A DNA stretch of 52,216 nt, taken from Pseudomonadota bacterium. GTDB taxonomy: Bacteria > Myxococcota > JACRCW01 > JAFGSX01. The DNA is taken from assembly GCA_043821645.1 (NCBI GenBank), contig JBDRCO010000136.1:1-52216 (forward strand), given 5' to 3'. Positions 1-52,216 of the stretch are shown in pieces (the stretch's first letter is position 1; every line of letters begins with the position of its first letter). The position numbers and the translations under genes were made by a program. The notes below the pieces were generated by a model that worked only from the letters and a program-made list of their open reading frames with translations, was not told the origin of the DNA and did no database searches.

Positions 1-594
1 CTGATCACCGAGACCCTCGGCCACCTCGGTGTCGACGAGGGCATCGTGGCCACGGTGGCGGACGCCCGGGGGCGGCTGCTCAAGCCCGGGGCGAGACTGG
101 TGCCCGAGCGCATCGACATCCTGCTCGCCCTGACCTCGGACCGGCTGGTGCACGAGCGCGAGCTCTGCTTCTGGCGGGGGCAGGTGAAAGGAGTCTCGCT
201 GGCTTCCGCGGTGCCCGTCGCTGCGGCGCGGGTCTACCTGCGCACCCTGACCGAGGGTGAGCTGCTGACCACACCCCGGCGGGCCGCCCGGATCGAGCTC
301 GGCAGTGCCACGGAACCACCCGGTCGCCTGGAGCTCGAGACCACTGCCCGAGCGGACGCTGCGATCACGGGTATCGCTGCCTGGTTCGAGTGCGACCTGG
401 GCGCGGGAGTGCACCTGTCGTCGAGGGCCACATCGAGCTGGTTCCCCTTGCTGTTCCCGCTGCGGCCGCCGGTCGAGGTTCGCACCCTGGACCCGTGTGT
501 CCTCAGGGTCGAATCCCGGGCGCTGGTGGACGAGGTGGCCTGGAGCTGGACCGTCGAGACCGCGCACGGGCGAGGCGAGGGAGGACGGCGCTGA
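1..594 (+). CDS. Protein-arginine-methyltransferase (PRMT)-like class I SAM methyltransferase, 5'-truncated by window edge
   Basis: Frame is open from base 1: LITETLGHLGVDEG (double-E-loop-like), then ARGRLLKPGARLVP, GIAAWFECDLG and LSS..SSW.P..FPL..P. The motif order matches the PRMT catalytic core plus beta-barrel. Confidence 0.65.
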   Translation: MITETLGHLGVDEGIVATVADARGRLLKPGARLVPERIDILLALTSDRLVHERELCFWRGQVKGVSLASAVPVAAARVYLRTLTEGELLTTPRRAARIELGSATEPPGRLELETTARADAAITGIAAWFECDLGAGVHLSSRATSSWFPLLFPLRPPVEVRTLDPCVLRVESRALVDEVAWSWTVETAHGRGEGGRR

Positions 595-627
595 GCGCCC
601 GGGATCTCTCGACCGCTTGACCGACCT

Positions 628-3165
<2,538 letters not shown>

Positions 3166-3284
3166 GGAAACCTCCGCAAGGATCGTGTCTGGACGCGCGG
3201 GGCAGAGATCGCACGGCCGCGGGTTGGAGACAAGCGCGGGTGCCAATCCGCTCCAGCTTGTGGCTCGCCCGGGTCACGTGGGGT

Positions 3285-3290
3285 TATAAT
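3285..3290 (+). promoter_or_regulatory. Candidate -10 element (TATAAT) 12 nt upstream of ATG 3303
   Basis: Perfect TATAAT in the divergent intergenic region of a GC-rich genome. No well-spaced -35 found. Confidence 0.5.
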
Positions 3291-3302
3291 TCCGGGCTCG
3301 AT

Positions 3303-4541
3303 ATGAAACCTTCGTCCCGCATCGCTGGCATCGACATCGCGCGCGGCCTGGCCATCTACCTGATGTTCCAGAGCCACACGATCAAGGGTCTGCTGTTCTT
3401 TCGCGACATGCCCGACTGGGGTGTGCACCCCATGCACACCATCACCAAGTTCTCGTCTTCACTGTTCGTGATCGTGTTCGGCCTGACCCTGGGAGTGATC
3501 TTCGCGCCGCGAACCTTGCGCGAGGATTGGGCGCACAGTCGCAACCACCTGTGGTGGCGGTCCTTGATCGTCTTGTTCTGGTACAAGGTCCTGATCGTCG
3601 CCCAGACCTTTCAGTCGAGGCCGCGCGACGTCATCGTCGACATGCTGCTGTACAAGAAGTTCCCCGACTTTGTCGAGATCCTGGACTTCTATGCCTGGAT
3701 GCTGCTCGTCATCCCCCTGCTGTTGCCGCTGTGGCGCAAGGTACCGGTGTGGGTCGGACCTCTGTTTGCACTGGCATTGTTTGGCCTCGGACAGTGGCTG
3801 TCCGCGAACTGGAACTTCTTCGATCTGCCACAGCTCAAGGCCATCCTGGTCGAGGACAAGCGCAACTTCTGCTTCGGCATCCTGACCCGCGGCCCCCTGG
3901 CGATGCTTGGCATCTTCCTGGGTGATCTCATCGCCCGTGCCGAGGATCGCGCAGTGCGGCGACGCATGGTGGCGGGCCTGTGCATCCTGGCCGGGTTGGC
4001 CCTGCTCATCGTGTTCTATGCCAGCTTCGGCGATCAGCTCGACAAGGTCTTCGTCGACATCGCGCGCAACCGCGGCAAGCACCCACCGGCCCTCTTCTTC
4101 ATGAGCTTCAGCGTCGGCGGTTCGTTGATCATCCTCGGTCTGTGCCTGCTCCTGCCGTCCGGGGGTTTCTTCCTCCTCAAGCCATTCGAGATCCTCGGCC
4201 GCGAGTCCCTGGTGTGCTTCGTGTGGCACATTTTGGCCGTCTTCATCGGGCTGCGCTGGGCCCTGGACCTCAAGCGCGTCAACCGGACCCCTCAGGTCAC
4301 CTACACCCAGGCCCTGCTGTTGACGGGGCTGGTCACGGTCACGGCCATCGGCGTGGCCCAGCTCAACACCTGGCGCAAGCGCTGGCAGGCCGAGCGGCGC
4401 CGCGAGCAGGGGACGCTCGAGGCACTCGTCGAGTCTCCCGACACCGAGCCTGACGCGCGTGCTCCACGGCGGGACGCCTTGGCACAGCCCGCAGCCGTCG
4501 ACGAAGATCACGACGCCATCATCAAGGAGCTGCTGCGATGA
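3303..4541 (+). CDS. Polytopic membrane acyltransferase-like protein (OpgC / DUF1624-like)
   Basis: N-terminal RIAGIDIARGLAIYLM..SH motif, about 10 hydrophobic segments, KHPP..F motif. Stop overlaps the next start (ATGA). Confidence 0.7.
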   Translation: MKPSSRIAGIDIARGLAIYLMFQSHTIKGLLFFRDMPDWGVHPMHTITKFSSSLFVIVFGLTLGVIFAPRTLREDWAHSRNHLWWRSLIVLFWYKVLIVAQTFQSRPRDVIVDMLLYKKFPDFVEILDFYAWMLLVIPLLLPLWRKVPVWVGPLFALALFGLGQWLSANWNFFDLPQLKAILVEDKRNFCFGILTRGPLAMLGIFLGDLIARAEDRAVRRRMVAGLCILAGLALLIVFYASFGDQLDKVFVDIARNRGKHPPALFFMSFSVGGSLIILGLCLLLPSGGFFLLKPFEILGRESLVCFVWHILAVFIGLRWALDLKRVNRTPQVTYTQALLLTGLVTVTAIGVAQLNTWRKRWQAERRREQGTLEALVESPDTEPDARAPRRDALAQPAAVDEDHDAIIKELLR

Positions 4542-5677
4542 AGCTGTGGCCAGTCTCGCATCTCTGTGCAGCACTGACGCTGGCGAGCGTCTCCGTGGCT
4601 GCCCAGCCCTCGCTTCCGCCCTGGTCCGTGCCCCTGCAGAGTGCGGTGGTCAAGGAGACCCGGCGCTTTGACGGCGAACTCGCGGTGGTGGTGAAGGATC
4701 TCGGGAGCGGCCAGCGCTACACTTACAACGCGGCCACGCCCATGTACCTGGCCTCGGGCATCAAGATTCTGGTGCTCATCGCCGTGTTCGAGGCTGAACA
4801 CGAAGGCAGCCTGAGCCTGGGCGAGCGCCTGACCCTGACCGAGGACGATGTACGGGATGGCGCGGCGCGTCTCAAGAAGGCCAAGCCTGGCGACAGCTTC
4901 AGCGTGATGCAGCTCGTCGAGCACATGATGCAGAAGAGCGACAACATGGCCACCGATCTGCTCATGGGGCGTGTCGGCGTGGCAGCGGTGAATGCCGCGG
5001 CGCAGCGGTACGGTGGGCCAGACTTCGGTCCCATCACGACCATGCTCGAGGTCCGCCGGAGCGTTTTCCGCAGTCTCGACCTGGGCGCGGATCAGCTCAG
5101 CCCTGCGCAGGTGGCCGCCATTCGCAACCAGAAGTCGCTCGCGGGCCGGGCGCGAAAGCTGGCGACCGTCCTCGGGCACAAGCGCGATCGTTTCTCGGGC
5201 GACGACCTGTGGGCTGCCCACGAGCGCTTCTACGACGGGCTCCACAACAGCGCACCCCTCGAGGCGGTGGCGCGGCTGCTCGAGGGCTTGGCCACGGGCC
5301 AGGTGGTGTCCGCGGACGCTTCCGCCCGGATGATCGAGATCCTGAAGACCTGTCGCACCGGCAAGCGACGGCTCCGCGCCGGCTTGCCCGAAAGCGTTGC
5401 CCTCGCGCACAAGACAGGGACCCAGGTCGGGCGGCTGTGCGATCTGGGAATTCTCTACCCCGAAAGCGGTGCCCCCGTCGTCATCGCCGCCTGCGCCAAG
5501 AATTTCTCAGCCTCGCGCAAGGTCGAGAACCTGATCGCCAGGGTCACGCGGGCGGCCTATGCCAGCGTGATCGAGGGGCGGGGCTACCAGGCTGCAGGTG
5601 CGGACTACGCTGGCCAGCCTGCCGCGAACGCGACGCCTGCGGTGTCGGGAACGGTCGCGCATCCTGTCGAGCCCTGA
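4538..5677 (+). CDS. Secreted class A beta-lactamase-fold serine hydrolase
   Basis: Signal peptide; SxxK (ASGIK), SDN and HKTG motifs. Confidence 0.85.
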   Translation: MKLWPVSHLCAALTLASVSVAAQPSLPPWSVPLQSAVVKETRRFDGELAVVVKDLGSGQRYTYNAATPMYLASGIKILVLIAVFEAEHEGSLSLGERLTLTEDDVRDGAARLKKAKPGDSFSVMQLVEHMMQKSDNMATDLLMGRVGVAAVNAAAQRYGGPDFGPITTMLEVRRSVFRSLDLGADQLSPAQVAAIRNQKSLAGRARKLATVLGHKRDRFSGDDLWAAHERFYDGLHNSAPLEAVARLLEGLATGQVVSADASARMIEILKTCRTGKRRLRAGLPESVALAHKTGTQVGRLCDLGILYPESGAPVVIAACAKNFSASRKVENLIARVTRAAYASVIEGRGYQAAGADYAGQPAANATPAVSGTVAHPVEP

Positions 5678-5775
5678 GACACTCCTCCTCGACATCGCAG
5701 AACCGACCAGCATGCCTCGGCTGAAGCCTTTGGGCCGCACTTTGGTCCCTCTCGCCGGCGAGATCTTGTGCAGGC

Positions 5776-7161
5776 TCAATCGGATGGGCGGGTCAGGCGC
5801 AGCGGATCCAGCAGGTGCTGCAGTTCCGCACGGGTTCTCCCGGTTTTCTCCATCGCCACGTCGAGGATGGGTCTGTCTTCCGAGTACGCGGTCTTGGCGA
5901 TCTCGGCCGCGGCCTGGTAACCGATGAGCGGGTTGAGGGCCGTGGCCAGGATGGGGTTGCGATCGCGGGTCCGTGCCAGGACCTCGTGCCGAACGACGAA
6001 GCCCGCGATGGCGCGATCGGCCAGCGCCCTGGTGGCACCGCCGAGCAGCAGGATGCTCTGCAGAAGGTTGTGGGCAATCAGGGGCAGCATGACATTGAGC
6101 TGGAAGCTACCGGACTGCCCGGCGATGGCGATGCTCGCGTCGTGCCCCATGACCTGCACGGCCACCATGGCCACGGCCTCGGGGATCACCGGGTTGACCT
6201 TGCCTGGCATGATGCTGCTGCCAGGTTGCAGCGCCGGCAAAGCGATCTCGCCCAGGCCCGCCAGCGGTCCCGAGTTCATCCAGCGCAGGTCATTGCTGAT
6301 CTTCAGCAGGCTGACCGCGATCACCCGCAGCTGGCCGGACAGCTCGACGGCAGTATCCTGCGAAGACAGCGCCGCGAAGTTGTTGTCGGCGGGGCGCAGG
6401 GCGAGGCCGGTGCGCGCGGACAGGGCCGCGGTCAGGCGCATGGCGAGCTGCGGGTGCGCATTGACCCCGGTGCCCACCGCCGTGGCCCCGAGGGGGAGCT
6501 GGTGCAGTCGCATCTCCACCGTCGTGAGGCGATCGCGCCCGGCGTGGATCTGCGCAGCCCAGCCGCCGAGCTCCTGGCCCAGGGTCAGGGGCATGGCGTC
6601 CATCAGGTGTGTGCGGCCCGTCTTGACCAGATCCGCCAGCTCACCGGCGCGGCGCACGATGGCGGCCTCCAGGTGCGCGAGACCAGGATGCAGCACATCG
6701 CGGAGGGCCAGCGCCGAGGCCAGATGAATCGCTGACGGCACGATGTCGTTGCTGCTCTGCCCCAGGTTGACGTGGTCGTTGGGGTGGACGGTCTGTCCCA
6801 GACTTCGCTGCGCCAGGGTGGCGAGCACCTCGTTGACGTTCATGTTGGTGCTGGTGCCCGAGCCGGTCTGAAACAGGTCCACCGGGAACTGCGCGTCGTG
6901 GCCGCCCGCCAGGACTTGGTCTGAGGCTTCCTGTATGGCCTGCGCCAGCTCCGGGGCCAGCAGCCCGAGCTCGGCATGAACCCGGGCGGCCTCGCTCTTG
7001 ATCACGCACAGAGCCTCGATCAAGCGCCAGGGCATGGGCTGTCCAGAGATCGCGAAGTTATCGACGGCACGCTGCGTCTGTGCCCCGTACAGAGCATGGG
7101 CGGGAACATGCACCTCGCCCATGCTGTCGCGCTCCACCCGTGTCTTCGGATCCGCCGTCAT
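5776..7161 (-). CDS. fumC: Class II fumarate hydratase
   Basis: ERDSMGEV, QTGSGTSTNMN, HPNDHVN, GRTHLMDA and GSSIMPGKVNP. ATG at 7161 has a GGAGA SD. Confidence 0.93.
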   Translation of the reverse strand: MTADPKTRVERDSMGEVHVPAHALYGAQTQRAVDNFAISGQPMPWRLIEALCVIKSEAARVHAELGLLAPELAQAIQEASDQVLAGGHDAQFPVDLFQTGSGTSTNMNVNEVLATLAQRSLGQTVHPNDHVNLGQSSNDIVPSAIHLASALALRDVLHPGLAHLEAAIVRRAGELADLVKTGRTHLMDAMPLTLGQELGGWAAQIHAGRDRLTTVEMRLHQLPLGATAVGTGVNAHPQLAMRLTAALSARTGLALRPADNNFAALSSQDTAVELSGQLRVIAVSLLKISNDLRWMNSGPLAGLGEIALPALQPGSSIMPGKVNPVIPEAVAMVAVQVMGHDASIAIAGQSGSFQLNVMLPLIAHNLLQSILLLGGATRALADRAIAGFVVRHEVLARTRDRNPILATALNPLIGYQAAAEIAKTAYSEDRPILDVAMEKTGRTRAELQHLLDPLRLTRPSD

Positions 7162-7318
7162 GGGTTCTCCTGTGGTGCTGTGATGCCCCTCCTGGGCAGG
7201 GACGCCCTGGTGTGAGGCCTGGTCGACCGCGCACCCTTCACCCCGTTTCCCTGAGCGATTCCCGTCGAGCGTACCGTCGCGACCTCGCCCATCACAAGAC
7301 CGGAGCCCACCTGCGCGC

Positions 7319-7349
7319 TTGACGCGCGGCGGTGGACCCAGCACATAAT
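7319..7349 (+). promoter_or_regulatory. Candidate sigma70 promoter TTGACG-N19-CATAAT, 5 nt before ATG 7355
   Basis: Near-consensus hexamers, but the spacer is slightly long. Confidence 0.45.
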
Positions 7350-7354
7350 TTCAT

Positions 7355-8716
7355 ATGTCCGACAAGCTTAGCATGCGACCGGGGCGCATTGCCGTGGTCG
7401 AAGACAACCGGCTGGAGCGTACCTACCTGACGGATCTTCTCGTCGAGGAAGATCATCTGGTCGAGGCCTTCTCCCGCGCCGAGCACCTCTTCGACGCGCC
7501 ACAGCGCGACGATTTCGACGTCGTTGTGACCGATCTGGTGATGGAAGGCATGGGGGGCCAGCAACTCATCGAGCAACTGCGGGACGCGGGATCGATGGTC
7601 GACGTGGTCGTGGTGACCATGCTGGCCGACGCGGACTCGGCGGTTCGCGCCATGCGCGCAGGCGCCTTCGACTATCTGGTCAAGCCCGTCAACAGCGACG
7701 TGCTCAAGATGACCGTGGCGCGCTGCCTCGAGAAGCACCGGCTGCTCGAACAGAACCTGCGCCTGCGCCGCGATCTCGAGCTCGCCCTCGCCGGGCAGCG
7801 GATCCTGGCCAGCCCGTCGCCAGATCGGATCGCCGAGACAGCTCTCGCGGCCTTGCTGCGGTACCTCGACATGGATGCAGGTCTGGTCGAGGCCGGGGGC
7901 ACCGCCCTCTCCATTCTCAACCTCAGCGCGGCCCAGGCGGAGATCGCCCTGGCCCTTGTCGGCGAGCATGGGGGCGAGACCTTGCAGCCGGTGGGAGCTC
8001 AGGCAACCTTGCCCGGTCACGACGCGGCCTACGTGGTGGCCATGGGGCAAGGCGAGGCTGCGCTGCGAGCGCTGGTGGCACGCGCGGGGCGCGCGGACGC
8101 TCCTGATGAGGCCGATGTGGCAGACGCCACGTTCTTGCTGCGCCACGCTCACCACGCGCTGGTCAACGAGCGTATCTACGCCCGGGCCCGGGACGAGGCG
8201 CTGCGCGACTCTCTCACCGGCCTGTTCAACGCGCGCTATCTTGAAGATGCGGTCAAGCGAGCCATCGAGAGCGGTCAGTTTGAAGAGTCGTGCTTCGCTC
8301 TCCTGTTCCTCGATATTGACCACTTCAAGCAGGTCAACGACACCCACGGCCACCTGGTGGGCTCCAAGCTCCTGGTCGAGCTGGGCAAGGTCCTGCGACG
8401 CTGCGTGCGCGAGAACGACGCGGTGGCCCGCTTCGGCGGGGATGAGTTCGTGGTCCTGCTCGAGCACGCGAACGTCGAGGGCGCGCAGGTCGTTGCCGAG
8501 CGCATCCGCACCACGGTCGAGCGCCGTCCCTTCCTGTCACGAGAAGGGCCGGGCTTGCACGTCACGGTCTGCGTGGGAATCGCCTGCTACCCTGCCCACG
8601 GGCGGGAGACCCGGCACCTGTTCGAGCTCGCCGACACTGCGATGTACGACGGCAAGCGCAGCTCCAGGAACATCGTGAACCTCGCTCGGGTCGACATGTC
8701 GACCGTGCGGACCTGA
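7355..8716 (+). CDS. Response-regulator (REC) diguanylate cyclase
   Basis: REC domain (VVED, TDLVM, DYLVKP). DSLTGLFN, DIDHFKQVND and an intact GGDEF with an RxxD I-site (REND-AVARF-GGDEF). Confidence 0.93.
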   Translation: MSDKLSMRPGRIAVVEDNRLERTYLTDLLVEEDHLVEAFSRAEHLFDAPQRDDFDVVVTDLVMEGMGGQQLIEQLRDAGSMVDVVVVTMLADADSAVRAMRAGAFDYLVKPVNSDVLKMTVARCLEKHRLLEQNLRLRRDLELALAGQRILASPSPDRIAETALAALLRYLDMDAGLVEAGGTALSILNLSAAQAEIALALVGEHGGETLQPVGAQATLPGHDAAYVVAMGQGEAALRALVARAGRADAPDEADVADATFLLRHAHHALVNERIYARARDEALRDSLTGLFNARYLEDAVKRAIESGQFEESCFALLFLDIDHFKQVNDTHGHLVGSKLLVELGKVLRRCVRENDAVARFGGDEFVVLLEHANVEGAQVVAERIRTTVERRPFLSREGPGLHVTVCVGIACYPAHGRETRHLFELADTAMYDGKRSSRNIVNLARVDMSTVRT

Positions 8717-8891
8717 AGCACCTGGATCGTCCCTGACTCGCCACAACCGTGCTTGACCGCCTGCAGGTTGTCGGATTTACTCGCCGCCAACGTACGAAGA
8801 AAAAACCGCCGCTGTCGCGCTCGCTGGGAGCGTGATGTCGACGGGATCGAGACGCATAGCGTCGTCGATCGTCGTGAACAGGAGGTACCCG

Positions 8892-9314
8892 ATGCGGATG
8901 CGAGTGCTGCTGTCGCTGTTTGTCGCTGCGATGATGCTGGGACCGGGGACGCTGTCCGTTGCTTCGGCCAAGAGTGGCAAGGCGGACAAGAAGGCCGCCA
9001 AGGCTGCGGCCAAGGCTGACGCCAAGGCGGATGCCAAGGCGATGGCCAAAGGCAAGAACGCCAAGGTTCACAAGAACGCCGCGAAGGAGAAGGAGGCCGC
9101 CCTGGCCGCGGTCGAGGAACTCAAGAAGGAGACCGAGAAGGCCACCTGGAACAACGCCCGCATCGAGCGCGTTGCCTGGCTCGCCAATGCCAAGAACGAC
9201 GAGGCCCTCAAGGTCATGGTCGAGCGATTGAAGACCAAGGAAATGGAGCGCGCCAAGCTGGTCAAGGACCACTACGAGCCCATCGCCGCCAAGGCTCCGC
9301 AGGCCGAGGAATAG
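8892..9314 (+). CDS. Secreted Lys/Ala-rich helical protein, unknown function
   Basis: GGAGG SD, Sec signal peptide, KA-rich segment and strongly GC3-biased codons. Confidence 0.8.
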   Translation: MRMRVLLSLFVAAMMLGPGTLSVASAKSGKADKKAAKAAAKADAKADAKAMAKGKNAKVHKNAAKEKEAALAAVEELKKETEKATWNNARIERVAWLANAKNDEALKVMVERLKTKEMERAKLVKDHYEPIAAKAPQAEE

Positions 9315-9364
9315 GACAAGCGCCCGCGCACGGAACGCGCCGTGTCGCGCCACAGGAGTTGCAC

Positions 9365-9640
9365 ATGAAGAAGCTGCTGACCGTGATGCTCATGGGTTTG
9401 ATGCTGGCGCTGTTCGCCTGTCCCAAGGAGGAAGAGGCACCGCCGCCGCCGCCCCCGGAGCCTGCCTCGGCCCCCGCCGAGCCCCCGAAGCCGGTGGAGC
9501 CCGAGCCCAAGACTCCCGAGGAGGCCAAGGCCAAGGCCGAGATCAACGAGATCAATGCCGCCGATCAGGCCAAGGCCATCGAGATGGAGCTGGACAAGGA
9601 CATCGAAGAAGCCAAGAAGCTGGGCGAAGAGACCAAGTAG
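9365..9640 (+). CDS. Small Pro/Glu-rich lipoprotein
   Basis: AGGAG SD; MKKLL...LFAC lipobox; poly-Pro linker and an acidic helix. Confidence 0.82.
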   Translation: MKKLLTVMLMGLMLALFACPKEEEAPPPPPPEPASAPAEPPKPVEPEPKTPEEAKAKAEINEINAADQAKAIEMELDKDIEEAKKLGEETK

Positions 9641-9692
9641 CCCCCTCTCCAGGCTCCTCCCACTCGCCCGTCGTCACCATAAGGCTCCCTGC

Positions 9693-9721
9693 TTGACCCG
9701 CACGGTCGTCGCGGGCACCAT
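9693..9721 (+). promoter_or_regulatory. Candidate sigma70 promoter TTGACC-N17-CACCAT for prkA
   Basis: Good -35, 17-nt spacer, weak -10. Confidence 0.4.
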
Positions 9722-9792
9722 CGCTGTGTGCCCGGTCACGTGCGACTGGAGCGGGCCTTCCATGGACCTCTGTTGAGAGGGGAGTACGCCAG

Positions 9793-12021
9793 ATGGATGC
9801 GCAGACGCTTCTTCAGGGGATGGTCGCGCGCATGCGCGGCGAGTACGAATCGCGCCGGAGCCTGCTCGCCATCGACGAGTACTTGCCGCTGGTGCTCAAG
9901 GAGCCACGGAGGCACGTGCGCAGCGCGGCGCACTACATGCTCGACGTGTTCGAACACTTCGGTACCACGACACTGGAACGACCCTGGGGTTCGCAACAGC
10001 GTTACAACCTGTTCGACGCCCCCTATGACGACGGCGTGGGCCGGGTTGCCGGCCAGGAGCAGGTGCAGAATGCGCTCTACCGTCTGCTGCAGAACTACGT
10101 GCGCGCGGGGCGCATCGATAGGCTGATCCTGCTGCACGGCCCCAACGGCAGTGCCAAGACCAGCCTGATCCGGTGCATCACGCGCGCTGCCGAGGTTTTC
10201 TCGGAGACCGAGGCCGGAGCCCTGTACACCTTCAACTGGGTCTTCCCGTCGAGCAAGGTGCAGAAGGGGGCCATCGGCTTCGGTTCCGGCACCTCGGGCT
10301 CGGAGCTCGGATCCTATGCCCACCTCGAAGGCATCGAGCTCGACGCGCGCATCCCCTGCGAGGTCAAGGACCACCCGCTGCTGCTGATCCCCTTGCTCGA
10401 GCGCCAGCAGCTGTTCCAGCGCCTCAAGGACGACGGCACCTGGATGCAGGATGCGGTGGTTCCCGAGTCCTTGCTGCGTGGCGACGTGTGTTCCAAGTGC
10501 CGGGCCATCTACGACGCCCTGATGGCGAGCCACCAGGGTGATTTCGCCGAGGTCATGCGGCACGTCCAGGTCGAGCGGCTGACACTGTCGCGGCGGTATC
10601 GGCGTGGCGTGGTGGCGGTCGAGCCGCAGATGAGCGTGGATGCCTACAGCAGGCCTGTCACCGCGGATCGATCGCTGGCCTCGCTGCCCGTCGAGCTGCA
10701 GAACCTCGTGCTGATCCAGAGCGGTGGTCCCATGGTCGAGGGCAACCGAGGTCTGGTCGAGTTCAACGACCTGCTCAAGAGGCCCATCGAGGCCTTCAAG
10801 TATCTGCTGTCGGCCACCGAGAGCGCCCAGGTGTCCCTCGAGTTCACCACGGTGTTCCTGGATTCCGTGCTCATTGCATCGACCAACGAGCACCACCTGG
10901 ACGCCTTCAAGGAATACCCGGACTGGCAGAGCTTCAAGGCGCGCATGGAACTGGTCCCGGTACCTTACCTGCGCCGTTTCTCCGACGAGCTCGAGATCTA
11001 CAGGGATCAGATACCGCGCACGGTGGTGGATCGTCACATCGCGCCCCATGCTCTGGACGTGGCCGCACGCTGGGCCGTGCTGACGCGTCTCGAACCACCG
11101 GACCCGGCGGGCTATCCCGACGAGGCGACCCGGTTGGTCGACGACCTCACCCCGATCGAGAAGCTCAATCTCTACGATCAGAGCAAGATGCCCGACCGAC
11201 TGACCTCCCGGGAGGTGCGCGACCTGCGCGGTCTGGTCGGTGACATGTACGAGGAACGGGCGGACCAGCCCGAGTACGAAGGGCGCTTTGGCGCCAGCGC
11301 CCGAGAAGTCCGGGCGGCGATCATGAATGCGGGCCAGGACACGCGTTACAAGTGCCTGTCGCCCCTGGCAGTGCTCGATGAACTCCGGCAGCTGTGCAAG
11401 GACAAGAGCGTGTACGACTATCTGCGCCGCGAGACCCGACGCGGATTCCGGGACGCTGGCGCCTTTGTTGACCAGGTCGAGGCCATCTATCTGGACCAGA
11501 TCGACGAGGAAGTCCGGGTGAGCATGGGGCTGGTCGAGGAGTCCAGCTACGAGGACCTGTTCGGGCGCTACGTGCGTCACGTGTCGGCGTGGGTCAAGAA
11601 CGAGAAGGTTATCGATCCGGTCAGCGGCGGCGTGGTGGATCCCGATGCCAGCCTGATGAACCAGGTCGAGGAAGTGCTGGTCAAGCCGGGCGAGGACCGC
11701 GAGGAATTTCGCAAGAATGTGATCAGCCAGATCGGCGCGCACTCGCTGGATCATCCCGACGGTGCGCGGGTCTACGGCGAGATCTTTCCCAACTACCTGC
11801 GCAAGATCCAGGTCGATTTCTTCACCACCCGGCGCAAGCAGGTGCAGCGTGCCAAGGAGAGCTTCCTGCGCGTCATCCACGGCGACGTGCAGAACATGGA
11901 CAAGAAGGAACGAGACCGGGTGCAGAGCATGCTTGAGATGATGCGCAGCCGGTTCGGGTACTGCGAACATTGCGCCAACGACATGGTCGCGTTCTTGATG
12001 AAGAAGCGCTACACGGAGTGA
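9793..12021 (+). CDS. prkA: PrkA/YeaG-family AAA serine protein kinase
   Basis: LLHGPNGSAKT Walker A, NRGLVEFNDLLKRP, IASTNE and YEGRFGASARE. Confidence 0.88.
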   Translation: MDAQTLLQGMVARMRGEYESRRSLLAIDEYLPLVLKEPRRHVRSAAHYMLDVFEHFGTTTLERPWGSQQRYNLFDAPYDDGVGRVAGQEQVQNALYRLLQNYVRAGRIDRLILLHGPNGSAKTSLIRCITRAAEVFSETEAGALYTFNWVFPSSKVQKGAIGFGSGTSGSELGSYAHLEGIELDARIPCEVKDHPLLLIPLLERQQLFQRLKDDGTWMQDAVVPESLLRGDVCSKCRAIYDALMASHQGDFAEVMRHVQVERLTLSRRYRRGVVAVEPQMSVDAYSRPVTADRSLASLPVELQNLVLIQSGGPMVEGNRGLVEFNDLLKRPIEAFKYLLSATESAQVSLEFTTVFLDSVLIASTNEHHLDAFKEYPDWQSFKARMELVPVPYLRRFSDELEIYRDQIPRTVVDRHIAPHALDVAARWAVLTRLEPPDPAGYPDEATRLVDDLTPIEKLNLYDQSKMPDRLTSREVRDLRGLVGDMYEERADQPEYEGRFGASAREVRAAIMNAGQDTRYKCLSPLAVLDELRQLCKDKSVYDYLRRETRRGFRDAGAFVDQVEAIYLDQIDEEVRVSMGLVEESSYEDLFGRYVRHVSAWVKNEKVIDPVSGGVVDPDASLMNQVEEVLVKPGEDREEFRKNVISQIGAHSLDHPDGARVYGEIFPNYLRKIQVDFFTTRRKQVQRAKESFLRVIHGDVQNMDKKERDRVQSMLEMMRSRFGYCEHCANDMVAFLMKKRYTE

Positions 12022-12053
12022 CCGCAGAGCACTCTGAAGGGAGGTCGAGGGAC

Positions 12054-12668
12054 ATGATGCGAATGCATGCCATGCAGGGTCTTGGAGTGGTGGGCTTGTG
12101 TGCGGCGCTGGCCTCGGGATGTTGCCCGGAGCTGCGCGAGGTGGCACAGCGCGAGGCCATCGATGCCATGCCGGCAAGCGGCACCACGCAGCACTTCAGC
12201 TTCACCACCGAGGACTGCTTCGACGAGCAGAAGGAAGTTCTGCTGGCGGTGCTGTGGAAGGGCGGCAAGCAGAAAGCCACGGTCGCGCTCAATGAACTGG
12301 AGATCGCGAAGTTCCCGGAGCAGACCTGCGACCTGCTGGAGCAGGCCGTGCAGGCGCTGGGTGATGCGGTGGGCGGTGCCATCGACGACGCCATCGGCGA
12401 TATCGGCTGCCTGTTTCACGTCGTCCAGGGACCCGAGTTTACCCATGACGACCAGGTGCTGATCCAGGACCTCAAGAAAGAGGGCTTCAAGTGGCAGCTG
12501 TTCAAGCTGAGCAAGGGCTCGGTGCTCAACGGCAAGAACGACCTCAGCTTCGTCGTTGCCAACAGTGATCAGCAGTGCACGGGCGAGGACAAGCGCACGA
12601 CGACTCGCATGGCCTACGTGCTCATCTCCGACGTGGACAACGCCTGCGACGAGAAGTTTCGCAAGTAG
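12054..12668 (+). CDS. Putative lipoprotein, unknown function
   Basis: Hydrophobic leader ending LASGCC, several Cys, coding-like codon use. Start Met is uncertain. Confidence 0.7.
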   Translation: MMRMHAMQGLGVVGLCAALASGCCPELREVAQREAIDAMPASGTTQHFSFTTEDCFDEQKEVLLAVLWKGGKQKATVALNELEIAKFPEQTCDLLEQAVQALGDAVGGAIDDAIGDIGCLFHVVQGPEFTHDDQVLIQDLKKEGFKWQLFKLSKGSVLNGKNDLSFVVANSDQQCTGEDKRTTTRMAYVLISDVDNACDEKFRK

Positions 12669-12674
12669 GACCCG

Positions 12675-13469
12675 CTAGCCGTACAGAAGGTAGCTCAGCC
12701 CGATCACGCTCCCTCCGGTGGCCGCGTGCAGCGCCACACAGGGCCACACGCTCCGGCTGCGCCATGCCAGGTAACCCAGCGCCAGCCCACCCGGGAAGGA
12801 CAGGAAGAGTTCTCCCAGATCCTTGCTCACGTGCACCCATCCAAAGACCCAGGCTTGTACCCCCAGAGCCAGTAGCACGCGCCCGTCGACACCGAGCCGT
12901 GCAGCGGGCCCTCCTGCGCCGGCAAGACCGAGTGCACCTGCCAGCCTTTGCCACCCGGAGGCATGGTCCATCGGCAGGGGAAGCGCTGGCCACGGCGGAC
13001 GGACGCCCAGCGCCAGGCGTAGCACCGCACCCTGGATGCAGATGTGCTCGGCCGTGATCACCAGCACGAAGCGCACAGCCGGTCCCCCCAGGCCCCCGCG
13101 CAGCATGGGCTCGTAGTAGTCGCGGAAGCTGGGGCGTGACGCAAGCCACCACAGGAAGGGCAACGCGCCCAGGTAGGCCAGGCCCGCCAGGCGCCATCCC
13201 GCCCGGGAGCCAGGGCCGAGCAGGCTCGGGGTCCCCTGGCGCGAGGAGAGCAGCAGCAGCACGGCCGGCAGCAATCCCCCGAGCACCAGACTGGCGACGA
13301 CCCACGACCAGATCCCCGGCAGCCCTGTCCAGGCGCTCACCGTCGAGAGCACGAAGCGGCGGCTCATGCCGAGCTCCTGGGGCCAGGACCCCGGAGGCTT
13401 GAACCAGAACAGCGACACCCACAGGGTACCGACAACCGTCGCGACGAGAGGGCGGGCCAGGGCGCGCAT
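12675..13469 (-). CDS. CPBP (CAAX/Abi) family intramembrane metalloprotease-like protein
   Basis: Multi-TM protein with degenerate EE motif (AEHICIQG), FGWVH, and WRSRSVWPCVALH. Confidence 0.75.
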   Translation of the reverse strand: MRALARPLVATVVGTLWVSLFWFKPPGSWPQELGMSRRFVLSTVSAWTGLPGIWSWVVASLVLGGLLPAVLLLLSSRQGTPSLLGPGSRAGWRLAGLAYLGALPFLWWLASRPSFRDYYEPMLRGGLGGPAVRFVLVITAEHICIQGAVLRLALGVRPPWPALPLPMDHASGWQRLAGALGLAGAGGPAARLGVDGRVLLALGVQAWVFGWVHVSKDLGELFLSFPGGLALGYLAWRSRSVWPCVALHAATGGSVIGLSYLLYG

Positions 13470-13620
13470 GTGGGCATGTTGGCGCAAAGGCGGCAGTGGA
13501 GGTAGCGAGAACGGTTCGCACACCTCTGGCCGCGGCGACGGCGCCGTCTCCGAGGGCTCGCATCTCCGCACTGGTATGGCCCCTCCGATCGTCGTAAAAA
13601 CACCGGCGGAGGGTCCACCC

Positions 13621-14460
13621 ATGTCCAAGGTGCACACCGGTCATCTCAAGAATGCGCGAGGTCACAAGCTGTTCTGGATGCGCACCGAGCCCGATGGCAA
13701 GACCCTCGGCTCCGTGCTCATCGCCCATGGCTATGCCGAGCACAGCGGTCGCTATCGCAACGTCGTCGACGCCCTGGTCCCGGCGGGGATACAGGTGTTC
13801 GGGATGGACCTCGAAGGGCATGGCCAGAGCGAGGGCTTGCGCGGCTACGTCGAGAGCTTTGGCCACTACGTGGAGGACCTGCACCAGTTCTATGCAGAGC
13901 AGATGGTGCCGCGGCTGGCTGGCAAGAAGCTGTTCCTGCTCGGCCACAGCATGGGTTCGGTCATCGCTATGCACTATGCCGTGCAGCACCACAGCGAGCT
14001 CGCTGGCCTGGTGCTGTCGGGCACGGGAACGAGCCTCGCGGGGACACCCAAGATCCTCACCGCCGTTGCCAGTGTGCTGTCCAGGGTGGTGCCCAAGCTC
14101 GGCCTCAAGTCGCCGCACAAGAACGACTTCATCAGCCACGATCCCGCGGTGGTGCAGGCCTACACCGACGACCCCCTGGTGTATGCGCCGCACATCACGG
14201 TGCGCCTCGGCGCCGAGTTCTACCAGGCCTGCCTCGACGGGGCGAAGGCCGTGCAGGCCCTGCGCCTGCCCATGCTCATGCAGTACGGCTCGCTCGACAC
14301 GTCGTTTTCGGGGCAGCAGGCACTGTTTGATGGCTACCAGGGCAGCGACAAGACCCTGCACTGCTACCAGGGGGCCAAGCACGAGTGCTACAACGAGCTA
14401 CCCGAGTGGAAGGACCGCGCTCTTGGGGACCTGTGCGGCTGGGTCGTGAAGCACGTGTAG
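13621..14460 (+). CDS. Lysophospholipase / monoacylglycerol lipase (alpha/beta hydrolase)
   Basis: HGYAEHSGRY, DLEGHGQS, GHSMG nucleophile and KHE. GGAGG SD. Confidence 0.9.
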   Translation: MSKVHTGHLKNARGHKLFWMRTEPDGKTLGSVLIAHGYAEHSGRYRNVVDALVPAGIQVFGMDLEGHGQSEGLRGYVESFGHYVEDLHQFYAEQMVPRLAGKKLFLLGHSMGSVIAMHYAVQHHSELAGLVLSGTGTSLAGTPKILTAVASVLSRVVPKLGLKSPHKNDFISHDPAVVQAYTDDPLVYAPHITVRLGAEFYQACLDGAKAVQALRLPMLMQYGSLDTSFSGQQALFDGYQGSDKTLHCYQGAKHECYNELPEWKDRALGDLCGWVVKHV

Positions 14461-14462
14461 GT

Positions 14463-15629
14463 TTAGCCCCTGCGCCGCTCCGGCAGCAGCCCCTCGTACT
14501 TGGCGATGATGCCCAGCATGACCTCGTCGGCCCCGGCGCCGATGCTGACCAGGCGCGCGTCGCGGAAGTAGCGCGCCATCGGGTACTCCTCGCTGTAGCC
14601 CATGGCACCGTGGAACTGCAGGCAGGTATCGGCGACCTCGCGCGCCAGGCGGCCAGCTTTGAGCTTGGCCATGCTCACCTCGCGGGTCATGTCCTCGCCG
14701 GCGACCAGGGCGCGGGTGCAGTGGTAACACAGCTGCCGCACAGCCTCGACCTCGGCGAGCAGCTCACACAGCTTGAAGTACACCCACTGGTTCTCGACGA
14801 TGGGCATGCCGAAGGTCTTGCGCTCGCGGCAGTAGCCTATGGTCATGCGGATGATCTTCTCGGCACCCGACACCGTGAGCAGCGAGCCGACCAGTCTCTC
14901 CTTCTGGAACTGCATCATCTGCAGGATGAAGCCCATGCCTTCCTCGCCAATGCGATGGGTCACGGGAATGCGAACGTCTTCGAAGGACAGCTCGGCGGTA
15001 TCACTGGCGTGATTGCCCAGCTTGTCGAGGGTACGACTCACCTTGAAACCCGGAGTTGTCGTGGGCACCACCACCAGCGACATGCCGCCGAAGCCTCGAC
15101 CCTCGGTGGTGCGCACCAGGGCCACCACGAAGTCGGACTGGGCACCGTTGGTGATCCACATCTTGCTGCCATTGATGACGTAGTCATCACCATCGCGCAC
15201 TGCGCGGGTGCGAATAGCCGCCACGTCGCTGCCGGCGTCGGGCTCGGTGATGGCGATGGCCGCGATCAGGTCGCCGGCGATGGCAGGTGCCAGAAAACGC
15301 TTCTTGAGCTCGTCGCTGCCGTGCTGGGCCAGGGCAGGTGTCGCCATGTCGGTGTGCACGGCCAGGCCCATGGGCACGCCCGCGCAGTCGGCCTTGCCGA
15401 GTTCTTCGGCCCACACCACGTTGTACCAGTAGTCCAGGCCCATACCGCCGTACTCCTCGGGGTAGGACATGCCGAGCAGTCCCAGGTCACCTGCCTTCTT
15501 GAACAGGCGGCGACCATCGAAGCGCTTGGCTTTCTCCCAGGCGTCGACCTGGGGGTTGATCTCCTCCTCGACAAAGCGCCGCACGGTGCGGCGAAACATC
15601 TCGTGCTCTTCGTTGAAGTACAGCGACAT
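14463..15629 (-). CDS. Acyl-CoA dehydrogenase
   Basis: AITEPDAGSD, NGSKMWITNG, FQKERL, QFHGAMGY and RDARLVSIGAG. Confidence 0.95.
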   Translation of the reverse strand: MSLYFNEEHEMFRRTVRRFVEEEINPQVDAWEKAKRFDGRRLFKKAGDLGLLGMSYPEEYGGMGLDYWYNVVWAEELGKADCAGVPMGLAVHTDMATPALAQHGSDELKKRFLAPAIAGDLIAAIAITEPDAGSDVAAIRTRAVRDGDDYVINGSKMWITNGAQSDFVVALVRTTEGRGFGGMSLVVVPTTTPGFKVSRTLDKLGNHASDTAELSFEDVRIPVTHRIGEEGMGFILQMMQFQKERLVGSLLTVSGAEKIIRMTIGYCRERKTFGMPIVENQWVYFKLCELLAEVEAVRQLCYHCTRALVAGEDMTREVSMAKLKAGRLAREVADTCLQFHGAMGYSEEYPMARYFRDARLVSIGAGADEVMLGIIAKYEGLLPERRRG

Positions 15630-15774
15630 GGGGCACCCCCGGTGGCATCGTGAAGACGCCGGGCTGGAGCGCCCTGTACGGGGCGCGGCGACCAGGGACC
15701 TTACACCAGGCGCAGGTGCTTGCGCCACGACCAGGCTCGGGATAGTTCAAGCGTCGAAACACACGGGAGGTCAC

Positions 15775-16548
15775 ATGGGCGCACAGGAACTGATCGCGAA
15801 ACTGCGTGCGTTGGGCAAGCCCGCCACGGCGCTCATCTACAGCAGACATGGAGTCCTCGACGAGACCTTTGGCGTGACCTATGCCGATCTCAAGAGGATG
15901 CTCAAGACGCTGCGCGTGGACCAGGCCCTGGCCCGGCAGCTCTGGGAGAGCGGCATTCACGACGCCAGGGTGCTGGCCACCCGGGTCGCGGATGCATCCC
16001 AGGTGACCCGCGACGAACTCGAGAGCTGGCTCGGCCAGGTTCGCGACCACATCACGGTGGATTCGATCTCGGCGCTGGCCGCACGCACACCCCAGGCCTG
16101 GAAGCTGGCCCAACGCTGGATCCGCAGCCGTGACGAGTGGGTCAGTGCTGCGGGGTGGAACGTGATTTCCATCCTGGCCATCGAGCAGCGCCTCGAGGTG
16201 GAGTCGGCGGATCGGCTGATCGAGCAGATCCGCGAGACCATCGCGCGCGCCAGGAACAGGACCCGGCATAGCATGAACAATGCGCTCATCGCCATCGGTG
16301 GCAGCATCGCCGAGCTCACGGACGCGGCACTGGTCGCGGCGCACGCCATCGGCGAGGTCGAGGTGGACCACGGTGAAACCGGGTGCACGACCCCCGACGC
16401 CGTTGCTTACATTCAGAAGATGCGTGCTCGCACGCGGATCACCGGCACCCGCAGCAAGCCAGCACGCAAGTCGGCGAAGAAGCCGGCAAAGAAGCCGGCA
16501 AAGAAGGCTCGCAAGCCAGCGCTCGACCGACGGTCAGCGAGGAGCTAG
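15775..16548 (+). CDS. DNA alkylation repair protein (AlkD-like HEAT fold) with basic C-terminal tail
   Basis: LARQLWESGIHDARVLA, MNNALIAIG and VEVDHGETGCTTPDA. GGAGG SD. KKPA tail. Confidence 0.82.
   Translation: MGAQELIAKLRALGKPATALIYSRHGVLDETFGVTYADLKRMLKTLRVDQALARQLWESGIHDARVLATRVADASQVTRDELESWLGQVRDHITVDSISALAARTPQAWKLAQRWIRSRDEWVSAAGWNVISILAIEQRLEVESADRLIEQIRETIARARNRTRHSMNNALIAIGGSIAELTDAALVAAHAIGEVEVDHGETGCTTPDAVAYIQKMRARTRITGTRSKPARKSAKKPAKKPAKKARKPALDRRSARS
16477..16509 (+). repeat. 12-bp tandem repeat AAGAAGCCGGCA (about 2.5 copies) encoding KKPA
   Basis: Exact copies at 16477-16488 and 16489-16500, with a partial third. Confidence 0.85.
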
Positions 16549-16580
16549 CCGGGCCGACCACGGTCGAGTTCGGGACGGGT

Positions 16581-17117
16581 TCAGGCCTCGCTCTCGTCCA
16601 GCTCGATATCCACCATCAGATCACTACCGATGATCTCGAGGGCCTCGCTGAGGGCCCGCACCGTGAGGTCCTCTGGCAGATGCAGGATGGCGCGGGCGTG
16701 AAAGGTCGGGGTTCCACTCATCGGAGCGCCGGCCAGTTCGGTTTCCAATTCGTCGATGTTGACCCCGCGCGCGGCCAGGGCCGAGGTCACGGCGCGAACG
16801 ATCCCGGGTCTGTCGTAGCCCGTGACTTCGAGCAAGGCTCGCCGTCTCCTGGCCTGCACCGGGACGTCGCTGGCCTGCTGCAGGGTCATCTGCAAGCCCT
16901 CGGCGCTCATGCCTTCGAGCCGTTCCCGCAAGGCTGCCAGGCGATCCTCGGGCACCTCGACGCGCAGCACTCCGGCGAAGTAGCTGGCCAGGTGGGCCAT
17001 GCGACTCTCGAGCCAGTTGCCTCCGTGCTCCTCGACCTGCCGTGACAGACGCTCGACGAGCCCTGGCCTGTCGCGGCCGATGACGGTCATCACGAGCTGA
17101 ACCGACGTGCTGCTCAT
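16581..17117 (-). CDS. Tandem ACT-domain protein, GcvR-like
   Basis: TVIGRDRPGLV...GNWLESRM and EVTGYDRPGIV...VNIDEL. Confidence 0.88.
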   Translation of the reverse strand: MSSTSVQLVMTVIGRDRPGLVERLSRQVEEHGGNWLESRMAHLASYFAGVLRVEVPEDRLAALRERLEGMSAEGLQMTLQQASDVPVQARRRRALLEVTGYDRPGIVRAVTSALAARGVNIDELETELAGAPMSGTPTFHARAILHLPEDLTVRALSEALEIIGSDLMVDIELDESEA

Positions 17118-17144
17118 GGCTCCCTCTTGTGCTGGTGACGGGGC

Positions 17145-17174
17145 ATTGTAGGAGCGCGAGGTCGTTGCGTGCAA
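17145..17174 (-). promoter_or_regulatory. Sigma70 promoter TTGCAC-N18-TACAAT for the ACT gene
   Basis: Near-consensus -35/-10 on the minus strand, 27 nt above the start codon. Confidence 0.6.
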
Positions 17175-17197
17175 TGGAGCGCAGCAGCAGCGACGGT

Positions 17198-18178
17198 TCA
17201 GCGCGAGAGCAGGGCTTGGAGCAGGACGTCGAGACCCAGGGCGGCGACGCACAGGACACCGAACAGCAGGTTGAGCTGGGCCGTGGCAGCGTCGAGGGCC
17301 AGGAACTGCAGCGGGGGAGGTGTCCCGGCCCTATCCCGGCTGCGCTGGATCAGGGTAAGGGCACGCGGTAGGGCTGCGAGCACGATCAGAAAGCTCGCGG
17401 GCATCGCTGGCTGCAGCCAGCCCACGGCAGAGGCACCCACCAGGGCGAGCACCAGCGCGAAGGGAACCAGCAGCAACAGAGCGTAGTAGCTCGCGGCTCC
17501 GCGATCCGAGAGCAGCCCGGCGAGGGTGCGCACTCCGTGTTCGCAGTCGCCGCGACGGTCGCGCCAGTTGTTGGCGTGGAGGATGGCGCTGACCAGGATC
17601 GCAATGGGCACCGACCACAGCACCGGGGTCCACGACGGTTCTCCTGTTTGCACCACCCAGGCCCCGAGGGATCCCAGCACTCCGAAATCCAGGAAGACGG
17701 CCAGGTCGCCCAGGGCCAGCCGCTTGAGCGAATGTCCGCCCACGCTGTAAGTGACGCCGATGGCCAGTCCGGCCAGTCCTATCCACAGCAGCGCCCAGCC
17801 CACCACCCAGGCCACCACAAGGCCGATCCCGGCCCCCAACCCCAGGCACAGCGTGGCTCCGAGACGCGCCTGTCGCACGGTGATCCATTCCCTGACCACC
17901 GCGCCGCTGGCGGGGTTGGTCAGCCTGTCCACGCCCTCCGCGTAGTCCGTCGCATCGTTCAGCAGGTTGGCGCCGGCGTGAAGCAGGACCACCGCGAGCA
18001 CGCTGAGCACGAACAAGCCCGGGCGCAGGCTGGCTCCACCGACCGTGATGGCCGCCACCGAGGCAAAGACCACGGGCATGATGGAGGCCGGAAACGAGAA
18101 GGGACGTGTTGCCACGCGCCAGGTGGCGAGGGCCCCCGGGCGTGGATCGGATCCGCTGTCGACGTGAATGGCGCTCAC
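17198..18178 (-). CDS. menA: UbiA-family prenyltransferase, MenA-like (DHNA polyprenyltransferase)
   Basis: ATRPFSFPAS, NLLNDATDY..GVD, YS, LGDLAVF and ILHANNWRD...D. GTG start with GGAGG SD. Confidence 0.8.
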   Translation of the reverse strand: MSAIHVDSGSDPRPGALATWRVATRPFSFPASIMPVVFASVAAITVGGASLRPGLFVLSVLAVVLLHAGANLLNDATDYAEGVDRLTNPASGAVVREWITVRQARLGATLCLGLGAGIGLVVAWVVGWALLWIGLAGLAIGVTYSVGGHSLKRLALGDLAVFLDFGVLGSLGAWVVQTGEPSWTPVLWSVPIAILVSAILHANNWRDRRGDCEHGVRTLAGLLSDRGAASYYALLLLVPFALVLALVGASAVGWLQPAMPASFLIVLAALPRALTLIQRSRDRAGTPPPLQFLALDAATAQLNLLFGVLCVAALGLDVLLQALLSR

Positions 18179-18220
18179 ACGGGCCTCCGCGGTGCACAGG
18201 TGGAGCCCGGCGCACCTCGC

Positions 18221-18269
18221 TTGAAGTTTTTAAAGTTTAAATGTATTTGAACGATATGAACACCGTCAA
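18221..18269. promoter_or_regulatory. AT-rich divergent promoter/operator between menA-like and polyprenyl synthase genes
   Basis: Minus strand TTGACG(18269-18264)-N18-TACATT(18245-18240). Plus strand TTGAAG-N17-TATTTG. Palindrome TTTAAA-G-TTTAAA at 18229-18241. Confidence 0.6.
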
Positions 18270-19314
18270 GGCACTTGAGCAGCTGGCTTTCCCGGGACCC
18301 AGTCCGATCCTGGTGTGGGCTCAACCGCTGCGCGATGCTCTCGAGCGGCAGCTCCAGCAGCTCAACGAGGGCTCGACCCTAGGAGCTATCGCGGAGGATC
18401 TCTTCGAGGCCGGGGGCAAGCGCCTGCGGGGCTTGATGGCAATGAACATGGCGCAGGCCTTGCGGCTTCCCGGCGAGCACGCCCTGTGCCTGGCCCGGGT
18501 GGTGGAGCTGGCGCACGGTGCAACCCTGCTTCACGACGACGTGATCGATGAGGCCGCTCTGCGTCGAGGCCGTCCGGCGGCCCGGGTTCGCTGGTGCAAC
18601 ACCCTGAGCGTGCTGGCTGGCGACTACGTGCTTCTGCGCGCCCTGAGGGCTGTGGAGGAGCTCGCCACGCCGGGACTGATGTCGCTGTTCCTCGAGACCC
18701 TGGACGAGGTGATCGCGGCCGAGGCCCTGCAGCACGTGCAGGCCGAGCAGGGGAGTACGGACCTCGATGGCTACCTGGCCATCGCCGAGGGCAAGACGGG
18801 CTCCCTGTTCGGGTTTGCCTGCGCGGCGCCTGCGCTGGTGGCGGGTTCGGCGCCACGCTCCGAGGTGCTCGGCCGAGCAGGCCGTCATGCGGGGATCGCA
18901 TTCCAGATCCTGGATGACCTGCGCGACGTCGTCGCGGGCGATCCGACCAAGCAGGGTTTGCAGGATGCCTTCGATGGGGTGCTGAGCCTTCCCCTGCGCC
19001 TCGCCGCCTGGCAGCACCCGGAACTCGCGCGCGCCCTGCACCGGGCCAGGCGCGGTCAGCTCGCCACGGAGCGAGTCCAGGGGCTCGTGCAGCGACACGT
19101 CAACGGCGAGATCCTGGCTCGGACCCGGACCATAGGTCTCGACTACCTGGAGCAGAGTGCAGTGGTGCTGCGCTCCTACCCGCAGCTGGGCATGGCGAAC
19201 CCCCTGCGGGCGCTGCACGACTGGATCCGTGGGGCGTTCGACGCCCTGTCCCCAGCGTCCGGCGCGGTGAAGTCGCGATGGGCACCCTTGCCCGAGCAGC
19301 ACCCGGGGGCGTAG
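18256..19314 (+). CDS. Polyprenyl diphosphate synthase
   Basis: GGKRLR, LLHDDVID..RRG (FARM), GKTGSLF and FQILDDLRD (SARM). Start may be 18241. Confidence 0.92.
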   Translation: MNTVKALEQLAFPGPSPILVWAQPLRDALERQLQQLNEGSTLGAIAEDLFEAGGKRLRGLMAMNMAQALRLPGEHALCLARVVELAHGATLLHDDVIDEAALRRGRPAARVRWCNTLSVLAGDYVLLRALRAVEELATPGLMSLFLETLDEVIAAEALQHVQAEQGSTDLDGYLAIAEGKTGSLFGFACAAPALVAGSAPRSEVLGRAGRHAGIAFQILDDLRDVVAGDPTKQGLQDAFDGVLSLPLRLAAWQHPELARALHRARRGQLATERVQGLVQRHVNGEILARTRTIGLDYLEQSAVVLRSYPQLGMANPLRALHDWIRGAFDALSPASGAVKSRWAPLPEQHPGA

Positions 19315-19322
19315 AAAGAGGC

Positions 19323-19871
19323 ATGCCAGCCCGCCCACGCGTCGAGGTGAGATCTGCACCCTGGCACCAGACCGTGCTCGAGGCCGTGGGGCGGACCATC
19401 GATTACTGGGGTTTCAAGCGCAACCACGGACGCCTGTGGACCTTGCTGTACCTCGAGGACCGCGCCCTGGACGCCACCACCATCGGCCGCCGGCTCGGAT
19501 TGAGCAAGGGGGCGGTGAGCATCGTCCTGCGCGAGCTCGAGGGCTGGTCGGTGGTGCGGCGGGTGGCCGCCGACAATCGCTCCGGCGTGGCCTACGCCGC
19601 CGAGCGGGACCTCTGGCTCATGATCGAGACCGTGCTCAGGCAGCGCGAGGCCAGGCTTTTTGGCCAGGTGCGCGATGATCTGCGTCGCGCCGAGCGCGAG
19701 GTCGCCGTCGATCCAACCCTTGCGGTGGCGGAACGCCGACGCATCGCGAGCCGCATCCGGACCTTGCGAAGGCTTGCCGACCTGGCCACCGGCGCCCTCA
19801 CCGTGCTGCTGCGATCGCGCCGTCTGGACCTGGGCCCCTTGCTCGGAGTGATAGGCCCCAGCCGGAAGTGA
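19323..19871 (+). CDS. GbsR/MarR-family transcriptional regulator
   Basis: WGFKRNHGRLWTLLYL, wHTH LGLSKGAVSIVLRELEGW, and YAAERDLW. Confidence 0.82.
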   Translation: MPARPRVEVRSAPWHQTVLEAVGRTIDYWGFKRNHGRLWTLLYLEDRALDATTIGRRLGLSKGAVSIVLRELEGWSVVRRVAADNRSGVAYAAERDLWLMIETVLRQREARLFGQVRDDLRRAEREVAVDPTLAVAERRRIASRIRTLRRLADLATGALTVLLRSRRLDLGPLLGVIGPSRK

Positions 19872-19972
19872 TCTCGGTGACGCAGGGCCCACGGGTCCTT
19901 CCTGCGGTCGACGGTGGCGCCTGTCGTGCACTCTTGCTACACGCAGGACAAACCTCCCACGGAGATCTCGTC

Positions 19973-21400
19973 ATGCAGCCGTCGACGAACGAGAGTCCCT
20001 CGGCGCGCGCCATGGCGCGCTACCTCGAGCAATCGCCTGGCCTGCGCCGCCCCCTGCGTGCAGTGCCGGTGCCTGGTCTCCCCACGCTCCCCGATCTCAA
20101 GAAGCTGGCCCGCGACCGGCGGGCGGCCGGACAGCCCGTGGTGGACCAGTCAGCCGGCGATATCGACGACGTGGGGCAAGCCCTGGATCCTGGCTTCGTC
20201 GCCTGGATCGAGCAGGCCCGGGCCGATCTGGTGGCGGCGGGTCACAGCGTGTTCCGGGTGACCCACGGCGATGCCTATGGCTTCCCTGCCAACTATCAGC
20301 AGCAGTATCCCGTGGTCGTCGAGCAACTGGCGCGCAGCTGGGGGATCCAGTCCACCCCCTACAAGGCGGTGCAGACGGTGTCCGGCCGCACCGCCATAGA
20401 CCAGGTGCTGCGCGGTATGCTCGAGCGCGCGCGTGCAGGCCGCGGCGCGGCGAATCCCGCCATCATCGTCGACACCCTGGCCTGGTCCGGCTACCAGCCT
20501 CTGGCCGAGGACCTGGGTCTCGCCATCGTGCACATGCCGGCCGTGCCCGCGCATGGTCTGTCGTCGTCGGCCGAGGGTCTGGCGGAGGCCATCGTCTTCT
20601 GCCGGGAACAGCAACTGCAGCCCGTGGCGGCCATTCCCATCGTGCCCTCCAACCCGACCGGGGTGGGCATCTCCGCCGAGAAGCTCAAGGCCTTCGTCGA
20701 GACCGCCGCCGCCGCCGACCTGCCCGTGCTGGTGGATGCGTTCTACTCGCCACTGGCCCCCGAGGGGCACGCCCAGGCCGTGCCCCTGGCCTGGCTGGAG
20801 CAGAACCTGGCTCCCGAGGCCCTGGCTTTTCTCGGCGTGCTCGTTGGCGAGACCAAGGTGACCAGCTCGCAGAACAAGACCTCGACGGTGATCTGGATGG
20901 CGCCCCCGGGACACGACGATGTGGCCCGCCGGATCATCGGAGTGATGTTGCGCCGGCTCACCTCCACCAATACTTATCCGCGCCCTCAGGAGGCTCTGGT
21001 CGCCTATGCGCTGCATAGTTTCGCGGGCGGCATCCACGCGGCCATGGGGCCACGCTATCGGGCCCTGGATGCAGCACGGCAAGCGATGCGCGAGACCTGC
21101 GATTCGCTGGGCTTGCCCCTGAGCATCGGAGGCTCGTTCTATGGCACCGTGGCGCTGGTCGACGCCGAGGGGCAGGGCCTGATCCGCGACATCCACGGCA
21201 CACCCCTGACCGACCCTCGCCAGATCTGCGAGCTGCTGATCCGGGAACATGGCCTGGTCGGCGCGCCTGGAGGGATGTTCTCGTCAGCGCCCGAGGCTGC
21301 TGCCATGGCGCGGCTGACCGCTGCGGTCACGCTCGACGACGTCAAGCGCGTGCGCCATATCTTTGAGCAGCTGCTGCACAAGGCCGGCGTCCGGGGCTGA
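19973..21400 (+). CDS. Atypical PLP-dependent aminotransferase class I/II-like enzyme
   Basis: PSNPTG, VDAFY, GETK (probable PLP Lys), GSFY, PGGMF and ARLT. GGAG SD. Confidence 0.75.
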   Translation: MQPSTNESPSARAMARYLEQSPGLRRPLRAVPVPGLPTLPDLKKLARDRRAAGQPVVDQSAGDIDDVGQALDPGFVAWIEQARADLVAAGHSVFRVTHGDAYGFPANYQQQYPVVVEQLARSWGIQSTPYKAVQTVSGRTAIDQVLRGMLERARAGRGAANPAIIVDTLAWSGYQPLAEDLGLAIVHMPAVPAHGLSSSAEGLAEAIVFCREQQLQPVAAIPIVPSNPTGVGISAEKLKAFVETAAAADLPVLVDAFYSPLAPEGHAQAVPLAWLEQNLAPEALAFLGVLVGETKVTSSQNKTSTVIWMAPPGHDDVARRIIGVMLRRLTSTNTYPRPQEALVAYALHSFAGGIHAAMGPRYRALDAARQAMRETCDSLGLPLSIGGSFYGTVALVDAEGQGLIRDIHGTPLTDPRQICELLIREHGLVGAPGGMFSSAPEAAAMARLTAAVTLDDVKRVRHIFEQLLHKAGVRG

Positions 21401-21424
21401 GTCCTCGCCCCACAGGTGACGAAC

Positions 21425-23068
21425 ATGAACAGTTCAGCGTTGCCCCCGGGGGAGGGGGATCTGGAGTTGCAGCTCGCAGCCCTGGCGGACGAGGACCTGC
21501 GTGCCGTGGTCCAGCTCTCGGCAGCTCTTTGTGCCGAGCCTGGTGTCTCGGTGCCACCAGAGCGGACCAACCACGGCGCTCTGCAGCGAAGCGTGGAGAT
21601 CGTGCGCGCGTTCGCCAGGGACCACGGTCTGCACGTGATCGTGCGGGAGGCCGATGCCGATCACCCGTATCCCTACGTCGTGGTCAGCTTCGCCGAGCAG
21701 GTGCCCGGTGCGGATGCACCGTCCCAGGTGGTGGCCCTAGTCGGTCACCTCGACGTCGTCGGTGCGCAGGATGCCTCGCTGTGGTTGCCCCGGCTCGAGG
21801 GCGACGAGCTTCGAGCGCGTGGCGCCGCGGACATGAAGACCATGGTGGCGACGTATTTGGTGTGGATGGCGCGCTGGCAGAAGCGGCCCGGCCCGCGTCC
21901 ACCGGTGCTCCTGATGCTGAGCTGCTGCGAGGAAAACGGCAGCGCCCACCCGCACCACACCCGGTCGACGCTGCAGTGGCTGGGCGAGGTTCAGGGGATC
22001 ACGATTCGCCTCGCCGTCGTCGGCGAGCGCACCGGGGAACTCGAGTGGATGCGGCCGGCGCCCCGGGTCGGGCCGATCTGCAAGGAGAATCGGGCCTGGC
22101 GCTGGCTGCGCATCCGCGGCGCGGACTGCCGCGGGATCGAGGTCGTGCTCCAGCTTGCCCGGGCGATGGCCCAGCTGCGGCGCACCGTGCAGAGTCTCAA
22201 CGACGACGACATCCGCGCGAACAGGCGGGCGCAGCAGCCCGGCCTGGTGAGCGGCCTGGTCAACGCCTTCTGCCTTGTCGAGGGAGACGCCGAACCCGCA
22301 GGCGTCGATGAGGTCCTGGTCGAGGTGCGACGACCGCCTGGTGCCGCCTTGCACTCTGCAGCCGCCGTGGCGAGCGGGCCTGTGCTGATCGAGCGCTTCG
22401 CTGCTCTGGTGCTGGAGCTCAGGGTGCTCTCGCCGGCAGTCCCGCCGAGGCTCGTCGCGGTGCAGATCGGCGAGGACGGAAACTTCAACACCATCGACGG
22501 CTCCGGCCACATGCTGCTGCGCCTGGGCGACACCACGTGGCGTCAGGTGCAGGCGCACATCGAAGGCCGCGTGGGCGAGGACCTCCAGCTGCGTGTCGTC
22601 GACACGGTGCCTCGCCACAGCGTCGAGGGGCTGTGCCTGGGGCTGGATGTGCGGGAGCTGCTTGATCACCGACAGGCCGTGGACAGGGCGCTGCGCGATC
22701 TGCAGGAGGCCTTGCCCGAGGGGGCGGCGCTGGAGTCGGTGCTGGCCTGCCCGGCGTGGCGTTGCCCGCCGTCACACCCGGACCTGCAAGCCCTGGAGCG
22801 CGCTTACGCGCAGGTGATCGGTGAGACCTCGCCGGATCTGGTCAAGCTCCACGGCAACGATGGCGGGCAGCTGGCCGCATTGCAGCAGCAACAGGACGCC
22901 GTCGCCCGCAGGGATGGCACGGGCCACGCCGTGGTTTTTGGACAGGTCGGTCGAGGACCTCATGGTCCCGACGAGAGACACCTGGTGAGCAGCATCCGCC
23001 CCTATCTGGATATCCTGGATGCTTGGGCCGAGATGTTGCTGGCGCAGGGTCCAGGCCCTGGGTCCTGA
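21425..23068 (+). CDS. M20 family metallo-hydrolase (ArgE/DapE-like), long form
   Basis: GHLDVV, RGAADMK, CEE, VVGE, ND and HGPDE metal-binding motifs. Confidence 0.85.
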   Translation: MNSSALPPGEGDLELQLAALADEDLRAVVQLSAALCAEPGVSVPPERTNHGALQRSVEIVRAFARDHGLHVIVREADADHPYPYVVVSFAEQVPGADAPSQVVALVGHLDVVGAQDASLWLPRLEGDELRARGAADMKTMVATYLVWMARWQKRPGPRPPVLLMLSCCEENGSAHPHHTRSTLQWLGEVQGITIRLAVVGERTGELEWMRPAPRVGPICKENRAWRWLRIRGADCRGIEVVLQLARAMAQLRRTVQSLNDDDIRANRRAQQPGLVSGLVNAFCLVEGDAEPAGVDEVLVEVRRPPGAALHSAAAVASGPVLIERFAALVLELRVLSPAVPPRLVAVQIGEDGNFNTIDGSGHMLLRLGDTTWRQVQAHIEGRVGEDLQLRVVDTVPRHSVEGLCLGLDVRELLDHRQAVDRALRDLQEALPEGAALESVLACPAWRCPPSHPDLQALERAYAQVIGETSPDLVKLHGNDGGQLAALQQQQDAVARRDGTGHAVVFGQVGRGPHGPDERHLVSSIRPYLDILDAWAEMLLAQGPGPGS

Positions 23069-24226
23069 TCAGCGACGACCTCGACCCTGCAAGAATCTCC
23101 CTATCCGTGTCACGGCGTCCTCGAACACGCGCGGCTCGTCGGCGAAGGTCAAGCGCAGCCAGCTCCGGGTGACATGGCCGAAGGCGGCTCCGGGCGCTGT
23201 TATCACATCCTCCTGATCGAGCAGATCCAGGGCCAGTTGCAGGGAATCCTCGGTGTAGCTGGATAGATCGATCATGACGTAGAAGGCGCCATCGGGCTGA
23301 AGCACCGGACAGCCCAGGCCATGCAACGCCTTCAGGGCGGCAGCGCGGCGCTCGGTGTAGATGGGGTGGTGGTGGGTGAGCCACTGCGGGTTCTCGAACA
23401 CGAACTGCGCCATGTGTTGAGACAAGGTCGGCGCGCAGGTCGCGGCCATGTGATGGGCGCGCAGCACGCCGGTCATGTGGATGGGGTCGCCCACGACGTA
23501 GCCCAGGCGAAAGCCGGTCATTGCGCAGCTCTTGGACAGACCACTCACCAGGAAGACCCGACGCGTGTGGCGTGCGATCGAGGGGACCGCGTGCGGCAGG
23601 TAGCACAGGTCGGCGTAGATCTCGTCGCTGAGCACCGCGATGTCACGCCGGTCCACCAGAGCAGCCAGGCTCCTCAGTTCGTCGTCGTCGTCGACACTCC
23701 CCGTGGGGTTGCCCGGAGAGTTGAGCACGAGAAGGCGGGTGTGTGCGGTCACGGCCTGCTCGACGTCGCGGGCGATCAGTCTGAAACCCCGCGCCGGGTC
23801 GCGGGGCACGGCCACGGCGCGAGCCCCCAGCAAGGTCGCCACCGCCGCATAGGAGGGAAAGCCCGGATCGGGGACCACCACCTCATCGCCAGGGTCGAGG
23901 GTCGCCATCATGACGGCGAGGATGGCTTCCTGGGCGCCGCAGGTGACGACCACGCTTGCAGCGTCGCGTCGGCCCTCCAGGTCGTGGTGGCGCGCGATGG
24001 CCTCGCGCAGCCCGGTGAGACCTGCGTTGGCAGTGTAGCCCATGGAGCCGAGGCGCAGCCGCCGCTGCCCCTCGTCGAGGATGGCATCGGGCACAGGCAG
24101 CGAGGGCTGGCCGAGGCCCAGGTTCAGCGAACTCGGACGGCGCCGGTCGTACACGGCGCGGATGAGCGAAGGCTGCATGGCGGCAGTGCGGGCCGATTGC
24201 AGCGACGAGGGAACGGGCTGGCTCAC
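23069..24226 (-). CDS. PLP aminotransferase class I/II, probable DapC by context
   Basis: [20 protein letters not shown] and [16 protein letters not shown]. Overlaps the dapD stop. Confidence 0.85.
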
Positions 24227-25074
24227 GGAGTGGTCCCCATTGCGCCCTGTCGCAAGGCCTGTTCAAGCGCCGTGCGGGCGTCTGTGCGCGCGTCTCTGTA
24301 CTTGATGATCAAGGGTGCGGCGATGCTCAGTCCGAGCTCCAGCGCGAAGGCGCCGCGCAGCGGCCTGGTCCCGGGCACGACCACTGCCCGGGATGGGATC
24401 TCGAGAGGCTGCCCGGGCCGGGCTCGCAGCTCGCGTTGTTGGACCAGGTCGTACACGACGGTCGAGCCATTGAGGATGGTGCCCGACCCGAGAACCGCTC
24501 CCTGCCTCACGATGACGCCCTCGTACACGCCGCAGTTGCCGCCGACCATCACGTCGTCCTCGACCACCACCGGAACCGCGCCCGTGGGCTCGAGCACGCC
24601 GCCGAGCTGCGCGGCCGCGGACAGGTGCACGCGCTGACCGACCTGGGCGCAGCTGCCCACCAGGGCATGCGAGTCGATCATGGTATCGCGATCGACGTAG
24701 GCACCGATGTTCACGAAGGCCGGTGGCATGATCACGACTCCCGCGCCGATGTGGGCTCCACGCCGCACGCTGCTGCCACCCGGCACCACCCGCACGCCGT
24801 CCTCGAGGACGAACTGGCGGGCCGCCATGGTGTCCTTGTCGAAGAAGCTCGCATCAGCCTCGTGGCCGCAGCCCGTGAGCAGCCCGACCCGGAAACCGAG
24901 CAGGATGCCCTGCTTGACCCAGGAGCACGCCTGCCACTGGCCGTCCACACACTCGGCTGCGCGGACCTCGCCCCGCTCCAGCGCGTCGCGCAGCTCGAAG
25001 AAGAGGTCGCGCAAGGCCGCGGTCGCCAGGGTCGCGTCGTCGACCGCGCGGGTGATTCGCTCAGCCAGGGTCAT
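24223..25074 (-). CDS. dapD: Tetrahydrodipicolinate N-succinyltransferase
   Basis: [40 protein letters not shown] and GGVLEP. Confidence 0.93.
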
Positions 25075-26089
25075 GGGGTACCTTTCCATCCAGCAGGTCC
25101 ACGCAGAGTCCGCGATAGAGCTGGCGGGCCTGGTGCAGGTCGGCCACGGCCACCTGCTCGTCGTCGGTATGCGCCACGTGGATCGAACCTGGTCCCACCA
25201 TCAACGGCGAGCCCAGGGGCCGCAGATGTGCCACGTCGGAGGCGAAACCGACCACGCACTCTGGCCGGCCCTGGGGCACGACGAGGTGTTGCGGATCCGA
25301 GCGCGTGCGCAGGTCCATCTCCACATCGGGTCCAAGGAGAGATCGCACCCGCGCCTCGACCTCGTCGACGCGAGTCGCGATGCGCATCATGATCTCGGCG
25401 CGGGCCAGCGGCGCGAGGACGTTGGGGGCGTCGCCGCCATGCAGCGTGCCGACATTGAGCAGCGTATCGCCGATGTTCGCGTCCCGGGGCCAGTGCTCGG
25501 CACGGAGTCGATCCAGGGTGTCGAGGAGGCTGTGCAGGGCACTGAGGCCGAGTTCGGGGTAACCGGAGTGGCAGGCTCGCCCCGTGCAGGTCAACGAGAA
25601 GGCCAGGGCGCCTCGCTGGGCGCGAACAAAGCGCAGATCCGTCGGCTCGCCGTTGATGAGAAACTCCACCGGATCGAGGACGCGCGCTGCCGCCCGGGCA
25701 CCATCGCTGTTGGTTTCTTCTCCGACCACCAGCAGCACGGCGACATCGTCACGGCCGCTCGCGTGCAGGTCCAGCAGCGCCCCCAGCATGGCCGCGGCGA
25801 TGCCCTTGGCGTCGCAGGCGCCGCGCCCGCGGAGGCGTTCGCCGTCGAGACGCGGGGCGGGGCCACCAGGGACCGTGTCGAGGTGTGTGGTGAGCAGCAC
25901 GCGCGGTGGCCGTGCGCCACAAAGCAGCAGATCGCGGCGCTCTCCGTCGACGGGGATCGCCCGCACGCCGACCCCCCGCTGGAGAGCCCACCTCTCGATG
26001 AAGGACGCCGCAGCGTCCTCGGTCCCCGTAGGCGAGGGGATGCGCATCAGGTCCAGGGCCAGCGCCACTATGTCGACGTCCTCGTGCAT
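25061..26089 (-). CDS. M20 deacylase, probable succinyl-diaminopimelate desuccinylase (DapE-like)
   Basis: [30 protein letters not shown] and AHTDDE. First gene of the dapD operon. Confidence 0.82.
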
Positions 26090-26219
26090 GTTGCTCCTGG
26101 GCGTCGGCAGTCTATGCCGCCAGATGCACGTCGCCAAGCACCCCGGGCCTTTCCTTCAGGTTGCGAATCTGTAAAATACTTGCTCGGTTGGCGCTGGTGC
26201 CTGGGGAGTACGAGGAATT

Positions 26220-28313
26220 TTGGGACCCTTTCAGCCTCACTGGTTTGGCGACTATGAATTGCTGCGCCTCCTTGGTGTCGGGGGCATGGCCGAGGTTTTT
26301 CTCGCCCGCACCACCGGTGCGCAAGGATTCGAGAAGGTCGTCGTGGTCAAGCGCATGCTGTCCAAGCTCGCGCGCGACCCCCGCTTCGTCAAGATGTTCA
26401 TCGACGAGGCCAAGCTGGCGGTCCAGCTCTCGCACGCCAACATCGTGCAGATCCTGACCCTTGCCGAGCACGCAGGCACGCCCTTCATCGTCATGGAGTA
26501 CGTCCACGGACGCGATCTGTTCTCGGCGCTGCGAACGGCGGCCCAGGGCAAGGCTGGCATCCCCGTGGACTTCGGGCTGCACTGCATCGTCGAGATGCTC
26601 AAGGGCCTGAGCTATGCTCACACTGCGTCTGGCTCGGATGGCCGGCCGCTTCACCTGGTCCACCGCGACGTGACGCCATCGAACATCTTCATCTCCTTCG
26701 ACGGCGAGGTGAAGCTGGGGGACTTTGGCGTGGCCCACGCCACCGGTGAGGTCGACAGGCGAGAGGTGCGCGGGAAGTTTGGGTACCTGGCCCCCGAAGC
26801 GCTGCACGGCCAGCAGCTCGACGCCCGTGCCGACCTCTTCAGTGCCGGCGTGGTGTTGTGGGAGACCCTGGCCGGACGGCGATTGTTTTCGGGCAAGAAC
26901 GACACGGACGTGCTGCGCCAGGTACGCGATCGCGTACCCGAGCCACCCTCCCTGTTCAATCCCAAGGTCCCGCCCGACCTGGATGCCATCTCTGCCAAGG
27001 CCCTGGCCAAGGATCCCGATCAGCGCTACAGCTCGGCGGCCGAGTTCGAAGAGTCCCTGAGCGACTATCTGTTTGCCAGGCGTCTGCGCTGGACCCGCCG
27101 CCGTATCTCCGACGTGCTGAAGGCGCTGTTTCCCGACGACAGCAAGCCCCTGGTGCTGCCCCCACCCATGTCCCGAGATGCCAGAGTCGCCGATGCCAGC
27201 GACGATTTCGAGGACGACACCGATCGCCTCGTCATCGCTGTCACTGATACCGAGCTCACACCATCCAAGCCTCCAGGCAGCATGGTCGAATCGCGGGTGC
27301 AATGGCCCGAGTCCCTGGATTCCGCCATCGTCGAGGTCCCCGACGTCAACCAGATCGTGCTGTCCCAGGCCATGCAGCGTGCCCAGGCCGAACAGGTGCT
27401 GGTGCACTGGGCCGACGGAAACACCGTGGGCATGCGCATCCCGGAGATCGTCAGGACGCTCACCTACGAGCCCCACACGGTGGCCGGGCTCGGTGTCATT
27501 GGCGAGTGGAAGATGGAAGTCCCCGAGCTCGCAGGGCACCTGCTGTGGGACAGCCTGGCGGGGATCCAGGAGCCGGCATCGGCGCCGGAGGCCAGTGGCA
27601 GCCTCGCCCGGGTGAGCCTGGTTCGCCTGCTCTACGAGCTGACCCTGCGACGCATGAGCGGGCTGGTGGCCATCACCTCGGACGATGGCAGGCAGCGTCG
27701 TCATCTCTACCTCGAGGGTGGATACCCGGTCTACGTGGCCAGCGATGATCCGCGCGATGGTGCTCCCGCCCGTCTCATCGAGCACAACATGCTCAGCATC
27801 AGCACTCTGTATCGGGCGCTGGTCCAGGTGCTCGGTGATCGAATGTCTCTGGATCAGGCCCTGGTGTCCGTGGCTGGCACCGAGGGGCAGGCTCACGTCG
27901 AACGCATGTTCTCGGCCCTGGTCCGGAGCAGGTTGTATGCGGCCTTTTCCTGGTACGCGGGGAGCTTCCAGATCTATCCCGGTATCAAGCCAGAGACGCG
28001 GCTCAGTTTCCGCACACCACCCTTGCTTGGCATCTTGACCCGGGCGGTACATCGAGGAATGCCTCTCGACGAACTACAAACGCGGCTGCACACCCTCGGG
28101 CAACGCGCGGTGATGCTGAATCCGAAGCGCAAGCAGCACATCACGGCCCTGCACCTGCGCCCAGATGAGGTGGCCGTGGTCCAGGCCATCGATGGCACGC
28201 GGACCTTGCCGGCCATCCTCGAGCTGGTGGGCGCCAACACATCCGAGGCGCACCATGCGGTGCTGGTTCTTCTTTACGTGCTGGCCGAGACCCAGATCGC
28301 TTCTTTGATGTGA
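26220..28313 (+). CDS. Hanks-type Ser/Thr protein kinase with C-terminal DUF4388-like domain (paralog 1)
   Basis: LGVGGMAEV, VVKR, HRDVTPSN, DFG and GKFGYLAPE. C-terminal GSLARVSLVRLL...LYLEGG...W..G.F. Start codon is uncertain. Confidence 0.9.
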   Translation: MGPFQPHWFGDYELLRLLGVGGMAEVFLARTTGAQGFEKVVVVKRMLSKLARDPRFVKMFIDEAKLAVQLSHANIVQILTLAEHAGTPFIVMEYVHGRDLFSALRTAAQGKAGIPVDFGLHCIVEMLKGLSYAHTASGSDGRPLHLVHRDVTPSNIFISFDGEVKLGDFGVAHATGEVDRREVRGKFGYLAPEALHGQQLDARADLFSAGVVLWETLAGRRLFSGKNDTDVLRQVRDRVPEPPSLFNPKVPPDLDAISAKALAKDPDQRYSSAAEFEESLSDYLFARRLRWTRRRISDVLKALFPDDSKPLVLPPPMSRDARVADASDDFEDDTDRLVIAVTDTELTPSKPPGSMVESRVQWPESLDSAIVEVPDVNQIVLSQAMQRAQAEQVLVHWADGNTVGMRIPEIVRTLTYEPHTVAGLGVIGEWKMEVPELAGHLLWDSLAGIQEPASAPEASGSLARVSLVRLLYELTLRRMSGLVAITSDDGRQRRHLYLEGGYPVYVASDDPRDGAPARLIEHNMLSISTLYRALVQVLGDRMSLDQALVSVAGTEGQAHVERMFSALVRSRLYAAFSWYAGSFQIYPGIKPETRLSFRTPPLLGILTRAVHRGMPLDELQTRLHTLGQRAVMLNPKRKQHITALHLRPDEVAVVQAIDGTRTLPAILELVGANTSEAHHAVLVLLYVLAETQIASLM

Positions 28314-28453
28314 TCCCGTGGCCGAGGGATGGCCTCGCAGTCCACCGCCCGCTTTGCGCATGCTCACCAGCCTCGGTCAGACAGATGGCACTCCCTGCGC
28401 GGGCCTAGTGTGCCGCGACGGGTGGTTGATCTCGGGGGGTCCTCCGCACTACA

Positions 28454-30598
28454 TTGGTGGGGTCTCTCTTCGACGACACGAACGCGGTGGGGTCGTGGGT
28501 GAACGAGGCGTTCGAACCTCACTGGTACGGTGACTACGAGCTGCTGCGGCCGCTGGGCGTCGGGGGCATGGCCGAGGTGTTCCTGGCGCGCACGGTTGGC
28601 GCCCAGGGCTTCGAGAAGGTGGTCGTCCTCAAGCGCATGCTGGCCAGGCTCGTCGACCAGCCTCGCTTCGTGCAGATGTTCGTGTCCGAGGCCAAGCTCG
28701 CGGTCAAGCTCGCTCACGCCAACATCGTTCAGATACTGGCCCTCGAGGAGATGGGGGGGCGGCCCTTCATCGTCATGGAGTACGTTCACGGGCGGGACCT
28801 GCATGTCCTGCTGCGCACGGCCCAGCAGCGGGGCATCGAGGTGCCCTCCGACTTCGTGCTGCACTGTCTGATCGAGATGCTGCGCGGCCTGGCCTTCGCA
28901 CACGAGGCCGTCGGCTCCGACGGCAAACCGCTGCGTCTGATCCATCGCGATGTCACACCCAGCAACATCTTCATCTCCTTCGACGGTGAGGTGAAGCTGG
29001 GAGACTTCGGAGTGGCGCACTCCCTCGACGGCACTCAAGGCCGCGAGCTGCGTGGCAAGTATGGCTACATCGCTCCCGAGATCCTTGAGCACCTGCAGAT
29101 CGATCACCGCGCCGACCTCTTCTCGGCGGGTGTCGTGCTCTGGGAATCTCTGGCCGGCCGGCGCCTCTTCGTCGGGCAGACCGACGGGCAAGTGCTGTTG
29201 CAGATTCGTGAGCGCCTGGTCGAGCCACCGTCTCAGCACAGTTCGCGCGTGCCGCCGGATCTGGATCGCATCGCCCTCAAGGCGCTGAGCAAGGATCGTG
29301 CGCTGCGCTTTCAGACCGCCCAGGAATTCGAGGATGCCCTGTCGGACTACCTCTTTGCCCGGCGCCTGCGCTGGACTCGTCGCCGCATCGCCGAGGTGAT
29401 GAAGGCCCTGTTCGCGGAGGATGCGGCACCGCTGGTCTTGCCACCGCAGACGCCTCGCGACGAGCTCAACTCCGTTGACGACTGGGAAGACTACTCGGAG
29501 ATGACCACCCGCAGCCTGGTGGTGAAGCTTGGAGCTTTGCAGCGGACGCCGACCAAGCCGCCCGGCAGCAAGGTGGAGTCTGCGGTGCACTGGTCGGGGT
29601 CGGTGGAATCCGACCCGGCGATCTCCGAGGCGACGCGGACCATCTCGGAGCCCGCTGCGCCGGCCCCCGAGCGCGCTTCCGCCCTGCTTCTGTACGCGGG
29701 GGCTGTTGCAGAGAGTGTCTCGCTGGCGACGCTGTGCCAGCGACTGACCAGGGACACTTCGATCTGCGATGGTGTGGGTGTTCGGGATGGACCCCATCTG
29801 TCGATGGCGCACTTCGGGCAACTCGTCTACTGGGACACCCTGGCCGGTTTTCCTCTGCTCGACGAGTCACCCGCGATCATCCTGGATATGGAGCAAGCCA
29901 GTCTCGTGCGCGTGATCTACGAGGCCACGGTACGCAGGACAAGCGGCTTGTTCATCATCGAGAGCGAGCACGGCGGAGCGCAGCGCTGGCTCTACCTCAA
30001 GGGTGGATACCCTCTTTACGTGGGTAGCAACAAGCCAAGCGAGGGCGCCCTGCCCATGATCCTGCGCCACCGGATGCTGAGCACAGCGCTGCTCGAAACG
30101 GCCGTCGAGACCAGCCTGCGCCGCATGTTACCCCTGGAGCGGGCGCTGCAGGAGGAAGCGGAGGGCGACAGCAGTGCGAGGGTCGAGCGGGTGTTCTCGG
30201 CGGTGCTGCGCACGCGCCTGTATCCGGCTTTCGCATGGCGACGCGGAAGGGTTCGAGTATACACGGGCGTCGCTCCCCAGCTTCGAGCGGCGGTGCGCAT
30301 CCCGCCCTTGCTGGGCATCCTGGCGCGTGCCGTGCGCCGGGCCCTGAGCGTCGAGGAGCTCAAGGCAGAGCTGGTTCCGCGCAGCGCTCGCGCGGTGGCG
30401 TTGCGCCAGGGCAAGGCCTCTCACGTCGAGGCACTTCGATTGCGGCCCGAGGAGCGCACCGTGATCGATGCCATTGACGGGCATCGCAACCTGGGCGAGG
30501 TCCTGCATGCCAGTGGTATGCTGGACACCGATGCGCAGCACGCAGCGCTCTCTCTGCTGTACGTGCTGGCCGAGACCGGTCTGGCAGACATGGTCTGA
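28454..30598 (+). CDS. Hanks-type Ser/Thr protein kinase with C-terminal DUF4388-like domain (paralog 2)
   Basis: Same motifs, colinear with paralog 1 over its full length. Start may be GTG at 28499. Confidence 0.9.
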   Translation: MVGSLFDDTNAVGSWVNEAFEPHWYGDYELLRPLGVGGMAEVFLARTVGAQGFEKVVVLKRMLARLVDQPRFVQMFVSEAKLAVKLAHANIVQILALEEMGGRPFIVMEYVHGRDLHVLLRTAQQRGIEVPSDFVLHCLIEMLRGLAFAHEAVGSDGKPLRLIHRDVTPSNIFISFDGEVKLGDFGVAHSLDGTQGRELRGKYGYIAPEILEHLQIDHRADLFSAGVVLWESLAGRRLFVGQTDGQVLLQIRERLVEPPSQHSSRVPPDLDRIALKALSKDRALRFQTAQEFEDALSDYLFARRLRWTRRRIAEVMKALFAEDAAPLVLPPQTPRDELNSVDDWEDYSEMTTRSLVVKLGALQRTPTKPPGSKVESAVHWSGSVESDPAISEATRTISEPAAPAPERASALLLYAGAVAESVSLATLCQRLTRDTSICDGVGVRDGPHLSMAHFGQLVYWDTLAGFPLLDESPAIILDMEQASLVRVIYEATVRRTSGLFIIESEHGGAQRWLYLKGGYPLYVGSNKPSEGALPMILRHRMLSTALLETAVETSLRRMLPLERALQEEAEGDSSARVERVFSAVLRTRLYPAFAWRRGRVRVYTGVAPQLRAAVRIPPLLGILARAVRRALSVEELKAELVPRSARAVALRQGKASHVEALRLRPEERTVIDAIDGHRNLGEVLHASGMLDTDAQHAALSLLYVLAETGLADMV

Positions 30599-30638
30599 GC
30601 AGGCCAGGATCCTGGGTCCGGGGAGGACCGGGGCCCGT

Positions 30639-31880
30639 TCAACCAGCACCGGCGGCGGCGACCTCGAAGGACACACGTCCCACGATCTGCCCGCTTCCAG
30701 TTCTGACCTCGCAGGTCCAGTCGCCCGCGGCGTCCTTGGGAAAACGGCTCTTGAACGACCAGGTCCGGTAGCCCTGCTCGCGCCCGCCGCTGATCTCGCG
30801 CAGCTCGACGGTATTGACAACCTGGCCGTCGTGCTTCCACACGTGCAGGATCTTCTCGTCGAGTCCTCGGGGGGCCTGTATCGCCGTGAAGCAGTAAACC
30901 CGTTCTGGAAATCCGTCTCCGAGCACGAAGCGGTCTGCGCGTCCGAGCGCTTCCCTGTCCTGCACGGACGTGGCTGCGGTACCGTCGACGATGCGCAGCG
31001 GGGCGGGTGGGATGGCCACCTGCAGGTCGAACAGCCAGATGGCAATCATCAAAGGGATCGCAACGGCGGCGGCCAGCCCCAGGCGCTGACGAAGTGTCCA
31101 CGTGCGGTGTGCGGACGCCCCTGCGAGTCCAGGCTCGGCTCCGTTCCCGGCAATCCGTTCGGCGGAATCCGCCGGGATTGCTGCAGCGTCGTCGGAATCC
31201 GAGTCCGGATCCACGGCAGTTGTGCGGGCTTGGTGCGGCGGTAGCTTGCGGGTGTAGCTCGCGAAGAGAACCAGCAACACGACCGTGAGCGCCACGGAGA
31301 CATGAAGGCTGTAGTTGTTGCGCAGGCCAAGGACCACAGGCAGGGCGAAGTTAAGGGCTGCGAAATTGCTCAGAGCCAGAAGCAGCATGGTGGTTGGTGG
31401 CCAGGCTGCAAGGCGCTCGAACACCGGGTCGATCAGAGTGGCGAGGATGGCCAGCACCAGAAGGTTGAAGAAGAACATGTTGGGGGAGAAGAACGTTGTG
31501 CTCCAGAAGTAGAAGGGCAGCACGAAGAACAGCACCTCCTGCGAAGCACTCTGAGCGAGCACAATGGTGCCAAAGTGCACGCGCGCGAGCCAGGTGCTCT
31601 CACGCTGTATCAGGCGTCCCCCCAGTACGTGCACCAGACCGACCACGATCCAGGTCACGAACAAGGCGCCGAGGAGCCACGGGATGCGGCTGAAGCCTCG
31701 CTTCATGAGCAGTGCCGACACCACGCCGGTGATGAAGGACAGCACTGGAAGCAGTTTCTTGTAGCGCTGCAGGCGCCCGGCAAGGTCGCGAATGCGGACC
31801 CGCCAGAAAGCCTCGTCCGGAGCGATCGTCGGCGTCTCGTCAGCGTCTCGAGGAGCATCGGCCATGGCGCATCCTGGCAT
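30639..31880 (-). CDS. Membrane protein with C-terminal DUF2914-like Ig domain
   Basis: About 8 TM segments (LFFVLPFYFWSTT). C-terminal YCFTAIQAP...HVW...GGREQGYRTWSFK...GDWTCEV. Confidence 0.8.
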   Translation of the reverse strand: MPGCAMADAPRDADETPTIAPDEAFWRVRIRDLAGRLQRYKKLLPVLSFITGVVSALLMKRGFSRIPWLLGALFVTWIVVGLVHVLGGRLIQRESTWLARVHFGTIVLAQSASQEVLFFVLPFYFWSTTFFSPNMFFFNLLVLAILATLIDPVFERLAAWPPTTMLLLALSNFAALNFALPVVLGLRNNYSLHVSVALTVVLLVLFASYTRKLPPHQARTTAVDPDSDSDDAAAIPADSAERIAGNGAEPGLAGASAHRTWTLRQRLGLAAAVAIPLMIAIWLFDLQVAIPPAPLRIVDGTAATSVQDREALGRADRFVLGDGFPERVYCFTAIQAPRGLDEKILHVWKHDGQVVNTVELREISGGREQGYRTWSFKSRFPKDAAGDWTCEVRTGSGQIVGRVSFEVAAAGAG

Positions 31881-32165
31881 GGCTTCCACTCCAGGGAACA
31901 CGCACGGGGCTGGCGGCTCCCGGGGTGAAGCTACGCTACAATAGCCGATAATGGATCGCAGCGGGTACGGGCTGTCCCGGCCTGCGCAGGGGGTCCGCGG
32001 GACAGCCATCCGCACCTCGAACCCGGTCCGTCCTCTGGTCGTGCGCTTCCGACGCAGGCCCGACGCCGAGGACTGAGCGAGGCCCTCCAAAACAGGGCAC
32101 AGGCAGTGCGCGGGTCCCTGGCGGCGCTGGCTCGAGACCTCGAGCTCTTGCTATCCTCCCACCCC

Positions 32166-33134
32166 ATGCGTGCACGTCACCTCATCTCGTGGGCCGTCCT
32201 TGTCACCTCCTCCGGCTGCATTCACGTCAACGAGCGGGTGGTGCAACGCGACACGCTCCTCGGTGAGGCCCAGGTCCTCGAGCAACGTGATCAACCCGAC
32301 ATCGTCATCGTCGAGGCCGACTACGCCGACGCCGAGCTCGGGTTGACCCTGCAGCGCATGACACCCTGCCAGCGTCGCTACCAGGTCCAGGTCAACCGGC
32401 AGGAGACCACACAGCGTCGTGCCGATCCGGGTAGCTACATCGCCATGGCCCTCGAAGGGCTAGGCGGGACGGCGGCGATCCTGGGCAGCGTGTGGGTGTT
32501 CACGGCCCGGGATGTTCAGTTTCAGGGCGGTGACGCAGGGCGAGTCCTCAACGGCCTTGCATGCCTCGGGCTGTCAGGGGGGCTGCTGGGCGCTCTTGGC
32601 TACCATGTGTACTACATCCTCGATCAGCCCGTGGAGCAGCTTCGCCTCGACGAGAACTACTGGAGCGAGGTCGAGACCTGCGCCCGAGAACCGCTGCGAC
32701 GCAGTGCGGTGACCGCGCGCATAGGCGCGGTGTAGCTCAAGGGCACCAGCGACGAGCTGGGGCAGTTGCGGCTGCGCGCTCCCGACGGCGTGGATCTGGG
32801 CTCGGTGCTCGCGGGTGCCAACTGGAGACTGAACGTGCAGCTGGCATCGCCGCGCGTGGAGCAGGAGGTCAACGTCTACCGACGGGAACCGGGAGGCAAG
32901 GCGACCCTGGACACGCCAATCCAGCCCGCAACCTTGGCGCCGACAGAGCGTGTGCGACCTGAACCAGAACCTGCATCGGTGGCACCGAGCCCGGATGGTG
33001 CCGCTTCGGCACCCGCTGCTGCCGCACGCGGTGTGGCTGCAGCGGCGGATGCGGTGGGCGATCTTGAGGAGCCGCCCCTGCCCGAGGGGCCTCCCGAGGG
33101 AGCGGTGGTTCTGCCACCCGAGGCCACGGACTGA
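32166..33134 (+). pseudogene. Lipoprotein-like gene interrupted by one in-frame TAG at 32733-32735
   Basis: Lipobox (SSGC). ORFs 32106-32735 and 32766-33134 share a frame and read ...RIGAV*LKGTSDELGQLRL... Confidence 0.6.
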
Positions 33135-33191
33135 TCCTGGGGTCTTTACTTCGACTGTCCACAGTCATCCTAGAAGATGCGGAGGGGTCTC

Positions 33192-35576
33192 ATGCGCTTG
33201 ATACTCGTCGGAGCGGATCATGAAGAGAACCTGGGTCTCGGCTACCTGGCCGCAGCGGCCACCGGGGCCGGCCATCAAGTGCAGGTGTTGCCACTGAACA
33301 GACGCCAGGATGCCGCTCTGCTGGCCCCGAGGATCGTCCAGGCCCAGCCCGAGGTCGTGGGTCTGTCGCTACAGTTCCAGCACCGTGCGGTGGACTTCCT
33401 GCTCCTTGCCGAGCTGCTGCGGCAACAGGGATACCGCGGTCACCTCACCTGTGGTGGCCAGGTGCCCTCTCTCGCCTGGCAGGAGCTGCTCTCCGATGCG
33501 CCAGCCATCGACAGCGTGGTCCTGTTCGAGGGTGAGCACACCCTGCTGGAGCTGCTCGCGGCATTGCAGGGAGGGACCTCGCTCGACGCCGTGCCGGGGG
33601 TCGCGCATCGCAGCGAAGACGGTCGGCCGGTGCGCAACACACCGCGCAGCCTGTGCACGGACCTGGATCAGCACGCGGCGCCCCTGCGCTATCGCCCGCA
33701 TACCCGGCACCTCGGCGTGCCCTTCATCCCTGTCTTGTGGAGCCGTGGGTGCTGGGGCACCTGCAGCTTCTGCTCGATCAGCAGCTTCTACAGCGGCGCA
33801 CGCGGGCGTGGGCATGGCAACGTCTTTCGCGAGCGCAGCGTCGACAACGTGGCAGATGAAATGGCCGCCCTGTATCGCGCTGCGGGTGGCGGCTTGTTTT
33901 GTTTCCACGACGACACCTTCCTGATGCCGCGGCCGGATCGTTCGCTCCAACGTGTTCAGGACCTGCGCTCCGCTCTGGATGCGCGCGGTGTCGGACGCAT
34001 CGGCATCATCGGCAAGTGCCGGCCCGACTGCCTGACACCGGAACTGGCCCGCAGCCTGCGGGAGCTGGGTGTGATCCGGCTCTACGTCGGCGTCGAGAAC
34101 GCCAGCGAGCCCGGACTGGTGCACCTGCGACGTCGGGCCACGCGTCAGCAGGTGCAGGCTGCCCTGGACGCCTGTGCCGGCGCGGGGATCTTTGCCTGCT
34201 ACAACCTGTTGCTGTTCGAGCCCGACACGGTCCTCGACGACGTGCGCACCAACCTCGACTTCATGCGTGACAACGCGCACCACCCTGTCAACTTCTGTCG
34301 TGCCGAGCCCTACATGGGGACGCGCCTGCATGCGGACCTGGTCGCGCGCGGGAGCTTTGTCGGCGATTACCGCTCGTGGAACTACCGCCTGCGCGACGAT
34401 CGCGCCGAGCTCCTGTTTCGTATCTGCGCGGCAGCGTTCAGGCAGCGCAACTTTGCCGACGCGGGGGTGGCCAATCGCTCGATGTCTCTGGGCTACTCGG
34501 CAAAGATCCTGCAGCACTTCGTGGGCGGACACGAGGCCGAGGAGCTCACCCGCGAGGCGACCCTCCTGACCGAGCACATCGTCCACAACACGGCCCTGCA
34601 CCTGGAGGAAGCCCTTGCCTTCGCGGCGACGGTGGATCTGGGCGATCGCGACAGCATCGAGCGCTACACGGCGACCCTGGGTTTGCGCGTCGCCACCAGC
34701 GATGCTGGCCTCGATGCCTCGATGCGGGACCTCAACATGCGCATGGAGCAGCTGGCGATCAGGCACCCGATCACCCCGGCCGCCCTGGATGGCATCAAAC
34801 CCCGGCGCAGCTCTGGCCGCGATCTCCTGCGCAAGCTGGCTGCAGGTGCAGCCCTGGGCGTGGGTGTGGTGGCGGGGGCGGCCTCGGTCTCCGACCCTCT
34901 CCCGCCCGACGGAGGCTACGTCGTGGATCCCGCACCCGTCGACGGTGGCCCGGGTGATGCCCAGGACGCGGGGCCTGGCATGGATCAGTGGGTGGTGGAC
35001 CCCGCTCCCTGGGATGCGGGTGGCGACGGCCCCATCGTCGTTGATCCACCGCCTGCGGACAGCGGCAGCCAGGACTACGGTCTCGTGGACCCCGCACCCT
35101 GGGACGCCGGCGGTGATGGCCCCATCGTCGTCGATCCACCTCCACCGGACAGCGGGGGCGTGGACGTGCCCCCGGTGGTGGATCCGGCGCCTGCCGACGC
35201 GGGCAGCCAGGATATCCCGCCCGTGGTCGACCCGGCGCCCTCCGACGGTGGTGGGATGATGGGGCTGGCGCCGCTGGACCATGACGTCGTCCTGGCGGTC
35301 CTGCGCCAGGTTTCAGGGACCTCCGCACCACGCAGCAGCGACCTGCCCATGACCGCGCCACCTCGCGTGGCCCTGCAGTTGCGGGGTCTGGGCGGGACCC
35401 GTCAGATCTCGCTCACCGGCGTGCCTGCCGCGGCCACACTGCGATTCGAGGTCAGCAGCGGTGTCATCGATGGCGAGGGCACGCAGGTCGAGTGGCGAGG
35501 TGCAGAACCTGGCGCGCAGATTCGCGTCGCCGTGCGCACCCCGGGTGGCGTGGCCGTGGTGCACGCAGTGATCTGA
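33192..35576 (+). CDS. Cobalamin-binding radical SAM enzyme with C-terminal hydrophobic segment, tandem acidic Pro-rich repeats and small beta-rich domain
   Basis: B12-binding-like N-terminus (NLGLGYLAA, VVGLS, GGQVPS, FEGEHTL). SRGCWGTCSFC CxxxCxxC, FHDDTF and VGVEN. GGAGGG SD before ATG 33192. Confidence 0.92.
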   Translation: MRLILVGADHEENLGLGYLAAAATGAGHQVQVLPLNRRQDAALLAPRIVQAQPEVVGLSLQFQHRAVDFLLLAELLRQQGYRGHLTCGGQVPSLAWQELLSDAPAIDSVVLFEGEHTLLELLAALQGGTSLDAVPGVAHRSEDGRPVRNTPRSLCTDLDQHAAPLRYRPHTRHLGVPFIPVLWSRGCWGTCSFCSISSFYSGARGRGHGNVFRERSVDNVADEMAALYRAAGGGLFCFHDDTFLMPRPDRSLQRVQDLRSALDARGVGRIGIIGKCRPDCLTPELARSLRELGVIRLYVGVENASEPGLVHLRRRATRQQVQAALDACAGAGIFACYNLLLFEPDTVLDDVRTNLDFMRDNAHHPVNFCRAEPYMGTRLHADLVARGSFVGDYRSWNYRLRDDRAELLFRICAAAFRQRNFADAGVANRSMSLGYSAKILQHFVGGHEAEELTREATLLTEHIVHNTALHLEEALAFAATVDLGDRDSIERYTATLGLRVATSDAGLDASMRDLNMRMEQLAIRHPITPAALDGIKPRRSSGRDLLRKLAAGAALGVGVVAGAASVSDPLPPDGGYVVDPAPVDGGPGDAQDAGPGMDQWVVDPAPWDAGGDGPIVVDPPPADSGSQDYGLVDPAPWDAGGDGPIVVDPPPPDSGGVDVPPVVDPAPADAGSQDIPPVVDPAPSDGGGMMGLAPLDHDVVLAVLRQVSGTSAPRSSDLPMTAPPRVALQLRGLGGTRQISLTGVPAAATLRFEVSSGVIDGEGTQVEWRGAEPGAQIRVAVRTPGGVAVVHAVI
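34884..35255 (+). repeat. Eight in-frame peptide repeats, consensus (V/L)V-D-P-x-P-x-D-(A/G/S)-G
   Basis: VSDPLPPDGG, VVDPAPVDGG, VVDPAPWDAG, VVDPPPADSG, LVDPAPWDAG, VVDPPPPDSG, VVDPAPADAG and VVDPAPSDGG. Confidence 0.93.
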
Positions 35577-35582
35577 GCCCGG

Positions 35583-36137
35583 TTACAGGCCCAGCGGATC
35601 GGAGATCTCGCGCATCGCCTCGAGGGCAATGCTCACCAGCTCGTCGAGGGGAAGCTGAGCCTGCTCGCACTCGCGGATGATGTCGCGGTTGACCCCAGCA
35701 GCGAAGGCCTTCTCCTTCATGCGCTTGAGCACGGACTTGGGCTTGACGCTGGCCAGCTTCTTGTCCGGGTACACCATGGCCGTTGCCATGATCAGACCCG
35801 TCACGGTCTCGCCTGCGGCCAGCAGGTGGTGCAGGGCCGTCTCGCGGGGTCGCGGACAGGCCTCCTCGTTGTGACGCTCGATGGCGTCGATGAGTTCCTC
35901 GTCGAGTCCGAGCGGCTCCAGCAACGGCCGTGCCTCCATGCCGTGGCGGTGGGGATCCGCGGCGGTGTCCTCGACATCCAGGTCGTGCAGCAGACCAGCC
36001 ACACCCCAGCGTTCGACGTCATGGCCGGTTCGCGCGGCCAGGGCGCGCAGCACGGCCTCGCTGGCCAGGCAGTGCCTGCGCATGCGTTCGTTCTTGACGT
36101 GTGCATGGAGCAGGCTCAGGGCGTCGTCTCTTTGCAT
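35583..36137 (-). CDS. HD/HDIG-domain metal-dependent phosphohydrolase
   Basis: RRHCLASEA, GLLHDLD, HG, H and KSVLKRMKEKAFAAGVNR. Confidence 0.88.
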   Translation of the reverse strand: MQRDDALSLLHAHVKNERMRRHCLASEAVLRALAARTGHDVERWGVAGLLHDLDVEDTAADPHRHGMEARPLLEPLGLDEELIDAIERHNEEACPRPRETALHHLLAAGETVTGLIMATAMVYPDKKLASVKPKSVLKRMKEKAFAAGVNRDIIRECEQAQLPLDELVSIALEAMREISDPLGL

Positions 36138-36144
36138 GGTCACC

Positions 36145-37470
36145 TCAGCGGCGTCGTGATCGGCCGCGATGCTCCCGGACACCAGGGTCCTGGGTCGGCC
36201 GGTAGGGCTCGGTGTGCAGCAGGGCCGTGCGCAGCGCCTCACGTGCGGCGTAGCTGGCGCGGATGCGCCAGTGCGGCGAGTTGACGATCATGGCCGCGAC
36301 AGCCACCCGGGGATTGTCCGCGGGCGCGAAGCCGGCGAACCAGGTGACCTCGCCCCAGTCGTCTCCCTCCCCGTCGACCAGCGAGCCTGTCTTGCCCGCC
36401 ACCTCGATCGTGCCAAGCACGGGGCGTCGGCGCTCGTGAAAGGCCCGCCGGGCCGTTCCTTCGCGGACGGTGAGAGTCATCATCTGCGCGAGCTGTTCGG
36501 CGACCGCTCGGGGAAGCAGGCGTGGGGGGTGGGCGGGATCTCTGCCCAGGGAGCTGGGCAGCACACCGCGGTTGGCGACCAGGGCTGCCAGCACTGCGGC
36601 ATGCCATGCGGAAACCCGCACCTCGCCGAAGCCCGCTGCAGTGCGCGCGAAACCCAGGCGCTCATCGGGGAGCACGGCGGTGCCGTAGCAGCGCAGCGCT
36701 GCATGCTCGGCCGGCGCCGCAAAGCCGAAGCGCCGCGCCACCTCGGCCAGTCTACCCACGTCGAGCAGACGGTCGGCCCACTTCGCCATGGGCACATTGA
36801 GGCTGGAGGCCAGAGCGCGGTCGAGTCCCGCGCAGGCGCGGTCGCGCGCGGCGTTGTCCTCGAGCTGGCGCAGCATCACGTCGCGCTTTCCGCCGTGGTA
36901 GCAAATGCTCGAGCTGGGCGTCAGCCCTTTTTGCAGGAGGGCTGCGCTGGATACGATCTTGAACAGCGAGGCGGCCGGGAAGCGGGGCTCCACCGCGAGG
37001 TGTCTGTCATCGACCCCAGGTGCGCGGTGGCCGGCTGCGGCCAGAAGCTCGCCAGTCCGTGGGTCCAGCACCACGATCGCGCCTTCGGGAACATCGTAGT
37101 CCTCCAGCAGCCACTGCATGCGCTGCTCGAGGAACTCGTCGCGCCCTTGCGTCATCGCCCCCTCGGCGTCGAACAGGGAGTCGGGACAGTTGCCCTCTCC
37201 GAAGGCCTCGTGTCGGGGACCTGCAGGGGCGGAGAGGTGCGGACCATGTTCCGTGGCCGGTGCCATGGCAGCGGCAGCCGGGATCGCTGCGGTCGCATCC
37301 ACGACGGACTGGCGTGCGGCATCCTCGACCCCGGTGGGAGAGGACGATTCCGCGTGCGCTTCCGCGACAGGTGCCTGCAGCCTTGCTGGCGTTGAACTTC
37401 GCGTCATGCGGTAGCCGAGAAAGCCACCACAGAGAAGGAGCGCCAGGTAGACGAAGGTTGCGCGTCGCAT
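36145..37470 (-). CDS. Penicillin-binding protein, transpeptidase domain with N-terminal anchor
   Basis: N-terminal TM, VVLDPRTGELLA, SxxK (ASLFK), SxN (SLN), AGKTG and WFAGFAPADNP. Confidence 0.9.
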   Translation of the reverse strand: MRRATFVYLALLLCGGFLGYRMTRSSTPARLQAPVAEAHAESSSPTGVEDAARQSVVDATAAIPAAAAMAPATEHGPHLSAPAGPRHEAFGEGNCPDSLFDAEGAMTQGRDEFLEQRMQWLLEDYDVPEGAIVVLDPRTGELLAAAGHRAPGVDDRHLAVEPRFPAASLFKIVSSAALLQKGLTPSSSICYHGGKRDVMLRQLEDNAARDRACAGLDRALASSLNVPMAKWADRLLDVGRLAEVARRFGFAAPAEHAALRCYGTAVLPDERLGFARTAAGFGEVRVSAWHAAVLAALVANRGVLPSSLGRDPAHPPRLLPRAVAEQLAQMMTLTVREGTARRAFHERRRPVLGTIEVAGKTGSLVDGEGDDWGEVTWFAGFAPADNPRVAVAAMIVNSPHWRIRASYAAREALRTALLHTEPYRPTQDPGVREHRGRSRRR

Positions 37471-37605
37471 GTGAGACCCATTTGATCGGAGCGTGGCGAC
37501 GCCGTCAACGACCGCGTCTGTTCTCGCGCGCAGGTGGCGTTCCTGGCACTGTGGCGAGGTCGTAGCCGGGCCGTGTCGGGAGCGGCGTCGTCCGGGCAGG
37601 GATGC

Positions 37606-39111
37606 ATGAAGGTCAAACCTCCTCGAACCCAACCCTGGTGTGCCGCCGCACCCTGGGTCGCCGCTGCTGCGGTCCTGGTGATCGCGGTGCTCACCGCACT
37701 GCCCACCTTCGCGGTGAACCTCGGGCTTCCCGGCGAGGCGGATGCCGTCGACTATCGCGTACCTCTGCTGCGCTGGATGCTGAGACATCGCAGCTACCCG
37801 GTGTGGGACTGGACGGTCGTGGACGACTATCCCATGCTGGGAGAGCTGCTCATGCTCCCGCTCCATGCGGTGCGCCCTTCGCTGGCGCGGTTGGTGCCGT
37901 GGAGCGCTTTCCTGATCACCCTCGTCGTGTGTGGCGCGCTGTACGCCTCTTCAGGTCCCAAGCGCGACCGCTCGCGCGAGGCCATGCTGGCCTGGGCCTG
38001 GGTTGCTGCGCTCTATCCGCTGGCCTTTCCCTCCACCCTGCTGATGACCGATCCCCTGGGAACGCTCGGTGTTCTCGCAGCACTGCTCGGTGTGCTTCGT
38101 GGCAGAAGTCTGGTGGCGGGTCTTGGGCTGACTCTTGCCGTCGCCAGCAAGTACTGGACCTGGCCCCTGGTGCTGCCCCTGCTCGCCGCAGCGTGCGTGG
38201 CCTGGGGAGGTCGAGACCGGCTGCGCCTCGTGGGTGTTCTGGTCCTGGGCGCTTTCGCGGGTGCCCTACCAACGATGGTGCGCAACATCGTCGTCAACGG
38301 TGGCAATCCATTCTTCCCCCTTTTCCTGGATGCGTTCGGACAGGCGCACGTCATGCTGGCCGTGAACTACGACAGCTACGGCCGGGGCACAGGTTTCATC
38401 GATCTACTGCGACTGCCCTTCGACCTCCTGATCTCGTCCAATTTCCAGAACCTGTACGACTACAACCTCGGTGTCGCCTTCTACCTGCAGCTCGGAGCTG
38501 CACTCGCCGCAGTGGTCTGGCGTCGTCGTGCCCGGCGCCACCTCCAGCGCCTGCTGACCACGCGTCACGGGCGCGCCCTCGCGGTCTTCACAGTGCTTCA
38601 CCTGCTGTGCTGGTTCTACGGCGCCCAGCAGATGCGATTCCTGGCACCAGCGCTGGCGGTGACCAGCCTGGGCCTGCTCGGTCTGGCGCGGCGAGGGCTC
38701 CCACCGTGGCTCCTCGCCCTGGTTCTCTTCCTCGGCGCATACACCTTCAGGGTCGCGCACTGGGGAGACCTGGCACTCGCCCGGGGGCAGCAGCACAGCG
38801 TGTTCGCCTCGAGGGCAGAACGAGCGGGGCGCTGCGTGAGCAGGCTCCCCGAAGGTGCGACGCTCGGACTCGGCCGGCGCGACGGAAGCCTGGGCTTTCT
38901 CGCCGTGGACTTCGTCTTCTGCGCACCACACCCCGCCGCGATCACTCCGCTCGACGGGCCCCCGCCGAGGCCAGAATTCCTGTACGACCCGACCTTGCAG
39001 GCGGCTCCCCCCGGCTACCAGGCCTGGCCAGAGGACCAGCCCTGCATGTGGCGAAGAAAGGCAAGGGCGACGGGTGACAGCTCCCTGGACGACCCGGGGG
39101 GACTTCGCTGA
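37606..39111 (+). CDS. Polytopic membrane protein, probable GT-C glycosyltransferase (ArnT-like)
   Basis: D...Y..P loop, YPMLGELL, AVASKY, RNIVVNGGNPFFP and QQMRFLAP; many TM segments. Confidence 0.65.
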   Translation: MKVKPPRTQPWCAAAPWVAAAAVLVIAVLTALPTFAVNLGLPGEADAVDYRVPLLRWMLRHRSYPVWDWTVVDDYPMLGELLMLPLHAVRPSLARLVPWSAFLITLVVCGALYASSGPKRDRSREAMLAWAWVAALYPLAFPSTLLMTDPLGTLGVLAALLGVLRGRSLVAGLGLTLAVASKYWTWPLVLPLLAAACVAWGGRDRLRLVGVLVLGAFAGALPTMVRNIVVNGGNPFFPLFLDAFGQAHVMLAVNYDSYGRGTGFIDLLRLPFDLLISSNFQNLYDYNLGVAFYLQLGAALAAVVWRRRARRHLQRLLTTRHGRALAVFTVLHLLCWFYGAQQMRFLAPALAVTSLGLLGLARRGLPPWLLALVLFLGAYTFRVAHWGDLALARGQQHSVFASRAERAGRCVSRLPEGATLGLGRRDGSLGFLAVDFVFCAPHPAAITPLDGPPPRPEFLYDPTLQAAPPGYQAWPEDQPCMWRRKARATGDSSLDDPGGLR

Positions 39112-39149
39112 CGCTGCACGCCGTCCATCTCGGAGCACCGGCGGGATAA

Positions 39150-40616
39150 TTACAGCGACCACCCGAACTCGGTCCCGACCGAGAAGTCGTCGACCGCGAA
39201 GCGCTCGCCGTTGTCGATGTTGCGCTCGACGCTGTGGGTGTAGCGGGCGATCAGGCCCACGAACAGCACGCTCAGCTTGCCCTGGACCACCACGGCGCTC
39301 AGACCGTCGTCCGTGAACACGCGGTCGTATTCACGCCACCCTTCGCGCAGCAGCGACACCGTGACATTGGCCATGGTGGGGCCCGCAGTGGCGCCGATCC
39401 TGGCCCGGCCATAGCTGTGACCGTCGGCCGCATCGAAGGGGATGCGATCGCTGATCTCGGCCCAGGCGCTGACCGTGTCGGCGAGCTGCGCGCTCAGCGT
39501 CCCGACATAGCCTTGCGCCGCGGGTGCGGGTGACAGGCGCGAGGCCTTGGGCTCGTCGTCAGCAACGGTGCGTAGCCGCTCGAACACGTAGCGCGAGTCA
39601 TAGTACCAGGGCTTGTAGCCCCTCGTGCCCAGCACGTACTGGAGGCTGAGCTGCCAGTAGATGCCAAAGAAGTCTGTGCCCACTCCGACGCCAGGGTGCA
39701 ACCCGAAACCCGGCCCGTCGCCACGGCCCATGAGCATCACGCCGTCGACGTAAGGATTGAGGTGAAGGATGCCCAGATCCACCGGTGGCGTCTCGATGTC
39801 GAGGCCGAAGGCGCTCATCGGCCTGGCCCCACGGCCGGGCACCTGCACGCCGTCCGCGTCGACGCCCTCGCGGGTCACAGGAGCATCCAGATCGGTCACG
39901 GCGGTGAAGCCGACGATGAGCATGCCGAACACGGCGGCCCTGGGGTCGACATTGAGGTCGTTGGGTTCCAGCGCGGAGTCCGGGCTGAGGATGATGTTCA
40001 GGGGTTTCAGGCGCAGGCGGCCAGCGAGCAAGCGCGCGGGCTGGAGCGCGTCGCCGAGCACCAGGGTCAGGCCTCCCCCCTTGAGCTGCCCCTCGGCAAC
40101 CAGGCCGAAGGCCAGCGGAGCGCCCTCGGGTGAGTTCTGGTACAGGTTGACCAGGGAGCCATGGCCGAGGGTGGTCTGCAGCAATCCCAGCTCGAAGTGA
40201 AGCGAGTCGCCGTCCTTGCCGACGCGCCAGCGCAAAAAACCACGTCGAGGATCGTCCCGATCTCCTCCGACGCCGGGCCCGGTGCCTGGCAGATCTTCGG
40301 CCAGGGACAGTCCTCGCAGCGTCGAGGGCAGCTGTGGATACCAGGTCCAGCCCGGGGACACGCGCAGGGCAAAGTGCATGCCTTCGGTCCCCGAGTAGGG
40401 CCCGTCCATCACCATGCGCCCGACGTCCATCAACCCGAGTTCGGACTGTAGAACGGTATCGTGGGCGTAGCTTGGACCCCTCGCGGAAAGAGAGCCTGGG
40501 GCAGGCGTGGGTGCAGGAGCGGGACGGGGTGTCACGCTCTGGCCACGCGAAGGCTCCGAGACGCCCAGCATGCACAGCAGAAGTGAGGTGACGGATACCG
40601 CAGGCCGAATGCTCAT
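39150..40616 (-). CDS. Secreted protein, probable outer-membrane beta-barrel
   Basis: Signal peptide, alternating amphipathic beta-strand patterns, and aromatic-rich terminal strand (FSVGTEFGWSL). Confidence 0.6.
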   Translation of the reverse strand: MSIRPAVSVTSLLLCMLGVSEPSRGQSVTPRPAPAPTPAPGSLSARGPSYAHDTVLQSELGLMDVGRMVMDGPYSGTEGMHFALRVSPGWTWYPQLPSTLRGLSLAEDLPGTGPGVGGDRDDPRRGFLRWRVGKDGDSLHFELGLLQTTLGHGSLVNLYQNSPEGAPLAFGLVAEGQLKGGGLTLVLGDALQPARLLAGRLRLKPLNIILSPDSALEPNDLNVDPRAAVFGMLIVGFTAVTDLDAPVTREGVDADGVQVPGRGARPMSAFGLDIETPPVDLGILHLNPYVDGVMLMGRGDGPGFGLHPGVGVGTDFFGIYWQLSLQYVLGTRGYKPWYYDSRYVFERLRTVADDEPKASRLSPAPAAQGYVGTLSAQLADTVSAWAEISDRIPFDAADGHSYGRARIGATAGPTMANVTVSLLREGWREYDRVFTDDGLSAVVVQGKLSVLFVGLIARYTHSVERNIDNGERFAVDDFSVGTEFGWSL

Positions 40617-40826
40617 ATTTCACCCATATAGAAGTATGACGCGGCCTCAAGCTGATGTTGTGAAAAAAAATGGACGCTGCGGCCCGGGCTCGTCGCCACC
40701 ATGCCACGCAGCCCTTGCCCCCGTGGGATGGCGTGTTATACCGGCAGCTTGCGCAGCAGACTCGCTGCCGGTGCGAGGAACATGAGCCGTCGCCGCGACA
40801 CGCGCCCACCCGGCAGTGGTGCCAGT

Positions 40827-41477
40827 ATGATGCTCCGCGTCGTGCTGTACTTTGCCCTGGCCCTGAGCGCCTTTGTCACCATGGCGGGCTTGCCCGCGAT
40901 ACAGCGGCGGGTCGAGGCCGGGCAGTGGCACGCCCTGTGGCTCATTGCACCGGCGGTCTGCTTCGGCCTGTTCCTGGTCATTTACATCGCCGACCGGGTG
41001 TGGCTGCTCAGGCACCGCAACTACCCGTCCGGGCGCGCCCTGTTCCAGGTGGTGTTCGGAGTGGTCTTCGTGCTGCTTCTGCTCCCCTCGAGCATCCGGG
41101 AGTACCGCAGCGTGCTGCAGCGGCGGCCTCCACGGCAGAGTCTGTATGCGCTCATGTTGCACTCGGACGCCCGGGTTCGCTCCGCAGCCTGCGAGCTGTC
41201 CGCGCACCGTCCCGAGGCCGAGCGCTACCTCGACGCCCTGTCCCAGCGTCTGGTGGACCCCTCCTCCGAGGTGCGCGAGGCGGCCCAGGTTGCGCTGGAG
41301 CAGATCACTGGCCACCTGTTCGCGACCAGTGCCGAGGGGCAGGTCGAACTCGTGCGCTTTCTCGAGGACAGGGGCGCCGTTGCGGCCATGACCGCGACGG
41401 GACGTAAGGTTCTCGACGGTTCGATCGAGGACGACGCGGCTCCGGCATCGAACGCGGGGGAGGATTCCGGACGATGA
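40827..41477 (+). CDS. 3-TM membrane protein with HEAT-like repeats
   Basis: Three hydrophobic segments, then DARVRSAACE and LVDPSSEVREAAQVALEQITG. Alternative start at 40782. Confidence 0.75.
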   Translation: MMLRVVLYFALALSAFVTMAGLPAIQRRVEAGQWHALWLIAPAVCFGLFLVIYIADRVWLLRHRNYPSGRALFQVVFGVVFVLLLLPSSIREYRSVLQRRPPRQSLYALMLHSDARVRSAACELSAHRPEAERYLDALSQRLVDPSSEVREAAQVALEQITGHLFATSAEGQVELVRFLEDRGAVAAMTATGRKVLDGSIEDDAAPASNAGEDSGR

Positions 41478-42595
41478 GGTGGCGGATTGGGTTGGGTATC
41501 CTGCTCGTCACCGGCCTTGGGCTGGGCCTCAAGCTGCGCCTGCTGTCCGGCCTCATTGGCGAGGAGACCCTGCGAACGGTGGCGGCCATCGACGCGGCGG
41601 TTGCCGTGTTGCTGCTGATCTTCTCCGTCGCCATCCTGACCGGGCACCTGAGTTACCTGCGCGAGCTGGTGCGTCACCTCCACATCGTGGTGGGAGGGCG
41701 TCGCGACCTGCGCATGCCCGTACGTGGGGATGGCGTGGCCGCGGATCTTGGTCACGGGATCAACGAGCTGCTGGGGTCGGTACCTCAGGATGAGGGCCTG
41801 TCGAGTTCGACCCCCGGTATTCGCCGCGTGGTGCGCCCTGGCGAAGCCACGGATCCCAAGCTGCGCGCGCGCATCCTGGGGCCGGTGGGGCGTGCCCTCG
41901 ACACTCCGGAGCCTGGAGCCGACTTCGGCGAGGGCGTGGGGCCCGTGCGCGTTCGGCCGCGGGATGCCTCCGGCGAACCGTCGGCCAGCACGCCTCCCAC
42001 GTCGGCAGCAGCAGCCGGCGAGGTGCCTCGCTTCGACACCGAGGTCAGCGGTCCACCGGATCAGGAGCAGGTGGTCGAGCCTTCTCTTGATATGGCGTCC
42101 GCCGAGGATTCGCTGCCGCCTTCCAGGACCGACGGCCGCGACGCAGGGCCCGGGGCTGTCGAGCGAGGAGACGAGGACGTCACCGTGCAGGGCCGGCCGG
42201 AGAGCGGCGCGGGTTCCGCTGTCGCAGTGGCGGACGACAACCTGGCGCCGAGTGACGACGAGGACCTGCCCGTGGCGCCCGCGGCCGACCTCTCCGCAAG
42301 CGACTCGAGCGTGCCCTTCGCCAGCGCGGTGTCCTTGCATGATGTGCCCGCTCTCGACGACGTGGTCGCCGATGCTCGGCGCGATCTGTTCGAGGCCTAC
42401 CTGAGCGCCAAGAAGCGCCTGGGGGAGGATGTCGCCGAGGTCACCTACCAGGCCTTCGATCAGCAGCTCGATGACCTCGAGGTGCAACTCAAGGCCGAGC
42501 GTGGCTGCGACGACGTGCGCTTTAACGTGCGGGTGGTCGACGGTCGCGTGGCCCTGCAGCCGCGCCTGGTTCGCAACAAGGCTCAGGTCTCGTGA
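41474..42595 (+). CDS. Membrane protein with acidic disordered linker and MXAN_5187-type C-terminal domain
   Basis: Two TM segments and a HAMP-like segment. C-terminal LFEAYLSAKKRLGE...CDDVRFNVRVVDGRVALQP. ATGA overlap with the previous gene. Confidence 0.75.
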   Translation: MRWRIGLGILLVTGLGLGLKLRLLSGLIGEETLRTVAAIDAAVAVLLLIFSVAILTGHLSYLRELVRHLHIVVGGRRDLRMPVRGDGVAADLGHGINELLGSVPQDEGLSSSTPGIRRVVRPGEATDPKLRARILGPVGRALDTPEPGADFGEGVGPVRVRPRDASGEPSASTPPTSAAAAGEVPRFDTEVSGPPDQEQVVEPSLDMASAEDSLPPSRTDGRDAGPGAVERGDEDVTVQGRPESGAGSAVAVADDNLAPSDDEDLPVAPAADLSASDSSVPFASAVSLHDVPALDDVVADARRDLFEAYLSAKKRLGEDVAEVTYQAFDQQLDDLEVQLKAERGCDDVRFNVRVVDGRVALQPRLVRNKAQVS

Positions 42596-42696
42596 CGGTC
42601 GTTCGACCCATTTCAAGTTGAACGCAGAAGGTCAGGTGGGGTGCCGGGGCCTCGGCCGTCGGCTTCACGACAGAGCCCGCCGCGCCGGATCGGGTA

Positions 42697-43656
42697 TCAC
42701 AGGGTCGCGGGCGGGCCCTGGGTCTGGCCCTCTCCCAGCAGGCGGATCCCCTCACCGCGAAATGCGGTGATGGCGCGGTCGGTGACGTCGCTCAAGAAGG
42801 CCTTCTCGTGGCGGGTGTCGTACACGTAAGCCTTGGCCGTGACGACGAGCACGGCCCGGCCCTGGGGTGTGAGATCCAGGGCAAACAGCACGCCGAAGGG
42901 CTTGCCGAGGTACAGGTACTTGGAGGCGAGGACCGCGTCATTGACGATCTGGCGCGCACGGCGGTGATCGGCGTCGGGCTCGAGATAGAACGGGATGACC
43001 ACCATGCAGTCGAGGGCGCCCGCATTGGCGCTGGCGACAGGGTCATTGAGAAACTTGTTGGTGGGGATGGTGACCAGGTTGTCGTCGAGGGTCACCAGCT
43101 GCACGTTGCGCAACCCGATCTCGATGACCTCTCCATAGAAGCCGCCAAAGGAGATGCGGTCGCCCACCTGGAAGGGCTTGTTGGTCAGGATGGACAGGCC
43201 AGCCAGGAAGGACGAGGCCAGGTCCTTGAGGGCAAAGCCCGCAGCCACGGCGAGGGTGCCTGAGAGAGCGAACAGCACCTGGGATGACACCGTGAACACG
43301 GCCGACGCGGCCAGGACCGCTGCCACCGCGTAGGCGACGAAACCGATGATGGTGCGCGCGTTCTTGATCAGCAGCCGGCGATGGACCATGCGCTCGGCCA
43401 GGCGGTCGCTGCCACGGTACAGGAGCTGCACCAGGACGTAGGTGACGACCAGGATGGCCAGGGCATAGGGCACAGCATCCGGGTTGAAGAGGGTGAATAG
43501 ATCGCCCTCGCTCACACCTGCGGCCGGGAGGGGAGGACCGTCGATGTGGGTGACGCTGGCGCTGGCGGCGTGCCCGATGTGCTGCGAGGCTCCACTGGCC
43601 ATCCCGTCGAGGCTGCTGCGGATGCTTGCCAGGAGAAGGTGCAGGTCGATGCCCAT
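42697..43656 (-). CDS. mscS: Small-conductance mechanosensitive channel family protein
   Basis: GFALKDLASSFLAG, KPFQVGDRI, GEVIEIGLR and DNLVTIPTN. Confidence 0.9.
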   Translation of the reverse strand: MGIDLHLLLASIRSSLDGMASGASQHIGHAASASVTHIDGPPLPAAGVSEGDLFTLFNPDAVPYALAILVVTYVLVQLLYRGSDRLAERMVHRRLLIKNARTIIGFVAYAVAAVLAASAVFTVSSQVLFALSGTLAVAAGFALKDLASSFLAGLSILTNKPFQVGDRISFGGFYGEVIEIGLRNVQLVTLDDNLVTIPTNKFLNDPVASANAGALDCMVVIPFYLEPDADHRRARQIVNDAVLASKYLYLGKPFGVLFALDLTPQGRAVLVVTAKAYVYDTRHEKAFLSDVTDRAITAFRGEGIRLLGEGQTQGPPATL

Positions 43657-43664
43657 GGTGCCTC

Positions 43665-46600
43665 CTAGACCTCGAACAGCAGGTGCTTGGAGCGCAGGCG
43701 ATCCAGGACCTGGCGATAGTAGCGAGGAGACAGGGTCACTCGGTCATGACCGGTGCGCTTGGCCTCGACGAAGCCGTATTCGCGCAGGATGCGCACCGCA
43801 AATCCGGCGAAGTCCATCGACACCGCGAGCGTGCTCTGGAGTTCCGGGGCAGCCAGGTTCTCGTGCTGGCAGATGGCGGCCAGGGCAAACCATAATTCGT
43901 CCCCCAGCAGGTCGAAGGCGCCGGCGTCGGCGGTGCGGAACAGTCCGACCTCCAGGGTGCTGTCATCGGTGGGGTGGAGCGCGCTGAGCCACAGGTGGGT
44001 GGCAATGCGCGGGTTGCCACGACTCTGATCCCACAGCAGACGGAAGAAGCCCTCGGCACCCTCGATGAGCTGGAACTGGTCGCTGGGTCCGGTTTCGTCG
44101 TCGAGCAACATCTCGCTGAAGCGGATGGTGAAGCCCGACCGCCGGTTGCGGGTGTTGATCAGTTCCTGCAATTCATTGGCGCTCCACCGCGGTAGCTCGA
44201 TGATGCGCCTGAAGTAGTGCTCGCGCTTGCGGCTCTGGTTGATGAACTGCCATGCGAAGCGATTGAACACGAGGACCCAGAACACCCGCTCGCTGGTCTG
44301 GTTGACGAGCTGCACGAGGGCGTCAAAGGCACGGTAGCCGTCGACGATGCGCAAGAAAAGATTGTGGGCGTCGTCGACGATGACGACGCGCTCGGGACCC
44401 GACTGCAAGAAATGCGCGATGTCCTCGATGCTGTGCGCGTCATCGGCGCCCAGCGCCGGCGCCAGGTTGTTGGCCAGGGACGCCGGGTCCAGCACCTTTG
44501 TGTGCAGAGTGTGAAACAGCACTTCGGTGTCGACGAGGCTGCGCCGCAGCATGCCGCACAGGGTGCTCTTGCCTATGCCCTTCTCGCCGACCAGGACCAC
44601 GGAGCCCCCGGCGTTGGTGCCGCGCCAGTGGGCGATCTGCTCGAGGATGGGCGCCAGCACCTCGTCTCTCCGCAATACGGCCGCATCCTCCTCGCCCAGG
44701 ATGGGGTACAGCGGAAACTCGCTGCGGTACTTCTCGGGAAGCTGTGCCTCGACCTCGCTGCCGGCCTTCTTGGCCATACGTTTAAGCTCTCGGGCGCGCA
44801 GGAAAGTCGAGAGACCGCCGCGCTCGGACAGGCGCAGCGCCACGCGGCTCGCGGCACCCACGACCAGCCAGACCAGGGCCACGGGGCTGAGGATCGCTCC
44901 GCGACGATCCCGGCTCATCCAGGAGATTGCGCCCTGCAAGCGGTGCGTGTCCTCGAGGGCCTGTTGCCAGCTGCGGGCCAGCAGTTCGCGCCAGCCCAGG
45001 CAGGCCCACACCAGCCACACCCCCAAACCCGCGATGATCACCATGTCGATGAGCGTGCGCAGCTGTCCGGAACCCAGCCAGGCGTCCACGATGTCATTGG
45101 CCGCAGCGGTCACCACCAGCATCAGGATCAGCCGGTCGTAGGTCAGCCGGAGCAAGCTCAGGGTGCCCTCGCGAACGTCGATGAGCGCGGGTCGGCCGCG
45201 CGAGACCCGGCGGGTCAGCCCGATGAGTGCCTGGCGTCCGAGCCAGAACAGCACGGCCCAGTGCCACAGGATGCTCAGGATCTGGACCTCGACATGGCGG
45301 GTTCCCAGGATGGTGAGCACCAGCTCGCCTGACACCACGTACAGCAGTGTCGGTGCCAGGGCTTGCAGCAGGCCCGCCCAGCGCACCACTGTGCCCATGC
45401 GGCCGCGCAGTGCGCGCAGGCGAGATACCTGCTTGACCAGCCAGCTGACACTGCCCGGGACGAAGCGCCGCCCCCACATGGTGCCGCCGACGACGAGGAT
45501 CAGCAGCGCGAGGCGACCCAGCCAGCCCCAGCTCGCTGCAGGAGAGGCGAAGCTCAGCACATCCCACAGATCCCCCAGGCGGCCGCGCCCCCAGCTTGCC
45601 AGCTGCGATGCCAGCTCCAGCACCTCGTCCTGCAGCTCGGTGAGCAGGGCGACCGATAACGCGTAGGCCTCCTTGCGCGCCTTATCTGAGGCGAGCGGCT
45701 CCAGCGTTGCATTGACCTGCCGCTCGAAGGCCAGGCGCCAGCGCCCGACCGCAACATTGCGACCTTCACTCAGGGTCATGACCTCGACCTGGCGCTCACC
45801 CACGCTGGCCAGGGCCTGTTCCGCTTCTGTAAAGCTCGGGACACTGGTGGGATCGAGAAGCACCTGGTCCAGGCGGGTGGTCAGGGCGCGCAGGTCCACG
45901 CCGGACCCTCCCTCTCCCTGGGCCGACAGCCCCCGCCTCTGCCTCCGCATCTCACGCATGTGCAGCAGGAATGCGTCGTCGAGCTCGGGACTGCCCCCGA
46001 CGAGCGCCAGGGTGCGCAGGATCAGGGTCTGCAGTGCCCGTCCCTCGGTCTCCAGATCCTGTGCCGCCTGGGCCAGCGCGCGCTCCAGCACGGAACTCGC
46101 CGCGATGGCGGCCTCGAGTTGCTCGCGCACGACGGTGCTGGCCTCGAGAAAACGTTCGCGGTCGACCATGAAACCGACCAGGGCACCACCGCTGGCTCTC
46201 GCGTCCAGGGTGGCGGCGCGCGCGGCCAGGCGCCGAAGTGCCCGGGTCAGTTCCGCGACCCGTTCCCGCTCCGTGCGCAGGGCGGTCCGCGGTTCACCCA
46301 GGGCCACGAAGCCGCGCTGGGCGGGTGCGCCAACCACGTCGAGTTTCTCGCCGAGGGCCACCAGGTAGCGATGTCTGAGCTGCGTGGTCTGCAGACGGGA
46401 CTTGCTCTCGATCACCCGCCGCTCGAGCTCCACGACGCGCAGGGCCTTGCTCGCGCGTGCCTGCGCCTGCTGCTCGAGGTGGTCCGCCTTTGCCTTCTCG
46501 TGGGCTGCGATGGCACTGGCGTACTCGGCTCGGGATCGCTCGTAGGCAGCCTGGGTCTCAGCGACCTGCTGCTGCCTGGCCTTGAAGGTTTCGATCGCCT

Positions 46601-47273
46601 TCTGGTGCTCGATCACGGCCTGGTCGTAGGCACTCCAGGCCTCGCGGCGCGCCGCGGTGGTGCGTCGCGAGCGCTTGAAGGGCGGCTTCGTGGGGGCAGG
46701 TGGTGCGGCACCGAGCTCGACGGGTGGCGGCGGGGCCGGCGCCACGGGAGCTTGCACCAGCGCCGGCGGCGGCGGGAGTTGCACCGACTCGGCGCGTGCG
46801 CTTGCGAGTTGCCGCTCCAGGTCCTGCTGCGCGAGTTCGCTCTCCCGAAGCAAGGTTGCCAGCTCGCCGATCCGGGAGCGCACGGCCGCCAGATCGCTCA
46901 GATCCACCGCGAACAGGCTGCGCGGGTCCACGTCGTGGTCGAGGGACCCATCGAGCAGCGAGCGGAGGCGAGCGATGAGGAGGTCTTGCGGTGACGCCGG
47001 GCTTGCTGGCGCGACGACGGGCTCTGCAGTGGGCTGGGTCGCAGGAACTGGGTCGCCGCGACCAGCCGGGTGGCGATCCTCCACCGCTGCGTCCCCGGAC
47101 TCCACGGCTGGTGCTGGCGACGGGGAGGCAGCTTCGGGCGCCCAGGCATCTCGTTGCTCTGGCGCCGCATCGCGACGGGAATCCGGTGATCCGGCAGTCG
47201 AAGCGTCGTGCGCTCCGGCGATCGCCAGCAGGGCGACGATGGTCAGCAGCGGGGCACCCGGAGCAGCGCGCAT
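43665..47273 (-). CDS. Large membrane protein: signal peptide, coiled coil, multi-TM region, P-loop (AAA-like) ATPase
   Basis: Walker A GEKGIGKS (about 44565-44588), Walker B VVIVDDAH and SRGNPR. Stop codon abuts the mscS SD. Confidence 0.85.
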   Translation of the reverse strand: MRAAPGAPLLTIVALLAIAGAHDASTAGSPDSRRDAAPEQRDAWAPEAASPSPAPAVESGDAAVEDRHPAGRGDPVPATQPTAEPVVAPASPASPQDLLIARLRSLLDGSLDHDVDPRSLFAVDLSDLAAVRSRIGELATLLRESELAQQDLERQLASARAESVQLPPPPALVQAPVAPAPPPPVELGAAPPAPTKPPFKRSRRTTAARREAWSAYDQAVIEHQKAIETFKARQQQVAETQAAYERSRAEYASAIAAHEKAKADHLEQQAQARASKALRVVELERRVIESKSRLQTTQLRHRYLVALGEKLDVVGAPAQRGFVALGEPRTALRTERERVAELTRALRRLAARAATLDARASGGALVGFMVDRERFLEASTVVREQLEAAIAASSVLERALAQAAQDLETEGRALQTLILRTLALVGGSPELDDAFLLHMREMRRQRRGLSAQGEGGSGVDLRALTTRLDQVLLDPTSVPSFTEAEQALASVGERQVEVMTLSEGRNVAVGRWRLAFERQVNATLEPLASDKARKEAYALSVALLTELQDEVLELASQLASWGRGRLGDLWDVLSFASPAASWGWLGRLALLILVVGGTMWGRRFVPGSVSWLVKQVSRLRALRGRMGTVVRWAGLLQALAPTLLYVVSGELVLTILGTRHVEVQILSILWHWAVLFWLGRQALIGLTRRVSRGRPALIDVREGTLSLLRLTYDRLILMLVVTAAANDIVDAWLGSGQLRTLIDMVIIAGLGVWLVWACLGWRELLARSWQQALEDTHRLQGAISWMSRDRRGAILSPVALVWLVVGAASRVALRLSERGGLSTFLRARELKRMAKKAGSEVEAQLPEKYRSEFPLYPILGEEDAAVLRRDEVLAPILEQIAHWRGTNAGGSVVLVGEKGIGKSTLCGMLRRSLVDTEVLFHTLHTKVLDPASLANNLAPALGADDAHSIEDIAHFLQSGPERVVIVDDAHNLFLRIVDGYRAFDALVQLVNQTSERVFWVLVFNRFAWQFINQSRKREHYFRRIIELPRWSANELQELINTRNRRSGFTIRFSEMLLDDETGPSDQFQLIEGAEGFFRLLWDQSRGNPRIATHLWLSALHPTDDSTLEVGLFRTADAGAFDLLGDELWFALAAICQHENLAAPELQSTLAVSMDFAGFAVRILREYGFVEAKRTGHDRVTLSPRYYRQVLDRLRSKHLLFEV

Positions 47274-47406
47274 GTGGTCACCTTGCGATTGTCGAAGCAG
47301 TACTCATAGCGCACTGAATCGGGCGCGCAATGTATGCTCGTGCGGGTCAGGTGCGGCTCGCGGGCTCTTTCGCGCGGTCCTGTGGCTGCGCGACCAAGGC
47401 GTCCGT

Positions 47407-48318
47407 TCACGCTGTGGCGGTCTGGTTCCGGCTGAGCGCAACGCGGCGGTAGATGATGATGCCCAGGGAGGTCAGGGCCACCAGCATGGATGTGAACTGC
47501 CCCACCGACAGCACGCCGTCGATGACGTAGCCGCGCTCGGGATCGCCGCGGAACAGCTCGAGGGTCGAGCGCAGGATGGGATAGAGAATGAAGAAGGTCA
47601 GGGCCACCTGGCCGTGGAACCACTTGCGCGAGCGCACGAAGACCAGGATCGCAAACACCAGCAACTCGCCCAAGGATTCGTAGAGCTGGACTGGGTGCAG
47701 GGGCAGCGTCGAGCCCAGCTCCGTCATCAGACGTACCGTCTCGGCGTCGGCGGTGCGGATCAGGCTGGTGTAGGCCAGGGCCTGGGGCGGGAAGCTGGCA
47801 GCCCAGGGCATGTCCGCGATTACCTTGCCCGCGTCGAGGTGAAAGGCGGGCTCACCCCAGCAACAGCCTGCGGCGAAGCAGCCCAGGCGTCCGAAGAAGT
47901 GGCCAAGGGGTAGCGACACGATGGCCAGGTCCGCGAATTTTCCCAGGTGCAGCTTGTGTCGGTAAGCGTAGATCAGGAAGGCGATGACGCCGCCGAGGGC
48001 ACCGCCATAAAAAACCAGGCCGCCCTGCCACACCGCGAGGATCGCCGGGATGCGAAAGGGCAGCCACTCCACAGTCACCCAGGGATTGGTCACGAAATAC
48101 TGGTGCCAGTTGACCGCGATGAAATACACGCGCGCGCCGACCAGGCCACCCACCAGCGCCCAGAACGCAAAATCCAGGGCCTCGTCCTCGTACTCACCCT
48201 GGCGCCGCGCTTCGCGCGTGGCGACGAAGATACCCATGACGAAGCCCAGAGCGATGAGCACGCCATAAGTGTGCAGGGGCCAGTCGACGATCGGGATGCG
48301 AAACAGGACGGGATGCAT
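47407..48318 (-). CDS. lgt: Prolipoprotein diacylglyceryl transferase
   Basis: MHPVLF, YG, GARVYF, WQGGLVFYGG, GRLGCFAAGCCWG, HPVQLYE and ELFRGD. Confidence 0.95.
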   Translation of the reverse strand: MHPVLFRIPIVDWPLHTYGVLIALGFVMGIFVATREARRQGEYEDEALDFAFWALVGGLVGARVYFIAVNWHQYFVTNPWVTVEWLPFRIPAILAVWQGGLVFYGGALGGVIAFLIYAYRHKLHLGKFADLAIVSLPLGHFFGRLGCFAAGCCWGEPAFHLDAGKVIADMPWAASFPPQALAYTSLIRTADAETVRLMTELGSTLPLHPVQLYESLGELLVFAILVFVRSRKWFHGQVALTFFILYPILRSTLELFRGDPERGYVIDGVLSVGQFTSMLVALTSLGIIIYRRVALSRNQTATA

Positions 48319-48659
48319 GCCAGCTCCAATGAGGGGTCTGCTGTGCCACTCCAACAGGCTGAAGGGCTCCGGCATTCCTGCGCGGCGCCGCAGGGTATAG
48401 CAGAGGCTCCGCGCCCGGGCCAGGTGTGCTCAGCCCGAGCGGTATGGGTCCAGGTCCTCGACGTCAAAGGCCGTGGCGCCACCCCGCGGCCACTGAGACC
48501 GCACCTGCTGCGGTTCGTGTTTCGGCGCCGGGTCGATGCCGTGCTGCAGGCGCTGACCGAGCAGCCGCTCTATGTGGGGTGTGGCGACAGGTCGCAGGCG
48601 TTCACGTCGCTGCTTCGCCGCAGGTCATCATAGGCGACCCGATCGATCCAGGGGCTGGC

Positions 48660-49493
48660 TCAGGTCCAGCCAGCGCGCTCGTCCTCGGTGAGCAGGAGTT
48701 CAGGCTCGGCGAAGAAGCGCTCCATTTCCGTGCACATCTGTCCGGCGTGGTAGCCGTCGATCACCCGGTGGTCAAAGGTCCCGCACAGACGCAGCACCGG
48801 ACGTGGCACCACCTGCCCGTCGACCACCCAGGGTCGCAGCTTGATGCGCGTGACCGTGAGGATTGCAGGGCAGCGGGCAATGGGGGTGAACGGTGCAAAG
48901 CCGGAATCCACTCCCAGCATCCCCACGCTGGTCACCATGGCGCTGCCAAAGGGATCTCTCGGCATGCCGAGCCGGGGCAGGTGCAGATTGAGGCGATTGG
49001 TCATGAAATCCATGAACACCAGGACGATGCGCAGTGCCCACAAGGGGAGCAGGTTGAACAGGTCGCGACTGCGCTTGAAGGCTGGATCGCGGTCCTCCCG
49101 GATGTCGTTCGCCGAGCGCGTGAGCTTCTGGGAGATGTCCCTGAGCCCGAGCCTGTCCACCTCGGGGAGCTTGAACCCCGACAGATCGCGCCCGCTGTCC
49201 GTGCTCACCTGGCAGAAGATGTCGACGGTGGGCCTCTGCAGCAGCTGGGCCCAGCCCACCTTGCAGTTCAGACCCGGGTGCTTGGCAAAGGTCAGGGCCA
49301 CCGCCCGGGTCACCATGTGGGTGACCGTGATCTTGCTCTCCAGGCGCTGGTTGTACTGTTCCTGAAAGCGCTGGGCCGGCGTCATGTCAATGTCGACGAA
49401 GCCGAAGATGTGCGGGTCGTTGGGCTCGTGCCACATGGCGGCGGCAAGCTTGCGAAAGCTCGATGGACGCTCGAGTGCCTTGAAGTAACCCAT
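48660..49493 (-). CDS. 2-oxoacid dehydrogenase E2-like acyltransferase, catalytic domain only
   Basis: TSVGMLG and FDHRVIDG catalytic motif. No lipoyl or E3-binding domain. Confidence 0.85.
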   Translation of the reverse strand: MGYFKALERPSSFRKLAAAMWHEPNDPHIFGFVDIDMTPAQRFQEQYNQRLESKITVTHMVTRAVALTFAKHPGLNCKVGWAQLLQRPTVDIFCQVSTDSGRDLSGFKLPEVDRLGLRDISQKLTRSANDIREDRDPAFKRSRDLFNLLPLWALRIVLVFMDFMTNRLNLHLPRLGMPRDPFGSAMVTSVGMLGVDSGFAPFTPIARCPAILTVTRIKLRPWVVDGQVVPRPVLRLCGTFDHRVIDGYHAGQMCTEMERFFAEPELLLTEDERAGWT

Positions 49494-49647
49494 GGCTTCC
49501 CTCCCGCGGCACCCGTCGTGGGGCGTCGCGCTCGACCCGAAGATAACTGGTCCAGGGCACCCACCGGGTGGGTGAAGGCACTGTATCTCAATTTCGGCGC
49601 GCGCTAGCATGCCCGGGTGGCCCAACACGGTGCTTGACGGACAGACC

Positions 49648-50658
49648 ATGCGCAGACTTCGCCATGTCTATGATGACCTCGATCTGAAACGCCTCGAGCG
49701 GCAACTCGGTTCCAGGGCCATGGAGGTCCTGTTCGAGAGCCTGGCCGCCCTCGGGCGCCTGCATCCGATGGCGCGCCTGGAGCGTCATGGCGTCGAGGTG
49801 CTGCGCGATGTTGCCTACCGCGACGGCAACCTGCGCGAGCATCGTCTCGATGTGTATCGGCCCGTACAGCGGGGTACCGAGCCCCTGCCCGTGTGCCTGT
49901 ACCTGCACGGTGGCGGTTTCCGCATCCTGTCCAAAGAAACGCACTGGCTGATGGGTCTGCTGTTCGCCCGTCGCGGCTACGTGGTGTTCAACGCCTCCTA
50001 CCGGCTGGCACCGCAGCACCCCTTCCCCGCGGCGCTCGAGGATGCCGGAGACGCCCTGGCCTGGGTCGCGCACAACGCGCCCGCCTTCGGGGGCGATCTG
50101 TCCCGGCTGGTGCTGGCCGGGGAATCCGCCGGCGCCAACCTTGCGACGGCGCTGAGCGTGTGCTGCTGCTTCGAGCGCCCTGAGCCCGTGGCGCGCACCG
50201 TGTACGAGCTGGGTGTGGTGCCCCGCGGCGTGGTGCCTGCATGTGGCATCCTGCAGGCGTCCGATGCCGAACGCTTCGGCCGGCGCAAGAAGCTGCCGCG
50301 CTTCGTCGAGGCGCGCATGCTCGAGGTCGGACACGGCTATCTCCCCGACGGTGGGGGCCCGGGGCGTGAGCTGGCGGATCCACTCTGCCTCCTCGAGCAG
50401 GACACGCCGTCCCAGAGACCGCTTCCCGCGTTCTACATCCCAGTGGGTACCAGCGATCCGCTTCTCGACGACACCCGCCGTCTGGCGGCCGCTCTCGAGC
50501 GGCGCGGTGTGCCCTGCAAGGCCAGCTATTTTCCGGGTGAGGTGCATGCCTTTCATGCCTTCATCTGGCGTGAGGCCGCGCGCACCTGCTGGCGCGAAAC
50601 CTTCGAGTTTCTCGAGCAGCACGTACCGCACGATTGGGTGCCGCAGCCGCTGATCTAA
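49648..50658 (+). CDS. HSL-family esterase/lipase (alpha/beta hydrolase)
   Basis: HGGGF, YRLAP..PFPAALED, GESAG, DPL and HAF. Start may be 49609. Confidence 0.9.
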   Translation: MRRLRHVYDDLDLKRLERQLGSRAMEVLFESLAALGRLHPMARLERHGVEVLRDVAYRDGNLREHRLDVYRPVQRGTEPLPVCLYLHGGGFRILSKETHWLMGLLFARRGYVVFNASYRLAPQHPFPAALEDAGDALAWVAHNAPAFGGDLSRLVLAGESAGANLATALSVCCCFERPEPVARTVYELGVVPRGVVPACGILQASDAERFGRRKKLPRFVEARMLEVGHGYLPDGGGPGRELADPLCLLEQDTPSQRPLPAFYIPVGTSDPLLDDTRRLAAALERRGVPCKASYFPGEVHAFHAFIWREAARTCWRETFEFLEQHVPHDWVPQPLI

Positions 50659-50686
50659 GGCGACGCGCGTGCGCTACACTGCATCC

Positions 50687-51427
50687 ATGACCAGCCACCC
50701 CGAAAGAGTGCTGATCTCGGGAGTCCTGGGCCTCGCGGCGCAGATGCTGGCCGGCTGTCCGTCGCTGGCTGTCGGAAAGACGTGCCAGCAGGATTCGCAG
50801 TGTCCCCAGTTCTTTCATTGCGATCGTGCCCGGGGCGCATGTGTGGTCGGGGTGGGGGCAGGCGACTCGGGGGCGTCCCTGGACGCCATCGGTCTCGAGC
50901 ACGCGCTGCTCGACGCCAGGCCCCTGGATTCACGTGCCCTGGACGGTGCGACGGATGCGGCGGAGGCCGACGACGCCGCGATGAGGGATGCCCATCACGA
51001 CGGGGCGCGTCCGGATCTCTTCAGCCTCGATGGACGAGCGCTCGACGCGTCGCAGGTCGACCATGACGTGACGCTCGACGCCGCGTCGGCCGACCTGACG
51101 TTGTTCCGCGATGTCGAGGGTGTTGATGCCCTGGCCCTTCGCTGCGACGCACGGCTGTACGTTGACCCGGATCCCCCCGTCGCGGGACAGATCCTTCAGG
51201 TCCATTTCTACTCCTCTGCCGATCTCGGGGTGATGGAGCTCCACGTGAGCGGTCCGGGCTCGCCGCAAGCTCGATCGACGACGAAGTTCTGTGTGGCCAA
51301 CCCCACGACCTGTACCTACGGGTTCGAGGTGGACCAGCTACAGACGGGCCTGCTCCAGATGACGCTGACCTATAGCCAGGGTTATCGCCTGGCGCAGTGT
51401 GAAAAGATCGTCGTCCCAGGTGGTTGA
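50687..51427 (+). CDS. Lipoprotein with Cys-rich N-terminal module and Asp/Ala-rich linker
   Basis: LAGC lipobox, CQQDSQCPQFFHCD...C, repeated LDA/DG linker, and a small beta-rich C-terminal domain. Confidence 0.78.
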   Translation: MTSHPERVLISGVLGLAAQMLAGCPSLAVGKTCQQDSQCPQFFHCDRARGACVVGVGAGDSGASLDAIGLEHALLDARPLDSRALDGATDAAEADDAAMRDAHHDGARPDLFSLDGRALDASQVDHDVTLDAASADLTLFRDVEGVDALALRCDARLYVDPDPPVAGQILQVHFYSSADLGVMELHVSGPGSPQARSTTKFCVANPTTCTYGFEVDQLQTGLLQMTLTYSQGYRLAQCEKIVVPGG

Positions 51428-51523
51428 AACCGCCCACCCCTTTTGCGAACCCACTGGATTCGACGAACGACGCGCGCCGTGGTCGAGAGCATGTGTCGAT
51501 GCATCGACATGGCCCCGCACCAG

Positions 51524-52216
51524 TCAGCGAGGAGGAGCGGGGACCTGCGTCGAGCGATCTGGAGGCGTGGCCGGAGCAGGTTGGAACGATGAGACCTTGA
51601 GTTCGTGACCGTTGCTGGTGGCCTCGATGAGGCCCTGTTGATCGGTGCGCCAGACCTGGCTGTGCGCCCGGGCCAGGCGGCTCAGCACCGCCGGGGCCGG
51701 GTGGCCAAAGCGATTGGCGTGACCCGCCGAGATCACGGTGTGCAGGGGCTGGATCACGTCGAGAAAGGCACTACTGGTCGAGTGCGCGCTGCCATGGTGG
51801 GCAGCCTTGAGCAGGTGGATCCGTTCCAGCACTCCTCGATCTCGAAGACTGTCCTCGACCAGCGTGCTCGCATCGCCGGTGAGCAGCGCGCGCACCTCGC
51901 CGTGACGCACCAGGACAACCAGGGAGTTGTCGTTGCGATCCAGCTCCGGCCAGTGGCGCAGCGACGACGAGGCGTCCACCAGCGGGTGCAGAACCTCGAG
52001 CTGGACGCCGTCGATCTCGACCTGGTGCTGGCTCAGATCGAAGCGGCGGCGGCGCGTCTGGCAGCGATCCAGGACCTGCATCAGCTCTTGCCAGCGCGGG
52101 TCCTGGTCGCCCTGGCCAGTCCACCAGAGCTCTGCCGGGCAGTGACCGGCGAGCGTGGTCGGGAGCCCGCTGTAGTGATCGAAGTCAGGGTGCGTCACCA
52201 CCAGCACGTCGAGCTG
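51524..52216 (-). CDS. comEC: ComEC/Rec2-type metallo-beta-lactamase domain, 5'-truncated by window edge
   Basis: THPDFDH, NDNSLV, LLTGD, HHGS, ISAG..NRFGHP and RTDQQG. Confidence 0.85.
   Translation of the reverse strand, partial: QLDVLVVTHPDFDHYSGLPTTLAGHCPAELWWTGQGDQDPRWQELMQVLDRCQTRRRRFDLSQHQVEIDGVQLEVLHPLVDASSSLRHWPELDRNDNSLVVLVRHGEVRALLTGDASTLVEDSLRDRGVLERIHLLKAAHHGSAHSTSSAFLDVIQPLHTVISAGHANRFGHPAPAVLSRLARAHSQVWRTDQQGLIEATSNGHELKVSSFQPAPATPPDRSTQVPAPPR

Follow-up and report, generated by a model that had tools for sequence, protein, structure and literature searches.

A gene in a myxobacterial genome joins, in one open reading frame, an enzyme that by its domains, cluster motif and predicted fold is a class-B (cobalamin) radical SAM protein to a tail of hhDPxPxDxG repeats with a predicted Ig-like domain at its end, and the junction between the two resembles a Sec signal peptide placed inside the protein, with a basic n-region, an h-region and an acidic downstream side. 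We lean towards reading the protein as a two-module system, in which the cytoplasmic enzyme modifies DPxP motifs of the tail while the tail is still unexported, and Sec export follows. Homology searches point to fused, split and motif-swapped versions of this system across Myxococcota. The gene lies on contig JBDRCO010000136.1 of assembly GCA_043821645.1, in the 52,216-nucleotide stretch of DNA that was analysed as a whole (the window).

Results

The frame is free of stops from the enzyme to the end of the tail (Table 1), as the first-pass annotation of this DNA had stated; the start given there, 33192, coincides with that of the public gene call (794 aa, P0002) and corresponds to Met6, whereas the open frame itself begins at 33177. 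The 799 residues are ordered as enzyme (1-540), basic/hydrophobic junction (541-571), repeat units (572-692) and beta sandwich (693-799), and GC3 in the coding frame is 0.75-0.87 across the entire gene, the tail included. Pfam matches in the full-length protein are confined to the B12-binding and Radical_SAM domains, and the window tail alone gave no Pfam match at E up to 1. Searches of Pfam and NCBIfam found no family for the tail or for the split partner described below, Rfam gave no match over the whole window, and a PDB sequence search with a profile of the C-terminal domain returned chance-level rows only.

Table 1. Coordinates of the gene and its predicted features in the window.
Feature	Position	Strand	Basis or remark
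Whole gene, 799 aa plus stop	33177..35576	+	Single stop-free ORF
Cobalamin (B12)-binding domain, residues 17-126	33225..33554	+	PF02310, E 3.9e-17; fold like OxsB, TsrM, MgmA
Radical SAM core, residues 188-351	33738..34229	+	PF04055, E 1.2e-14
CxxxCxxC cluster motif, C192/C196/C199	33750-33773	+	Invariant in 45 aligned homologues
C-terminal helical domain of the enzyme, residues ~400-540	34374..34796	+	AlphaFold2 helices 408-529, pLDDT >90
Basic n-region-like stretch, residues 541-553 (KPRRSSGRDLLRK)	34797..34835	+	Charge counts
Hydrophobic h-region-like segment, residues 554-571 (LAAGAALGVGVVAGAASV)	34836..34889	+	Ala-rich end, without lipobox Cys
Eight hhDPxPxDxG units, residues 572-692	34890..35252	+	Predicted disordered
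C-terminal domain, residues 693-799	35253..35573	+	Short helix, then seven-strand Ig/FN3-like beta sandwich

AlphaFold2 modelled residues 1-540 with pLDDT >90, and the B12-binding domain scored 62.6 bits against a Pfam cut-off of 32.1. With Foldseek, the enzyme model matched OxsB (E 5.6e-21, 16% identity), TsrM (1.9e-18), MgmA (8e-18), CysS and TokK; phmmer gave an E of 1.7e-08 for the relation to class-B enzymes, which places the sequence kinship at the superfamily level only. The NCBIfam scores, set against their cut-offs, were 93.8/750 for ApyD, 93.6/650 for HpnR, 83.9/481 for BchE, 68/578 for HpnJ and 13.9/500 for TsrM, and the split-clade enzymes were likewise below the equivalog cut-offs. 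The best of these values, 94 bits each for ApyD and HpnR, do not separate peptide from lipid methylases; identity with the hopanoid methylase was ruled out by an HpnR score far under its cut-off.

The basic/hydrophobic segment that the first-pass annotation had described is present, but its signal-peptide character had been missed, and in 118 of the 120 listed homologues it is of the lipoprotein type. Over these 120 proteins, the 20 residues ahead of the hydrophobic segment contain on average 5.2 K/R and 1.3 D/E, compared with 1.1 K/R and 6.1 D/E after it. The lipobox Cys, scored by inspection, is missing only in P0001 and P0003, and 80 of the 120 proteins fit a lipobox core pattern. Where its relatives have this Cys, the window protein reads AGAASVSD and has an Ala-x-Ala-like end; the mean Kyte-Doolittle hydrophobicity of its best 15 residues is 1.96, against a family mean of 1.59. 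Given a signal-peptide-like junction that is lipoprotein-type in nearly all relatives, export can be put down to general cell components (Sec, Lgt, LspA or signal peptidase), and so can processing, which had initially been called unexplained, although the missing lipobox Cys makes processing of the window protein less clear than that of its relatives and counts against our proposal. Tat export was considered and rejected, a twin Arg preceding the segment in just 56 of the 120 homologues, with no fixed RRxFLK context. Within clades the hydrophobic segment is conserved (LALGASLA; RHAAAV) beyond what is usual for ordinary signal peptides, and this conservation could reflect a structural transmembrane role.

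The eight repeat units reported at first sight were counted again as eight DPxP units. DPxPxD occurs 8 times in residues 567-700, whereas 20,000 shuffles averaged 0.18 occurrences and never exceeded 3. The DNA of the units is 69-83% identical and TRF detected no tandem array in it; the units are therefore old and kept at the protein level, rather than products of fresh slippage. Fused homologues carry 1-14 units per protein, and the consensus over 645 units is D100 P100 x P100 x D88 x G70. In six frames of the organism's own 7.07-Mb genome, the window ORF was the sole one with at least two units. The idea that a repeat might dock in the TIM barrel was not borne out by the full-length AlphaFold2 model, in which residues 556-699 are disordered (pLDDT <50) and no repeat is placed in the active site; this, too, counts against the proposal.

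The beta-rich end domain, put at about 90 aa in the first-pass annotation, is predicted to be an Ig-like sandwich covering residues 693-799: its seven strands were modelled with a pLDDT of 84 when the domain was taken alone and of 79-95 in the full-length model, and a fold search returned Ig/FN3-like sandwiches only. An HMM of this domain matches 119 of the 120 listed homologues. A TonB-like periplasm-spanning protein was among the candidates and was discarded, with no Pfam match on the tail and Ig/FN3-like folds as the only structural matches. Rather than the small RiPP core that had been supposed, the tail is probably an envelope protein that is exported and ends in an Ig-like domain; a RiPP-lipoprotein hybrid (DAG-RiPPs, bufferins) combined with a borosin-like fusion is the better analogy.

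All 120 listed homologues, which are from Myxococcota, 722-860 aa long and 45-60% identical, carry the tail, and in 74 of 76 genome loci with the C-terminal domain this domain shares an open frame with CxxxCxxC; hence the fusion is not an accident of assembly. In a single-cluster variant, P0123, which is a clade-mate of the window protein, the enzyme is joined to the Ig-like domain, and the hydrophobic segment and all repeats have been lost. P0123 also lacks the family-invariant enzyme residues C242, C341, N343, N372, F373 and C374, and this joint loss would count in favour of the repeats being a substrate. Except for generic kinases, none of the 10 neighbouring genes in the window recurs in 80 loci; generic Ser/Thr kinases lie near 15 of the 80, and the biggest neighbour cluster covers 12 of 81 loci. 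The first-pass observation that no separate precursor, protease or exporter adjoins the gene extends to the family, none being conserved among the 80-81 loci. No proteusin-type NHLP or Nif11 leader domain was found in the protein or its neighbours, and the window tail, used as a query against proteins of 143-455 aa, gave no stand-alone match at E up to 0.001. Short matches to the C-terminal domain among representative sequences proved, for the most part, to be fragments of fused genes cut off at contig ends and not genes in their own right.

When only the enzyme part was used as query across the phylum, 30 loci were recovered: 11 with the fused gene, and 14 in which the enzyme lacks the tail and a separate same-strand ORF, or ORFs, follows downstream. 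These partners, one or two per locus and ~165-215 aa long, begin with a long basic stretch and continue with a hydrophobic segment, a lipobox Cys that is invariant in their alignment, and (V/A)VDPxPPPxxC; the partner in this sister clade has one VVDPLPPP motif right behind the lipobox Cys (14 loci). A 4-nt overlap joins the enzyme stop to the partner start at 5 of 7 loci, and the split-clade enzyme itself lacks a membrane segment. Tandem partner genes accompany the enzyme at three loci (L127, L131 and L133), so that multiple precursor copies per enzyme, as tandem partners or as the 1-14 units in cis, may be said to resemble multi-core precursors. In the wider partner family the motif C..hhDPxPxP..C is kept in 37 of 44 clusters, and a DNA pattern for VDPhPPP had 8 matches in five genomes of 9-11.5 Mb, 7 of them in partner genes beside the enzyme; within the genomes examined, the motif appears to be specific to the enzyme-tail system. 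The homologue comparison suggested in the first-pass annotation accordingly found the repeats in cis in all close relatives and a VVDPxPxP ORF directly downstream in distant, tail-less ones. The basal tail-less enzymes L119 and L120 have no partner in the DNA covered, which is another point against the proposal.

In a third clade, also fused, the tail has 3-5 GVAEAAPPPY repeats and another kind of end domain, identified by Pfam as PEGA in L117 (E 8e-08), one of five tails scanned. Motif type and enzyme clade change together. In a quick tree with long outgroup branches, the fused and split enzymes formed one clade apart from other B12-rSAMs (SH-aLRT 96-100). When the window Ig-like domain was compared by hhalign with the split-partner beta domain, just an 8-column VVDPLPP stretch was aligned (probability 4.8%), and at this level of comparison the two end domains are not detectably related.

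Discussion

The proposed system would consist of a cytoplasmic class-B radical SAM module and an exported envelope module with a proline-rich start, which in the window form one polypeptide. Since a soluble cytoplasmic enzyme can meet an exported protein only while the latter is still in the cytoplasm, it would act on the DPxP motif or motifs of a tail not yet exported, either its own or that of a neighbouring molecule, and the chemistry would most likely be C-methylation of an unactivated carbon, as with most class-B enzymes. The DPxP motif is the putative target region, and any choice of target residue within it is a guess. The signal-peptide region could serve both as a handle or leader and as the cleavage site; Sec would export the tail after modification, signal peptidase II would separate or anchor the product in most relatives, and the window protein might be cut by signal peptidase I or not be cleaved. 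The end product would be a modified proline-rich tether bearing an Ig-like domain in the cell envelope. The bolder formulation, in which the radical SAM enzyme modifies repeats to which it is still tethered and is itself the cytoplasmic "leader" of a substrate to be exported, with Sec as exporter and signal peptidase as the leader protease that frees the product from the catalyst, is one that we are slightly more inclined to doubt than to accept. An internal signal-anchor is normally targeted during translation, and a cytoplasmic enzyme would therefore have little time to act on its own tail, which weighs against the proposal.

The tail might instead be a partner of the enzyme and not its substrate, which we consider unlikely but deserving of serious attention. 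A membrane-anchored enzyme would then act on a lipid or a small molecule, the repeats and the Ig-like domain on the periplasmic side would position it, act as a sensor or receive its product, and in the split clade a separate lipoprotein would do the equivalent job. The positive-inside charges around the hydrophobic segment, the conservation of this transmembrane-like sequence within clades, the disordered and tether-like repeats, and the Ig-like and PEGA end domains, which are typical of envelope proteins, are all consistent with such a partner, as is the presence of HpnR and HpnJ among the weak best NCBIfam matches. However, HpnR, HpnJ and BchE fall well short of their cut-offs and no lipid-pathway gene occurs among the conserved neighbours; a split-clade enzyme devoid of a membrane segment indicates that anchoring is not a constant need; and a plain tether would not keep the strict unit consensus seen over 645 units, nor would genome-wide uniqueness of the motif be expected of it.

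For the sub-clade of the window, it has also to be considered, at a clearly lower probability, that the tail remains cytoplasmic, with the Ala/Gly-rich segment as a flexible or dimerising linker and the Ig-like domain recruiting or presenting another substrate. This would suit the lack of a lipobox Cys in the window protein and P0003, and the direct enzyme-Ig-like arrangement of P0123, but the window segment is as hydrophobic as that of the family, and both the basic-before/acidic-after pattern and the Ala-x-Ala-like end are kept in it. Moreover, P0123 is a single cluster that, having lost invariant enzyme residues, may be decaying or re-purposed rather than a model for the window protein. That the fusion is really two proteins, through an artefact, a recent frameshift or an internal start for the tail, is highly improbable and is already contradicted by the sequences: the sister-clade genes, with their 4-nt overlaps, are one frame shift apart, which would favour it, yet the single open frame recurs across different species, coding-frame GC3 is continuous, and none of the 30 in-frame codons ahead of the hydrophobic segment in the window gene is ATG, GTG or TTG. 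An internal translation start is not supported by the frequency of start codons with a Shine-Dalgarno-like motif, which are no commoner there (11/78) than in a control region (9/78).

We found no description of this enzyme-tail fusion design in the literature searched, in agreement with the first-pass annotation, which had not recognised the architecture; radical-SAM-associated lipoprotein precursors could be listed in the genome-mining tables of PMC13056109 and PMC12452194. If the two-module proposal is correct, the idea of a signal peptide as RiPP leader, so far demonstrated only for MNIO enzymes (papers of 2025-2026), would reach cobalamin radical SAM enzymes and whole envelope proteins, and the system would be the first cobalamin-radical-SAM counterpart of RiPP-lipoprotein hybrids. 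It would also represent a self-contained unit in which one gene suffices for the maturation of a modified envelope protein; enzyme and substrate would be naturally fused, and the general export machinery would take the place of a dedicated protease and transporter, which would explain the absence of such genes nearby, and it would imply a new chemical modification of proline-rich envelope tethers in uncultured, probably anaerobic, myxobacteria. The proposal lends itself to testing through its defined motif, a split two-gene version for reconstitution in trans, and clades with different motifs as specificity controls.

Comparison with known systems

In borosins of the OphMA type, a SAM-dependent alpha-N-methyltransferase is fused to its core and acts iteratively at multiple sites as a domain-swapped dimer. 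The enzyme and putative core described here likewise occupy one conserved ORF, but borosins involve no radical chemistry, B12, signal peptide or export module, and the window protein has no alpha-N-methyltransferase domain (PF02310 and PF04055 only, by Pfam). AtsB/anSME and QhpD-QhpC exemplify cytoplasmic radical SAM modification of periplasm-bound proteins before export, with C/SxPxR motifs and Cys-Asp/Glu thioethers; unlike the enzyme of the window, these are SPASM-type rather than cobalamin-type and, to our knowledge, are never fused to their substrates.

PoyB/PoyC, TsrM, Mmp10 and MgmA are class-B radical SAM C-methyltransferases of ribosomal peptides or proteins, and we know of no case in which one of them, or a clavusporin enzyme, occurs as a fusion with its substrate or is linked to a signal peptide. 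They share a B12-binding domain and a radical SAM core with the window enzyme, but act on separate molecules, either peptides with NHLP or other leaders or folded proteins (MCR, for example). Clavusporin enzymes, also of class B, are reported to methylate unactivated carbons of ribosomal peptides (PMC10849626).

Precedents for cytoplasmic modification of precursors with a Sec or lipoprotein signal come from sections of the reports on bufferins (PMC12452194) and DAG-RiPPs (PMC13056109). As the latter describes in part, ChrH-type MNIO enzymes make RiPP-lipoprotein hybrids from substrates of which some are whole proteins >30 kDa, the leader is a lipoprotein (SPII) signal peptide, and the general lipoprotein pathway lipidates, cleaves and exports the product. 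The pairing of a cytoplasmic enzyme with a signal-peptide precursor, reported in those sections and proposed here from sequence, is common to both systems, as is a modifying enzyme encoded with its precursor, which here is fused or adjacent. In contrast, DAG-RiPPs rely on MNIO enzymes and on separate precursor genes with Cys-rich motifs, as far as those sections go, whereas our system has a B12 radical SAM enzyme with no MNIO domain by Pfam, and a single polypeptide with DPxPxD; the lipobox Cys is missing in the window protein, yet present in 118 of 120 fused homologues and in the split partners. In the portion of the PMC13056109 text covered there is no mention of "radical SAM", "rSAM", "cobalamin" or "fused". 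Bufferins and oxazolins, in the corresponding portion of PMC12452194, differ in their enzyme class, their Cys-based copper-binding motifs and their DUF2063 partner protein, and no enzyme joined to its precursor via the signal peptide is described there. Their MNIO-modified precursors, in which Sec signal peptides replace the classical leader, resemble the present system in carrying repeated motifs in long precursors, and the authors of that work ask how many sites get modified before export.

Results

One reading frame joins a class-B radical SAM enzyme to a repeat tail

The first-pass annotation had described a cobalamin (B12)-dependent radical SAM enzyme (class B) running into a repeat tail within one ORF, and this observation was confirmed: the 799-aa frame has a GC3 of 0.75-0.87 with no break between enzyme and tail, and the tail carries eight units and a terminal beta domain. 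A 637-aa frame running antisense within the gene (33369-35282, minus strand; GC3 0.75 versus 0.81 in the real frame) was rejected as a gene and regarded as a shadow of high-GC coding DNA. Pfam has no match past residue 351 of the protein, and NCBIfam matches are weak and far under their cut-offs (ApyD, 94 bits vs 750; HpnR, 94 vs 650; BchE, 84 vs 481). In an AlphaFold2 model built with 45 homologues, residues 1-540 have pLDDT >90, residues 556-699 fall below 50, and residues 700-799 form a beta domain; Foldseek grouped the enzyme fold with class-B enzymes of solved structure, namely OxsB, TsrM, MgmA, CysS and TokK. Modelled alone, the end domain is a seven-strand sandwich (pLDDT 84), for which the PDB offers at best weak matches of the Ig/FN3 type (E 4e-3, TM about 0.45-0.55).

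Features of the fused gene, its surroundings and its relatives
Feature	Location	Strand	Remark
Fused gene	33177-35576	+	one ORF, 799 aa
B12-binding domain	residues 17-126		Pfam
Radical SAM core	residues 188-351		Pfam
Basic stretch	residues 541-553		
Hydrophobic segment	residues 554-571		LAAGAALGVGVVAGAASV
Eight hhDPxPxDxG units	residues 572-692		
Beta domain	residues 693-799		
Ser/Thr protein kinases	26220-28313; 28454-30598	+; +	tandem, upstream
Aminotransferase/peptidase cluster	19868-26137		
1202-aa protein	43665-47273	-	
Lgt	47407-48375	-	PF01790, E 8e-58
PRHAAAV-clade tails	L113:481-1344; L117:640-1488		
Split form (loci L126-L134)	e.g. L128:9946-10443; L127:6661-7741; L131:6552-7789		partners annotated hypothetical

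Shuffling gave an expectation of 0.18 DPxPxD units against the eight observed, and none of 20,000 shuffles exceeded 3. Compared as DNA, the units match one another at only 69-83% and TRF found no tandem array over them, which argues that the peptide motif is kept by selection and does not stem from recent duplication. No other ORF of at least 80 aa in the six frames of the window genome (7.07 Mb) contains two or more units. The gene is single-copy there; other B12-dependent radical SAM proteins of this genome show no more than 29% identity along most of their length, with a single match of 32% over a shorter stretch.

The fusion recurs across Myxococcota without a conserved neighbourhood

A search of 5.8 billion proteins listed 120 homologues of 45-60% identity, every one 722-860 aa long. 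DPxP units lie beyond about residue 560 in all 120 of those listed (1 to 14 each), and the end domain is present in 119. The unit recurs with a period of 14-15 residues, and the logo of 645 units, in which D and both P are fixed by the search pattern itself, reads G-M-V-V-D-P-(P/L/V/A)-P-P-D-A-G, with D+5 at 88% and G+7 at 70%. One-genome-per-species DNA yielded 124 stretches coding for relatives; all 80 loci kept belong to MAGs of the Myxococcota, among them Polyangiales, Sandaracinaceae, Nannocystaceae and Bradymonadia. An end-domain HMM matches 76 of 82 loci, and in 74 of the 76 the domain shares an open frame with CxxxCxxC. Some genomes hold three or four fused-gene paralogues on separate contigs (loci L037, L048, L071 and L083 in one MAG; L021, L035 and L088 in another).

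The earlier statement that no separate precursor, protease or exporter adjoins the gene was borne out: ten neighbours in the window, among them a DUF5924/DUF2914 protein, a hypothetical protein of 209 aa, an HD-domain protein and a penicillin-binding protein, were compared with the 80 loci, and none of them recurs. The sole recurring neighbours are generic Ser/Thr kinases (15/80 loci), which we take to reflect the general abundance of kinases in Myxococcota, and the biggest cluster of neighbour proteins spans 12 of 81 loci. Both tandem kinases of the window have a C-terminal DUF4388. Lgt (prolipoprotein diacylglyceryl transferase), which performs the first step in the lipoprotein pathway, is encoded 12 kb downstream, probably a housekeeping gene there by coincidence. 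Elsewhere in the window, a gene cluster for two aminotransferase-like proteins, a pair of M20 peptidases and a protein like tetrahydrodipicolinate N-succinyltransferase resembles the succinylase branch of diaminopimelate/lysine biosynthesis (dapC/dapD/dapE-like), and a 1202-aa protein has AAA_22 and AAA_16 ATPase domains close to its C-terminus and no Pfam match in its N-terminal 850 residues.

The junction resembles an internal signal peptide

Averaged over the 120 homologues, the 20 residues leading up to the hydrophobic segment contain 5.2 K/R and 1.3 D/E, and the 30 residues past it 1.1 K/R and 6.1 D/E. Behind the segment comes a Cys, with G, A or S just ahead of it, in 118 of the 120 by inspection (115 by a stricter automatic count), and 80 fit a lipobox core pattern modelled on PROSITE PS51257. 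This anatomy, read from composition and motif, is that of a putative lipoprotein signal peptide lying about 540 residues inside the protein; within clades the segment is conserved to an unusual degree. The two exceptions without the Cys are the window protein and its nearest relative, P0003, where the segment ends AGAAS; the window member may be a substrate of signal peptidase I, remain anchored, or never leave the cytoplasm. Its gene has no in-frame start codon within 30 codons upstream of the segment, and a start codon with a Shine-Dalgarno-like motif is not enriched there across 78 genes (11 vs 9 in a control stretch); the tail is therefore produced as part of the fusion.

Related enzymes carry other tails or separate partners

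Searching the enzyme part alone against 401 genomes of the phylum gave matches at E <=1e-40 in 29 genomes, from which 30 loci were kept: 11 fused, 14 split (a tail-less enzyme with a separate downstream ORF), 2 without a visible partner and 3 truncated or unclear. Of the 11 fused loci, two share the window's VVDP type, six have a lipobox-type junction PRHAAAV...GC, and three have other tails; L114, in this last group, has two acidic repeats and a canonical lipobox. The five complete members of the PRHAAAV clade, a sister clade of the enzyme (L111, L113, L116, L117, L118) carry 3-5 nearly identical (H/R)DxGVAEAAPPPY repeats and another end domain; Pfam names PEGA in L117 only (E 8e-08), and the other four tails have no Pfam match.

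At the split loci, an enzyme of about 546-604 aa ending in GDxVATPLQRA is followed by one or two same-strand ORFs of about 165-215 aa, with a 4-nt stop/start overlap at 5 of 7 loci. The partners run in the order KKLMxExLPxP...RxRVxxH(L/M)R, hydrophobic segment, lipobox Cys, 2-5 residues, (V/A)VDPLPPPxxC and beta-rich domain; the region up to RxRV is long and conserved, and each partner has one C-x(2-5)-VVDPLPPP-xx-C motif. The lipobox Cys, the D, three P and two more Cys are invariant across eight partner sequences. The partner family comprises 44 clusters, all unnamed or 'hypothetical protein', of which 37 keep C..hhDPxPxP..C, and it has no Pfam or NCBIfam model. In five genomes of 9-11.5 Mb, the DNA pattern for V-D-P-h-P-P-P has 8 matches, seven of them inside partner genes adjoining the enzyme and the eighth in a frame rich in Arg and Pro, away from any radical SAM gene. 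For the basal enzymes L119 and L120 no partner was seen.

In a quick maximum-likelihood tree with long outgroup branches, all fused and split enzymes form one clade (SH-aLRT 96-100), separate from the other B12-dependent radical SAM proteins of the same genomes, and the window enzyme groups with P0003 and P0123 (support 98). P0123 (669 aa) consists of the enzyme and an Ig-like domain, with neither hydrophobic segment nor any repeat, and lacks the family-invariant residues C242, C341, N343, N372, F373 and C374; we read this single case as an apparent coupled loss of tail elements and enzyme residues.

Discussion

What is constant throughout the whole enzyme clade is an enzyme, a signal-peptide-like segment, a short Pro-rich motif and some beta-sandwich domain, in that order, either welded or encoded by adjacent genes. 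The split-clade enzyme is predicted to be soluble and cytoplasmic and its partner an exported lipoprotein, so the two would share a compartment before export only. Since the motif comes right behind the signal peptide and is confined to the system, clade-linked and multi-copy (several copies per enzyme, by tandem genes or repeats in cis), the most economical explanation is a putative enzyme-substrate relation between the radical SAM protein and the motif-bearing tail or partner. The enzyme would then use the signal-peptide region as its handle, and the roles of exporter and 'leader protease' would fall to the general Sec and signal-peptidase machinery. Class-B enzymes mostly methylate unactivated carbons, and by analogy with that class the chemistry may be C-methylation, with Val, Asp or Pro as candidate target.

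The main rival, which we consider less likely, has the enzyme tethered to the membrane and acting on a lipid or small molecule, the periplasmic module being its partner. An internal signal-anchor with co-translational targeting would leave little time for modification in cis, and this, an AlphaFold2 model in which no repeat docks in the enzyme, the clade-conserved segment, the missing lipobox Cys in the window protein and P0123 all count against the substrate reading; the soluble enzymes and exported partners predicted at the split loci favour it. The first-pass proposal of a borosin-like, self-modifying unit is partly supported: its refuting case, repeats absent in cis and in trans, is not what the 120 listed homologues and the 14 split loci with an adjacent motif ORF present.

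Anaerobic sulfatase-maturating enzymes and QhpD belong to the radical SAM enzymes and modify periplasm-bound proteins ahead of export. Our literature search, as far as it reached, found no description of a fused enzyme/signal peptide/repeat-tail design. Bufferin and oxazolin precursors are made with Sec signal peptides, and among Buf2 precursors about 16% carry lipoprotein signals (PMC12452194); in DAG-RiPPs, modification by an MNIO comes first and lipidation and cleavage via the lipoprotein pathway follow, according to PMC13056109, where the words 'radical SAM', 'rSAM', 'cobalamin' and 'fused' do not occur. Both cases are published precedents for such modification of signal-peptide-bearing precursors, with other enzymes. 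We see the design as a variation on known kinds, namely class-B peptide and protein modifiers, RiPP precursors with signal-peptide leaders, and enzyme-substrate fusions.
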